The notes under the pieces: generated by a model
The model's database searches: none
What the model was told of the DNA's origin: nothing
The model's input: the letters and a program-made list of their open reading frames with translations, nothing else
Part shown: positions 1 through 64,000 of the stretch, in pieces
Numbering within the stretch: the stretch's first letter is position 1
How the letters are laid out: every line of letters starts with the position of its first letter
Program-made: the position numbers and the translations under genes
Assembly (NCBI GenBank): GCA_030704615.1
Contig: CM060731.1
Span: 27,032,001 to 27,096,000, forward strand
Direction of reading: 5' to 3'
Length of the DNA stretch: 64,000 bases
Source of the DNA: Takakia lepidozioides
Lineage: Eukaryota; Plantae; Bryophyta

Positions 1-29
1 GAGGAACTTGGCGCTAGAGGAGGAGGTGA

Positions 30-191
30 TGTCACGGACATAGCCCAGAGGAACTTACGAGGAGTAAATACCAGAAGTTACCAAGTTATCATGTTACCGA
101 AAGTTACCATGACTTACCGTGATTTATCATGATCTACCGTGATTTACCATTACTGACCAAGTTACCGGGAGTTTACCAAATTACCAAGAGT
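30..191 (+). repeat. 5' part (U3) of an LTR of chromovirus family B, preceded by a polypurine tract and interrupted by element A
   Basis: Positions 1-191 match about 12968-13157. AGAGGAGGAGGTGA (PPT) is followed by TGTCACGG. The sequence resumes at 8768 after element A. Confidence 0.9.
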
Positions 192-1316
192 TGTAGGTCG
201 AAGGGAGGTGACGAGCAAAACACGGAAGGTATGCAAGAAACAGACAAAGCGCGTAGGGTTTGTGGGGCTCAAGGATGCAATGAAGTCGCAATTTTTCATT
301 AAGGAGAAGCGGATGAAATCGCCAATTTTTCATTCAAACATGGATTGAGTACCAGATGAATTACGGGTTGGCAGAGGGAAGAAATGTGAGATCAAGTTAT
401 CATTGATGGGATGAAATCGCGGAAGTAAAGGAGATGCAGCAGTAATTTAGGAACAGGGTGGCCATATTAAATATTAGCAAGTGGCATGCAACTAAAAGAG
501 TGGTTGAGAAACAAAACACGTGGGAATCGTATGTTTTTAGAAGTTGATGGGCCTGTGGCAGGGGGATAAGACCCGGTGGCCGCCATACTTGATGTCCAAA
601 AGCTGTAGGATCTTAAATATTGTTGACTTGCTACGTGAAAGAGACGGCAGGATAAGGTGGAGTTAGGGATCAGCCCAAGTATAAAAGTAGTGGAGACTGG
701 ATGGTGATCTCTCTCTTTTTGTTCTAGTTTTCGGCTCTGAAGTAAAGACTGCGTTGATTGTGATAAAGTATGGGGCATGTGAATCATGTGAGATTTGAAG
801 TAGGAATGTAGCAACTAATGTTGAGGGAATGGTCATGTTTAGCTAGCATCATAAGGGGTGATAAGGATCATTGAGCTTAGGATCCAGCGTGCAAGTTGTA
901 TCCACGTAGAAGGAAGCTTGAGCGATTCCACTAACATGCCGGGAAGATTAGAAGTAGAGGTTGATCACAGCTAGTAGAGGGCAGTCCGTCCACCAGATTG
1001 TCTGCACACCCATGTAAGATCGACTTGTTAGCATGGCAGCAAAGTAGGATAGCACCTGAAGTATGAAGTAAGCAGCTCTGCAGTGTCATATGCGAGCGGT
1101 GCACGATACCAAATACAAAGGCAGAAGAAGATGAAGAGAAGGATCAAAGGAAGGCGACCACCTACCTGGGACGATAGTTAAGAAAGACAGTTAGCATGCT
1201 ACTTCAAAACAAGAAGTCAAATAATCCATTTAGACCAAGTTTTATTCTTCCGCTGCAGTCTGGTATAGATGGAGTACTAATGGGTTGTACAGGTATGGAT
1301 TTAGGACTTTCTTTTT
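192..1316 (+). repeat. Element A 5' long repeat (A1)
   Basis: Near-identical to 7629-8756, with scattered substitutions and a few short indels. Runs directly into the PBS without a terminal CA. Confidence 0.92.
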
Positions 1317-1327
1317 GGTATCAGAGC
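1316..1327 (+). promoter_or_regulatory. Primer-binding site complementary to initiator tRNA-Met 3' end
   Basis: TGGTATCAGAGC immediately after repeat A1; this is the standard plant tRNA-iMet PBS. Confidence 0.9.
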
Positions 1328-1589
1328 TTGGTCGACAGTGGACTAACTAAACAGTAAAGCGGGCGTTTCATCGTCAACTTTTGAGTTCAAAGAGATGGAA
1401 TGCAAGATGGTCAAGCTTGCAAGGGCGATGGTGTTGAAGGACTGCATCTACTATTCACATCAAAATGAAAAAAGGGCTGATGGCGAGCATAACAAATCAA
1501 TACAGGTGCTAGAAGATTACGAGAATGATGGAAGGAAGGGTTCAATGGAAACTGAATCACTGATTTAACAAGAACATCAGGATGACAAT

Positions 1590-2961
1590 CCTCCCTGGAG
1601 TTGCCGATGCACCATTTCACGGATGGGAGAGGGAAGATGTAAGAAATTGGATCGAAAGGCTACAGATGATTGGAGATATCAAGGACCTAAGCAAGGATAA
1701 ATTGTTCAAGGTTGCTAGGCTGAACCTACATGGGACAGCGGAGAACTAGTACCTGAGACAAGAACCGAGACCTTCAAACTGGATCGATTTTCGAGCTGCA
1801 ATCATTGGAAAGTTTGATCGAATGGACTTCACCGAGCATGACCTGAAATTACAGAAGTCACATGAAGGAAGAAGATTACTGGAACATTTGGAAACTACCC
1901 TATGGGAGGAGAAAGACAGTCAAAACATCTTCAACTCTGACTGTTATATTGACACATCAGACATCAAGGTCCATGAGAAGTACGTTGCAAGAAGAGCTGA
2001 GATACCTGGAAATCCTGCAAACACGACATTGCTACTTGAAACCAGACGCAATCACTGCCAAGAAGAACACATGGCTGCCGTCTGTCCCACAACAAGAACC
2101 ATTTTTGAATGTGAGAAAGATCACCAGGAAGGGCACGGGATAGAAAAGTGTGGTATTATGTGTCCCTCTTGCAAGATGCATGGACATTTTGAGTTGGAAT
2201 GTGAAATCAAACAGGAGCAACAGGGTGAATCAGTGACCTCTGCGAACTCTTATGGGGTAGATGATGAAGAAACAATAATAGCTGAGTATGAAGAGTGGAT
2301 TGCACAACATTCTACCAGAGAGGAGAAGGAAGATGATATTGTACAGGTCAAGGCGGAGACGATGAGAGAAGAGAAGTGGTCACATGAAGGATACCATTCA
2401 GTACAAGTCTCTGCAATTCCAACAGAAAGGGAAGTCAGTCCAACCAGAACAATAATAAAAATCAAGGACCAATCAGGCCTTCAGCAAAACAAAGGAAGGG
2501 ATGAGCTGAAGGTAAACAACTTGTTTGTACTCTCAGAGAATCAAGACCACAGTGGTAAGAAAAACCTGCCACCTCTTACTCAAATACCTATTGTGGATGG
2601 CAAGAAAACAAAGTCAGAAACAAAGGCATTTGTGAAGACAATGCCCATGAGCGAGCCTATGGCATTATTGTTGAACAAGGTACATGGAATGACATCTGAA
2701 GGAACACAAATGAGGGCTGCAGCAGAAGACGGTCACATAAAAGAAGTTCATGAGATGCAGGCTCAACATCTGGAGAAACCAGGTTTGATGACAACTAACT
2801 TGTTCCCTCTAAGGAGCAACAAAGTAAGGCTGAAGAAAGCAGGCTGGTATGTGGATTGCAAACTTTGGGAAAAAAAATTAAGTGACTTGGAAAAGAAGCT
2901 AAGAAATATCAGCAAGGAGTCAAACAAGTGGCGGACAAGCAAGAGAGAGTGGCTGATGTGA
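1590..2961 (+). pseudogene. Element A gag (capsid-like region, CCHC knuckle, low-complexity tail)
   Basis: In frame upstream of ORF 1822: FHGWEREDVRNWIERLQMIG...KVARLNLHGTAEN*YLRQ...WIDFRAAIIGKF (one stop). Zinc knuckle CPSCKMHGHFELEC. Confidence 0.75.
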
Positions 2962-3369
2962 CACATCCAATTGAGGGACATGTAGAAGGTGAGCACCCAC
3001 CTGCTACTGGTCCAAAAGAAAGCGGGCTGAGTTGGAATGGCACCAGGGAGGTAACTCAACCAGCCTATGGAAAGGAAGGTGCGAAACAGAAGATGATGAT
3101 ACGAAGGTTCAGAATGAGGAACAACATCAGATGCCCGCTGAAAATCTGGCCAAGAAACCAGCGAAATTAAAGCATGAAGTTGAACAACCACCTGTCGTTG
3201 GCAACAAAGGAAAACAGGTCAGATTTACATGGCACCCTGGAATTGAGGAGAGAAAAGGGAGTGGGACAGTGAGGGTAGACGTAGCTTCTTTGGTGGTGGA
3301 AGGAAGGGTGTTGAACCAGGAAAACCTGCACATGGAGGAAGCAAAACAGAAGACCAGCCCTGCAATTAC

Positions 3370-4625
3370 ACCAAGGGAGACATGGTCAGCAACATATACT
3401 ACAGCAGCTTGGAAACTCTCAGTGGTTTACAGCATTGGACTTACAAAGTGGGTTTTAGCAGATAAGGATGAAGGAGGAAGATATCAAGAAGACAGCGATC
3501 ATAACCAATAGAGGTCTTTACGAATGGCTTGTCATGCCCTTTGGTTTGAAGAACGCCACAACAACTTTTCAAAGGACGATGAACACGATGCTATCTAAAG
3601 AAATCAAGGATCATGTGAAAGTTTTTGTGGATGACATTAATGTCCACAGTCAAAGATGGGACAGTCATGTGCAAAACATCATGGGGGTTCTTAAAAAACT
3701 ACGAGAATACAATCTGAGGCTGAATCCAGACAAGTGCGAATTTGGCAATGAAGAACTAGCATTTCTGGGGCATGTGGTGAGTCGAGAAGGGATAAGACCA
3801 GATCCAAGGAAGGTCCAAGCCATACAGGATTTTCCAATACCTAACAGTGTCACCGCAGTTAAGAGTTACTTGGGTCTCACAACGTACTACAGGCCTCATG
3901 TGAAAGAAACTTTGTGGGTATGTTCGTAGAAAAATCATAGATTTTGCGAAATGATTATGAAATACGCAGGGACCAGGCGAAATTTGTTTGGAAGAGGACC
4001 GTTCGTAACTCGTTATAACTTATTTGTTAACATCAATTTTCCTTGTTCTCCAGCTTTCGGAGTTCATTGCAAATACCCATATACACTTCATGACCAAATA
4101 TGACACCATTGTAAATTTGTTTACAGGGTGAACTACTTCTTCCCCATCATATGAATGTAAATGTGAAAAAAACGCTGCTCATGTAATTGAAATTGGCAGG
4201 TGCCGCACATGTGCATTGTGTATTAACAAAATTGGTGATAGACAAACTTGGCGGAATGCCATCACTGTGTTTTCCAACAATATTCAAGGTACAACAAAAA
4301 TGCATATTGTATATGTACTATGCTGCTAGTCATTCAAAGCCTAGTCGTCACTGTCCGAGGATGTGGAATTGCACATACAGCGGTGCCGCTCTTTGATTTG
4401 ACAAAGAAAGACCAGGTTTTTGCATGGAATCACCAAGCGCACAATGCCTTCGAGACCCTTCATTGTGCGAACAGATCATAAGCCACTAGAATGGCTGGCC
4501 ACTGTAAGCGATGCCTATGGAAGGAGGGGCAGGTGGATCATGATGCTACAAGACTTTGACTTCAAAATCCAACACAGGCCAGGTATAAAGCACAGCAATG
4601 TAGATGCCCTCAGTAGGTTTCCAGT
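3370..4625 (+). pseudogene. Element A reverse transcriptase and partial RNase H, disrupted
   Basis: FTALDLQSGF*QI, KTA, MPFGLKNA, VFVDDINV, FLGHVV, SYLGLTTYYR, then RPFIVRTDHKPLEWL...HSNVDALSR. Contains a stop, an insertion, and a deletion of the RNase H N-half. Confidence 0.9.
3907..4365. other. ~460-bp AT-rich insertion of unknown origin inside RT connection region
   Basis: Removing it rejoins YYRPHVK-GIAHTAVPLFDLTKK in frame. No obvious terminal repeats. Confidence 0.7.
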
Positions 4626-4704
4626 TGAAGGGAAGGAAGAGAGAACTGACCCAGATATTTTCCTCCACAATCAGCATGCATCAATCAATCAGGGAGTAAT
4701 GGGA

Positions 4705-5005
4705 AGAGAATCTTATCTTGAACTGGAGATTACATTCACTGCAGGGATAGCTCGGGCAATGTTGATGAGGGTAGAGGGCACTGACAGCACTATCATAGCC
4801 ATACATGAGAGAAGTGTTAGTGAAGACAAGACAAGAGAGGCAGAGGTGCATTACTATCTACTGGTATGGGCTCTTTGGCAATTCAAAGAAAAACTAACTG
4901 GTGTATTTTTCAGAGTAAGGACTGACTTGAGGCCCTTGGTATGGAGAGATAAGGGAAGAATCAAGGGAGCTGACCTTACTATAGGTTTTGATTTTGAGCT
5001 AATCA
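4705..5005 (+). pseudogene. Second, degenerate RNase H-like domain
   Basis: YLELEITFTAGIARAMLMR...IIAIHER...EAEVHYYLLVWALWQFKEKLTGVFFRVRTDLRPLVW...GFDFEL follows the Ty3 RNase H motif order, but the first catalytic Asp is absent. Confidence 0.6.
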
Positions 5006-5660
5006 GCACTAGTGATCAAAAGACCAAAGAAAGAGGAAGAACATGTAGTAGCCCAAAGCAGCCACATTGATGAACAGCGAGAAAGCAAAAAAAAGAAAGT
5101 GAGGTTTGAGTTACTGCCTGGGATCAATACTATACAGCATGAGAGAAATCTGTTTGAGTTGATTACTGAAGAAAAGAGAGACAGAGAAAGGATGAGTGAT
5201 GGAAGGCAAAACAGGGAAGTGACAAAAGAGGACTTAGCTTTTGAGTTGAGTGGTGAAGAAGAGATTGATATGAAGGAGCCAACCCCTATCAGAACAAAGG
5301 AGCTAGAACAGCGAAGGGCCTGCTGGTATTGTAGACCAAGACATCAAAGGGCACAATGTCAGAACCGAATGGACGAGAACAAAGTGTTGCAGAGGTTGCT
5401 TGACATCAAGATGGGGGATGATATACCTAGGGTAAACATGGTGATGACAAGGAGTCAAGGGATGGAAGCACAAGAACAAGAGAATGAAGAAAACAAGCAA
5501 GAAAGTGATAATGGGCAAGAAAAAGATGATTGGAGAAAGCAGCAGGAACAAATCAGAGAAGAAGCTGATCATGACACTACTGAAGAAGATGAAGAATGGG
5601 GGCAGGGGCAAAGGGAAGAATTCTCCCTGAGTTCCAATGATAGTGGTGAAACAGGAGAGG

Positions 5661-6167
5661 TGTCGTGCACCTAAGCATCGTGCCACAACATACATCGCTG
5701 TCCACCACACAATCTAAGCACACAATCCTAGAAAGCTATACCACAATGATAAGAGATGATAAATGAGAGAAGTAGAAGACAATGAAAGCTCTCAAAGCAT
5801 GAAGCAATCACATGAAGAACAAGCCCTAGTCCTTCCAAGTGAAATCCACTCTATCACATAAACTAAGTCAAGCCAAAGGCACCTTTGCTAAAGGAATCCA
5901 CCCTACAAAGCCCTCAACACTCTCCCTCTCAATACCTAGAGCTATGGAGGTGAGAGAAGCTCATGGAGGCTCAACTACAAGAAGATGAGCCTCCTCAACA
6001 CTCACAAGGGGAAAACCTATCTCCACGTCTCAAGTGAGGCTCGACACCTTACTTGGCATGTGAGACCAAATGAAGTCCCAACACACAAAATATAAATATA
6101 AATATCTAAAATGTCCTAGTTAACTAGAAGTAGGTAATTCTAGATAACCATGACTAAAACCATGACA
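5661..6167 (-). mobile_element. Solo (A+B) LTR remnant related to element C, inserted in element A
   Basis: Ends TGTCGTG...CATGACA. TSD GAGG at 5657-5660 and 6168-6171. Positions 5661-5754 resemble the reverse complement of element C segment B plus its A/B junction (TGTCGTGC, TACATCGCTGTCCA, TACCACAATGATAAGA). Confidence 0.85.
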
Positions 6168-6329
6168 GAGGAGCCAAAATCACAGGGAGAAGACGAGCTC
6201 TTGGCCATCACGGTGAGCAAGAGAGGAAGTCCTATAACAAAAGAGATGCAGGTTAGTCTTTTACAAGCAGCAGAGCAAGACCAATGGGAGTGCGAAGATA
6301 CTGAAGAAAGAAAGAAAGAAAACAATGCA

Positions 6330-7582
6330 GACATATTGGATGATGTGCAAGCTATGCATATGATTACCTTTGGATAGGCAAATGACTACCTTGACAACAG
6401 GGAGATCAAGCCAATCAACAAAAGGACAGCAGGATATCAACTGATGAAAGGGAGGCTGACCTTCAAAGGCAAATGGGTACCAGAGAAGAAGGAGCGGGAG
6501 CGGATTATTCGAGACATCCACGAGGAAATTGGACATTATGAGTACACAACGAGGTGTGCAAGCGTTTTTTTTGGCACAATTGCACAAGGATCATCAAACA
6601 AGTACTCAAGACATGTTTGCAGTGTCTGATTGCCAAGACTTCTATTTCTTTAAGGTCAGGAGCCAAGGAACTGCAAAGCATACCTGTCAGGGACATCTTC
6701 TATCGAATCGCATTGGACACAGCACGACCACTACCAGTCTCGAGTGACGGCAACAGATATGCTTTAATTGCAATAGATCACTTTTCAAAGTGGATTGAAG
6801 TAGCTGCAGTTGCTGAACATACCTCAGAGCTTGCCAGTCGTTTCTTTGAAGAACAAGTAATGTACAAGTATGGAGTGCCGCATGCGGTGCTTACTGATCA
6901 TGGATCCAAGTGGGCGAAGGAGTTCGAAATCACATGCACAAAGTTCGGAGTCAAGCACGAAAGGTCAGCACCATACTGGTCGCAATGCAACGGGATGGTG
7001 GAGCGGTTAATTCGTTCTCTCAAAGAAAGCATGCTAGCTCTAAGTACACAAGGTAACAAGAAATGGGATAGAGCACTCTACAAGGCGGCGTTTGGGTATC
7101 GTGTGGGAATTCAAGCATCCACAGGTCTTGCACCATATATGGTGCTCACGGGAAGAACGATGAGGTTGGGGATCGACAATCGACTTCGACGCATTGGCGA
7201 GTTGGTGGAGCTCAACGACGATCAGGCATCAATGCAACAGATGATCGAAGGCAAGATACAAATAATACATGAGCTAGAAGGTGCATTAAGGGACAATGTG
7301 ACTGCTGCACAGGGAGCACAACAGAAAGCATACAAGCAATGACATAGATATGGGAAGGGACTTACAAAATTGCAGCCTGGTGAGCTCGTGATGATGATCC
7401 GACCAGGGAAGAAGCGAAATTTGGAATCGTCTTGGGAGGGACCATACAAATTTCAAGTCTATGTTGACAAACACCAAGAAGGAACAAGGAGTGAGGCAGA
7501 TCGAGTTTGTGTATTGCAGGACGGTGGAGGGAAACAATGGAGTAGATCACGACGTGATTTAAAGTTGCTGCAGGTGGAGTGA
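6330..7582 (+). pseudogene. Element A integrase (HHCC zinc finger, DDE core, GPY/F module), frameshifted
   Basis: IHEEIGH...CLQC; RIALDTA; IDHFSKWIE; VLTDHG; NGMVER; SWEGPYK. Confidence 0.9.
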
Positions 7583-7628
7583 GCGTTGTCCGGAGGGCCA
7601 GACAGCTTAAAATCGGAGGACTTACACC

Positions 7629-8756
7629 TGTAGGTCGAAGGGAGGTGATGAGCAAATGCAAGAAACAGACAAAGCACGTAGGGTTTGTGGGGCTCAAGGA
7701 TGCAATGAAGTCGCAATTTTTCATTAAGGAGAAGCGGATGAAATCGCCAATTTTTCATTCAAACATGGATTGAGTACCAGATGAATGACGGGTTGGCAGA
7801 GGGAAGAAATGTGAGATCAAGTTATCATTGATGGGATGAAATCGCGGAAGTAAAGGAGATGCAGCAGTAATTTAGGAACAGGGTGGCCATATTAAATATT
7901 AGCAAGTGGCATGCAGCTAAAAGAATGGTTGAGAAACAAAACACGTGGGAATCGTATGTTTTTAGAAGTTGATGGGCCTGTGGCACAGAGGGGGATAAGA
8001 CCCGGTGGCCGCCATACTTGATGTCCAAAAGTTGTAGGATCTTAAATATTGTTGACTTGCTATTTAATAATCACGTGAAGGAGACGGCGGGATAAGGTGG
8101 AGTTAGGGATCAGCCCAAGTATAAGAGTAGTGGAGACTGGATGGTGATCTCTCTCTTTTTGTTCTAGTTTTCGGCTCTGAAGTAAAGACTGCGTTGATTG
8201 TGATAAAGTATGGGGCATGTGAATCATGTGAGATTTGAAGTAGGAATGTAGCAACTAACGTTGAGGGAATGGTCATGTTTAGCTAGCATCATAAGGGGTG
8301 ATAAGGATCATTGAGCTTAGGATCCAGCGTGCAAGTTGTATCCACGTAGAATGAAGCTTGAGCGATTCCACTAACATGCCGGGAAGATTAGAAGTAGAGG
8401 TTGATCACAGCTAGTAGAGGGCAGTCCGTCCACCAGATTGTCTGCACACCCATGTAAGATTGACTTGTTAGCATGGAAGCAAAGCAGGATAGCACCTGAA
8501 GTATGAAGTAAGCAGCTCTGCAGTGTCATATGCGAGCGGTGCACGATACCAAATACAAAGGCAGAAGAAGATGAAGAGGATGATCAAAGGAATGCGACCA
8601 CCTACCAAGGACGATAGTTAAGAAAGACAGTTAGCATGCTACTTCAAAACAAGAAGTCAAATAATCCATTTAGACCAGGTTTTATTCTTCCGCTGCAGTC
8701 TGGTATAGATGGAGTACTTATGGGTTGTACAGGTATGGATTTAGGACTTTCTTTTT
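7629..8756 (+). repeat. Element A 3' long repeat (A2), flanked by ACTTACA copies (7620-7626 and 8757-8763)
   Basis: Direct repeat of 192-1316, preceded by ACTTACA-CC and followed by ACTTACA. Confidence 0.92.
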
Positions 8757-8767
8757 ACTTACAGAGT

Positions 8768-9211
8768 AACTTGGGAAATTAGTCAGGAAGCTTCCTTTGG
8801 AGGAAACTTCTCCATCAAGATACCTCATTTGTTTAAGGAAGCTTCTCCATCAAGAAACATTTGTTTAATCTTGAAAACTTCTCCAACAAGAAACCTCCAT
8901 AGGGGAAGCTTCTTGGGGAAGCTTCTTAGCAGTTCGTATATATAGGAACATGACTGAACACAAACAAGAGATAAGACTAGAGGTACAAGGCTAGACAAGA
9001 AGTCAAGGTCGGCGTGGCCGAATGCACGATGGGTAAATAGGAATCAAGACGATCTTTATAACAATGAACAAGAGTACAAGATATTGGAACACGATTTGAA
9101 TATTGGAATGCTGGAAACTGGACTGGAGTACGAGTTACTGGAAACTGGGCGAGGGTACTGGGAATTGGACTGGAGTATAGGGAATTGGAAACAAGAGTAG
9201 CTTGAACTGGT
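8768..9211. repeat. Family B LTR pieces: continuation of U3 (+, 8768-8947) fused to an inverted R-U5 piece (-, ~8946-9211)
   Basis: Matches about 13158-13337 on +, then about 11243-11510 on the same strand. Confidence 0.85.
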
Positions 9212-11171
9212 GAAAATCTTCGCTCGTCCTAGCTGGTCGAGAAGCCCAGAAATCAGCGGCAACGGATAACGATTTTTGTTTGTGACTTTGTTGAGACCGC
9301 GATAGTCGACACACATGCGTAATGATCCGTTTTTCTTTTTCACAAACAAGATAGGCGCCCCCGCGGGTGATTTGGAATGTCGGATGAAGTGCATTGACAA
9401 ATTTTCATCAATGTATTCGCGTAATGCAGCCAACTCCGTCTGGGATAAGTTATAGATTGGGTCGAATGGTGGTTGGGCTCCTTCTTGTAACTCAATTGCA
9501 CAGTCATAAGGTCGATGTTCTGGCAATATGTCTGCATTTTTCTTCTCGAAGACATATTTGAAATCTTGATATTGAGTGGGTAATGTTGAAGTCCTTTGTC
9601 TGTTGTGGTTTTGATCGGAGTCGCATAAAGTGCAAATGTCGCCTCCTTTTTGGTAACTCTCATGAAGGCTCTAGCTCCAAGAAACGGGGGTTGAATACCT
9701 TTGGTACTTTTGCGTTTTTGTCTTGCCGAAATTTTTCGTGATTGCCAGTCGATGTCAGGATTATGAAGTACAAACCAGGGAAGTCCAAGGATCACATGAT
9801 TCGTTGGAGACTGGATGACATTGAAAACAATCTGTGATGCTTGATTTTTAATCTTCACTTTAAGGGGTCGAGTTTCATGGTCAACATTTCCTGATGCTAA
9901 CGGTCGTCCATCGATAACTTCAACAGGGGCCGAGAATTTCTTTCTTACGAGCGTTAAATTGTGTTGCTTCGCAAAGTCTTTGTCAATAAAACACGCCGAA
10001 GCGCCCGAGTCCAAAAGTGCTTCTACAGAGATATCTCGATTTTGCATCCTAATCTTTACTAGAACTGTGAAACAAGATACAGGGTCTGGAGGTAGAAAAA
10101 GACTTTTTTCTGGTGAGGAATTTGGGGTGTCCAGCCGCATGGTCCCTACTGTGACTAGACATCTTCGTTTTCCGACCTCCTCGTATCGAACACTTGAGTG
10201 GTGCCCCGAGCTTTGAATCTTCTCTTGTTTGGGCAGTTTAATGCCATGTGATCATTTTCTCCGCAATAAAGGCATAATCCATTCGAGCGCCATCTTTGTT
10301 TTTCATGTGACGTCAATGGCTTGAATCGGACAGCATCAATCTGCATAGGATCATTACCGGATGTCTGATCGATCGTTGTATTTGGTGCCGTAGTAGCAGC
10401 GGCATGGTGCGTCGTCGACCATCCAGATCGCTTCTCTTGACGTCTTTCGAACAAACGATTATCGCATGCAATGACTTGGATGATGAATTTGCTCAGTGCA
10501 CTCACGTTTGACATTGTCAGCAACAAATCTTTAACATCATCTTTTAGGCCACATCGAAACTGACTAATGAGGCTCTTCTCATTCCAATCAAGGTCGCACG
10601 TAAGTTGTCGAAATTTGGCAGCATAAACGGAAGCTCGACGTGCTCCTTGTCGAAGATTTCGCATCTTTGTCTCTGCAACTCTCTCTCTATCATTCTCTCC
10701 AAACGTTGCAGTGAACTCGGACATGAACGCTTCAAAATTGTATAGTAAATGCAAATTTTACTCTAATAGCAGTGCAAACCAAGATAGGGCAGTGCCTGAT
10801 AGAAGGGTGCCCACGAATCCCACTTAAATACCTTCATCAAAGTAGGATTGTGGATGTAGTCGTATGAACAATCGTACTTGTTGAACAAAACCGCGAAATC
10901 TTGATCTCGTCCTATCAAATTTCTCGGGCATGCTGACCTTTGGTTCTTTTGTAATCTGTTGAAGATTTGGAGGAACCGTTGCAGTAGGATTTGTTGTAGT
11001 AGAGACTCGTAAGGTTGAAGATCCATTGTTCGACTCCTTAAACTCTGAAATTTGTTATTGCAAATTGTTGAGAGCATTGCCAAGGTCTTGAGACTGATCA
11101 GCTTGTAGTTGGGCAGTAGAGGCACAAAGTTCTTGCATCTAGAGCTGAAGACTCTGCAATGTGGCGACCAT
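9212..11171 (-). pseudogene. Family B (Tcn1/sushi-like chromovirus) gag-protease-RT N-terminus, truncated
   Basis: [96 protein letters not shown]. Several stops and frameshifts. Confidence 0.92.
10129..10173 (-). promoter_or_regulatory. Putative -1 programmed ribosomal frameshift signal between gag and pol
   Basis: G_GAA_AAC in the gag frame, a 6-nt spacer, then stem GTCTAGTCACA/TGCGGCTGGAC. Pol lies in the -1 frame and is open from the slip site. Confidence 0.65.
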
Positions 11172-11216
11172 TTCCGCAAATGTGTCTTCTATCTTAACTA
11201 ACTAAGGAACAAACTG

Positions 11217-11227
11217 CAGTCTCGCCA
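11217..11227 (-). promoter_or_regulatory. Self-priming-type PBS of family B
   Basis: TGGCGAGACTG, 3 nt after the LTR end, is complementary to CAGTCTCGCCA (13357-13367), which lies 30 nt after the LTR TATA box. Confidence 0.75.
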
Positions 11228-11230
11228 AAC

Positions 11231-11757
11231 TGTCAAGGACGAGAACATGACTGAACACAAACAAGAGATAAGACTAGAGGTACAAGGCTAGACAAGAAGT
11301 CAAGGTCGGCGTGGCCGAATGCACGATGAGTAAATAAGAATCAAGACGATATTTATAACAATGAACAAGAGTACAAGATATTGGAACACGACTTGAATAC
11401 TGGAATGCTGGAAACTGGACTAGAGTACCAGATACTGGAAACAAGGCTAGGGTACTGGGAACTGGACTGGAGTACGGAGAACTGGAAACAAGAATAGCTT
11501 GAACTGGTGTTGGTGAAACTGAAGAGAGTCCAGTCTCGCCTCCTATATATACTAGCTACTAAGAATCTTCCCTAAAAAGCTTCCCCTATGGAGGTTGCTT
11601 GCTGGAGAAGTTTTCAAGATTAATCAAAGGTTTCTTGATGGAGAAGTTTCCTTAAACAAATGAGGTATCTTGATGGAGAAGTTTCCTCCAAAGGAAGCTT
11701 CCTGAATAGTTTCCCAAGTTACTCTTGATAATTTGGTAAACTTCCGGTAACTTATGT
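11231..11757 (-). repeat. Family B 5' LTR (U3 start truncated)
   Basis: Reverse complement of about 13125-13646. Ends CCTTGACA next to the PBS. Confidence 0.9.
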
Positions 11758-12392
11758 CATAATTCTCCAATTATGGTCATCATCCTCGAGCAAACCATTT
11801 CCACATGAAAACTGTTGGAAGCCCTGCTGCAGAAAACCTTGCTACTCATCTTGCTACGATTCACAAGGAGTTTACATTCCACCTCGCAGAAGCTCAAAAA
11901 CAATACAAGGAGTATGCAGATCAACGTCGCCAACTCCAACCCTAGTTCAAGGTCGGAGATCGTATGTGGCTTCTTCGAAGATACATACAAACCTCGCGAC
12001 CATCAAAGAAGTTGGATTATCAACGTCTGGGACCATTCAAAATTATTCGACAAATAAATCCGGTCAGTTTTCGGCTTGAACTCCCACGAAGTATGCGCAT
12101 CCATCCAGTCTTTCATGTTTCACTATTGGAATTGTATCATCCATCGAATATTCTAGGGAGAGTTTCCGTACTACCTCCACCAATCGAAGTCAATTAGGAA
12201 ATTGAGTATTAAGTCCACGAAGTCCTAGATTCTCGCATCAAGTATAAACGTCTTGAGTATTTCGTACATTGGAAAGGCTACGACATCAACGAATAAACGT
12301 GAGAACCTTCATCCAACCTCGTGAATGCCTCTGATAAAGTCCAAGAGTTTCATCAACGATATCTAGTTAAGCCCCGAGCTGCACGTCAATAA
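11758..12392 (+). pseudogene. Family B integrase C-terminus and chromodomain (with stops)
   Basis: [45 protein letters not shown]. Inverted copy of about 14881-15510. Confidence 0.9.
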
Positions 12393-12538
12393 GACGTCAC
12401 AACGATGATGTCAGCCAAGCTAGCTTCAAAGAGAAGACTCGACATTCAATGTACCTGATACACGCTAGGGAGGGAGGAGCACCACACATCAGTATATATA
12501 GCTACACTTCCAGCATTCTTGCATCTTGTATTGACAGC

Positions 12539-12940
12539 ATGGAGTCACAAGAACCAGATACATTGGAGTTGTCGCTTACCCAACTACCAGATCAGCCGTT
12601 CCGACTCTCACGACCTTCAACATCACGCCGACGCTCTCGAGACGATGGGCCACCAATGCGACGCGTACTTCCTCGTCTGAACCCCGTACGACGGCAAGTA
12701 GAGCTTACTCGAAGTCTGATAATTCTGTTGGATGTTGAGGCTTCGGACCCAGAGGGCAACGAAATCATGTTTGAAGGCAGCTTCGAAAATCAGAATGCTC
12801 AAATTACTACGTGGTCCCAAGTTCAAGGTGTTGGACACTATCCATGGTTACAGGGACCTATAAATCATTTGAGTCAAGAACGAAGAGCCGAATACTTGGT
12901 AAGTAGCATTCGTCGGATTTTGGATTTTCTCCAACTCTAA
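12539..12940 (+). CDS. Family B extra 3' ORF (133 aa), unknown function, copy 1
   Basis: MESQEPDT...RRILDFLQL. TATATATA at 12493-12500. Lies between the pol stop and the PPT, and is open in both copies. Confidence 0.6.
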   Translation: MESQEPDTLELSLTQLPDQPFRLSRPSTSRRRSRDDGPPMRRVLPRLNPVRRQVELTRSLIILLDVEASDPEGNEIMFEGSFENQNAQITTWSQVQGVGHYPWLQGPINHLSQERRAEYLVSSIRRILDFLQL

Positions 12941-12995
12941 GCAAGTCCAAGATTTTACCGCTCCTCGAGGAACTTGGCGCTAGAGGAGGAGGTGA

Positions 12996-13646
12996 TGTCA
13001 CGGACATAGCCCAGAGGAACTTACGAGGAGTAAATACCAGAAGTTACCAAGTTATCATGTTACCGAAAGTTACCATGACTTACCGTGATTTATCATGATC
13101 TACCGTGATTTACCATTACTGACCAAGTTACCGGGAGTTTACCAAATTACCAAGAGTAACTTGGGAAATTACTCAGGAAACTTCCTTTGGAGGAAACTTC
13201 CCAATCAAGATGCCTCCTTTGTTTAAGGAAGCTTCTCCATCAAGAAACATTTGTTTAATCTTGGAAACTTCTCCAGCAAGAAACCTCCATAGGGGAAGCT
13301 TCTTAGGGAAGCTTCGTAGTAGCCAGTATATATAGGAGGCGAGACTGGACACTCTTCAGTCTCGCCAACACCAGTTCAAACTACTCTTGTTTCCAGTTCC
13401 CCGTACTCCAGTCGAGTTCCGAGTACTCTAGCCGAGTTTCCAGTATCTGGTGCTCCAGTCCAGTTTCCAGCATTCCAGTATTCAAGTCGTGTTCCAATAT
13501 CTTGTACTCTTGTTCATTGTTATAAAGATCGTCTTGATTCCTATTTACTCATCGTGCATTCGGCCACGCCGACTTGACTTCTTATTAAGCATTGTACCTC
13601 TAGTCTTATCTCTTGTTTATGTTCAGTCATGTTCTCGTCCTTGACA
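12996..13646 (+). repeat. Complete family B LTR (651 bp)
   Basis: TGTCACGG...CCTTGACA, with the PPT upstream, TATATATA at 13327-13334 and PBS-like GTTTGGCGAGA downstream. U3 is built from short TTACC-type repeats. Confidence 0.92.
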
Positions 13647-13662
13647 GTTTGGCGAGATGAAC

Positions 13663-14277
13663 TGTCAAGGACGAGAACATGACTGAACATAAATAAGAGA
13701 TCAGACTAGACAAGAAATCAAGGTTGGCGTGGCCGAATGCATGGTAGGTGAACATGAATCAAGATGATTTTTATAACAATGAACAAGAGTACAAAATACT
13801 GGAACTCGACTCGGATACTGGAATGCTGGAAATTGGACTGGAATACCAGATACTGGAAACTGGACTGGATACTGGAAGCTGGACTGGAGTACTGGACTTG
13901 GAATAAGAGTAGCTTGAACTTGTGTTGGCGAGACTGAAGAGTGTCCAGTCTCGCCTCCTATATATACTGGCTACTAAGAAGCTTCCCCAAGAAGCTTTCC
14001 CTATGGAGGTTTCTTGCTGGAGAAGTTTCCAAGATTAAACAAATGTTTCTTGATGGAGAAGCTTCCTTAAACAAAGAAGGTATCTTGATGGAGAAGTTTC
14101 CTCCAAATGAAGCTTCCTGAGTAGTTTCCCAAGTTACTCTTGGTAATTTGGTAAACTCCCGGTAACTTGATAAGTAATGGTAAATCACGATAAGTCATGA
14201 TAATTTTCGGTAACATGGTAACTTGATAACTTCTAGTATTTACTCCTGGTAAGTTCCTCTGGGCTTTGTCCGTGACA
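13663..14277 (-). repeat. Family B LTR, inverted copy
   Basis: Reverse complement of 12996-13646 with small deletions. PPT at 14278-14292. Confidence 0.92.
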
Positions 14278-14332
14278 TCACCCCCTCCTCTAGCGCCGAG
14301 TTCCTCGAGGAGCGGTAAAATCTTGGACTTGC

Positions 14333-14734
14333 TTAGAATTGGAGAAAATCCAAAATCCGACGAATGCTACTTGCCAAGTATTCGGCTCTTCGTTCTTGAC
14401 TCAAATGATGTATAGGTCCATGTAACCATCGATAGTGTCTAACACCTTGAACTTGGGACCATGCAGTAATTTCAGCATTCTGATTTTCGAAGCTGCCTTC
14501 AAACACGATTTCGTTGTCATCTGGGTCTAAAGCCTCAACCTCCAACAGAATTATCAGACTTGGAGTAGGCTCCAGTTGCCGTCGTACGGGGTCTAGACGA
14601 GGAAGTACACGTCGCATTGGTGGCCCAATGCCTCGAGAGCGTTGGCGTGATGTTGAAAGTCGTGAGAGTCGGAACGGCTGATCTGGTAGTTGGGTAAACG
14701 ACAACTCAAATGTATCTGGTTCTTGTGACTCCAT
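14333..14734 (-). CDS. Family B extra 3' ORF (133 aa), copy 2
   Basis: MESQEPDTFEL...RRILDFLQF. Same length and colinear with copy 1, with a TATA upstream. Confidence 0.6.
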   Translation of the reverse strand: MESQEPDTFELSFTQLPDQPFRLSRLSTSRQRSRGIGPPMRRVLPRLDPVRRQLEPTPSLIILLEVEALDPDDNEIVFEGSFENQNAEITAWSQVQGVRHYRWLHGPIHHLSQERRAEYLASSIRRILDFLQF

Positions 14735-14880
14735 GCTGCCAATATAAGATGCAAGAATGCTGGAAGTGTAGCTATATATACTGATGTGTGGTACTCCTCC
14801 CTCTTTAGCGTGTATCAGGTACATTGAATGTGGAGTCTTCTCCTTGAAACTAGCTTGGCTGATATCATCGTTGTGACGTC

Positions 14881-16014
14881 TCATTGACGTGCAGCTCGGG
14901 GCTTAGCTGGATATCGTTGATGAAACTCTTGGACTTTGTCAGAGGCATTCACGAGGTTGGATGAAGGTTCCCACGTTCGTTCGCTGATGTCGTAACCTTT
15001 CCAATGTACGAAATACTCAAGACGTTTATACTTGATGCGAGAGTCTAGGACTTCGTCGACTTTATACTCAATTTTCTGATTGACTTCGATTGGTGGAGGT
15101 ATTACGGAAACTCTCCCTGGAATATTCGATGGATGATACAACTTCAATAATGAAACATGAAAGACTGGATGGATGCGCATACTTCGTGGGAGTTCAAGCC
15201 GAAAACTGACCGGATTTATTTGTCGAATAATTTTGAATGGTCCCAGGCGTCGATAATCCAACTTCTTTGATGGTCGCGAGGTTTGTATGTCTCGTCGAAG
15301 AAGCCACACACGATCTCTGACCTTGAACTGGGGTTGGAGTTGACGACGTTGATCTGCATACTCCTTGTATTGTTTTTTAGCTTCTGCGAGGTGGGATGTA
15401 AGCTCCTTGTGAATCGTAGCAAGATGAGTAGCAAGGTTTTCTACAGCAGGGCTTCCAACAGTTTTCATGTGGAAATGGTTTGCTCGAGGATGATGACCAT
15501 AATTGAAGAAAAATGGAGTTTGCTTGGTCGAAGAATGTATAGTGTTGTTGTAGGCAAACTCAGCCAATGACAGAAGGTCCGTCCAATTATCTTGGTGATA
15601 ATTTATCGTACAGCAAAAATACTGCTCCAAAATCTGGTTAACACGTTCGGTTTGACCATCAGTCTGTGGATGATTAGCTGTAGAGAGGTTGATCTTAGTA
15701 TCCAATATGTGAAATGATTCCCTCCAGAAATTTGATATGAACTGTGGTCCTCGATAAGATACGATATCCTTCGGGAGTCCATGAATGCAGTAGATATTAT
15801 TGAGGAAGAGTCTTATAGTTTCCTCGCCGGTAACCGTCTTATTACATGGAATGAAATGTGTCATCTTCGTAAAACGATCTACAATAACAATGATTGAATC
15901 GGTGGTCTTGGAAATTGGAAGGTCCGTAATAAAGTCCATAGACACGGACGACCATGGACCCTTGGGAATGGATAATGGTTGAAGAAGGCCGTAAGGTCGA
16001 TGTCGTGGTCCCTT
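14881..16014 (-). pseudogene. Family B integrase core and chromodomain (5'-truncated; second catalytic Asp mutated to Tyr)
   Basis: PWSSVSMDFITDLP, VDRFTKM, IVSYRG (normally SDRG), HPQTDGQTERVNQ, YKVDEVLDSR...YFVHWKGYDISERTWEP. Confidence 0.92.
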
Positions 16015-16080
16015 CGACAAATAAATCCGGTCAGTTTTCGGCTTGAACTCCCACGAAGTATGCGTATCCATCCAGTCTTT

Positions 16081-17380
16081 TGATTTTGTGAGCATGTCAT
16101 CCACAATGTTTTTCATTGTAGCTTCTGTTCGATAAGGAAATTTCTCTCCAATGCTTTTTAATTTGTCTTTTGGGCATAGACACATGCTGCAGGGAAATTG
16201 ACACAGGTTTGTGTCATATGTGGCAGTAACCTGCAAAAGAGAGAAAAAGATTCAAATATGTATATTAAAGTAGGAAGTTCAACAAAAATTGTCTGGAATT
16301 TTCAGTGGAAGGAGGATTTTGAAAGTCACCTTGCATCCCTCTGGATGGTCACAAACGTAGGCATATAGAAGTGGAAATACCCACTGTTCTTCACCAAAAA
16401 GGTCTAACAAAGGTAGACCACTGCAACCAACAAACAAGATAAAATCATTCTTAGTCCAATCCATGTCTCCTTTAAGTCCTAACCTTCACTTTACACCTAT
16501 TTGATCCAAAAAGACAATTGAGCTAACAAAAAGGTTTCGAACCTGTAACTGGCCTTCTTCAATTGTTCCAGGATGTGTCCGAGACACTCATGAAAAATTT
16601 GCAGTCTTCGTTCATGTGATACATCAGTCGTTGACAGAACAGGTAAAACAACAAGCAACAAATGCCCTTCATCCAAACCTCTATCCTCGCAGGCAATGTT
16701 CCCAATTGTCATCACTAAGGGATAACCAGTCACCCTTCCATCATTAGAGAGGGTTGTTTGGTGATCAAAGGAGCTATTACTCCTCCAGGACACATTATAT
16801 GGTGCTGCATAAAAAACACATAAAATATGAGAATAAATTAGCCTCTTACTTTTCAAAAGAACAAGCATCAAGTCCATGCATCGAGTCATCCCAGGAATGT
16901 AGAACAATTTTTGGCATCAAAAAATCTAATTTGTACAAATCCAGACCTCCAAAATTGCAGATGAACGTACTTGCATGGCATCCCACCATAGAGCACTGTT
17001 TGGGGTAGAAAACTTGGAACCAGCTTTATTGGGTTCCATGAGTGGAACCATTTGAAAACCATCTGCAATTTTGGGGGACGAAAACAAAGATGCCAAACCC
17101 TCAATAGGATCTCGGTAGTGCATAACCCGACCAATATCTCCCTCCTCAATATGAACCACATGCTCAAACCAGCCATCTTCTTTTTTAAAGAGTCTCCCCT
17201 CATATTTGTCAACATTAGCTGCAGACCTCAGAGTAATTTCTTCCAATTTGAATGAAGGATGAAACAAAACCTCACTGAAAAGTAGATTTATATCTTTGTT
17301 TGACAATCCAATCTTGTTTTTGCAATTTCTAATCCAATGCACAAGAGAGAATGTAGACTCATAATGGGGAATGGGATCTT
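16081..17380 (-). pseudogene. Plavaka-type (CACTA/EnSpm-related) transposase, intron-containing, truncated by the retroelement
   Basis: Across at least 4 exons: HYRDPIEGLASLF...WWDAMQ | ...GYPLVMTIGNI...R...IFHECLGHILEQLKKA | VFPLLYAYVCDHPEGCKV | FPCSMCLCPKDKL...YRT. This is the motif order I recall for Plavaka transposases. Confidence 0.7.
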
Positions 17381-18899
17381 CCTCAATGGGGGGTGAACAA
17401 AAATCAAGCTCTACTGGAAGGCCCTCAATATTAGAAGGTTGGTCAAGTAGTGTGAAAAGATTCTGAACCCTTGGGGAGTCAACAAGAGGTGTAGGAGCTG
17501 GCCTCTTCTCTCAGCTCATGTGATCTACAAGCTACACTTTTCTGGTCTGCTAGAAGTGCAGATTTGTGAGCAAAGTTGATAGCTCCACATCGGGAGCAGT
17601 TGAAAGGCCCACTATCCATTACGTTCCCGCATTTGGCATCACCAAGGGAAATCTCCAAAATGGTACAGAATGGTCTTATGCAATAGTGAGAGGTTCAACA
17701 AAATGTGGACAGACTCTTCAGTTGTCTATGCCCACATACTGTAGTCATATGCCCACAAGTGCCATGAGAGATCTTGTGGACTCCCTCTCGACCTCTTTGA
17801 GAAGCAGTGGTGACGTTGGAGGTGCCTAGTTCAATCAATTTCTGGCCGCCAATCAGGCTCTTCAGTACCAGTTGGGTCTTCAAGCAGCTCAGCCTGAACA
17901 TCCAGCAGAGAGCATGTAGTTAACTGCTCTACTGACTCCTTAACACGTCAATCTTTTCAGTAATCCAAATTGCATTGCACGAAAGAGGAGCAAGTGTTAA
18001 AAAGCTTGTACCTTAAAAACAGTTAAGAATCAATCCTGCTTTGCAATGCAAGAAGCCTGGCTGGTCTATAGTTTTGTCCCGTATGTATATGAGAGGAGTA
18101 ACATACCACATAGTGGGTCAGCCTTCTCAGCGGGAACACGCATCACATCACATCAACCTCTGATGTTGCCCCATTAAGGCTTCCAGTTCCAGCATTTGCC
18201 ATCTCCAAGGCAAGAGAAGCTCTTTGCAAGAGAACTCTGACAACAGACCCAAAGGAGAGAGAAGAGACTTGTCAGAGAACAGCACATAAGCAAACAAAGA
18301 AACTGAACAACCTTAACTGCAGCCCTGTTCTTAGAGAGTCAATTGGAGAGTTTTTTTGAGACATTTCAACAAGTTCTTGAAGAGCAGAGGCCGATTGCTA
18401 TGACTTTCAACTTTATAAGTTCCCAACAGAGGGTGTAACCTAATGAGTTTCTGTCAACTTCCCAGGAAGGTAACCCGATGACTAAACCAGGAGTCATCCT
18501 ATTCAACCAGGGTAAAGAAACAAAGGAAGGACCTCCAAAGCTCCCATTGGGTCAACGTGAATGAGCACATGTCTTCCACAGTTCCTCTCTAGCACACAGA
18601 TAGTGCAGTGTCCCTGGGTCAGCCACATGTCACATCTGTGTATGATATCATACACCCTACATCACTAGTAGTGCTGCAATACATGGTATGTTTTCTTCAT
18701 GTGAGCCCTGAATTCAGCACTAGCATTCTGTAACTCGAGTATCATCGGCTGTGTGCAGGCATTATAGCAATACATCAATTACCGGGCCTGGTTTGTTGAG
18801 ACTCCCGGCCATCTCCAAGCCTTGGCATACCCTTGGAGGGGCACGTAGTCCAAGGGCAACAAGGGTATGCCTAAGCCAGCATTTCAGAGCGAACTCTCA

Positions 18900-20325
18900 A
18901 TGAGTATTTTTCCTCTCTTGCCCCTTTCCAATTACTCCCAAGCAGCTAAAGCTAAACATTATGAACAGACGGGATCCATCTGATCCATAGTGAAGCCAAT
19001 GCCACTAATGAGATTACTGTTACCGCTGACCGCAAAGATGGCCCTGGGTTTGTAATCTACATAGTAGCCAAACCAGCCAGGAACTTTTGAGGTGCGGTTC
19101 AGAGAGCAGAGAAGTCCAGCAAATCGGGAGATCACCAATCACAGTATTCCAGCCAAGAGCCACCCGTCTGCTAGAAAACATACTTCAGATTGTTTTGAGA
19201 TCAGAGTTATCTGTTTGCTTTCTGGCAAACCTAATCCTGTTCCCCCCATTGAGCTACCTCACTACATTCGTTCATTTTGTTGGTTCCTGTTGGCTCCCTT
19301 AAAAGTTGCTGCAGTTTGACCCTGGCGAATGGTCTTGGTTGAATAAGGAGATTGAGCAGCTGTTTCAGCCAAAACAAAGGAGTCTGAGGCATCATCCCAA
19401 AAATGCAGGAGGTGCGCCAGACCTGCAACTTCCCATTCCGCCCAACGCTTAGAACAAGTAATCAAAGCATCAGAGTCACAATTAAAATTACCAAACAAGG
19501 GTTGTCTCATAACTTCACTGAATGAGGAGGGGATAGAAAGGGGCAGAGCTTGCACCATGCCAACCAGATAGACTGCCAGGCCTTCGAACCCAACCCCAGG
19601 TTCACGTTGGAGTTGCCTCCTTGCACAGTCCACCTCAAAGAATTAGACCACTTCGAGCTGGTTCGGGGCGTTGCAGCCAGCAGGTGATTACGAACCAGAC
19701 GACTCCAGGGGCTGGAGAGGTGAGTCAAGACTCTGGGGACCCATTTAGCCAGAAGCACAGTGATCTGCGTTTGTGGATCCAAAACCCCAAATCCTCCATT
19801 CTTCTTGCTTTGACATAGCTGGTCCCAGCTGACCAAAGCTCTTTTGTTCGGGGAGGAAGGTGAGGTCCCCCAAATAAAGTTCATCATCAAGGAGTTGATC
19901 TTCTTAATAATTAGAGAGTCAGGAGACCAAACAGAGGACACGAACCACAGGGAAGCAAGAAGAACTTGGTTAACAATCAACGCTCTACCCACAACAGTAA
20001 GATGCAAGGAACTCCAATGGGAGAGCTTCTTCTTTAATTTAGACAGAACTGACAAAAAGCGGGTGTCATCATCCAGATTACTCCCAATCAAATGGCCCAA
20101 CAGTTCATGAGACTCACCTTCCGCCAACCATCTTAAGCCAAAGTCAGCACCCCAAGGGTCAGAGTGCTGAGCTGAAGGGTCGGACAATTGGCTTAACAAC
20201 CCAACAGATTTCTTCCAATTAATCTTCAGCCCTGATGCTCCACAAAAGGCTTCTAAGGGAAGAGTGAACGTTAGAAGTCAAAGAATTGTCAATGAAAAGA
20301 GAGGTGTCATCAGCGTAGACCATCA
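18900..20325 (-). mobile_element. L1/Tx1-clade LINE ORF2 remnant (RT C-half and downstream region)
   Basis: VYADDT, ELLGHLIG, KLSHWSSLHLTVVGRALIVNQVLLASLWF, LVSWDQLCQSKKNGGFGVLD. The 3' boundary is approximate. Confidence 0.85.
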
Positions 20326-20359
20326 GATGGCCCAAACCGTCTGCTGCAACGAGAAAATT

Positions 20360-20466
20360 GTGAGCACAAATAGCACAATCCAGTACAGTAGGAGAATGGG
20401 CCAGAACACTGGCACATAAAAGATCACGAAGAAAGTCAGGCTGAAGGCAACAAGAAATGTCTTTTT
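20360..20466 (-). pseudogene. RER1: Isolated fragment of a RER1 (ER retrieval receptor) coding sequence
   Basis: [35 protein letters not shown] matches the Rer1 signature F(D)[15 protein letters not shown]. Confidence 0.75.
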
Positions 20467-22221
20467 TAGTGGATCCCTGTTTCCCCGCCATATCCACAGC
20501 CCGTGTCCATGACATGTTAGGAAACGAGTGCACAATATGTGGAAGCTTGGGGATCAAATGTGTGGAAGACGTGTATGGGGTACAATCCCCTTGTGCTTCT
20601 ATCAGCACCTTGGGGAACCCACAGGGAAGTTCATTGTAGCTCAAGTTATCACTGATATCTGTGCTGGCAGCACTGTTCCAAAACCTAGGGTAACTCAAGT
20701 TGGAGAGCCGAAACTTATTCAGAAGCCATGGGCTGGGCCGGGATGTCCCTACATATCCTCCAAAGCCAGAACACAGGACAACTTGAAGACTCGATGAAGA
20801 CTATTGTAATAAGTATAAGATTAGTTGCTTGGCCTAGGTGCTTGGCCTTCCATGAGACAACTTCTGTCAGCGTCCTCCGACTACATAGACCCTAAGAGAC
20901 GTCGGTTGTCTCCTAAGTGATTCTAAGACTCGGTTGCAGCTATATCGAAGTTTTGGCCCCACTGAGCAGACACTGCTATGATATTTTCTTTTTTTTTACT
21001 ATTTTTAGTCGGCGTTGATGTGGTGTTGATACATACATGGCTTGCTCGACATTGAATCGATACAAGCACAATTGATTGAATTGTAGCAACATAGGGTTAA
21101 AATAACATCCGCGCCCGGCGTTGATTTGGTGTAGAATTAGTGTTCATTCATTTTTAGCTTTCTCAATTTCAAGTCAATTGTTAGATTGATTTTTGTGTTG
21201 TGTCAATATTGTATCTGGTGTTTCATAGATGAAATTTGGCATCAGAGTTGAAAAAGTGTTGATTTTCCAGCCATTGATTCATTGCTCTATTTGCGTTAAA
21301 TCATACATCATTGAATATGCACAAGTTAAACATCATTCTACTGAATATTTAATTTTGTTCTTTGTAAGGTTTGAGGCTACATTGACTTAACTTTGATTCT
21401 AGTAGTAGGTAATTTTCAGATGTTCTTTCATTTTCCTTCTTTCTCTCGGTGGCATGCGTTCGTTAGGTGGTCTTCTCGTCTTCTCTTTGTCTTCCCTTGC
21501 CTTCATTTTCTCCACCATCCTTCACTTGTGCACTGGTTTGATCTCAATGCTGCTTCTAAAGTCCCGAGTATTCTCGCTGGGATTCGTCTTTTATTTTAGC
21601 TAGTTCTGTCTCTTGTCTTTTCCACATTTAGAGCACATTTTGCATCTATAGTGACTGTAGAAGGTCGAAACATTCTTTCTGTGTATCTCTAAGCTATCTT
21701 TAAAAGTGAGTGCGATAAGTTTATTTTATTTTTTCGGTGCATCTTTGATACTGTGTCAGCGGTGTAAACTCTGATTTAGCTGCTGTAGAGAGGTTGCATT
21801 CGTTAAGTTCTGAAATCGAGTGGTTGACTGTCTAGAGTGCATCTTCATGGGCATATACTCGCGCAAGGTTTCAGGGGGGCGTGGAAGGGTTAAGGCGTCG
21901 AACCGATACTGTTCCAACTGCGATTCCCGGTGCACCTTATGGTTTCCAGCTGTTGTAGGACAGATTCCTTATTTAAGCTTGGCAATCCAAGACGTCGAGA
22001 CGGACCCAGAAGGTCTGTGGTGTGCCGTGGGTTTGCTAAGGCGTTGAATCCTTATTGTTGAGACTTCGATTCCCCGGCGATACCGGCTCTATTGATTGTC
22101 CATCTGTCTTGGTACAATACCTTTTTTAGCAAAGATTGGGAGGGACTGAGAAAGAAAACGAACAGAGCCAATAGAGGAAACCCTCTCAGATCTGAGCTTT
22201 AAGATCTCAAAAGTTGTGGCT

Positions 22222-23406
22222 ATGGCTGGCCTGCATTATGCGGAAACAGAGATGAAGCAAGGCAATAAACAGCAGACTGACACCGCAGCCGGCATTCCTT
22301 ATGGATATCCCCCTTCCCGTGCGCACAATGTTGGGTATCTACATGCTTATGGGCAACCAAGGATAACCGCACCCTCTCAGCAGGCACCTCTGCAGTACTG
22401 CACAACCAAATCCGTATCAAGCAGGAATGAGACCTCCAAATGCCATCTATGGACCGCCACCAGCAGGGATAGGGTCGCAAGATACTTTCTTTGGGGATAC
22501 TCCGGCCCCTTTTGAGTGCCCTCACTGTGGAAAACCTGGCGTTACTTCTGTAAAGTGAGTTTCTGATGCTGTTTTTCTGCTTCTACGATCTTTAATTCTG
22601 ATCTTGTCTTAATTGGTTTCTGTTGTTTTGTACATGTTGATATTTGTATGCATTTGCACAACTTCCGCAGCGGCATTCCAGGGCAAGCTTGAACCTATGC
22701 AAGTGCTGTTGAGTTCTATGTTCAGGACCTCTAAAGATTATCACGGGACTTTTGGTCATGAAGAGAGGGGTTGGGGCAGCAAGATCTGAAGAGATAGAGT
22801 ATAGCATTAACCAACACTGCGCTCTTCACTCAGGACCTGAATTTCCTTGCTGTGGATAAGTAGGTGGAAAAGTGGGAATATGGTGGGACTACATGTTGCA
22901 AGCCTGATTGCAGGTCAACACTAAGCCTCGCAGCGTGGATTGCCTGTATGTTGTCAGTGGTGGGCATCTGCTTCCTTTGTCGAACCTGGGACTGCCTCTG
23001 GCACAAACAGCACTTTTGTGAAAATTGTGGACAGAAGGTACCACCTTACATCTTCCCACTCTGCACCACTTTCAAGAGCTTTCTTAAGGTCCCAGGAAAT
23101 GTAATTATAAAGTGGACTACCAGCTTTCTCTTAGTGTTCTCTTGTTCTGGGCAGTTCACTTAGACAACATCATACCGTGATTTTCTACTCCAGGTTTTCC
23201 AAAAAGGAATACTTGATTGTGCTATCATGGCAGAGTCTCTCAGCTCCTCTGTCCCCTCTCACCAGTTCAGAGTGGTGTACCCATGTGTTGAAGTGAAAAC
23301 TAACATCTTTGTTGGGTGCCAGGTAGCTGATTTTAAAAAGTCAGACCCATGTTTGGTGGTGGATCCGCAACAATGGACACAACCAAGTTTTGCTGTTCCA
23401 GCTTAA
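22222..23406 (+). CDS. GILP: GSH-induced LITAF-domain protein (GILP-like); exons 22222-22554, 22914-23037, 23323-23406; apparent frameshift near 22399
   Basis: PNPYQAGMRPPNAIYG...DTPAPFECPHCG / CFLCRTWDCLWHKQHFCENCGQK / VADFKKSDPCLVVDPQQWTQPSFAVPA*. GT-AG introns in compatible phases. Confidence 0.88.
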
Positions 23407-25887
23407 GGAAAAATTGCCATCCTGAATAAGGACTTGTATATTTGTGTGAACTTTTTCTCTGCACTGCATGTAAGAAACTTTAATGTCTAGTAGAGATGCT
23501 TCTAAATACTTGTAGAGAAGTGGAAGGGAAGAGTCAGATCAGGCGTTTGTTTTTTGAGTGTAATTAGGGTAGGGCAGACAGCTCGCCTAAAGATTTACCT
23601 GGCTGCCCTCTCTGAATGTTGGCTATCATGTAACCATGGGGGCATAGTCCCTGTGGGATACTAACCCTTTCAAAGCCAGTCCAGTGTAATCCAGTAGGGT
23701 ATGGTACCGAGCTGGAAGGTTGCTGAAGGGCACACAACTGGAGACTATACTAGAAGGTGCGGTATATATGCAATCACTGCACTGGAGTGGTCCACTTCCA
23801 GGTAAGAAGTGCTGCACCACCCACCCCACTGATGAGGCAGAGGCATAATTGTTCTCTCTTACCAGCACAGACCCTGTCTGGGGTGGCAATTCACTGTAAA
23901 GTGTAGTCTGGAAAGGCATGTGATGCTGCTGACCGACCCTTCATGGATCAATGGCCCAGATCAACTACGTAGGAGGGTCGCATGACTCAAGTCCCTTCAA
24001 TGTATCTCTAAGGGCTATGCCATCGACCCGGACATTTAATAACTACACAATGAAAGACATGAGAAGTACAATGAAAAAGGAGACTTAGAGGTGGCGGGAG
24101 TATCGCTCGATGATGGGCATGGGATGATGAGGGCTTCAAATACCTTAAAATTCCAGATTTGTTTTTTAGAGAGAAAACCAATATAAATATCCACATAAAC
24201 AAATATAATAGCTGAATCATTAATGATAATAATAATATTTGACGGCTCCCCAAGGAAGCTTAACTTATGGGATGCGTAAATTATGGTGTTTCTTAATCCC
24301 AAAGGGCTATTGCCTTCCGGCAGGAAGGTGGACATCTTTGTGACACCAATTGGTGGATTGAACCCACATGTGCCCATTAGCAGTGGCTACAACTTGGTTG
24401 TCGCCGAGTCATTATATGTATATATGTTGCCAAACGTAGTTAGCGTAAATAAGAGCCCTTTCCCTTTGTGGATGATGCCCTCTTTCGAGGGTGGGCTCTA
24501 CCAAATAGGACCTACTTGCGAGTTGACAAGTTGGCCACTTCCAATCTTGCGCTTGTTGAGGACGAGAGCATTGGGAGAGCAGTGGGATCTAATAGCTGTA
24601 ATATGTATTACAGGAAGGAGTAGTGGTGGCTGTATGGGGTAGTTCAGGTTTTGTTTCATTACTAGTTTTGATATTAATGTATAGTTCCTTTCCCAACGAA
24701 CGCTGCAAGCGGTCAAATACTACAGTAGCACACATGATTGTTGTTCTACGGGATAGTGGCCATAACATGCGAGGGCCCAACTAATTAATTATGCAAACTC
24801 CAGCTGGAGTTTCTTGGAAACTACTCATATTGTTACATTAATCAATCCTGAGGTTGACACTCATCTTAGGTACTTCATACCTTTATTGGCTCCTCGGCTC
24901 CTCCCTCAATGCACCAATGCTGACGAGAGATCAAGATGTACCTGCTCCAGAAAACACCTAAATGTAGAAACATGCATCTCCAGTAGTTAATAGTCTAGCT
25001 GTAATTAAAGTTGTTCACTTAGTGAATATGGTGATGTATTTCTCATGAAAAAGGCGCAATGAATGTCAATGTCAATGCCAGTCTATCTCTATTCCAAATT
25101 TATTACTGAACACTTATACTACTGGGAAAGATCCACAACAATCAAATACAAAGTACTACCCTTCAAATAATTCAGCAATAAAGTTACCAACCAGGGCCTT
25201 GTCCCCTGTTCTTTAAAATTAAAAAAAGAAAAAAAGTACTAAAAAAATATATGCAACACTACACTACACTTCCTAACAAGAGGCACTTATGTATAAAAAA
25301 CTGTCATTTCTCTCACAGACCTTCTCTCACTTCCACACGCCACCACACCCTTGCCACCTATACATTGACAACATTACACAAGTATTACAACATACAACCT
25401 AAACTACATTCATACCACCCATTACAAGCCGAGCATATGCAAGCTCAGAAGCACCACATTAATATTCTATCATATGGCAAATTAAACAGTAAAGCAACCA
25501 TAATTAATCTGCAAATTAATAAAACACACCACTTTTAACACTCTAACTACTCTGGGAATACCTCCTGCCCCACACTATCAACATGACATATCCCCACGAC
25601 CCCCACACAATCAAACCTCCCCACGACTCCATTCAAATACACCATACAAACTTTCCTGAATTAAACGTTCGATGTTACCGTCCCTGGACAACGGATTAGG
25701 CATTTTTGCGCCTATAATAAAATCAATCAATCAGAAAATTAGGCATGCTTTGAAATCATTTTCTCAATTTAGGCATCTTCATGCTATATATTTTTTAGAA
25801 TTATGTAGGCACGTGAGAAGAGAAACTATTTATTTTATTAAGAATAAAATTACAAAATAGACACCCAATGCCCATGGGCCTTCCAGG

Positions 25888-26241
25888 TGTCAAGTTAAAT
25901 AAGCACAGTGTGAAAACAGCTAGCATAAAACTAGTTGTTTGTATTTAACACTTGGATTTAGGTCAAGTGTTAAATCAGGTGTCAAGTTTAGTTTGACACC
26001 TGGTCCGTCTTATCTTCACGAGAGCGGCAGTCGCGCGGCTCATCTCTCTCGAGTTGAGCCTGCGCGACCGAGCTCCTGCATGTGTTTAGGTTTGAGTGTG
26101 CTTATGTAGGGGTACAGGTTGTTGTGGGGTGGAGTCCCCATAGCTTGGGGTGCCCCTGGCTCGACTTCAGTTTCAATGAGTGATAGCGATGGATTCATGT
26201 TGTTTCTGGTGTGAGCAGTGTGTTTTCTAGTTTTCTTATCA
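25888..26241 (+). repeat. Element C repeat A1 (354 bp)
   Basis: No differences seen by eye from 37024-37377. Confidence 0.95.
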
Positions 26242-26257
26242 CTCGAGAGAGATGAGC
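26241..26257 (+). promoter_or_regulatory. Self-complementary primer-binding site of element C
   Basis: ACTCGAGAGAGATGAGC is the exact reverse complement of GCTCATCTCTCTCGAGT (26038-26054). No TGG tRNA-type start. Confidence 0.75.
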
Positions 26258-26462
26258 GTTATCTAGTGTGCTGGTGCTAAGCTAGATACAATGTTTGTTT
26301 TAGCATTATTATAATATATATCTTGGGGCGGGAGTCCATCTGGCCTTGCTGTTTCGCTGGTCTGTGCGCAAGAGCATAGGTGCTGTGCAGTCCATTAAAG
26401 GGAAAGGAAAGAAGAGTCTTAGAAAAGCCGCGCGAGAGAGGGAGAATGAGAAGGTTGCAGAG

Positions 26463-27011
26463 ATGGAGAAGGCAGCGGATAGGCATTGAGGGAATGTGGT
26501 GCTGGTGCTGGACTTCGGATCGCAGTATACGCATCTTATCACCGTCTTGTCCGACAGTTCTCTATTTGCTCCTTTTGCTTACCTGCTGGTACCCCCTTGG
26601 AAGCCATTCAGGGGCTCAATCCCTCCGTTATAATTCTCTCAGGTGGACCCCGTTCTGTCCATGAAGAGGGCTCCCCAACTGTGCCTGATGGCTTCTTCGA
26701 GTACACAAGGAATCATGGGATCGCAGTGCTTGGCGTTTTACGGGCTGCACCTTATTATCAAAGTGCTGGGAGGAGAGGTCAAGCAGGCGGAGAGCCAAGA
26801 GTATGGGCGCATGTAAATAGCTGCTTTGAAGGACAGTAAACTATATGGTGATGCAGAGAGCTTCTCAAACCAGGTCGTGTGGATGAGTCATGGTGATGAG
26901 GCAGTTTAATGTTCACCAGGCTTTCACATCGTAGCCACCAGTTTGCAGGGCAACATTGCTGCCATTGAGAACAGCGCTGCTGGAATTTATGCTCTTCAAT
27001 ATCATCCCGAG
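26463..27011 (+). pseudogene. guaA: Captured intronless GMP synthase fragment (glutamine amidotransferase domain)
   Basis: [47 protein letters not shown]. Contains frameshifts and stops. Confidence 0.9.
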
Positions 27012-27362
27012 GGTTTTGTGGCAAGGCCAGAGGCTGGGACGGACGGGTCTCTCAATCTCATGATCTGGCAGTGCACTTTACCTGGCAAAGCTGGGACTGA
27101 TTGGGAAGGGGGATTCTACCCAATTGCAATCCATTTCAGCGAGGACTATCCCAGTAAGCCACCCAAGTGCAAGTTTCCCGCAGGCTTCTTTCACCCAAAC
27201 CTGTATCTGTCAGGCACAGTGTGCCTCTCTATCCTCAATGAGGACTCTGGGTGGAGACCAGCCATCACCGTGAAACAAATTCTGGTTGGCATCCAGGAGC
27301 TGCTAGATGCCCCAAATCCAGCTGACCCAGCACAGACTGAAGCGTACAACTATTCATCCAGG
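27012..27362 (+). pseudogene. SCE1: Captured intronless SUMO-conjugating enzyme (SCE1/UBC9) fragment
   Basis: GFVARPE...[19 protein letters not shown]...[19 protein letters not shown]...[40 protein letters not shown]. Confidence 0.93.
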
Positions 27363-27615
27363 TCGAGAAGTCACAGGTGGACCAGCTCAAGGTCTGAAAC
27401 TTCCCCAAGTCTGAAACCTTCCAAGGCTGTTTACAACATGACAAGAAAGCAGCAGAGATATACCTGCTTACTGGCAAAGAGTCAGTGCTAGGAGCTGCAT
27501 TTGATCCAGAGCTACACTCTGTACTGGAGCTGGCCAGTGATGCTGAGCTGTTTGAACTATTGAACATTCTCTATGGACAAAGCCTGCTGAGCCTGCTGTT
27601 GAAGTCGGTGGCGCT
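27363..27615 (+). pseudogene. Third captured host mRNA fragment, probably a plant YaaW-like uncharacterised protein
   Basis: AAFDPELHSVLELASDAELFELLNILYGQSLLSLLLKS resembles a conserved plant motif DPELR.VLELATD.EL.EL..IL.G.S..SPLLKS (recalled, not searched). Confidence 0.5.
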
Positions 27616-28043
27616 AGAAGGAGGGAAGCCTATGGGGTGCTAAGCCTGTCGAGCAGGGGTGTGTACTGGTGATACGAGCATGGGTCAGGGAGCTACTTGG
27701 TTCAAGCGCAAAGGATCAAAGCCCTGGAGTCAGCATAGTCGGGGAACGGCCTCGGGAACCCGTAGATAACTAGGGAACAGGGAACCTAGACAAGTATTTT
27801 AAAAATTAATTAATTAATTTTTTAAAAAAAAAGAAAAAAAAAGAAGGTGTTATGTTTAAAGAGCCTGGTTGGTTTGACTCAGTTTTTGGGGGGATAGCTG
27901 CAGAAAGGGGAAATCTACCTACCTACCTGTTTTTGGGACTCTGCTAAAAATCTATGGAATTTTTAGAGTGTGAGTGTGCCATAAAAGATCCACAATCCTG
28001 TCTCTAGAACCTGTGCTGGTCTATATGAGAGACAAATCTGTGG

Positions 28044-28805
28044 ATGTACTCCTTGCATGGCTGGGGAAATGAGGACGTAATTGAAGGGCAGGTCTCTTCT
28101 CTTAGCCTGTGCACACAAGGGGACAAGATTTATGTTTCCCAAGGAACTCAGACTGATTTGAGTGGAGAACAGTTGGACGAGTTGATTGCATACTGGGAGT
28201 CAGGCATTAGCAGTAGACAACAGACTGCTGTAGTTGGCATTGAGGGCCTCAATATCGCCTTGGACAGTCAGAACTCTGTTGGAGCCAGCAGTTCTGCAGC
28301 TGTAGGTGAAATACCAAAGTGGGTGAAAGCTAGGCTTGGAACACAGCCAAAGACAGCCCCGGGGACCAAGGTGTTCAGTCACAAGGCCGTGGTGTACTGG
28401 AGCAGAGGAGCAGGAGCTACACAAGTTTGTGCAATCAGACATGGTTGCAGCCGGATACGCTCTGCACAGGGCAACCACGAGCGGGGGTTCATCAGCAATG
28501 ACATGTTTGTTGTGCGTGAAGGAGATGCAGTCATTCGCAATGAGGACACCTGCAACCGTCTCAAAGCTTTTGAGTTGAGAGACTATCAGACCCTACCTTT
28601 GTTTTCTTTAGTGTTCAGTGAGCGGGAGATAGGGGAGTATTGCTTTGTCTCTACCTGGCAGAAAGAGGAGGAGGGTTGGTTAGAGCGAGCTACTGTAGCT
28701 TGGGACAAGGTTAGTGGCAGGTTTCTGGACATAGATATACCTCCTACACCTTACCATCATGCAGAGCGAGGCACTTTGAGAGAAGTCTGGCAGTTGATAG
28801 CATAG
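28044..28805 (+). CDS. Orphan 253-aa ORF upstream of gag in element C
   Basis: Uninterrupted ATG-to-TAG ORF with globular-looking composition in its C-terminal two-thirds. No family recognised. Confidence 0.55.
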   Translation: MYSLHGWGNEDVIEGQVSSLSLCTQGDKIYVSQGTQTDLSGEQLDELIAYWESGISSRQQTAVVGIEGLNIALDSQNSVGASSSAAVGEIPKWVKARLGTQPKTAPGTKVFSHKAVVYWSRGAGATQVCAIRHGCSRIRSAQGNHERGFISNDMFVVREGDAVIRNEDTCNRLKAFELRDYQTLPLFSLVFSEREIGEYCFVSTWQKEEEGWLERATVAWDKVSGRFLDIDIPPTPYHHAERGTLREVWQLIA

Positions 28806-29324
28806 ATCAGGATTAGATCTTGCTTGGTCGGGCTTCTATTCTTCCCCTCCATCTCTGTACTATTTTCATTACCTTGTACTTGTAGTTGCCAAAGCCTCTC
28901 TTGGTGGAGGCCAGTCAGTCCGGGGTTTTGGGCTGGGATATTCTGCAGGATCAGCATTGCAGCTGGATTTTGGTGTGGGGGTGTTGATGTTTTGATTTCT
29001 TGTGTTTGGATCCCCCCCGACACCTGCATGCTTGACTGTGCGCCATGTTGGTTTTGTGTGGGCGCTTGCTTTCATAGGGATTAGGCCGGATTTGATCACC
29101 GGTCAATCCTAGAGTATGCTGTCGGTGGTGAGGCTGGAGTGATGACCAGCAAGACCACCAGTGTTTCTTCTATGGTGAGGCTGGGTTGATGACCAGCCAA
29201 CCATAGGAGTTTTTGCGGTGGATGCAGGTGCAGGTGCCCTGAGCCATTGGGATATGACCCTTAAACTGCAACAGGTGCCCACCCGTGTCACTATTAGATT
29301 AGTACTAGAGCCTTATAGTGTCAC

Positions 29325-31250
29325 GTGGAGGAGGTGCACATTGTGAGTGTCATTACGGAGTTACCCAAGGGTTTTGAGGGGAGTACGGCTACAGGCAGTA
29401 ACAGTGAGAGTGGGTTCACAAGACGAGGTATTCGGTTCAGACCACCTTCACCGCCACCCTCAATTACTGTAGAGTCAGACACAAACTCGGAGGCTTCATC
29501 AACAGGTGTGCACTTTCATTCGCCATTGTTGTGGGACGACATGGAGGAGATGTATGGAGCTACCAAGGGGCCTCGTAGGTACTCTGGAGCTGTGGGCACA
29601 ATCGAGTTGGATGACTTTATCCAGGAGTTCGACAGCTGGTGTGATTTGCAGCAGATGCGCAATCCACAGCTATTCACCCCATTCATGGCGTGGAAGGGAC
29701 TGTTCCAGCATTTGGAAGGCCCGCCTATGGACGATTACCACGAGTTCAGGCGAGGACATGAAGCAGAGATTGAGGAGTGGAGGATGTATTGGTCACCTGA
29801 CTACGTCTCCATTACTCGAGGCACGACGCGACCAGTAGCTGCATCAGTACCAATAGCTCCCACTGCCAGCACTAGTAGTGGAGCAGGTAGTGCTGGTACT
29901 TCTGCAGGTGGTACCAGTTCAAAAGGTGCTACTACTCCTCCTGCCACAACTACAACACATGTGCCTAGATTCAACCCGGTGGTGGAGTTCTTCCAGGAGT
30001 TGCGGAGAAATTACCAAGGTGTACGGACAGAGAAGCTGCGAAGTTTTGCAAGACTTCCAGCGCAAACCCAGTGAGAGCCTACGAGAGGCGTACACTCGTA
30101 TGAGGCGCTTGATAAGTGTGACCCAAGGGGTTACTGAAGCTCAGGCAATCCAGTTTTGGTATGGAATTCTGGACAAGGAGCTCAAGAGAAGGGTGCGAGA
30201 TGCAACCCTGTTACAAGCAGCCCAACCCACATTAGCAGATGTGTTTCTGCTGGCTGAGCGGATTGAGCTCAACATGGTGGAGGAGCGAGTTGTTACAATT
30301 GGATTTGGCAAGGACATGCCTGTACGGGGCACAGCTGTCAGCCCACAGGCACAAGGGACTGCCCAACAGCGTGGTCAGGGGGGCAAGGTTGCCCAGCCCA
30401 GTTCCATGGAGCTACAGGGGACCTCAGGTGCAGAGGCCCGTGGCATCTTTTGCAGGCCAACAGCAACCAGGGGTGATATGTTGGACATGTGGAGGACCCC
30501 ATGTCAAAAGAGATTGCCCAGAGAATGGCAGAAGGCCGGCACAAGCACAGCCTGCACAGTTGCAGTGTGGGCATTGTGGCAAGTATGGGCATGTAGATGC
30601 CCAGTGTTATGACTTGCATCCTGAGTTGCGCCCAGGCCAGTTCCAAGGGAACAATGGTGGCCGGGGGCGAGGTGGACCAGCCCAAAGAGGACGAGGTGGT
30701 CGGGCACGAGGTGCAGGCCAAGGGCAAGCTCCACATGGCCAAGGACGCGGAGGTCAGGGTGTTGACCAAGGCATGGCCAATCGGCTTCAGCAGCTAGAGC
30801 AGAGGCTCGCTGCCATGGCTATAGCTCAGGCGGTACCCGGCTCCCAGGCGGATGGTCCACCTCCTGCTCCTGAGGGAGGAGATATGGGAGGCATGGGATT
30901 CATGTGCGGAGCAGCACTACCACTAGAGCAGGTGGAGTCTGCTGCAGCCGTGACTCGAGGAGCAGCACGAGTTCCTGAGCCACGAGGTGCAGAGGTGGAG
31001 TTGGATCCACAACGTGGGGAGGCAAGCCGTCAGGCGAGGCTGCCTCAGTCATTCACCTTGGCGGAGACAGTGTCAACGCCATCCATGGCACCTAGTTCTC
31101 GCCCGACTGTTACCGAGGCGGAGGTTACTATGCCATTGGGGAGAGCTACACGTGCAGCACTGACACCTGCTACCAAGGCTAGTGCAGCCGGTGTGTTATT
31201 GGGGCAGCCACCTCTGTGTGTCAAGCCCCACTGTTCTCGGCAACCATGAT
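29325..31250 (+). pseudogene. Element C gag (capsid-like, two CCHC knuckles, RGG-rich region), frameshifted as assembled
   Basis: LDDFIQEFDSWC; FQRKPSESLREAYTRM; CWTCGGPHVKRDC; CGHCGKYGHVDAQC; GGRGRGG. Confidence 0.88.
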
Positions 31251-31479
31251 TGCGACGCCGGGGGTGAGACCAGCTGCAGTGTTCAGACTAGCAGCAACTC
31301 TCTGTGAGAGTGGGGAGGTCACTCACTTCATCTTCTGCGGAGTTAGTGGAAGGTATAGTGGCAGAGGGATCCTCGGATTTGAGGGTCAAGACTGCCACGG
31401 CTGCGCCATGGCAAGTTGCAGCTGCCAGGTTGACGGAGCTGCCAGCTAGGCCAGCCATTGAGCGCGCCATGGTGACACC

Positions 31480-31900
31480 TGGAGTTGTCTTGTTAGACAA
31501 CCAGGGAGGCATTTTCACTTTGAGTGGACCGGCAGGCAAGAAGTACCGGCCACTGCGGGTCTTGTTGGACTCAGGAGCTCAGCCACTGATGTTGGGCAGA
31601 GCTGCTATTGCAGGTTTGGGCCTCATGGAGGCGGATATGGAGCCTTGTCCTTTCCAGATACAGACATCTCTGGAGGATCAGAGCAGGCTCGCGGCATGAC
31701 ACGGCATCAGTTGGCTATTAGACTGCAGCCGGATCATCCTGTAGATGGCTCAGTGATGCGAGCCAAGGCCATTGTGACAGACGCGTCTCTTACGATGTCC
31801 TCGTTGGTGGGGCAGTGTTATACCCCATGGGCTTCACCCTGGATTTCTGGGAGAGTCAGCATCCTACAGGCCTGGATGGCAGTCAGGGATGGTCCCTGTG
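31480..31900 (+). pseudogene. Element C aspartic protease
   Basis: RVLLDSGAQPLMLGR, and YDVLVGG in a shifted frame. Confidence 0.8.
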
Positions 31901-32264
31901 ACATTCATTGGGGGTATTGCAGCTGCCCAGCGGGGCAAGATGCCAACACTAGCCGCCTTCACAGTTGTCGTTAGTTGGCCTGGAGAGTTGCTGGAAGGCA
32001 ATGCCCATGCAGAGGATGTGCCACCTGCCAGCAGAGCAGGATGACATGCATGGTACGGCGGAGTTGCCTGCCATGGTTGCTCACACTCACTCCGTTGTGG
32101 GGTACGAGCAAGGATTTGCAGCAAGCTGCTGATGGACGGGTGCAACAAGCTTGGGAGAAGCTTTTGTACCGTCAGGAGAGGAGGAGAGTGCGGTGATTGC
32201 ACCAGGGCCACCTCAGTTGTCGCCATTGGACACCACACCTCTTGTGTGGCAAAGCGCTGATGAA

Positions 32265-33215
32265 GGCATTTGCCTTCTGGACTTGTTTGGCGGGATCAGC
32301 ACCGGATTGGCTGCTGTGCTACAGGCAGGCGGTGTGCGGTAGGCGTTACCTGTATGTGGGAGGGATGAGACTGCACGACGCGTCTCACTGCTCCATGTTG
32401 CTCAGTTGGTACAGCATTACCCTGACTTGTTTGCCTGTGTCTGCAGTTCGTGGATACAACAAGCCTTGCCAGCAGACATTTTCCTTGTTGGGGGGCGCAA
32501 GATTTGGAGCAGGTTGGCTCCATTGATCTGGTAGTGGCAGGTTGCCCTGCCAAGGGCATTCATCAGCCGGGCATGGCAATGGATTGCGAGACTCGAGGAC
32601 GGGTCTGTTTTGGGAGATGGTGCGGATTTTGCGCTGCTTGCAGCTTCATCAAGCTGTATCTCCAGCATACATCTTGAGAATGTGCCACTGATGGGTGATT
32701 CTCGGGCCAGGGTGATGGCCAGTGTGCATCAAGTCCGGTCGTGGCTTGGGTCAGCAGTGTTGCTGGATGCAGCTGCAGTGGGTCACGGGCTCATCGTCCA
32801 CGACTATGGTGGACTAACTTGATGCCACCCGCACTGCTCAAGCGTGCATTTGATGGGGTGCAGCGGCCAGCACACCTCACCGTGGATGGCATTTTGGACA
32901 CAGGAAGGCAGTCTCAACGTGTGAGACACGATGACCGTTCGCCTTTGGCAGTGGTCAACATGGTGGGTCAACCACTAGCAGCATTACCTACACTGCTCAG
33001 CTTCCCAGGATCCCCTGCTTTTCGGGATGGTGGACCTGGCCTCCTGTGGGATGCTCAGTTGCAGCAGTTAGTGGAGCCTAATGCCGACGAGCGAAAGCGG
33101 GCTATGGGGTTTTCCACTGGGACCACGGCGGTGCCTTCTCTTTCTGAGGCATCACGTCGTCAGGTGTTGGGGCAAGCAATGGATCTCAATTGCTTGACCT
33201 GGATTGGTCAGCTTG
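32265..33215 (+). pseudogene. C5 cytosine DNA methyltransferase domain inside element C pol (frameshifted as assembled)
   Basis: Motif I LLDLFGGISTG; motif IV DLVVAG(W)PCQGHS (PCQ at 32545-32553); LRDSRTGLFWEMVRIL; motif VI ENV (32676-32684); motif VIII GSRAHRPRLWWTN; ERKRAMGF; motif X RRQVLGQAM. Confidence 0.88.
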
Positions 33216-33699
33216 GCTATGGGCTGAGCAACGTAGAGTGCGAATGCACTTCCCTTGACGTGTCTCCTCTGCCTACCGAGACGGTACAGGCAGCGAGTGG
33301 GGGCGAGCAGGTGAGGACCACGAGGTGTAGACAAATCCATGGCACCTGTGGGAGGTGCTCGAGGTTCAAGGGAGTTGGCAGCCAAGGGCAGCTGTGATGG
33401 ATGAGGTTGGGATTTCCTTCTCGGGATGAGGAGGTTTCTCAGATGAGATGAATGGGGGGGGCCCAGGATGAGCCTTGTCATTGGGACTGCGCAGGAAGCG
33501 GGTAAATTGGCTCAAGAGGTTTGCCAGCATAGCAACCACGGGACGTGTTTCCCTCTAACCTCTAAGCCCACTGGACTTAAGGTTTTGCAGTTACGGAGGA
33601 CATTTTGGGAGCCTGACTTGGGACCCATTTCACCGAGGAGAGAAGACGCGTTACGGCGGTTCCTGAGGGCTTATGATTGCCTTTTGTTGTCCTTCAGTT

Positions 33700-36678
33700 T
33701 GAAGACTTGATGGAGCACTGAAGGGTCAAAGTCCGTATTGAGTTGCCACTGGACACGCCAATCTTTTTTCCGAGACCCTATAGATACAGTGACTGGAGAG
33801 GTCCCTTTGATTCAGATGAGGACTCAAGATCTCTGGGAGGCAGGTTTGGTGGAGCTTCTCTGGTGGAGAGTATGCTTCAGCCACAGTGATGCCAGCTAAG
33901 AAGGATGTCTATGGCAATTGGACGGAGAGACGTATGTGCGGTGATTACCGGCCTGTAAATCGTCAGACCAAGTCCGATAGGTATGCCATGCCAACACCAG
34001 AGGAGATCTTTGATGCCATTGGGCATTCCAAGGTCTTTAGCACGTTGGATTTACGATCCGGATATCACCAGTTGCCGATCAAGGAGGCGGATAAGCAAAA
34101 GACGGCATTCTGGGGGATCAATGAGCACGGGAAGGATTGCCTATACCAGTGGCGGTTCTTACCATTTGGGCTTAAAAACGCTCCCGCTGAGTTTCAAAGA
34201 GTCATGGACAGGATTCTAGCAGGGGTGGAGTTTGCTCGGTGCTACATAGATGACATCATCATCTTTAGTGCTACGGTGGAGGAGCATGAGAGACACCTCA
34301 GGGGGTATTTGAGCGCTTGAGGACGCACGGATTGAAGTTACATCCGGGCAAGTGCAAGTTTTTCCACAACCAGATTGAGTATCTGGGTCACATGATATAT
34401 CCTGGAGGATTGGGGGTACAGCAGACTAAGGTAGAGTCCATTGCACAGGTTCCACGCCCCACGGATGTGAGCCGAGTTCGAGCTTTCATGGGTTAGCAAA
34501 CTATTACAGACGGTTTGTTAAGGGATTTAGTGCCATTGCAAAGGCTCTAACCAAGCTTCCCAGGTGGACCAGGAGTGGCAGTGGGAAGATGAGCAAGAAC
34601 AAGCTTTTCAAGAGCTCAAGGCGAGGTTGACCTCGGCGCCCATCTTGAGACGACCTATCAGGGGGCGTCCTTTTCAGCTGCATACAGATTGGAGCATGCT
34701 GGGGCTTGGAGCGGTGCTCACACAGGTGGATGATGAGGGAAGAGAGTTCGTAGTGGCTTATGCTAGCCGCTCGAACAATGCTGCAGAGTCTAAGTATAGC
34801 TCATATGAGGGAGAATGCTTAGCTGCAGTGTGGGGGCCGTGGCACACTTCAGGTGCTATTTATACGGCAATCTCTTTACCCTTGTCACGGATCACCAACC
34901 ACTCAAGTGGTTGATGGAGTCAGACAAGCTTACGGGGAAGCTTGCACGGTGGGCACTCATCCTTCAAGAGTATGACTTTCAGGTGGTGCATCGACCGGGT
35001 TTGGTCAATCGAAATGCAGATGGGTTGAGTCGCAATCCATGCACGAGCCAGCAGGATGACACTGGAGCTCGGTGGCATGGTGAGACGGACGAGGAGATGG
35101 TGCCCCGATGGCATGCATCTGCATTTCTGTGTATCTTGGCAGCGGAAGGCCAGGTTGGACCTACAACAGGGATGACTGTAGATCGAGTGTCTGAGGACCC
35201 TGAGGCCAGCAATGAGCAGGGTGGCGCCAAAGATATACATGAGGATTCAGTTGTGTTGGACTACCTCCGCAGTGGAGACACGGCAGCCACTATGACTGCC
35301 AAGGAGAGGGATCGGATCCTACAACGAGCCAAGAGGTTCAGGTGGGAGGGGACACACCTGCTCCGAGTGTGGGAGGATGGTCAAGTGAGGATTGTGCCTC
35401 ACCCAACACAGCGGGCACGGTTAGTGCGGCATGCCCATGAGGAGTTGGGGCATTTTGGGGTGCGACGCACTCATAGTCTACTGCAGGGGCAGTATTGGTG
35501 GCGTGGTATGCACACAGAGGTGCAACAATTTGTGGCTAGGTGCATGGTGTGTGACAGGGTGCGTGCTTCATTCAACGCCCCTACTCCACAATTGCACCCT
35601 CTTCCGATCATGGGATTGGGCTACAGGTGGAGTCTTGACTTCGCAGGGCCGTTGCCACTGACCATGCGCCACAACAAGTACGTGTTGGTGATGGTGGAGC
35701 ACTTCTCCAAGTGGATTGAATTGGTTCCATTGCCTGATAAGGCTAGTGAGGGAGCTGCGTATGCATTCTTGGATTGTGTGCTTAGCCGATTCGGTGCTCC
35801 AGCTGAGGTACTCACGGACCAAGGGAGAGAGTTCTTGGGGGAGTTTCAGGCTTTGTGTGACAAGGCCTTGATAGACCACCGCACCACTTCTCGGGATCAT
35901 CCTGAGGCCGATGGCTTGGCAGAGAGAGTTGTTCAGACAGTAAAGAGGGGTTTGCGCAAGTATGGCTTGCAGAAGGGACACCTAGGAGATTGGGACCTTC
36001 AGTTACCCTGGCTTAGCCATGGGCTACAGGTTCAGCAAGCAAGCATCACTTGCCTCCTTCTCACCATACTTTCTTCTCTTTGGCCGAGAGCCGGATTTGC
36101 CTACATCCATTCGCAGAGAAGCTGCTACAGTTCTTAACCTTGACGATCCGGACGTGTGGGCACGTGCATGTGAGCAGCGTGCAGAGTTGTTCAAGAGAGT
36201 CATGCCCATGGCTTTCGAGAACCTTGCCATTGCACAACACCGTGATACGTTGAGGTATGCTACCATACGTGGTGGGGGCTATCGTCCTGGGGTTCGGAGA
36301 TTCAACCCTGGTGACTATGTCTATCTGCAGCAGACTGCTCCTACGACCCTGGATGTGACTGCAAGACGTGTTATTTTGAGGGTTCGAGAGGTCTTGCCCT
36401 CAGGCGTCTTGGTCTTGGAGGGTCGGGATGGCATAACTTGGAAGGACCATGTGCGTAATTGTGCGCCATGTCACCTTCCGAATGTCGATGGCAGGATTGA
36501 CCCAAACCTGGCAGTGGTATCTGCAGGTTTGAGGTGCATGTTGTGTGGGTCGGCTAAAGGGGCAGCCACCATGCTGATGTGTGATCGATGCTCTAGAGGT
36601 TGGCATATGGGATGCTTGACTCCACCTCTTGAGATGGTTCCGGATGGGGATTGGTTATGTCCACAATGCATTAGATAG
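33700..36678 (+). pseudogene. Element C RT - RNase H - integrase - PHD finger
   Basis: RMCGDYRPVN, LDLRSGYHQ, PFGLKNAP, YIDDII; FQLHTDWS, AYASR, TDHQPLKWL; HEELGH..CMVC, WSLDFAGP, VLTDQGREF, DGLAER; PHD at 36534-36670. A few frameshifts. Confidence 0.93.
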
Positions 36679-36936
36679 TGGGAGTGGATACAACCATGGA
36701 AGGCTAACAAGCAACGCAAGGCCCAGCTACAGGATACCTTGAATACACGAAGTCCTGGCTCAAGTTCACAGATTGCAAGACGGCGACTAACAATGGGGCT
36801 ACTCTTGTACCGGCCTCTTGGTCTATAGAGTTTGAGTACGATAGGGACAGTGATAAAGGACTTAGTACGGCTATGGCTATTACGTCTTGTAGCTATCTGG
36901 AGGTAGAGGGACCTATCCACCAGCTAGGGGGGCGAT

Positions 36937-37021
36937 TGTGGTAGACTACTTTATTGTGCATATATGTGTGGTGTGGTTTGGACAGCGATGTAGTTGTGTA
37001 GCGATATGTATGCGCACGACA
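36937..37021 (+). repeat. Element C repeat B1 (85 bp), directly after the PPT
   Basis: Identical to 37379-37463. Joined to A2 through the palindrome GACA-GC-TGTC. Confidence 0.95.
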
Positions 37022-37023
37022 GC

Positions 37024-37377
37024 TGTCAAGTTAAATAAGCACAGTGTGAAAACAGCTAGCATAAAACTAGTTGTTTGTATTTAACACTTGGATTTAGGTC
37101 AAGTGTTAAATCAGGTGTCAAGTTTAGTTTGACACCTGGTCCGTCTTATCTTCACGAGAGCGGCAGTCGCGCGGCTCATCTCTCTCGAGTTGAGCCTGCG
37201 CGACCGAGCTCCTGCATGTGTTTAGGTTTGAGTGTGCTTATGTAGGGGTACAGGTTGTTGTGGGGTGGAGTCCCCATAGCTTGGGGTGCCCCTGGCTCGA
37301 CTTCAGTTTCAATGAGTGATAGCGATGGATTCATGTTGTTTCTGGTGTGAGCAGTGTGTTTTCTAGTTTTCTTATCA
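37024..37377 (+). repeat. Element C repeat A2 (354 bp)
   Basis: Direct repeat of 25888-26241. Confidence 0.95.
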
Positions 37378-37378
37378 T

Positions 37379-37463
37379 TGTGGTAGACTACTTTATTGTG
37401 CATATATGTGTGGTGTGGTTTGGACAGCGATGTAGTTGTGTAGCGATATGTATGCGCACGACA
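37379..37463 (+). repeat. Element C repeat B2 (85 bp), forms the right terminus
   Basis: Direct repeat of 36937-37021, followed by TSD CAGG. Confidence 0.95.
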
Positions 37464-38294
37464 CAGGCTCCAACTACCTTCCAAGCTATGCGAGCAAATT
37501 TTGTAACCAATTGAAACTATGTGTAGATGTGTTGCAAATCTGCACATTGAAAATGAGGATATCCCTGATCTCAATGTGGTGGACGAGGTTTCAGCGGCGA
37601 ACGTTCAACGCTGCTCTTGTGGCTGCTTTTGCTATCTCTTGTTCTCAGGATAACTTATCATGTACTTGCTTCAGAGTGCATTCTGATGGTACCTTGTCCG
37701 CCCCTCGGCTGGACCAGCTTCCTATCAGCTCGATGGAGAGTTACCTTTTACTTTTATGCTAAGAGCCTTTTATGGGAAGATGAAGAAGAGTGGAAGAAAG
37801 AGATAAGAGGTAGGAAGGTTGGGAAATGACAATTGATGCATCCCCGCAAAGTTCGTGAGGCCATAGAGCGGACTAGACAGAGAGAATATGACCAAATGGT
37901 AGGCGAGGCAACGAAAAAGGCAGAATATCATTTAAATGTTGATATTTCATACATAATGTCAAAAAGTATACAATACATTTGCACACATTCAGCCATACAC
38001 ATATGTGGAAGTAGGCAAAATTTGCTTTAGGAATGTCATCTAAGTGGTTGCATTGGATGTCAATATTCCATAAATGTATCATAAAACTATATGACATAGT
38101 TTAGTGGATGTTAAGTGTACATTTATAAGTTCGTAATGGATACATATTTGTGTAGATGTATAGCTTATGTTGGATATACATTATTGTAACAATGTGCAAG
38201 AATACATATATTACACAATGTTTCTTTATAAAATACAATGTCTCCTCATAACTAAGTTAGAGATTATTTAAAAACAAAACAAACATGAATTCGG

Positions 38295-39110
38295 TCAACA
38301 ATTCATATTTCGCCGGCAAAGTATGGTCACAACTCCAACACGACATGGTGATATCATCTTTTTCAACACGGTACTTGTAAAACACACATCACATTTCACT
38401 TTACGTACTTTCGGAAAAACCACTCTCTTTTGTTTTGACCATAAGAACATTACATGTGATGGGCGTTTAGCTTGCGGCCGAGCTTCGTGTCCATCACCAT
38501 CTTCAATAACAATGCGCTTTTTGGTATTACCATGCACCATTCTAGTCATCTTCACATTTTCTTGTATATCATGTATAGAACCTTTAGAAAGAAGAGAACT
38601 CGTGGAAGACCATATGAAAGTAAATGGTTCGGTGATAGATGTCAAACACTCTTTGATCACTTTCAACTTGCATTTCAACTCTTCCGAAGAAATAATCTTT
38701 CACATGGCTCCGCACTTTGACAAGCTCTAACTCCAAATCACCCACGAGCTCAAAATTTTTTGTTCGTGCAATGTCACTCTCATTTGTTGTGGGAACATTA
38801 CGAATGTCTCCCATCTCATTAGACATGTTCGTATCCACGTATGTTGTGACCTCATTCACCGAGTTATCGTTATCGTTCATCATTGAAGTTGAAAATGTTT
38901 GCATAGAAGAAGTCGAGAAGTATCTCTTCACTATCAATTCCACTCCAATGATATGTTTGCATGAACTTGAAATGGAAAGACAATCACAATAGTGATTTGT
39001 CAAGAGACATTATACCAATGGTTTGACGAGCTCTTGAGTTTCACTCGCCACACGGAATAATAATAGGTCTTGGTCCACTACTTGGAGAACTTCATTTGGG
39101 TCTAAGTTAA
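38295..39110 (-). pseudogene. SWIM zinc-finger C-terminal fragment of a Mutator-like transposase
   Basis: VSLTNHYCDCLSISSSCKHIIGV (CxC-x6-CxH). Confidence 0.6.
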
Positions 39111-39989
39111 GCCACCTCAGCAGTCTTGTCTTATTTTTCTATTCTAGATTAGCTGTGTTTTGGCGACGCACCGATTTTTGTTAAGAGAAAATAGAATTGG
39201 CCGCCAAAATTCGACGGTTGCGGTTGTTTATTTTTATTTTTATTTTTTTAATGTTTTTAATTTTCTTTTCTTTTTTAAAAATATGGATAGAGGCCCTGAA
39301 AATCATATTAAAAAACACGACCGGACCGGGATACAAGAGGAAAAAATTAACCTTCGAATAGGTGACATGGAGGCTGAAATCGGAAGACACTACTTCAAGA
39401 TAATAGGAGAACCTAACACACAGGGAGACAGACAGGCAGGAGGGTCCAACAAGATCAGATCAATCGACTGCCAGAAAACTAAACTAATTGTCACTAAGAC
39501 TAGCAAATGAGAGCTACCCGTCCTATTGTTGGATCTGCAGTGCTTCCAATTAACATCTGATTCCTCGCTCGAAAGGGGAGAACGCCTAGAGCTACGAGAG
39601 CTTCCAGCTTGGTGGGGTGTCTTCCTTCCATAGCACCTTAGTGTCTGATTGTCTGGTGCACCTTTTCCCCCACATCAATTTGTAAAAGGTAAGGGCTTAG
39701 TTTCAAAAATTGATCCCAAAGATAGACAAGTTCCTTTCCTAGATGAATGGATGTTCATCATTTCTAATGCTCACATTGGAAATTGTGACAACCATTTATC
39801 ACTAACACGCACGATTACCACCATAAAGAGTATTTGAAGTACTGATGGAAGACAAGGGGGTATTCCACCGTCACTCGTCAAGCAATGTACTGAGACATGC
39901 AAGATATGTAACAAGTTCAAATTTTGGAATGAATTTCATAATTATGTTTCTTATAAGGCGTTACATACGACCCTTGATGAGATTTGCAC

Positions 39990-40200
39990 CAAATATATTG
40001 TATTACGACATGTGAGCAAAACAAAGAAAAATGAGACCCAACAAGACACATACTTTCAATGCCATAGAGGTGGGAAAAAACACAACCGAAAATGGACCAA
40101 CGACGCTGTACAAGCAAAATGTAAAGAAAAAAGGGCAATAACATCAAGAAAATGTAATTGCGGGTTTCTCTCGAAGGTCATGGTTCATTTACTACAATGA
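39990..40200 (+). pseudogene. FAR1/WRKY-GCM1-like zinc-ribbon fragment of a Mutator-like transposase
   Basis: YFQCHRGGK...RAITSRKCNCGF pattern. Confidence 0.45.
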
Positions 40201-40979
40201 GTTGATGTTGAAAAAATGGAGAATTTGATCCGAATGGTATAATACATCAACGGTTGCTCTTGCAAGCGCATGAGAAGACAAAAAAAATGCAAGTAATGGT
40301 TGGAGACTTGGAGCGCATTACAAATGCTGATTCCGAAGGCACATATGGATTTGAATTACAAAAACAGGGCTCAAATGATAACTTTAGGTCCAAACCTTCG
40401 AGCGAATGTGCTTGGCAATCCCTCTCTTCGAGGCTGATCCTGACCAGATTATTTGAACGCTGACGAAGAACCTCATGCTTTTTTGTTTTTTTTTTTTTTT
40501 TTTCCTCCTCATCATAAGAACTAAGCTCCATAACTGTGGATTGGAGAAGCCATATGAGCTCCATCAGTAACATTACTTGAATATAGTTGCACTACATGGA
40601 CTCCAATTTTGGTATGTACTAACCAGTTCTTCCTCTTGAGATTCCAAAACATCCTATGAAGAAAAAGAAAGAAAGATAAGACTCTGACCGAAGCCGGCGT
40701 AACTAAGAGCTACTTCGCCTCGCGGCTACTGCCTCCTTTCGAGAGTAGGCCCTAAAACATCATATGAAAGCTGGGTTTAGATGACATGTAAATAAGGCAC
40801 ATATGGATTTGAAATACAAAACCAACGTTAATACAATAGTTTCAGCAATGTTAAGCGATAGGTATGAATGAATTGTAGATGATTCGGAGAGGTTTACAAG
40901 AAGGGCAAACGACAAATTTCATAGACGTCGATTGACCGGGGGGGGGGGGGGGGGGGGGGGGTTGAGCAATTACTCCATA

Positions 40980-41960
40980 AAATGCAGCGGTCGCGGTGAA
41001 TTTAAAAAAAAACATAGATAATGTCCCGTCGAGCACCATTATTAAAAATATTAGTTTAAAAAAATAAAAAACTGCAACCGTCGAATTCTGGCGGTCACTT
41101 TTATTTTCTCTTAACAAAACTTGGTGCTACCGCCAGAACCCGCCGTCGCAGCTAATCTAGAATAGAAAATTTAGAAAAGACTGGTGAGGTTGCTGTTACT
41201 TTTAATAAAATTCAGCGGTCGCAGCGAATTAAGAAAAACATAAATAATGTCTCGGTAAGCACCATTATTAAAAAAAATAGTTTAAAAAAAAAACCAAAAC
41301 ATTGCAACCGCCGAATTCTGGTAGTCACTTCTATTTTCTTTTAACAAAAATTGGTGCGACGGCCAGAACCCACCGTTGCAGCTAATCTAGAATAGAAAAT
41401 TTAGACAAGACTACTGAGGTTGCTGTACTTTTGCTAAAATTCAGCGATCGCAGCGAATTTAGAAAAATATAAATAATGTCATGGCAAGCACCATTATTAA
41501 AAAATTATTAAAAAAAAAAAAAACTGCAACTGCCGAATTCTGGCGGTCACATCTATTTTATCCTTAAATAAATTTATGCAACCGTCAAAACCCACCGTCG
41601 CAGCTAATGTCAAAAAACAAAAAACAAAAAACAAGACTTCTGAACTCTGCCGGTTGCTGTTAATTTTGCTAAAATTCAGCAGTCGCAGCGAATTTAAAAA
41701 AAACATAAATAATGTCCCGGTTGTATCGTTATTTAAAAATCATTTAAAAAAAACCAACAACTACAACCGCCGAATTCTGGCGGTCACTTCTATTTATCTT
41801 TAAATAAATTGATGCGACCGTCAGAACCCGCCTTTGCAGCTAATATCGAATAGAAAAATTAGACAAGACTGCTGAATTCTGTCGGTTGCTGTTAATTTTG
41901 CTAAAATTCAGCGGTCGCAATGAATTTTTAAAAAAACAGCAACGACAACTGCAACCGAGA
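40980..41960 (+). repeat. Tandem array of a ~230-bp unit (4 full copies plus a partial)
   Basis: Anchor T(T/G)CAGC(G/A)(G/A)TCGC at 40983, 41211, 41440, 41675 and 41907. An inverted partial copy lies at about 39113-39240. Confidence 0.88.
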
Positions 41961-43780
41961 GCATAAAAAGCAGAGCTGTGGTGTGGGCAACTCTGAAGGC
42001 CCACACCTTATGGAATATCTTTTTAAACCATCTATGCAAAGAGTAAGAGGGTGTGGCTCTAGATAAAAAGATCTTCATACAATGGTGATGTCCCTCTTGG
42101 TTCAGGTGGACTGATTGGTTCCGATGAATCTTCACTCTTAGTTTCTTTGTGGAAAAAATGTGGATAATAAGCTCTCAAATAGCTCTCTCTCTCTGCTATG
42201 TATTTCTCTCTTCTTTCTCTTCTTTCATCACGCATTACCCATGTCGTTCATGTCTCTCATGACGTAATACCCACGGTCTACAACTCCATCCCTCATATAT
42301 TACTGGATTTCTTTCCAATTTTAATGGGTTTTTGGGAAGGTTAGTAGGCTCTATTATCAAAATTCTTGCAAGAAGACAAGTCTGAAAGGCTGTTCTAGGT
42401 GTTAATTTTATCCATAATATATCCCTTGGAATCCAGTTCTTTACAAATGCTAACTCTTCATTCTACCTTCGTGAGTTCATGATAAGTCGCATTATTAGTG
42501 AACTTGGGTATCATAGTTACTGATTACTTCGGTAATCCTTTCAGTTCAAGTTCCTCTTCTACTTAGGAATTCCACAACTTCGCTCAGGTCTCTCTACACA
42601 ACAATGAAGTCCGAGAATAGTTTGCTTTATAACTTCATGATATGCAAGACATGTCGTAGCATATGGTCTCTCAATTCAGCTTCTTACCTCCACTTTGGAA
42701 CATTGGAACCCTAAACTTTGGAACTTTGGAACATTTATGTCCATCTCTCCTGCTCTTAGTCTCCCTGTCACTCTCATCCCTCCTATCTCAGCTTGGTCTC
42801 CCACTATGCCTCGACTCCTGCAATAAGGGCCGATTCCTTCGCTTACCTAAATACTCTCCTGTCAACTGTACTAACATTCCTTGAACCAATCGCTCTACCC
42901 GTCTGCCGACTCATTTCTTGCTCTGAACTCTTCTGTTCTTGGTTCATACTCCAAACCTGTCCAAGTCCTACATCTGTGGTCAAGTTCTGGAGCTAGTGTA
43001 ATGTGCTAGATGGTCCTTTGTAGATTTGGTGGCTGTCAGCAGAATTAAGACAATGACGTTACAAGGGGCCACCTGTGGTGGAGACCCCTGACAGGGATCT
43101 TTAAGTGAACAACGGTATTCTCCTTTGAGTATAACTAATGGATACGAACCCACCACGGGGCAGTGTGATTCAGGACGTAGTTTGGTGTGCACTCTGTTCT
43201 CATCCATCGAGGGTACGTATGAGTAGAGCTGATAGTGATCTACAAGAGCTCTACCTCTGTCCAGAGACGGTCATTTTTAGTGGAAAGCTGCACGGGCTGA
43301 CCACCGCCGCACGATCTGATTTAATCTTACGATCAGGAATCATCCTCGTGGCGCATAGCACCCCACGTATCGTGTGTTGCCAGATTATCCACGTCCATCG
43401 GACATCAGATATCGGATGTGGCAGGTGCTTTGGTGGAGATGGAGGGCACTCTAAGTGCGCGCCACATTTTCATTTCCTGAGATCTTGACCGTTGATATCC
43501 AAGATCTGACGATGGGGAGGCTCAGGGTTTTTTGGATGTTTCGCAGAACGCAGAGAGAGAGATGGGGACACGCGATGGTGATCTGGCAGAGGGAGAGAGA
43601 TGGAGCTGTCAGCTGCTGTGCGAGAGAAGATGGAGAAGATGATCAATTCGATCTGGCCACGTTTTCTCTAGCTTATAAACAGATACTAGTGGGGGCTATC
43701 TAGTATATGTGGACTATGATGGTGGGTTTGGGGATTGTGGTTCTATTTTGGATGGTTGTCATCCCTGAACTTTTCATGTC

Positions 43781-43970
43781 CTTTTTTTTTTTTTTTTTTT
43801 TTTTTTAATTTTAATGAAAGGGGACAGAGGCCCTTTTAATCAAATTAATAGAAAAGTCAGAAGGTGGAAAAAATAACCACCACCAAGGCCGTGAGGCTTA
43901 CTGAGGGGAAACTTCCCCGTGACCCTAGCAAACAAGCTAAACAGCAAGAGGTAAACATGTCCTCTTGACT
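43781..43970 (-). repeat. Probable 3' end of a non-LTR retroelement with poly(A) tail
   Basis: T-run at about 43783-43806 followed by GGGACAGAGGCCC. Similar GGAT(A/G)AGAGGCCCTGAAAAT at about 39284 and 57122. Confidence 0.45.
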
Positions 43971-46473
43971 TATTGTGCTAGACTTTGATTGTGTGGCCGT
44001 TCCATACTTTCAAACTTAGCATTTGATGAATTTGGTTTTTGTTGATTGCATTATCCAATCATTTCCAAATTCCAAATTTTGCACGGTACATGGCAATACA
44101 TACGTAAGTCGGTCCACGACTATAGGGCCTTCTAGGAACATGGTGTCCACAGGAATAATGCCCTGGGGTACATGACCACTAAACCTTGCTTCCTGCCCTA
44201 AACCACTAGAAACCACAATGGCACGCTCACGCCGTAGCATTATTGGTCATGCAATGACTGCATCGCTAATCAATATATGAATCGAGATGTTTGTTTTGTT
44301 TTGTTTGTTTTGTTTTGTAGATTTGAGATGTCCCAAACTGCGGGGCCTCACCCTGAGTGCTTGTTACCGTTGGAAAGCCCTTGACGAGGAGGGATGCACG
44401 GGCTTCGTCTCATGATTTTTGGACCTGCGGTGTGGGAGATGTGGAACTTCAAGTACTTTGGGTCGTTGGAGATTCACTAAAAATTGCAAAATGGGCATTC
44501 CTGGGACAATGGTTGGAGCCTCGTCAAGAGAGAATTCAAGGGAAAGGTCTCCGGTTCAAATCGGGTCGTAGGCTCTATGGGAAAAAAAATGATTAGATAT
44601 GATTGATGCACTTGGACTAAGATAATATTGGACACTTGGGCCAAAGACACAGGCTACCCTAGAGGTCGCACTTGGGCCTCAACATAGGAGACGCACTCGG
44701 ATACATAGAAGATCTTAGACTTGGGCCAACGACATAGGCTACCCTCATAGTGATGGATATTTCATGGTTTATATGACTACCATTTTCTTGACTATATATG
44801 ATTATACCATCTCGAGTCATTTTACTGAGTGGTCATGCATGACTCTGTAGTCGCGTAGTCATATATACATTTTATGACTGCAAAGCAGTCATTCTTGCAG
44901 TCGTATATACCGCATTAGGTTGTAGTTGCATGACGGACCATGAGCGGCTACCATGGCATGGAACTAGGACCATGAACGAGAACGAAAACCATGATCTGAC
45001 AGTTACCGACTATAACCACATTTATAGGTCCATACAATTTTCGTCTGACCCCAAGGTCTACTTATCCGTAGGGTTTTATTTTGTCTGCGTTTTTCTTCTG
45101 AAACTGAATCTAGTAATGTTGAGCAGTTTCATGTCAAGTGTTGGATGCGCTTAAGATTCAATTTTCAGACCAATTCGCCACGCATAAATCTGTAGTGACT
45201 TGTTTGAAAATGTACCAGATCCCCACTGCTCGAGGCATGGGGGCCAAATGTGGCCAAGCCCTTGGAAGATATTTCGAGCTACTGAACTCCAGCTGTTGAC
45301 ATGAATGTCATGGCAAGACCCGAAACTAAATGTTACATGGTAGAAAATGGTCATACAAAACAATAATGGAAGGCCTTCCATGTGCATACATTTGGTTCAT
45401 TATCGCTGGTGGCGGGGGGCGCGGCCAACACCTGCCTTTTACACACAACCTCCGTAAGTAGAGAGAGAGAGAGGAGCTTCCATGCAGGTCCCCGTGTCCA
45501 CCAATGCAGTTCATGAAATGCTTGGGGGTTTTGCGAGAGTCCGTCCTGTTGGATTGATGGAATGAGTCCCCATCAAAAGTCTAGGCTGCGACCTTGTCAG
45601 CATAGCACGATGTTGTAGGAAAGCTCCAGCTTCTTGACTTCGTATATGCCCATCTATGGAAGGTGAGCAGCCAGGATCTAGATTTGTCAGAGATACTGTA
45701 CACTGGCTAACTCACTGGTCACTCGTCTTGATGCTCCTTATCTTCCTGGTCCTGTTCACCCAGTACAGAACTCCTGTCAGGGATTCAGGACTTCTTGAAG
45801 ACAATTGATAACAGATTAACTCCTCCGATGTCAGTGTAAAATACCTATCCAAGTAAAACTTGAGAGGCAGGTTAAAGGTCCAATTATGAAAACTTAGAGG
45901 GAGCCCCGCTAAAAGCCCCTGCATGATGCCAAGTGTGCACCGACCAATTGTCAAACAACTTAATCAGCCATCCCTGAAAGTGACTTGAAGCTACAGAGGA
46001 ACAAACTGGTGTAAATGGGCTGGCAGTAAAACACACCTGGGCTCCGTCTTTCCTTGGTGCCCTCCTGGTCTTTGGCAACTCTTGCCTGAACTTCTGTGCA
46101 ATCCCACGAGTCCCATACTTCATTCTAGTTGACAGCTCAATTGATGAATGCTGGTGGACAATCATACACATTAAAGTAGGTGCTCAATGCGCCTGTCAGT
46201 TCCATGCTAGAGAAAACTTCTCTTGGAAGAAACCATTCAATCTGAAGAGGAAGTTAGTGGGATGCACTAATGCAGAGACTGAGGGGGGGAGGGAAACATT
46301 AAGGAAAGAAACTGTACATTTTCAAAGGCTATGAGGGTTCCAGGGTAAAACAAACTAAAAGGACTACTTCAGGATACATCAAGTGTCATCCTCAGAGAAG
46401 TGCCTTCCTCATAAAGAGCCTAAAGTGCCTGAAGCAGGTAGCCACTTGGGAGTTTCAAAGCTGAAGGCCTCCG

Positions 46474-46700
46474 CTAAGGTTTAAGAGTCTCTAAAAAGAC
46501 AGTAGTATATGCAGGACAGAAGAACTGGTGCTCTGTTTCTTCAATGAGCAGACTGGGAAGATTGTAGATTCTTGCATTTTGTCTCACACACGTCCCCATT
46601 TCAATCTGCAGCCTGTGAGAGCCAAGTTGGAGGAATTTCATGAGGGCTGCAAAACATTTCCCTGAGAGGTAGGGGGGCATGAATATGTGGTCATCCATGA
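46474..46700 (-). pseudogene. Ancient LINE C-terminal remnant
   Basis: LMKFLQLGSHRLQIEMG...ETEHQFFCPAY resembles the FR..SH.L.IE.GR...E.E.HF...CP.Y tail of RTE-X/L2-like ORF2. Confidence 0.55.
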
Positions 46701-47793
46701 GTTGAGGACATGTGTCTGTGGAATTTGAGAGCGGTGGTAAGTTGTATCTCTGGGCCTCAAGTTTGTTGCACGTATAACTTACTCAGAACTTCTCCTATCA
46801 GAATATTTGTCTCGTTCTTTGTTAAGTATGACCTCCAGTGGGAGTTCTGGGGTGTTGAGGAGAAACAAACTTAATACTGTCCGATAGAAGGACGAAGGAA
46901 AAGAAGAAGATATGTAACGTCCACTGTGGCCCCAGGGCCTTAAAGGATGAAAAGAAACTACAAATGTGGACCACAGCTCGGTAAGTGCTTGTCAACCTTC
47001 ATCTCCAAAGAGCAAAGAAAAACTTTATAATACCCACAGGCAGTCACCAGGGCTCATGGGACAAAGTCGGACTACAAGAAACTCAGATGAAATAAGTAAG
47101 AACTTACAACATCCACAGGAGGCTGAGAGAGCATATGGGACAAAATATAAAAAAGGGACAGAACACTGGGGGCCCAAGAAAGAAAAATAATGAAATGGCA
47201 TGGTACTTTATAACATCCTCAGAAGAATGAGATTTATGACGTCCACGGGAAGAATGTACTCATGAGACTTTGTTTGCCGTAGCCTTGTGGCTGTAGACCC
47301 TGCACCCAATTGGGACAGAAACAGAGGGAATAGACACTACCTTTGTGAGGGGCTCAATCCAGTACTGGGATTTACCTTGAAATAAACAATTGGTTCGGGC
47401 ATTCCAGATATCCTCTAGAAAACCCTCACACGAGCATCGTCTGCTGTATGTGAGCAGCCCAAAAGTTAGACCCCAACAGGGCTCAGCCTCGAGATTTTGA
47501 AAGTTGGTGAACAGAGGTGCAGGAACCATGTTCTTGATGTTCCTGAAGAGGGTCACTCTCTAGTGAGAATACCCTGGACAATGTATCAGAAAATGGATAT
47601 TGTCTTCAGGTTAGTCCGAAGAAAGAGCATGAAACAAGAAAAAGAAAGGTTTGTTATGTCCACTGGAAGCTATGGGATCAAATGAGATAGAAAGATATAC
47701 ACATTGTACTCATAAGACATTGTTTGCCGTAGCCTTGTGGCCATTGCCAAAGACATACACACTAAAGTACAGAGACATTGATGAAGGGCTTAC

Positions 47794-50700
47794 TTGTTTC
47801 AGAATTGCTGTTGGTGCACACCGTGGAAGGCTCAGCTACGTCCTTCTTTTCATTGCTATGTGCCCCCACGGCCTCCTGTGCCTCCCCTTCCCCTTCAGTG
47901 AGCAACCCAAACACTAGTGCAGCGCTCTCTTGTACTTTGGTCTGGCAAGATGCATAGTCCACCTGACCTACCCCACCACCTGGCTGGCCCTCAGATTTGG
48001 CTTTCGAGTTTCCCCTAGGTTGGAGCAGATGGGCTAGCCTGGTCAATGCCCCAGCATCCACTATCTCACGCCGACATTGTGGGAAGCATGACACCATGTT
48101 GCCAAGGGCAGCCATGGCTGCTAGGGGTCCCCCGACACAGCCCATTCCCACTCCTCCCTCTTCGTCCGTTTCCATATTTATCTGGTTCTCAACAGGCTCT
48201 GGGCCTACACCATTGGTCATTCTAGGCCCAGAATTACTGTCTCGTGTAACTCCAGCTTCTGCTGACGTTGCCCTACTGTCAGGAGATTTTCTACTTGAAG
48301 GCCCCTTAGCCGTTGCAGCACCACCCACTGGCTTTGAAGATGGCACAGGGGGACCCACTAGCCTTACAAGGGGACCAATGGCACCAGCTTCCACAGCAGC
48401 TTCAGCATTGCCAGGGCAATGAAGCAAAACTGTAGCTAGTGCTGCAGCTGCTGCTTCCTGGGCAAGGGCCACCAGACCTGGGCCTTCCTTTGTGCATCCC
48501 TCTCCTTCGGCTGCCCACGCAAGACACCCTCCCCCTACCAGAATCTCAACCAGGCACCGCACTGCCCCTGCTTTTGCCATGTGGAGCTTTGCCTTTTGAC
48601 TGTTCAATGCCAGCACTCCAAGAAGTTGCGCCATTGCTGCAAGTCCTGTGGATAGAGAGTACGCCCACATGTATATGGGTTTCAGTCCGGGCTTTAGGAA
48701 GTATAGTGATCAGTCCACTTCAAGTACAATCTGCTAAGAATTTGAAGATCTTCTAGTCAAGGAGGTCTGTTTGTGATTAACTATACTTGAAGAAAAGAGA
48801 GTGGGTGTTCACATCTCAGTTCAATTGCACATCACAAACATGTGAATCGTACGTTTTTGTGAAGTATTCTATCTATAAAACCCCAACACAGAATTTAGGA
48901 CCGAACCGTGTGAGAAGATCAAATCAGAACTCCTTGTAATGGAAAGGTAGAGACTGATTATAATCTTATGATCCTGTGATAAGTAGAGTTGCTATTACAG
49001 TCATCCGTTCAGAAATTTTTTCTTATGCTTCAGAAGCGTACCCGTGAGAGAGAAGACGGAGGCGCCACCCTCACCCTTAAGGACCTGAACTAGGGAGGCA
49101 ATTCCACCCACTTGAATCATTTCTTCCCGTGCACTATCACAACCTGCCAGGGTCAATAATGCAGCAGCTGCCATCTGTGACAGATGGAAAGAGCCAGTAA
49201 GGAGTTACAACCAGTTGTTCACTTAACGAGACACAAACTCTGAATGGCCTTTCGTCATGGCCCTCTAGCTATGAAGTGCAGTACTCCTATCATCATCAGC
49301 TAGAATAGCTTAGCAAACAGCGTATATTACATACTCTTGTATTTCCACAATTCTGAACCTGCACTTCTCTATGCCTGTAATAGACAGCAGAATTACATCC
49401 AGTTTAAGCACTGCCAGAAGTTGAAAGAAAGAGAGGCATCGAAGCTGCCTGCAAGAATGTCAGCTATAATACCAAGGGAGGCATTTAACTCAATATGCAA
49501 ATCTGATGTTGATGGCTGAGAATCTTATCAAGTATTTGACTAAACTCTGTAGAAAATACTTTGGCTAGGCATAGAGCAGCTGCCTCTCACCTCACTCCAG
49601 CTGGCTCCAAGCTTGCCTCTACCCCCAGTTGCTGCCAGCATCTTCACAAGCAGTGGAATCCCACCTGCTTCCACTATCTTCTCCATGGTTTCAGTACTTT
49701 TGTCTGCAAGCAGAATCAATCCCATCATTGCAAACTCTTGTGTAGCTTGTGGGAACATCGGGGCAGTCAGAGGTCTTGCATTTGACATCGACTGCAGGAA
49801 ATTTGAATGGGCCAAGGGAAGACAGTTTTCGGTGGAGGAAAGGCATCCCTGCATCCACAGTTGCACAATGTAAGGGCGTCTAATTCTAAACCTTCAGTGT
49901 CGAAAGGCAATGATAGACAACAGAAGAAGAGGGTATGGGATATAATGACCACGATCATCGAAAGTGCGCTCAAGTATTGAGAATCCCCTTTCGAAAATTC
50001 CTAGATTTTGGCTTTCTCTAGAAGCACTGAACAAAACATGAACTGGTGTAAGATTCATCCAACAATTCTTTAGCAAGGAGGGTCACAGCTCTAAAGGTGG
50101 CTAGGATAGAGAGTAGTAACCAGTCTTTCTAGTGCCAAAGGTAGTGACTCCAAAAGCATCTACTGCATGATTCTTTTCTACATTAGAAGGGGCCCATACC
50201 TGCAGTACCCGCACTAAGATAGGAGCAGCCCCAGCAGCAATTATAGCTTGCTTCTTCTTCTCCCCTGAGAGAGCTGTATAGACCAGAATTGCGGCTGCAT
50301 GCTCCCGCAGTAAAAGGTAAGGCATAGAGAACTGACTGTGTGTTTGGTTACCTTGATGGTGCACTGCTGCATGCAGCTGGCTATCAGGGTGAGGAAATAC
50401 TGGGTATGAACCAGCCCCGGTTGATCTGACAAGGCCAGCATTTGGTTCAATAGTTTCAAAATCACTTGCAAGGAGCTGGAGGAGAAGCGAGATATCATCA
50501 CTTGAGATGGCATCCAATCTCTTCTTCTTTGCACCCATATTAGCTACTGTGGCAGCAGCTAGTATGCGAGTTGAGATGGTGGGACCTTCTTGCAGAAGCC
50601 TGCCATAAAGTTCCATTTACTGTGAATTCCAAGCAGTCAATAAGAAAGGTCCACTCAGCTTCATTAATAGATACGCAGGTCACCCCCACTACAAAATTTG

Positions 50701-53700
50701 GAGGCTCATTTGACACAGAAAAAAAAGTTTTAGGCAGAATGCTGACTTGAACAGCCCAAAGTTTACATTAGAATTACTGGACTAATCATACTGATGAATT
50801 CTAAGTATCCTATGGAGCTGCTCATTGATCATTTCAATAGGGTTGCCAAGCGTGGACAAGCAACTGACGATATGTCATTCAGACTCTTAAAAGAGCCTGA
50901 AACCATTGCCGACATATGTAACCTCCTTCCCACGTCCATCAAGGACCTACACTAAGGCTTTTCTGATACTCAAGTCTCTACTTTCAATGGATACAATGTT
51001 GTACCTCATGAGCTGCTCAACAACTGCAGACTCCTCCAGATATATGCTCAGGTTGTCACTTGCAACAATACCCGCAAACGTCCCAGCCACAATCTCCCTC
51101 AAGCCTGCTGTTGTAGGACCCTTCTCCAACAGCAAGAAAATAGCCCGTACGCCTTCTTTCCTTATCAAAGCTACCGTTTGTTCCTTCTCTCCTATTTTCA
51201 AGGCTGTGTCAACTGCTGTATTTTCCCCTTCCAAATCTGTACACGATGGCTGCCTAAATCCTGCTAAAGCCTCAAATGCCGCCTCTTTGGCCTCCTCAGA
51301 ACTTCCCCTCACGAGATCCAGAAGAGCTGTAATCATTTCAACTGCCACAGTCTCAAGTTTTCTAGTTTGAACCCACTCTTGTTGCTGGTTGCAATCCTTT
51401 GAGAGCCGGGGTATCTCAGGCTCAAGGCCAAGCGAGAGACCCAGAGCTTGAAGGCCTCCAACTGCCGCTCCTAGTTCATCTGGACTGTCACTCTCCAGCA
51501 TGTGTGCCAAAATGGGTAAAGCATCCCTCAATCCCATCCCCATACTGTGTCTATCTAGCACCTCAGAAATGTTCAAAACTGCAACAATTGCTGCAGCCTG
51601 GGTTCTTGCTCCTAAGCTACCACCACCTGAAGGCCCGTCCACGAGAGTTGCAGACCACTTGGCCATGTTCACCATAGCCCTGATGCCTCTAGCCCTTACT
51701 ACAGCTGCTCGGTTTATGGGGTGACATGAAACAAGTTTAGCAATGGCAGCGGCTGCCGACTCTCTGATCATTGGGGAGGTAGAGTTTTCCACCATGGACA
51801 CAAGTGGAGGTAGTGCACCTGCAAGGTTTGGCTTCTCATTGTTAATTGGAACACGATACATTTCTCTTATTTTCCAGTAAGAAAGCTTTGGAAGGGGTGA
51901 ACTTTAGTAAATTTCACCAACGAAGCTTCTAAAACCGCCACTGCAGGTCTCAGTCAGAGGGGTACCTCCAGATCCATTATCCGTGCTTATTGCTTGAATG
52001 TTTTGGGTATAGGTATAACTATCTGGGAGTTTCCAGGGTGCCACGTGCATGCTCAGATGGGGACCTTCAAGCCAAGGTTCCCAGGAAGGAAGTAACCACG
52101 TGAGAGATGGTAAACATTAGGAAAGGATATTATCTTGTCTGACAACAAAGGGAGAGCACACCTGCATCTGAGATGGCCGTCTTGACTTCAAAGCCCCCCT
52201 GCGAGGCAAGAAGCATCAGAGCCAATGCAGAAAACTCCTGTGCTCCTGGATTTTGGGAAGAAAGAGCATTCACAAGAGCTGTGATACCCCCTGAAACAGG
52301 TTGGCTGTCACCCTCAATACATTGCCTTGATTGATCCCTAATGTCTGACCTGTCTTGGCGAGTGGAGCCTGTCGGGTGAAAACCCTGGTGACCTTGATAT
52401 GAGGCTCCCCCAAACCTGCCCCAAGCACCAGGAACACAGTTCCTCTTTTCCTCAGCATAGGTCACTTGCATTATGTCTCCATTATTGTGGAAGAAGCTTT
52501 GGTTGCCTGACTCTCCAACAGGAGCAATTTTCATAAATTGCGAATTTCGAGTCTCCATGTCTAAGAGTGTCATCTTCAATCTCTTCCTGGTTGGCAGAGG
52601 TTGTGAAGGTCCCTTTGGATACCCAATCACCGCATCAGCTTGCATGGAAGGTTGACCCACAAGCGGGGGTGCAAGTGAAGAAGTAAGTTCAGATGTACCA
52701 ACAGCTTGCATCACACCTACGGGTGGGTTGAGCCCACTAAAGTTTGTCCGCAGCACAGACATGCTCCCCTGACTGTGAGAGATGGAGTTTTTTTCCATGC
52801 TAGCCTGGAGATGCTCACCCCCTTCCCTCTTAAGTTGTATGGTATCAAAACCAGGGGTGTCATCCTCTTCCTTGGCTTGTCTATCTTCTGTTCCTTCCTG
52901 CTTGGACTCACCGGCGCGATTCTTAAGGTCTGTTTCAATCCGAGGTTTAGAAGCTGATCCGGGAGAAGCCCTGAGGGCCTTCAATGCTGCAGTTGCAGCA
53001 TCTTTTTCTGGTTGGGATGCCCCACCCTCCATCATTTTCAGTAGGCAATCGACTCCCCCATCTTGTAATATTTTAGCTTTGTTCCATACATTTAAGGCCA
53101 GATTTGCGAGAGCTTCCGCAGCTGTTTCCCTGGCTTTTGGTGACCCCTGCTTGATCAACCGAAGTAGAGCAGGAATCGCTCCCTCTTTGCCAATCACCAC
53201 CTTGTTTCGTGCATTGTCTCCAGTAGCCAGCTTCGCTAGCACATTAGCAGCTGCTGCTCTATTGGATCAAAAAGGGTTTGTCAGAACCATCACAATAAGT
53301 GAATCAAAATAAGACAATTCTAGTTCTACAACAATATTAAGAGTAAATGCTTGGGCTGCAACGAGGATTGGGACCTGCGCACAATATATGCTTTATGCTA
53401 AATGCTCTTTAGAGATTGGAGAATTCAGAAATTCTATCTGGGCATGCTGAACACCTCAGTAATCAGTTTATTGCTACACTAAGTTTCTGGGATACAATAG
53501 TTTGAGCATGACACATTCTCATCACTGGCATCCAACACTCTGCTGTCAACAGTCAATTGCCCAACTCTTCCAAGTTTAGTACCTCTTACTTAGTACCGGT
53601 CACCTATATAACTACACTTCAAAATCCATACCCAACCTTCTTTTTCCTGTCTTTCCTTCCTCCTGTCCCTCACTCTCTCTCCATCTTTCTATCTTCTTTC

Positions 53701-55604
53701 TCTTTCATTTCATTTGTGTATTTTTGTTGTTGTTCTCCTTTGTCCCATGGGCCCCCATGCCCCCCTGTGAACATTATAAAGTTTCTCTCTTGCTTGTGGA
53801 GGGGCCCTCTCTCTTTGTTGTTTCTTGCTTTCTCTTGTCCCATAAGCTCTTTGAGCTTTCCGCTTGCGTAATCAAATACCATTCATTTCATCTTTCTATT
53901 TCCCTCATTTGACTGACACATCCACTACTTAGTACCTGCCGAAACTCGTCCCTTGATCAACCATTCGCACAAGAACTGGAACAGCTTGAGCTGCAATGAT
54001 GGCATCTTTGTTTTTTTCATTCTTGGAAAGGCATGATAGGGCTCCAGCACCCGCATCTCTGGCCAGAATTAGAAAGGGTGCCATTTCCTGCTTCTGGTAG
54101 CTTGCCACTGCTGGATTGTAACCTTCCTCATCAAACCTTTTTGGCATAGAGTCAACAACTATGAGGGTTCAGTCTATCCACAATCACTGACAAGGAAGAG
54201 ACAAGCTCTCCCTTGATGTCCTCTATGTTTCTTCTATGTTTCAGGTAATTTCATATTAAGATTGGGCCAGATCTTCTTTAGCCCAGTAAAAGTCAGTAGA
54301 GGCACATTCAGTTTCTTCTTAATCAAAAGGTTGATACCTTCCACTTTTATGATGGTTACTGTGTAATAATTTTAAGCTAAGAAACAGTAACTATGCTAAG
54401 TTTTAGGACTTGATACCCCAGCACTCTTGGGATTTGCAGAACTAGATGAGACAATGGCAATGCTCAACTTTCGTCAGTCCAACTGGAATGACTCTGCTAA
54501 CTTTAAAGGATGTCAACTTCCATCACTGCAGGTTACAGGTCAATCTAGACCTATGGCTTTGTGAGCAGATAGATAGGAGTTGCTTGGATTGAACAAGAAG
54601 GGTGAGTAAGTGACTGCACTATATCAGTGATAGGGAGCAGAGTCTTACTGAATAAGATCACAAAGCAATGGAATTGCTCCAGCGGCGCCAATAGCACCCT
54701 TGTTATCATCATTGCTGACCGACAGGCTAGCAAGAGCCAGTGCTGCCTCAGCTCTCACTGTAATGGTGGCTTTTTCTCTCATCTCTGGGGGCCAGTGTGT
54801 CTCCCCTGCTTCATAGCTCAGGAGCTCTACTAGAGGGCAGATGCCCCCAGCAGCAATCAAAGCAACTTGATGAAGGTTGTGTGATGCTGCCAATGACCTC
54901 ACAGTGATTGCAGCTTCCATTTTGGAACGGCTACCCCCTGTCTGCAATGCTTGGATCAAATCTTGTATGTTTTGAGATTTTGTCCTATCCACCTCTGGTG
55001 ACTTTCGAACACAATTTGCCCTCCCTTCTAAGCTACCTGAAAAAGACCCCAGGAAATGCAAAGCTTTTCCACCTTCTGCCAGTGAATGCAACCCATTGGC
55101 ACCCAAGTTGGAGGTACGGAGGGGCATAGTATACAGAGATGGAACCTCATTTGAGTTGAAATCTTCTCTCCTAATTTGGTTGGGAGGTAGATTGCTTCTG
55201 AACGCAGATTTTATGTTTGCATTCCCTCGGAAATTGAGCTCCATACCTCCCCCCCCCCAACCCTCAGTATGGCTTTGCACTAGTCCGGGCTCAGACGTAG
55301 CCCCCATCATTGTGTGTCCCTCTGAGACAACGTAGTCACAGCCAGAGCAATGCAACACTGACTGAGCTCCGCCCCATGGAGAGGGCTTCCAAGGATGAGA
55401 TCCATCACTAGGGGCTATGGGGATGCCACCAGGCCGCATAAACATGTTGGCTGCGGATTCCATACCCAACAATTTACTGTTCCGGTATTGATGTTCGTCT
55501 AGATAGTCCCCTGCAGAACCCCGTCGCTGGAGGGTGCTTCTAGGAGCCAACTCTGGCACCTGCTGCTTGTGAATCCAGGGACACTCTGTCACTGTAATAT
55601 CCAT
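47794..55604 (-). CDS. Large armadillo-repeat protein. Exons (5'->3'): 55604-54649, 54136-53936, 53258-52162, 51818-51005, 50599-50200, 49791-49591, 49174-49042, 48645-47794; last exon(s) uncertain (possibly ~46.2 kb)
   Basis: Repeated ARM motifs (AAGGICPLVELL, NKGAIGAAGAIPLL, EGAIPALLRLIKQGSPKARETAAEALANLA, EAGGIPLLVKML). GT-AG junctions keep the reading frame. Confidence 0.85.
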
Positions 55605-57709
55605 TTGTCTTTGTTGTAAAGAACGATTTGTCTCATAACTTCCCAGTCTGAGCTTCACTGCACTCACTTTCCCCTCATAAGCTCCCAGTTTCGCGAGTTA
55701 TGCAGAGTACTGGCAGTGGTTAGCCAGAGGTATCTACATTGTCATTTTCAGATCCACAAGGATGTCGGGGTAGGAGCTAGGACACCACTGGAATTTGGCT
55801 GAGGTGACAGGTCTGCATCATGAACCACACAAGAAAACAGCAGGGAATGCCTCCAGTGCTTGTACCATCATTGTATCCACCCCCTGTGGTATTTCATGGA
55901 CCGAAATAACCATATGTGAAACCCTGCAAATAGTAGAAACATGCAAACATGAGAATAAGACACCTACTGGGTAAATTTGAGAGAGGAAACAACAATTGGT
56001 ACAGGATGTTCGAGGAGTACCAGGCACCCATCTTCAATGTCCAAGAGAATTGACAGGATTTGGTATCATTCATCTTGTCCATCAGGCAAGATTTCAGGTG
56101 AAGGGCCATAGTACAGTGCTCTCCACCTGACTGTTCCCTTTTTGGACGTTCAGGCTAGTCAATTGGGAAGACTGTTAATTGGTAGAATATTTTGACCTTC
56201 ATCATGTATGGCTACTTGCATAATATACTGGCCTTCCCTTTCACATTACAGACAGTTCACTGCTATCACAGCTAGACAAAGAACAGCATTGAAAGTCAAA
56301 AGGGAAACGGAGGGAGGTAGCACTAAGATGTACTTTTCACCCTAGACCATAGTCATAGTCCCTATAGGAAGATGGGATGAAAAGCCCAGGTGCCAAAGGC
56401 TGGAAGGAAGCTTAATTTCATAGGGCTGATATGTCCTGAATTATGGAAGCACCCTCGCTTTATTGTGTAGGTGTACTTATGACACCTCCCTCCCTCCTCC
56501 TCCATGGACCTCTAAACCATAAATCTTAGAGACAGAGAAACGAAGAAAGCGACCCAGAACGCTGAGGACAGTGAGAGACCAAAACGTACGCAGGAAGCGA
56601 GACAAAGAAATAACAAATTTATTTCAAAAGAGCGAGAACGCACCCTTGAAAAGATACTTACAGCCGAACAAAACGCTTGAGGGCAGAGACAACCCCTGGT
56701 TTGCTTTGCCCCTGGACAATCAGTAGATAAAAAACCCAGCACCAAGGACCCAAGCACTTTAGTAGCTTGGAGAAAAGATCCAGCCGGCAGTCATGATTCG
56801 ATGGTAGGGGGCGTGGCCCTTCCCTCTTCAATGTCTGAAACTCACCCGCATCTGACTTCGACGCTGATACTCTTCCTCTTAGATCCAGAATCAGCTCCCC
56901 GCCATTGTGCCTGGCAATTGATCCGTGAGGGAGAGACGTAAGTACTCCACAGCAAGAAGTTCTCAAAAGTAACCGCGGCTGATGGATAGATGGCGCGCGG
57001 CCGTTATTGCATGGTGGCTTTTCCAATCTCCTACCACCCGGCGGACCAGTTCACAAAAAGTGGCAAATGTGCTCTGGCTCTCCAATACGTGGAACACCAA
57101 AAAAAATATATATATATAAAGGGATGAGAGGCCCTGAAAATTTATTAAAAGGGAAAAAATTAAACCCTTACAAGTGCCATGAGGCTTAACACACGGAGGC
57201 CATGTTGGAGATTCCAACGATCAGATAACAGGGTAGAAAATAGACCTGGTTACGGATGCAAGCCTGGTAGAGCCATCCATTATTGGTTGCAAGATTTGCC
57301 ATAGCGCAGAGAGCTAATCTGCGATTAGTTCGTAGCTTCGAAAGGACTCCAAGAGAGAGGTGGCCCAGTGTAGATGGAACCGGACGGAACGACGAACAGT
57401 AAGAACGCCGGCCAGAACGGCCAAGGAGCGAAAAACTGAAGATGTCTATATGAGGAAGATCAACTTAGATTTAGATCCCCTCTTTATGTGCTTCCAACAA
57501 CGCAATTAAGGGACCTATGACACCGCCGCGGACCCCCATGGCGGAGACTTCAAGTTGGCCTGGCAAAAACTATGTGCAGAAGCAGACAAGAAACCAGAAC
57601 GAAAAGACTCCCTCCTCGCCTCCTTTGGAGCATCTTGGGGAAGAGGAGGAATCATTTGTTGCATCATTGATACAGACTCCTGTTCATGGGCAGACTCCTT
57701 AGCACCTCT

Positions 57710-58298
57710 GGTGCCGACAAATTGGGCCGCCCAGGACGTTGAGGAACCGGCAGTAGCGGTGGTACTGGAAGAACGCGAGCGTTTGTTGAAGCTCGCAAAG
57801 TACAACATTGCCAAAGCTAGGAAACGGTATGAAAGGCAGGCGAATCGGAAGCGGAGGGAAGTGAAGTTTGAGGCAGGCACAGAGGTCTGGTTGAACATCA
57901 AGAATTTCCGACTACCTCCGGAAGTGAGTCCGAAATTCGTTCCTCCGTATGCCGGACCCTTTCGCATTCGGAAGGTTATGAATGAGGATGTGTATGAATT
58001 GGAGCTGCCGGCAAACAGCAAGGTGCACCCAGTATTCCATGTCTCCCTTTTGAAGCCTTACTTCAAAGATGAAGCGCGTCCGAATCGGCATCAAGTGTTG
58101 CGTCCGCCACCTATGCTATTGGATCATGAAAATGAACCTAAGTACGAGGTGGAGGCAATACTTAAGTCGAGGAGGTTCAAGAACCGAGAAACTGAGTATC
58201 TCGTCAAATGGAAGGGCTATCATCATGTGGAGGCATCTTGGGTGCGTGCCTCAGAAATGGGAAACGCATCCGAGGCGGTTGCAGCTTTCAAAGGGTGA
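57710..58298 (+). pseudogene. 3' fragment of another chromovirus: integrase GPY/F region and chromodomain
   Basis: [36 protein letters not shown]...EYLVKWKGYHHVEASW. PPT GGGGGAGGAAA at about 58346-58356. Confidence 0.9.
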
Positions 58299-58356
58299 CC
58301 TCAAAAGCGGAAGAAACGTTGATGGGGACATCAACCTTGGAGCGTGGGGGAGGAAA

Positions 58357-59952
58357 TGCATGCTTAGCCCGGCTTAGCTAGCTTAGGAATCCGATTGCAA
58401 AAACTTGTATTGTACAAAACGTGCTATAAATGAAATGGATTCCAAATGTTGTGCGTCCTATTTTGTTTGGAATGGTGATGCATGGTGTGGTTGGCTAGTG
58501 TGTAGAATGCATGCTAGCTTATAAAAGTGGGAGAGGTAAATTGGGTTAATCGTGTGTTTGCGTAGTGCCGAAATCGGGTGACCCCCATCCAAGGGGCAAG
58601 GAAACTTGCGCCTTCTTTGGGAGTTCACGTGCTAGTGCGCACTTGGCGCGTGCGCGTACTATAACTGCGCTACCGAGGGGGTTGCCTTGTAGTGCGGGCT
58701 AACGCGGAAGCTACGTGCTTCCGTTCACGTACTATAATCGTGTAGCCTCGGGACGAAGTCGTAGTGCGGCTTCGGCGTGTTCCCGTACCTCAGGCCAGCA
58801 TTCCAAGGCGGACCCAATTGTAGTGATTGGGGCGCACGGTTGGTTCAAGGTTATCTTCCTAGTCAAAGAGGGTTCCAGGGAACCCTTGCTCAAGGTGATG
58901 CCAAAAGCGGCATAATGAGCGGTCGCAAGCAATGTTGTTGCAGTAAGGCGATTCGATCCTCGGGGAGGATCGTTCCTTGGCCTTGAAGTAGGCCAAGAAG
59001 AGTGCACTGGGAGGAGCTTGAGAGGCTCCACCCTTGGGTAGGACTTGGAGGAAGTCGGCCGAACTAGCTAGTGGAGAGTAGAGTCAAGTGTGGGGTTTGG
59101 TTCTTTGCCATGGGACGCCATGGTACGGAAACAAACTCCTTGATGTGGGACGCCACAACTTGGATGTTCGTTTCTACAAATGGACAAGTCGATGAGGACA
59201 TCGACTCCCTATTGGTAGGGGTGTGTGTCGCGGCCCTTTGCCTTGAGGGCAGGGGGGTCGGGACACAAGAGGGGCTGCCCCTGTGGTGGGGGCAGTAGCA
59301 GCAATAGGTACGGGGGCTGAAGCACCCTTGAGTGCCCAAGGCACTCAAGGAGGCGGAGGCGCTCACTAGGTGGAGCCCTGCACACCGGATTGCGGTGGGG
59401 GTGGCTCCACAAGGGGTGGTGGTAGCTTAGCGGGACTTAGTGGGGGTGGCATAGGACTCACCATGGGGTGGAGACCTCGAGGTGGGAGTCGTGGGGAGTC
59501 TTGGGACTCATCACGGTCCATTGGGGCCGCGGTGAGTGGGCCAAAACTCACCGCGACTCACCACCGGGAATCGAGGGTCTTCGTGGTGGTTCGCCATAAA
59601 ATGGCATGGCTGGTTGTGAAACCCCCGCGGACAGCTACAGAAGTATATATAGGGAGTAGTAACCCCGAGAACGGTGCAAGCCCGTTGGTGACCAAAAACT
59701 AGTGAGTAAGCGAGCGAGCCGGAAAGCGACCAAAGAGTGGGGAGCTGTTCCGGACTGCCAACTACCAAAGGGAATTCCCGCTGGTTCCAAATCGGTGGAG
59801 GGTTCTTTGGGAGAACAAAGGGGGGACCGTTATGCCCCGGTGAGCAGCCGAAGCTCCAAGTTGGCCCGGCGGCCAGATTGGGAGTCAGGCGCGCGCATCA
59901 AAGCGAGTAACTATGACTTGAAGGGGAGCTTACCGAAGTGAGGTGCGCGACA
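58357..59952 (+). repeat. Probable 3' LTR of that chromovirus (may be composite)
   Basis: Starts TG right after the PPT and ends GCGACA where transposase coding sequence begins. No second copy in the window. Confidence 0.45.
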
Positions 59953-61901
59953 TATGACAATTGCAGTTTGTGACATGCAATCCGAGGATACGGAATCCCA
60001 GAAGCTCATGTGGAATTCCCTGATACGTGTCATGGGCTGCCATCTCCAAATTTCGCAGGTTTCATGGCGGATAGTGCTCAAGCAAATTTCAATGCTGTTC
60101 GTATTGTCTTCGGATCGGGCGACCCAAAAGTGCCAATGTGAGGAAGAGAGCGTACATGTCAATTCCATTGGACACAATCTCTGGAAAAACATACAAAGTC
60201 GGACATCAAACTAGAGATGCAGACTCAACACCGTAAATTGTGCAAATAATACAAAGATGCTAGAACAATGAAGGAGGCGGACACTTTGTTCCAGACAATT
60301 CGTGCCTGGTGGTTATTTTCTGGAGCTGCATCACTTGAGAGTATGAGAGCATTGGAAGATTGGCTGGCGTTTTGGCACTTCCGGTATAGACAATGGGAAG
60401 CAGCCATGGCAATGGTACGAGGCTTATATTTCTTGCTTTATTCATACATTTACTTTCCATTTTATTGTCTCCTCGCTTTCTTTATGTTGTTTTCTGTTCA
60501 CTGTTTTGAAGTGTGGTTCTCCACTTTGCAGAACATGTCCATTGAGGAAATGGCGGACATGCCATCTTGCAATTTGGCAGAAACTGTGCACAACGCATGG
60601 TTGCAGCAGTTTGGGAAACGAGGTCGGGATTTGTATGTGGCAACAACAGATGATTTGATATGTGCCTTGCAACAACAAACCCGATACCGTGATTTCTTGC
60701 GAGGTGGGGTTGGTGGCAAGGGTCCGGACAAATGGGAGTTGATGTTGCGTGCTGCAAACAGATCTGGGGATCCAATCAAGATAGCACGGGCGGTGAGCAC
60801 GTATGCCCAGGGAACGCCATTTGTTTCTAGAGTTCCACATCTTGAAGGGGAGGAGAGATTCGGCTCCTGTATGAGGAAATTGAACACTCCACCTGGTTCG
60901 GATTTTGATTCGCTTAGGGCAGACCGTGATAACTTCTCGAAGCCTCGTGTTCCCCTGCATGACAGCTCCATTTCCGGAACCTCCAACACGACAGCAAGCT
61001 CCAGCATTGAACAGTGCCACTGAAATGGTGCAGGAGATAAACAACCCCCTTGATGTGCTTGAGTCCGCATGCCCCGACCACGTTTGGCACATAGAACGCA
61101 CAAGTGTAGGGTCTCGTGTGAAATGTACAGCGATCAGGGCAACTAATTTCGAGAAGTGCACTTCATCTATATCCAGAGGTGGTGCCCGAACTCCTGCTCC
61201 GACTTTCACGGGTTTGATGCGTCCATACGGTCAACCAGAAGCCAAGAACCACAAGTTCTGGTTCTGCGCAGATGATTGTGCCAGATGTGTGCATGGAACT
61301 GTGCATCCTTCCGTAGTGATGAAGCCATCTCCTCCAACCGTTTGGCCCATGAAGGTGGGAAACACATCTCAAATTTCAGGAGATTGAAATGCTGGAGGAT
61401 GCAGGCTTTTCCCTTGCGAGACAACCCCAACTCCATGCATGTGCTACTACTTCTGCGTCCTCCCGGGTCCCCCCGGCAAATCCTGACTTGTGGCCAACCA
61501 AACGAGATGGAAAGCTCGTTCGGCGTTTCCCTCCAACCGCTGAACACTTTGGCAAAGTGGAGTCCACAAGAATGCTCCAAGCTCGTGTTGGAAGCACCAC
61601 GGAAGTACCTGATCCAGGATATGGTCGGGTATTCACAATCATCACTTCCACATCTGCTGTTCATGACATGACCTACAACATCACGGTTTCCAATTTCCCC
61701 AATTGCACATGTCTTGATTTTGTGAATATGCTATCAACCAGTTTGGGCAAGAGAGGTAAATTCATACCCTGCAAACATTTGTATTTCATATTTTTGCAGA
61801 GGATGGTTTGCGATCCCAAACGTGACAACTTCATTCACCAGGCCAGTATGAGTTTCAACGAGGTCGATACTCTATTGCAGCGGAATACAACACATGGGTA
61901 G
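59953..61901 (+). pseudogene. Mutator-like transposase with C-terminal SWIM finger (intron ~60415-60530; stops and frameshifts)
   Basis: GFMADSAQANFNAVRIVF, CQFHWTQS, NLAETVH (DDE-type motifs); PNCTCLDF...PCKHLYFI. Confidence 0.8.
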
Positions 61902-62344
61902 CATCAACTATGCAATGTGGTATGTGGACGACCATGATTTGAAATGTGTAATTCACATCAATTCGTCGGCGGTGCAATGATATGGCCTCCAACTATACGG
62001 TGTGAGCTCTGAGTGGCAATTTTTAAAAGCACATTTATCATTGCACCGTTCGAAGTCTACATGTCTTGCTGTCGCTATGCACTACAATCATCTTTTGAAG
62101 ATGATCATAACTCTCATTGTTATTTGAGGAGGGAGGAAGGTCTTCCCGTGGCAGCCTCTATGGCGCACACTTTGTGAGGATATTTTCTCGTCCTCGTAAT
62201 TGTAAAAGTGAAACAAGCATTTGTAATTGCACAATGTTGGATGCTACAATTGTAGGCCTCATGGTAGTCTTGATGTTTAAAGCCACCGTCCTCTAACATT
62301 ACAATCGCTTGTGTAGTGAGAGATGTCTCACCTTCACCGGCCAA

Positions 62345-62560
62345 ATGTTGGAGGGTGTCGAGTAGAAAAACTTTTGGCGCGAATCCACTTTGGATAATGT
62401 GAGTGTGCATCTGCTTTCCAGCTTCCAGACCTTCCATCTTGATGCACTTAAGCAAGAGACAGACATATGTATCTGAATCTGCTAAAATGCCTCCTTGGTT
62501 TAAAGTCTGTAGAGGCTCTGTCAGACTGCCTGCCGCACAAAGCATCTTCACATGCCCAGA
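62345..62560 (-). pseudogene. Pentatricopeptide-repeat (PLS-class) gene fragment
   Basis: DSDTYVCLLLKCIKMEGLEAGKQMHTHIIQSGFAPKVFLLDTL. Confidence 0.7.
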
Positions 62561-64000
62561 AGTGCCATTCTCTACGATCCTAACGACTTCAAGGCCAATA
62601 GGGAAACAAACCCTACAAAAATGCCACGGGCTTCCATTACCTGACCCTTCACTTTCAGATTAATGTGACCTCCCCCCCTCCAAAGGCTTCTTCTCATCCT
62701 CGTTGTGAATTTCTCCTGCATTGTTGGTGTTGTCCCTCCACACCACATGATTCCAGCAACCACACCTAGCGCACGAAGGCAGACGCGCACAGAGACACGC
62801 AAACACAAACGAAGACAGCGAGCGAGAAAGAAGCAGCAGCGCGCGCGCGTAAGTGACAAGTTTGGGCAGTTCGGGCAGACTCGACAGAATTTGGCGACAA
62901 AACGTGGCAGCGAAACGTGGCGACGAAAACGTGGCACTTTGGCACCCTATTCCTGCTCTACGCTAAACTAGCTTCCGACCTTTGGTCGTCGCTAGAATAT
63001 CAAGAGTTAGCTCCTAGTGACTACCACTATCTCAATCCTATCATTGTGTTGCAGATTATGCGTACTCTACAGGAGCTCTCACAGCTAGAACTTGCACCGA
63101 GACTTGTCCCCAGAGTTCTTCAAGAACAACTATCTATCAATGGCCTAAGTTTTGCAAAGCTGCATTGCAACTTATTGTTGGACAATGGCTATAGTCTGAG
63201 GATGTCAAGCCCATTATGCTCTACAATCTACTCCCAGAATCAATTTTCCGTGACGCCCCCAGGACGCCGAGGAATCGCAGCGCCGCAGCCCAGCGACGCA
63301 TTTGCGACGGCCGGGCGCTCCTGCGATGGCGGGGAATCGTTTTTTTTTTTTTTTTTTTCTATTTAGGCAAGATTCCCTGCATTAATTCCACGGTCATAGG
63401 ACCATCCTCGGTTATAGGCGGCGCATGTTAATGCTGACGTGGCAGATGACGGAGAGTGCCACGTCATCGTTTGTCGCCACATCAGCATGCTGACATGACG
63501 CTCGCGCCACGTCAGCTGGCGTGAGCGTACTCTCACGCCACGTCACTCCTGCGTGAGCGTACGCTCGCGCGCTCACGCCATTGTGTCGTTGCTCGAGCAG
63601 GAGGACGAAAATGAGCACGGGCATGGGGAGAATTGTCATTGTTGGAATGGAGAGGCGGTTGGCTTCATGATTACAGACTATCGCACTGTCCCATTCACAC
63701 AACGTGCATAGTCATCAGGGCAGAACCAAAATTTATGATTCCAAGACCCCCTGGCTTCAAATGATAAAACAAGCCAGAGCATGAGTCCACGCAGTTCCTC
63801 TCACAATTTTCGATGCGCACTTGACAAATGTCATAGCCCTGATAGCACTACATTGAAGTATGGACCCAGCGAAAGCGCGTTCTATATGTCACTGCTCATC
63901 AGCGTAGTCAGTCTTCTACACAACCGGAACCAGAGGCTCGTCAGGAATATTGACAAAAGATGAAAGAGGTGAAATTGTTCCTACCTGCGAAGACGATTCC

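Follow-up and report, generated by a model that had tools for sequence, protein, structure and literature searches.

A DNMT3-like cytosine methyltransferase domain inside a Ty3/gypsy retrotransposon with split terminal repeats in the bryophyte Takakia lepidozioides

Why retrotransposons carry an enzyme that normally silences them has been an open question since 2018, and the hosts known until now are algae and dinoflagellates. The closest described system is KnitGypsy-Dnmt3 of Klebsormidium nitens, whose DIRS-like arrangement of repeats was reported by de Mendoza et al. 2018 (PMC5890265; this and the other articles and preprints are cited here for the portions of their text that were available). 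The same element is named 'streptophyte Gypsy-DNMT3' in a 2026 preprint (bioRxiv 10.64898/2026.05.21.726589), and the hosts are given as 'streptophytes and dinoflagellates' in PMC12344493. A second system, SymbioDIRS-Dnmt3, resembles the element described below in carrying a DNMT3 domain within a retrotransposon, but differs from it in its tyrosine recombinase, its dinoflagellate host and, according to its authors, an independent capture of the domain; it is the only one with shown CG activity, two of its domains having produced CG methylation in yeast, and methylation of the cDNA was proposed in that work (PMC5890265). The Klebsormidium domain produced no methylation in yeast, a result that the authors call inconclusive (PMC5890265). 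Finally, the EpiLTR elements of Cymbomonas and Euglena likewise combine an LTR element, a cytosine methyltransferase and a chromatin reader, but their enzyme is DNMT4-related and accompanied by DAM and a chromodomain, and the preprint that describes them sets them apart from Gypsy-DNMT3 (bioRxiv 10.64898/2026.05.21.726589).

The window analysed here is a stretch of 64,000 nucleotides of T. lepidozioides (assembly GCA_030704615.1, contig CM060731.1, positions 27,032,001 to 27,096,000). Positions 32265-33217 of its + strand encode a DNMT3-like C5 cytosine methyltransferase domain with unpermuted motif order, with a protease upstream and a reverse transcriptase (RT) downstream, in an 11.6-kb Ty3/gypsy element that occupies 25888-37463 and is flanked by 4-bp duplications (CAGG). 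That this is a DNMT3-like domain of a green-lineage Ty3/gypsy family is, in our opinion, almost certain, and the element is a land-plant member of the published kind, its family having a broader range than reported and additional structural features. It shares with KnitGypsy-Dnmt3 an intronless DNMT3-related domain with unpermuted motifs inside a gypsy element, the combination of DIRS-like (split) repeats with gypsy domains, and purifying selection, the value between lineages being 0.117, with dS near saturation, where Ka/Ks under 0.2 was the criterion for KnitGypsy-Dnmt3 (PMC5890265). The two differ in host, K. nitens as opposed to a land plant, and in the position of the domain, which PMC5890265 places in the Pol frame, whereas in the window family it precedes a conserved in-frame stop. 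Acquisition was placed in the K. nitens lineage by PMC5890265, whereas the relatives found here span bryophytes, Closterium and chlorophytes; furthermore, the target duplication, internal palindrome, self-priming and PHD finger of the window element go unmentioned for KnitGypsy-Dnmt3 in the available text of that article. No description of land-plant or chlorophyte members was found in the searched literature, which leaves out most subscription papers, Repbase and supplements that may include them, and the available portions of PMC10952607, PMC11982613, PMC10508981, PMC6453930, 10.1101/363937 and 10.1101/2021.11.30.470311 contain no mention of such members. From left to right, the element comprises A1, a predicted primer site and the captured pieces of host genes, then the gag, protease and methyltransferase regions, a stop, the RT-RNase H-integrase block with its PHD finger, and lastly the G-rich tract in front of B1-gc-A2-t-B2, with the following features:

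25884..25887, + strand: target-site duplication, left copy (CAGG, 4 bp)
25888..26241, + strand: terminal repeat A1, 354 bp, TG...CA, identical to A2
26038..26054, + strand: predicted self-primer, 17 nt perfectly complementary to the sequence that directly follows A1 (maximum of 9 nt over 500 shuffles)
26241..26257, + strand: predicted primer-binding site, not of tRNA type by inspection
26380..27640, + strand: broken pieces of captured host genes, with a class I glutamine amidotransferase (PF00117, below cut-off) joined to a ubiquitin-conjugating E2 domain (PF00179, E 1.6e-37)
29541..30697, + strand: gag-like region, 3 frameshifts (238/363 identical to Marchantia Mp4g09160 protein P0008)
31562..31576, + strand: aspartic protease active-site motif LLDSG (weak match here, supported in relatives)
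32265..33217, + strand: C5 cytosine methyltransferase domain of DNMT3-like type, broken by 9 frameshifts, with an intact codon for the catalytic Cys at 32548-32550
32283-32294, + strand: motif I (LFGG), by frameshift-aware alignment
32545-32556, + strand: motif IV (PCQG), by frameshift-aware alignment
32676-32684, + strand: motif VI (ENV), by frameshift-aware alignment
32792-32803, + strand: motif VIII (HRPR), by frameshift-aware alignment
33170-33184, + strand: motif X (GQAMD), by frameshift-aware alignment
33530..33538, + strand: TAG stop, conserved and followed by CAACCA (CARYYA), where readthrough from Gag-PR-DNMT into RT-RH-IN is predicted
33731..35096, + strand: reverse transcriptase (RVT_1) and RNase H, 6 frameshifts
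35292..36678, + strand: DDE integrase carrying an H2C2 finger and, at its C terminus, a PHD finger (about 36535-36669)
36922..36935, + strand: G-rich tract, predicted plus-strand primer, kept in relatives directly before B1
36937..37021, + strand: terminal repeat B1, 85 bp, TG...CA
37018..37027, no strand: GACAGCTGTC, a palindrome spanning the B1|A2 junction, each half of which is one of the two insertion ends
37024..37377, + strand: terminal repeat A2
37379..37463, + strand: terminal repeat B2, identical to B1
37464..37467, + strand: target-site duplication, right copy (CAGG, 4 bp)

In the window copy the five methyltransferase motifs are scattered over all three reading frames. Frameshift-aware alignment of 32150-33300, with frame breaks entered as X, to three unbroken relatives yielded 251/354, 252/346 and 246/342 identities (71-73%), and the window domain scored 1179 against relative P0004, compared to 31-47 for eight shuffles and 39 for the reverse strand. 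The original prediction, based on the letters of the sequence and their open reading frames, had placed motifs I, IV, VI, VIII and X in canonical order in the protease-RT interval, with the catalytic Cys codon intact; all five could indeed be placed by an alignment scoring far above the shuffles, and the codon was confirmed at its position. PF00145, suggested at that time as a check, was matched by the window's own piece at 32527-32682, which holds the catalytic Cys (E 2.2e-7; 31.1 bits, cut-off 22). The other three of the four domain pieces gave no match to PF00145 or elsewhere in Pfam, nor did the five pieces of the methyltransferase region in a Pfam scan of single open frames, and the motif I piece alone matched no solved structure. 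Among relatives, PF00145 was matched in 9 of 10 in one set and in 14 of the 15 listed in another, one of those below the cut-off. What is expected of a C5 methyltransferase at the domain level, namely PF00145 above cut-off and ordered motifs with Cys, Glu and Arg, is therefore present. A profile built from 25 relatives ranked DNMT3A first among solved structures (E 2e-17), followed by DNMT3B (1e-14), DRM2 (8e-9) and M.HhaI (1e-4), and DNMT3 structures were the top fold matches of the predicted structure of P0004, itself of low confidence (pLDDT 58.6). Judged by profile and predicted fold, the domain is nearer to DNMT3 than to DRM, DNMT2 or bacterial enzymes. Host DNMT3 (animal DNMT3A/B and bryophyte DNMT3, PMC6453930) and DRM2 share its catalytic fold and motifs, but the window domain shows about 20% identity to animal DNMT3, comes with neither PWWP/ADD nor a plant companion domain, is intronless and mobile and, unlike DRM, is not permuted. 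In intact copies, the enzyme is probably active.

The five aligned coding segments of the window element contain 27 frameshifts and no stop; the methyltransferase domains of 64 related loci contain 34 frameshifts and 242 stops. As assembled, the window copy cannot make the enzyme and, if the breaks are real, it must have moved with help from other copies. At 3 of the 9 domain breaks, among the rows shown, short-read contigs from three or four runs carry an indel relative to the window, and many substitutions separate the window copy from its family; the summed depth of such contigs over the element is high, which is no measure of copy number. In addition, 14 of the 27 breaks lie near runs of at least three like bases, against a background of 30%. 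General assembly error was considered as the source of the frameshifts and is unsupported in unique DNA, the neighbouring host gene being unbroken over about 1,200 aligned residues in six segments. Either the window copy represents a non-autonomous sub-lineage that gathered slips during rounds of copying in trans, or it is a badly polished repeat; the lack of stops and the location of breaks near like-base runs fit both alike, and we lean with some confidence towards the sub-lineage because of the identical end repeats, the captured cargo, the many substitutions with respect to the family and the clean host exons.

Because A1 equals A2 and B1 equals B2, the insertion is young, and the suggestion that the element moved recently is upheld by both pairs of repeats. 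The protease-RT-RNase H-integrase order, the DDE integrase and the target duplication are those of Ty3/gypsy elements, even if the protease match upstream of the methyltransferase is weak (PF13650, below cut-off at E 0.045); instead of having one complete LTR at either end, the element shows the layout A...B-A-B. Split direct repeats of this kind are found in the PAT/Ngaro tyrosine-recombinase elements, which the window element resembles in layout but from which it differs by its DDE integrase, TG...CA ends and 4-bp duplications. No tyrosine recombinase was found among the 18 frames scanned with Pfam, which contain an rve and H2C2 integrase instead. Unlike that of chromoviruses such as Tcn1 and Chlamyvir, the integrase bears no chromodomain and has in its place a PHD finger most like those of CHD4, PHF12, KDM5 and ATXR5. 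Fingers of this type are readers of unmethylated H3K4, in parallel to the ADD domain of DNMT3A; the window finger, which lacks the Trp of H3K4me3 readers, may read unmethylated H3K4 too. The chromoviruses Tcn1 and Tf1/Sushi are similar to the window element in their Ty3/gypsy domain order and self-priming, predicted in our case, and dissimilar in that here a PHD finger replaces the chromodomain, the repeats are split and a methyltransferase is added (PMC6317226). The elements from which REXdb was compiled have two ordinary LTRs, and neither PHD fingers nor methyltransferases appear in the available text of the article (PMC6317226). As for the cargo, the pieces at 26380-27640 are intronless-looking, with the amidotransferase fused in frame to the E2 domain and followed by a third piece, and are likely captured host mRNAs. 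By their motifs, we take the first piece to be a GMP synthase and the second a SUMO E2. The distance from A1 to gag is 3.3 kb in the window copy, compared to about 1.2-1.8 kb in related loci, and a 258-codon open frame upstream of gag (28029-28805) matched no Pfam family and gave no Atlas match above 0.84.

An exact 4-bp target duplication flanks 7 of the 9 elements with both ends, whereas three of the four bases are duplicated in one and none in another. The left element end begins with TGTCA and the right end closes with GACA, and at B1|A2 the two ends meet as a palindrome around two bases in the window, L005, L009 and L054, and in decayed form in four more loci; B was never seen upstream of the left end (0 of 22 loci with a visible left end). 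Since a G-rich tract precedes B and a primer site follows A, the LTR predicted by reverse transcription would be B-A, and the A2|B2 joint, which has kept primer-site bases in L042 and L044 and carries extra bases in L029, hence looks like the right end of that LTR joined to its left end. With regard to priming, a stretch of 17 bases within A is complementary to the site behind A1, a length well beyond the at most 9 found in 500 shuffles, and self-pairing over at least 10 bases is present in 10 of 22 loci, reaching 17 bases in three, with different sequence. Self-priming is established for Tcn1 and Tf1/Sushi (PMC6317226), and internal cleavage of palindromic junctions by retroviral integrases has been reported (PMC1905944, PMC1180852, PMC4372172). 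We infer from the arrangement of the repeats that end-joining, before or after integration, is combined with internal cutting, and the circular intermediate suggested by the original prediction is consequently plausible. Judging by its split ends, the element may integrate by a route that escapes ordinary LTR finders. Loci of the frequent 'A...B only' type were also considered as evidence for a second integration product and rejected as such: L018, with B only, has the same 3' flank as L068, with B-A-B, and the two look like a single insertion. Such loci are thus explained by recombination or by repeat collapse in short-read assembly.

An aligned stop lies between methyltransferase and RT in 51 of 52 linkers (TAG in 41, TAA in 10), a set that amounts to about four independent lineages, and in 47 of the 52 the stop is directly followed by CAA; in all six linkers printed, RT continues in the same frame past the stop. 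The exact plant-virus readthrough context CARYYA (PMC4132726) is found in three of the 52 (window, L021 and L077), and the linker of the largest family has CAACCC followed by ATG, so that re-initiation is possible. Marchantia and Calypogeia proteins stop 97-99 residues past motif X, and five naturally unbroken Marchantia gene models of 1278-1281 aa (Mp4g09160, Mp5g06330, Mp5g06860, MpVg00370 and MpVg00540) contain gag, protease and all five motifs and share this end point; from these ends and the stop it follows that in bryophytes the enzyme belongs to the Gag frame. As the methyltransferase ends the Gag-protease frame before a conserved in-frame stop, synthesis of RT-integrase likely needs readthrough. 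The relation is different in relatives P0074 and P0143, where the methyltransferase runs into RT in a single frame, and the K. nitens protein is partial. That the methyltransferase sits within the gypsy polyprotein, as originally proposed, is thus right with respect to the protease-RT interval, but the stop at 33530 before RT means that it is not simply part of one Pol frame.

Taken as a whole, our best explanation, to which we would assign barely better than an even chance, is that the window holds the frameshifted domain of a young insertion, and that working copies package the enzyme and methylate their own new DNA. In such copies the enzyme would be made as the tail of the Gag-protease protein and packaged in the particle; most ribosomes would stop at the TAG, yielding the enzyme at capsid-like numbers, and RT, RNase H, integrase and PHD finger would be obtained by readthrough. 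The protease would free the methyltransferase domain, self-primed reverse transcription would generate B-A...B-A DNA whose ends would get joined, and the integrase would open the joined DNA within the left repeat, at the palindrome CA|GC|TG. The substrate would be double-stranded cDNA before integration, with new copies arriving marked like host DNA, and CG would be the likely context by analogy to DNMT3A and SymbioDIRS-Dnmt3. Since the enzyme sits in a particle-borne protein, cDNA is the simplest substrate, and that the element's own cDNA would be the main one seems to us somewhat more probable than the contrary. Capsid-level amounts are not required, given the one-frame relatives and the chlorophyte-type domain behind RNase H. 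The CpG observed/expected ratio is 0.50 in the element, 0.38 in the other gypsy of the window without a domain match, 0.31 in host exons and 1.0 in chromovirus-like pieces; as the element is no lower than the other gypsy or the host exons, no specific self-methylation footprint is apparent. A more ambitious version, which we put forward as a tentative and rather doubtful possibility, would have a gypsy lineage as old as green plants and mobile in bryophytes deliver DNMT3 at capsid stoichiometry via a leaky stop, with tRNA-free priming and integration of an end-joined cDNA through a palindrome cut inside the left LTR; the enzyme would mark the cDNA and might choose the palindrome, and the chlorophyte domain would lie behind RNase H.

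It is also conceivable, albeit unlikely, that the enzyme acts after integration, on chromosomal copies or the insertion site, where it would silence or throttle the family or its competitors and spare the host. A protein encoded in the Gag frame would be plentiful, the similarity of the integrase PHD finger to those of CHD4, PHF12, KDM5 and ATXR5 is in line with such a role, and slowed transposition is among the options listed by de Mendoza et al. 2018 (PMC5890265); against this, the methyltransferase has no targeting module of its own according to Pfam, the hosts possess silencing methyltransferases themselves, and the domain is kept in both architectures always inside particle-borne proteins, which points to a job in the particle. 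Marginally less probable still is a role in the integration route, in which the domain would bind or mark either the joined ends or the palindrome inside the element (with the left repeat chosen and the right one shielded), or would methylate RNA, with no broad CG marking. Split repeats and the domain occur together in Klebsormidium, whose domain did not methylate yeast DNA (PMC5890265), as well as in the window element, and the lack of any B upstream of the 22 left ends means that one of two equal sites is used. Moreover, at least 73 of 212 domains have Glu where the PCQ motif has Pro (GWECQ, GFECQ), and C5 DNA methyltransferases do not usually have such a residue directly ahead of the catalytic Cys. 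However, the catalytic residues are near-invariant, with the Cys kept in 208 of 210 domains, the Glu of ENV in 209 of 212 and the motif VIII Arg residues in 205 and 207 of 212, which argues against a purely structural role, and none of our results points to RNA.

Methylation of the element's own cDNA remains our preferred, if tentative, reading. The range of the family, across bryophytes, Closterium, Klebsormidium and chlorophytes, would mean that the capture is ancient and not specific to one lineage. Named relatives, host names having been looked up for 30 proteins, come from Marchantia, Calypogeia, Riccia and Sphagnum, from Closterium and Klebsormidium, and from Chromochloris, Haematococcus, Scenedesmus and Hariotina, and the full profile search returned 420 clusters at 50% identity (E up to 1e-30). 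In a tree of 212 element domains (midpoint-rooted, element domains only, 57 of 269 matches left out by the length filter), a group of 81 sequences (support 0.986) holds both the window domain and that of K. nitens, whose gag-protease-DNMT protein GAQ93235.1 (P0195) is 40% identical to the window domain (121/303); the attribution of the element to the lineage of de Mendoza et al. 2018 is therefore correct. The 81-sequence group contains all named streptophytes, and wherever a protein of this group matches RT, the methyltransferase precedes it (14 of 14); the remaining group of 131 contains the two named chlorophytes in the tree, with the methyltransferase behind RNase H in 83 of 83. The RT tree splits like the domain tree, with weak support (0.79, 0.65) and a 169-aa outgroup. 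The chlorophyte-type proteins P0108, P0202 and P0123 and 80 further ones carry the methyltransferase between RNase H and integrase, and P0108 has an additional G-patch domain.

The original prediction had left it undecided whether the lineage persisted in the plant or was transferred to it; persistence is favoured by the tree following host groups and by synonymous sites near saturation, and ancient descent with one relocation would fit better than recent transfer. A recent horizontal transfer from an alga or a bacterium is improbable: although most database relatives are environmental sequences, so that hosts are patchily known, and no hornwort, vascular plant or Physcomitrium protein is among the named matches, the nearest named domains are those of liverworts and a moss (Calypogeia and Marchantia 73-74%, Sphagnum 68%), with algae at 37-47%, the tree places named streptophytes in one half and named chlorophytes in the other, and DNMT3 ranks above bacterial enzymes in the profile search. 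Between the window and 64 metagenome loci, dN/dS of the domain has a median of 0.117 (0.085-0.169), and that of RT is 0.068 (18 of 43 pairs with finite dS), ratios that are rough because dS is near saturation (pS 0.71). A single family, in the form of decayed copies, makes up most of the 64 loci, and its linker is almost the same as in a Sphagnum fallax protein; within this main family dN/dS is 0.5-0.8, and domains are unbroken in only 3 of the 64. The proposed comparison among copies, carried out with these metagenome loci, thus indicates constraint, at about 0.12, between lineages, and the ratio is higher among the decayed copies. A one-off capture of a host gene under neutral decay, like that of the pieces at 26380-27640, is ruled out for all practical purposes in spite of the window copy having captured such pieces and having a broken domain, as the domain occupies the same place in dozens of loci, falls into 420 clusters, keeps its catalytic residues at 97-99%, the outcome on which the prediction had staked this point, and has a dN/dS of about 0.12 between lineages. 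No relative was found in viral contigs, where 0 of 95 pattern matches were confirmed. One 5009-base contig of a second organism (run X9), aligned to 31953-36943 at over 90% identity, carries methyltransferase and pol, and is a close family in another species.

The window copy is itself broken and its kind of element already published. Unbroken gag-protease-methyltransferase frames, listed as hypothetical proteins, are nevertheless present in Marchantia polymorpha, a plant with CRISPR and methylation mutants, and these methyltransferase frames may add uncounted activity to bryophyte methylome studies.

Elsewhere in the window, a multi-exon ARM-repeat host gene homologous to Marchantia Mp6g06260 lies at 47855-53266 on the - strand, and the four matches listed for it have 58% identity in Marchantia, 52% in Riccia and 42% in the lycophyte Diphasiastrum, with a further protein matching weakly. 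Taken with the nearest named methyltransferase domains, those of Calypogeia and Marchantia, this one gene would indicate a bryophyte host, with a leaning towards liverworts. Another gypsy, with LTRs of about 700 bp that are 98-99% alike, a broken pol and no methyltransferase match, occupies 231-8372, followed at 8763-16250 by nested chromovirus-like pieces with a 1339-bp inverted repeat (11758-13096 / 14177-15515, 94%) and related direct repeats. An array of about 230-bp units is found at 40971-41971, with inverted matches at 39104-39235. What we take to be an integrase tail with a chromodomain-like end is located at 57510-58298, and a frame with what is presumably a SWIM-finger-like motif at 61353-61901.
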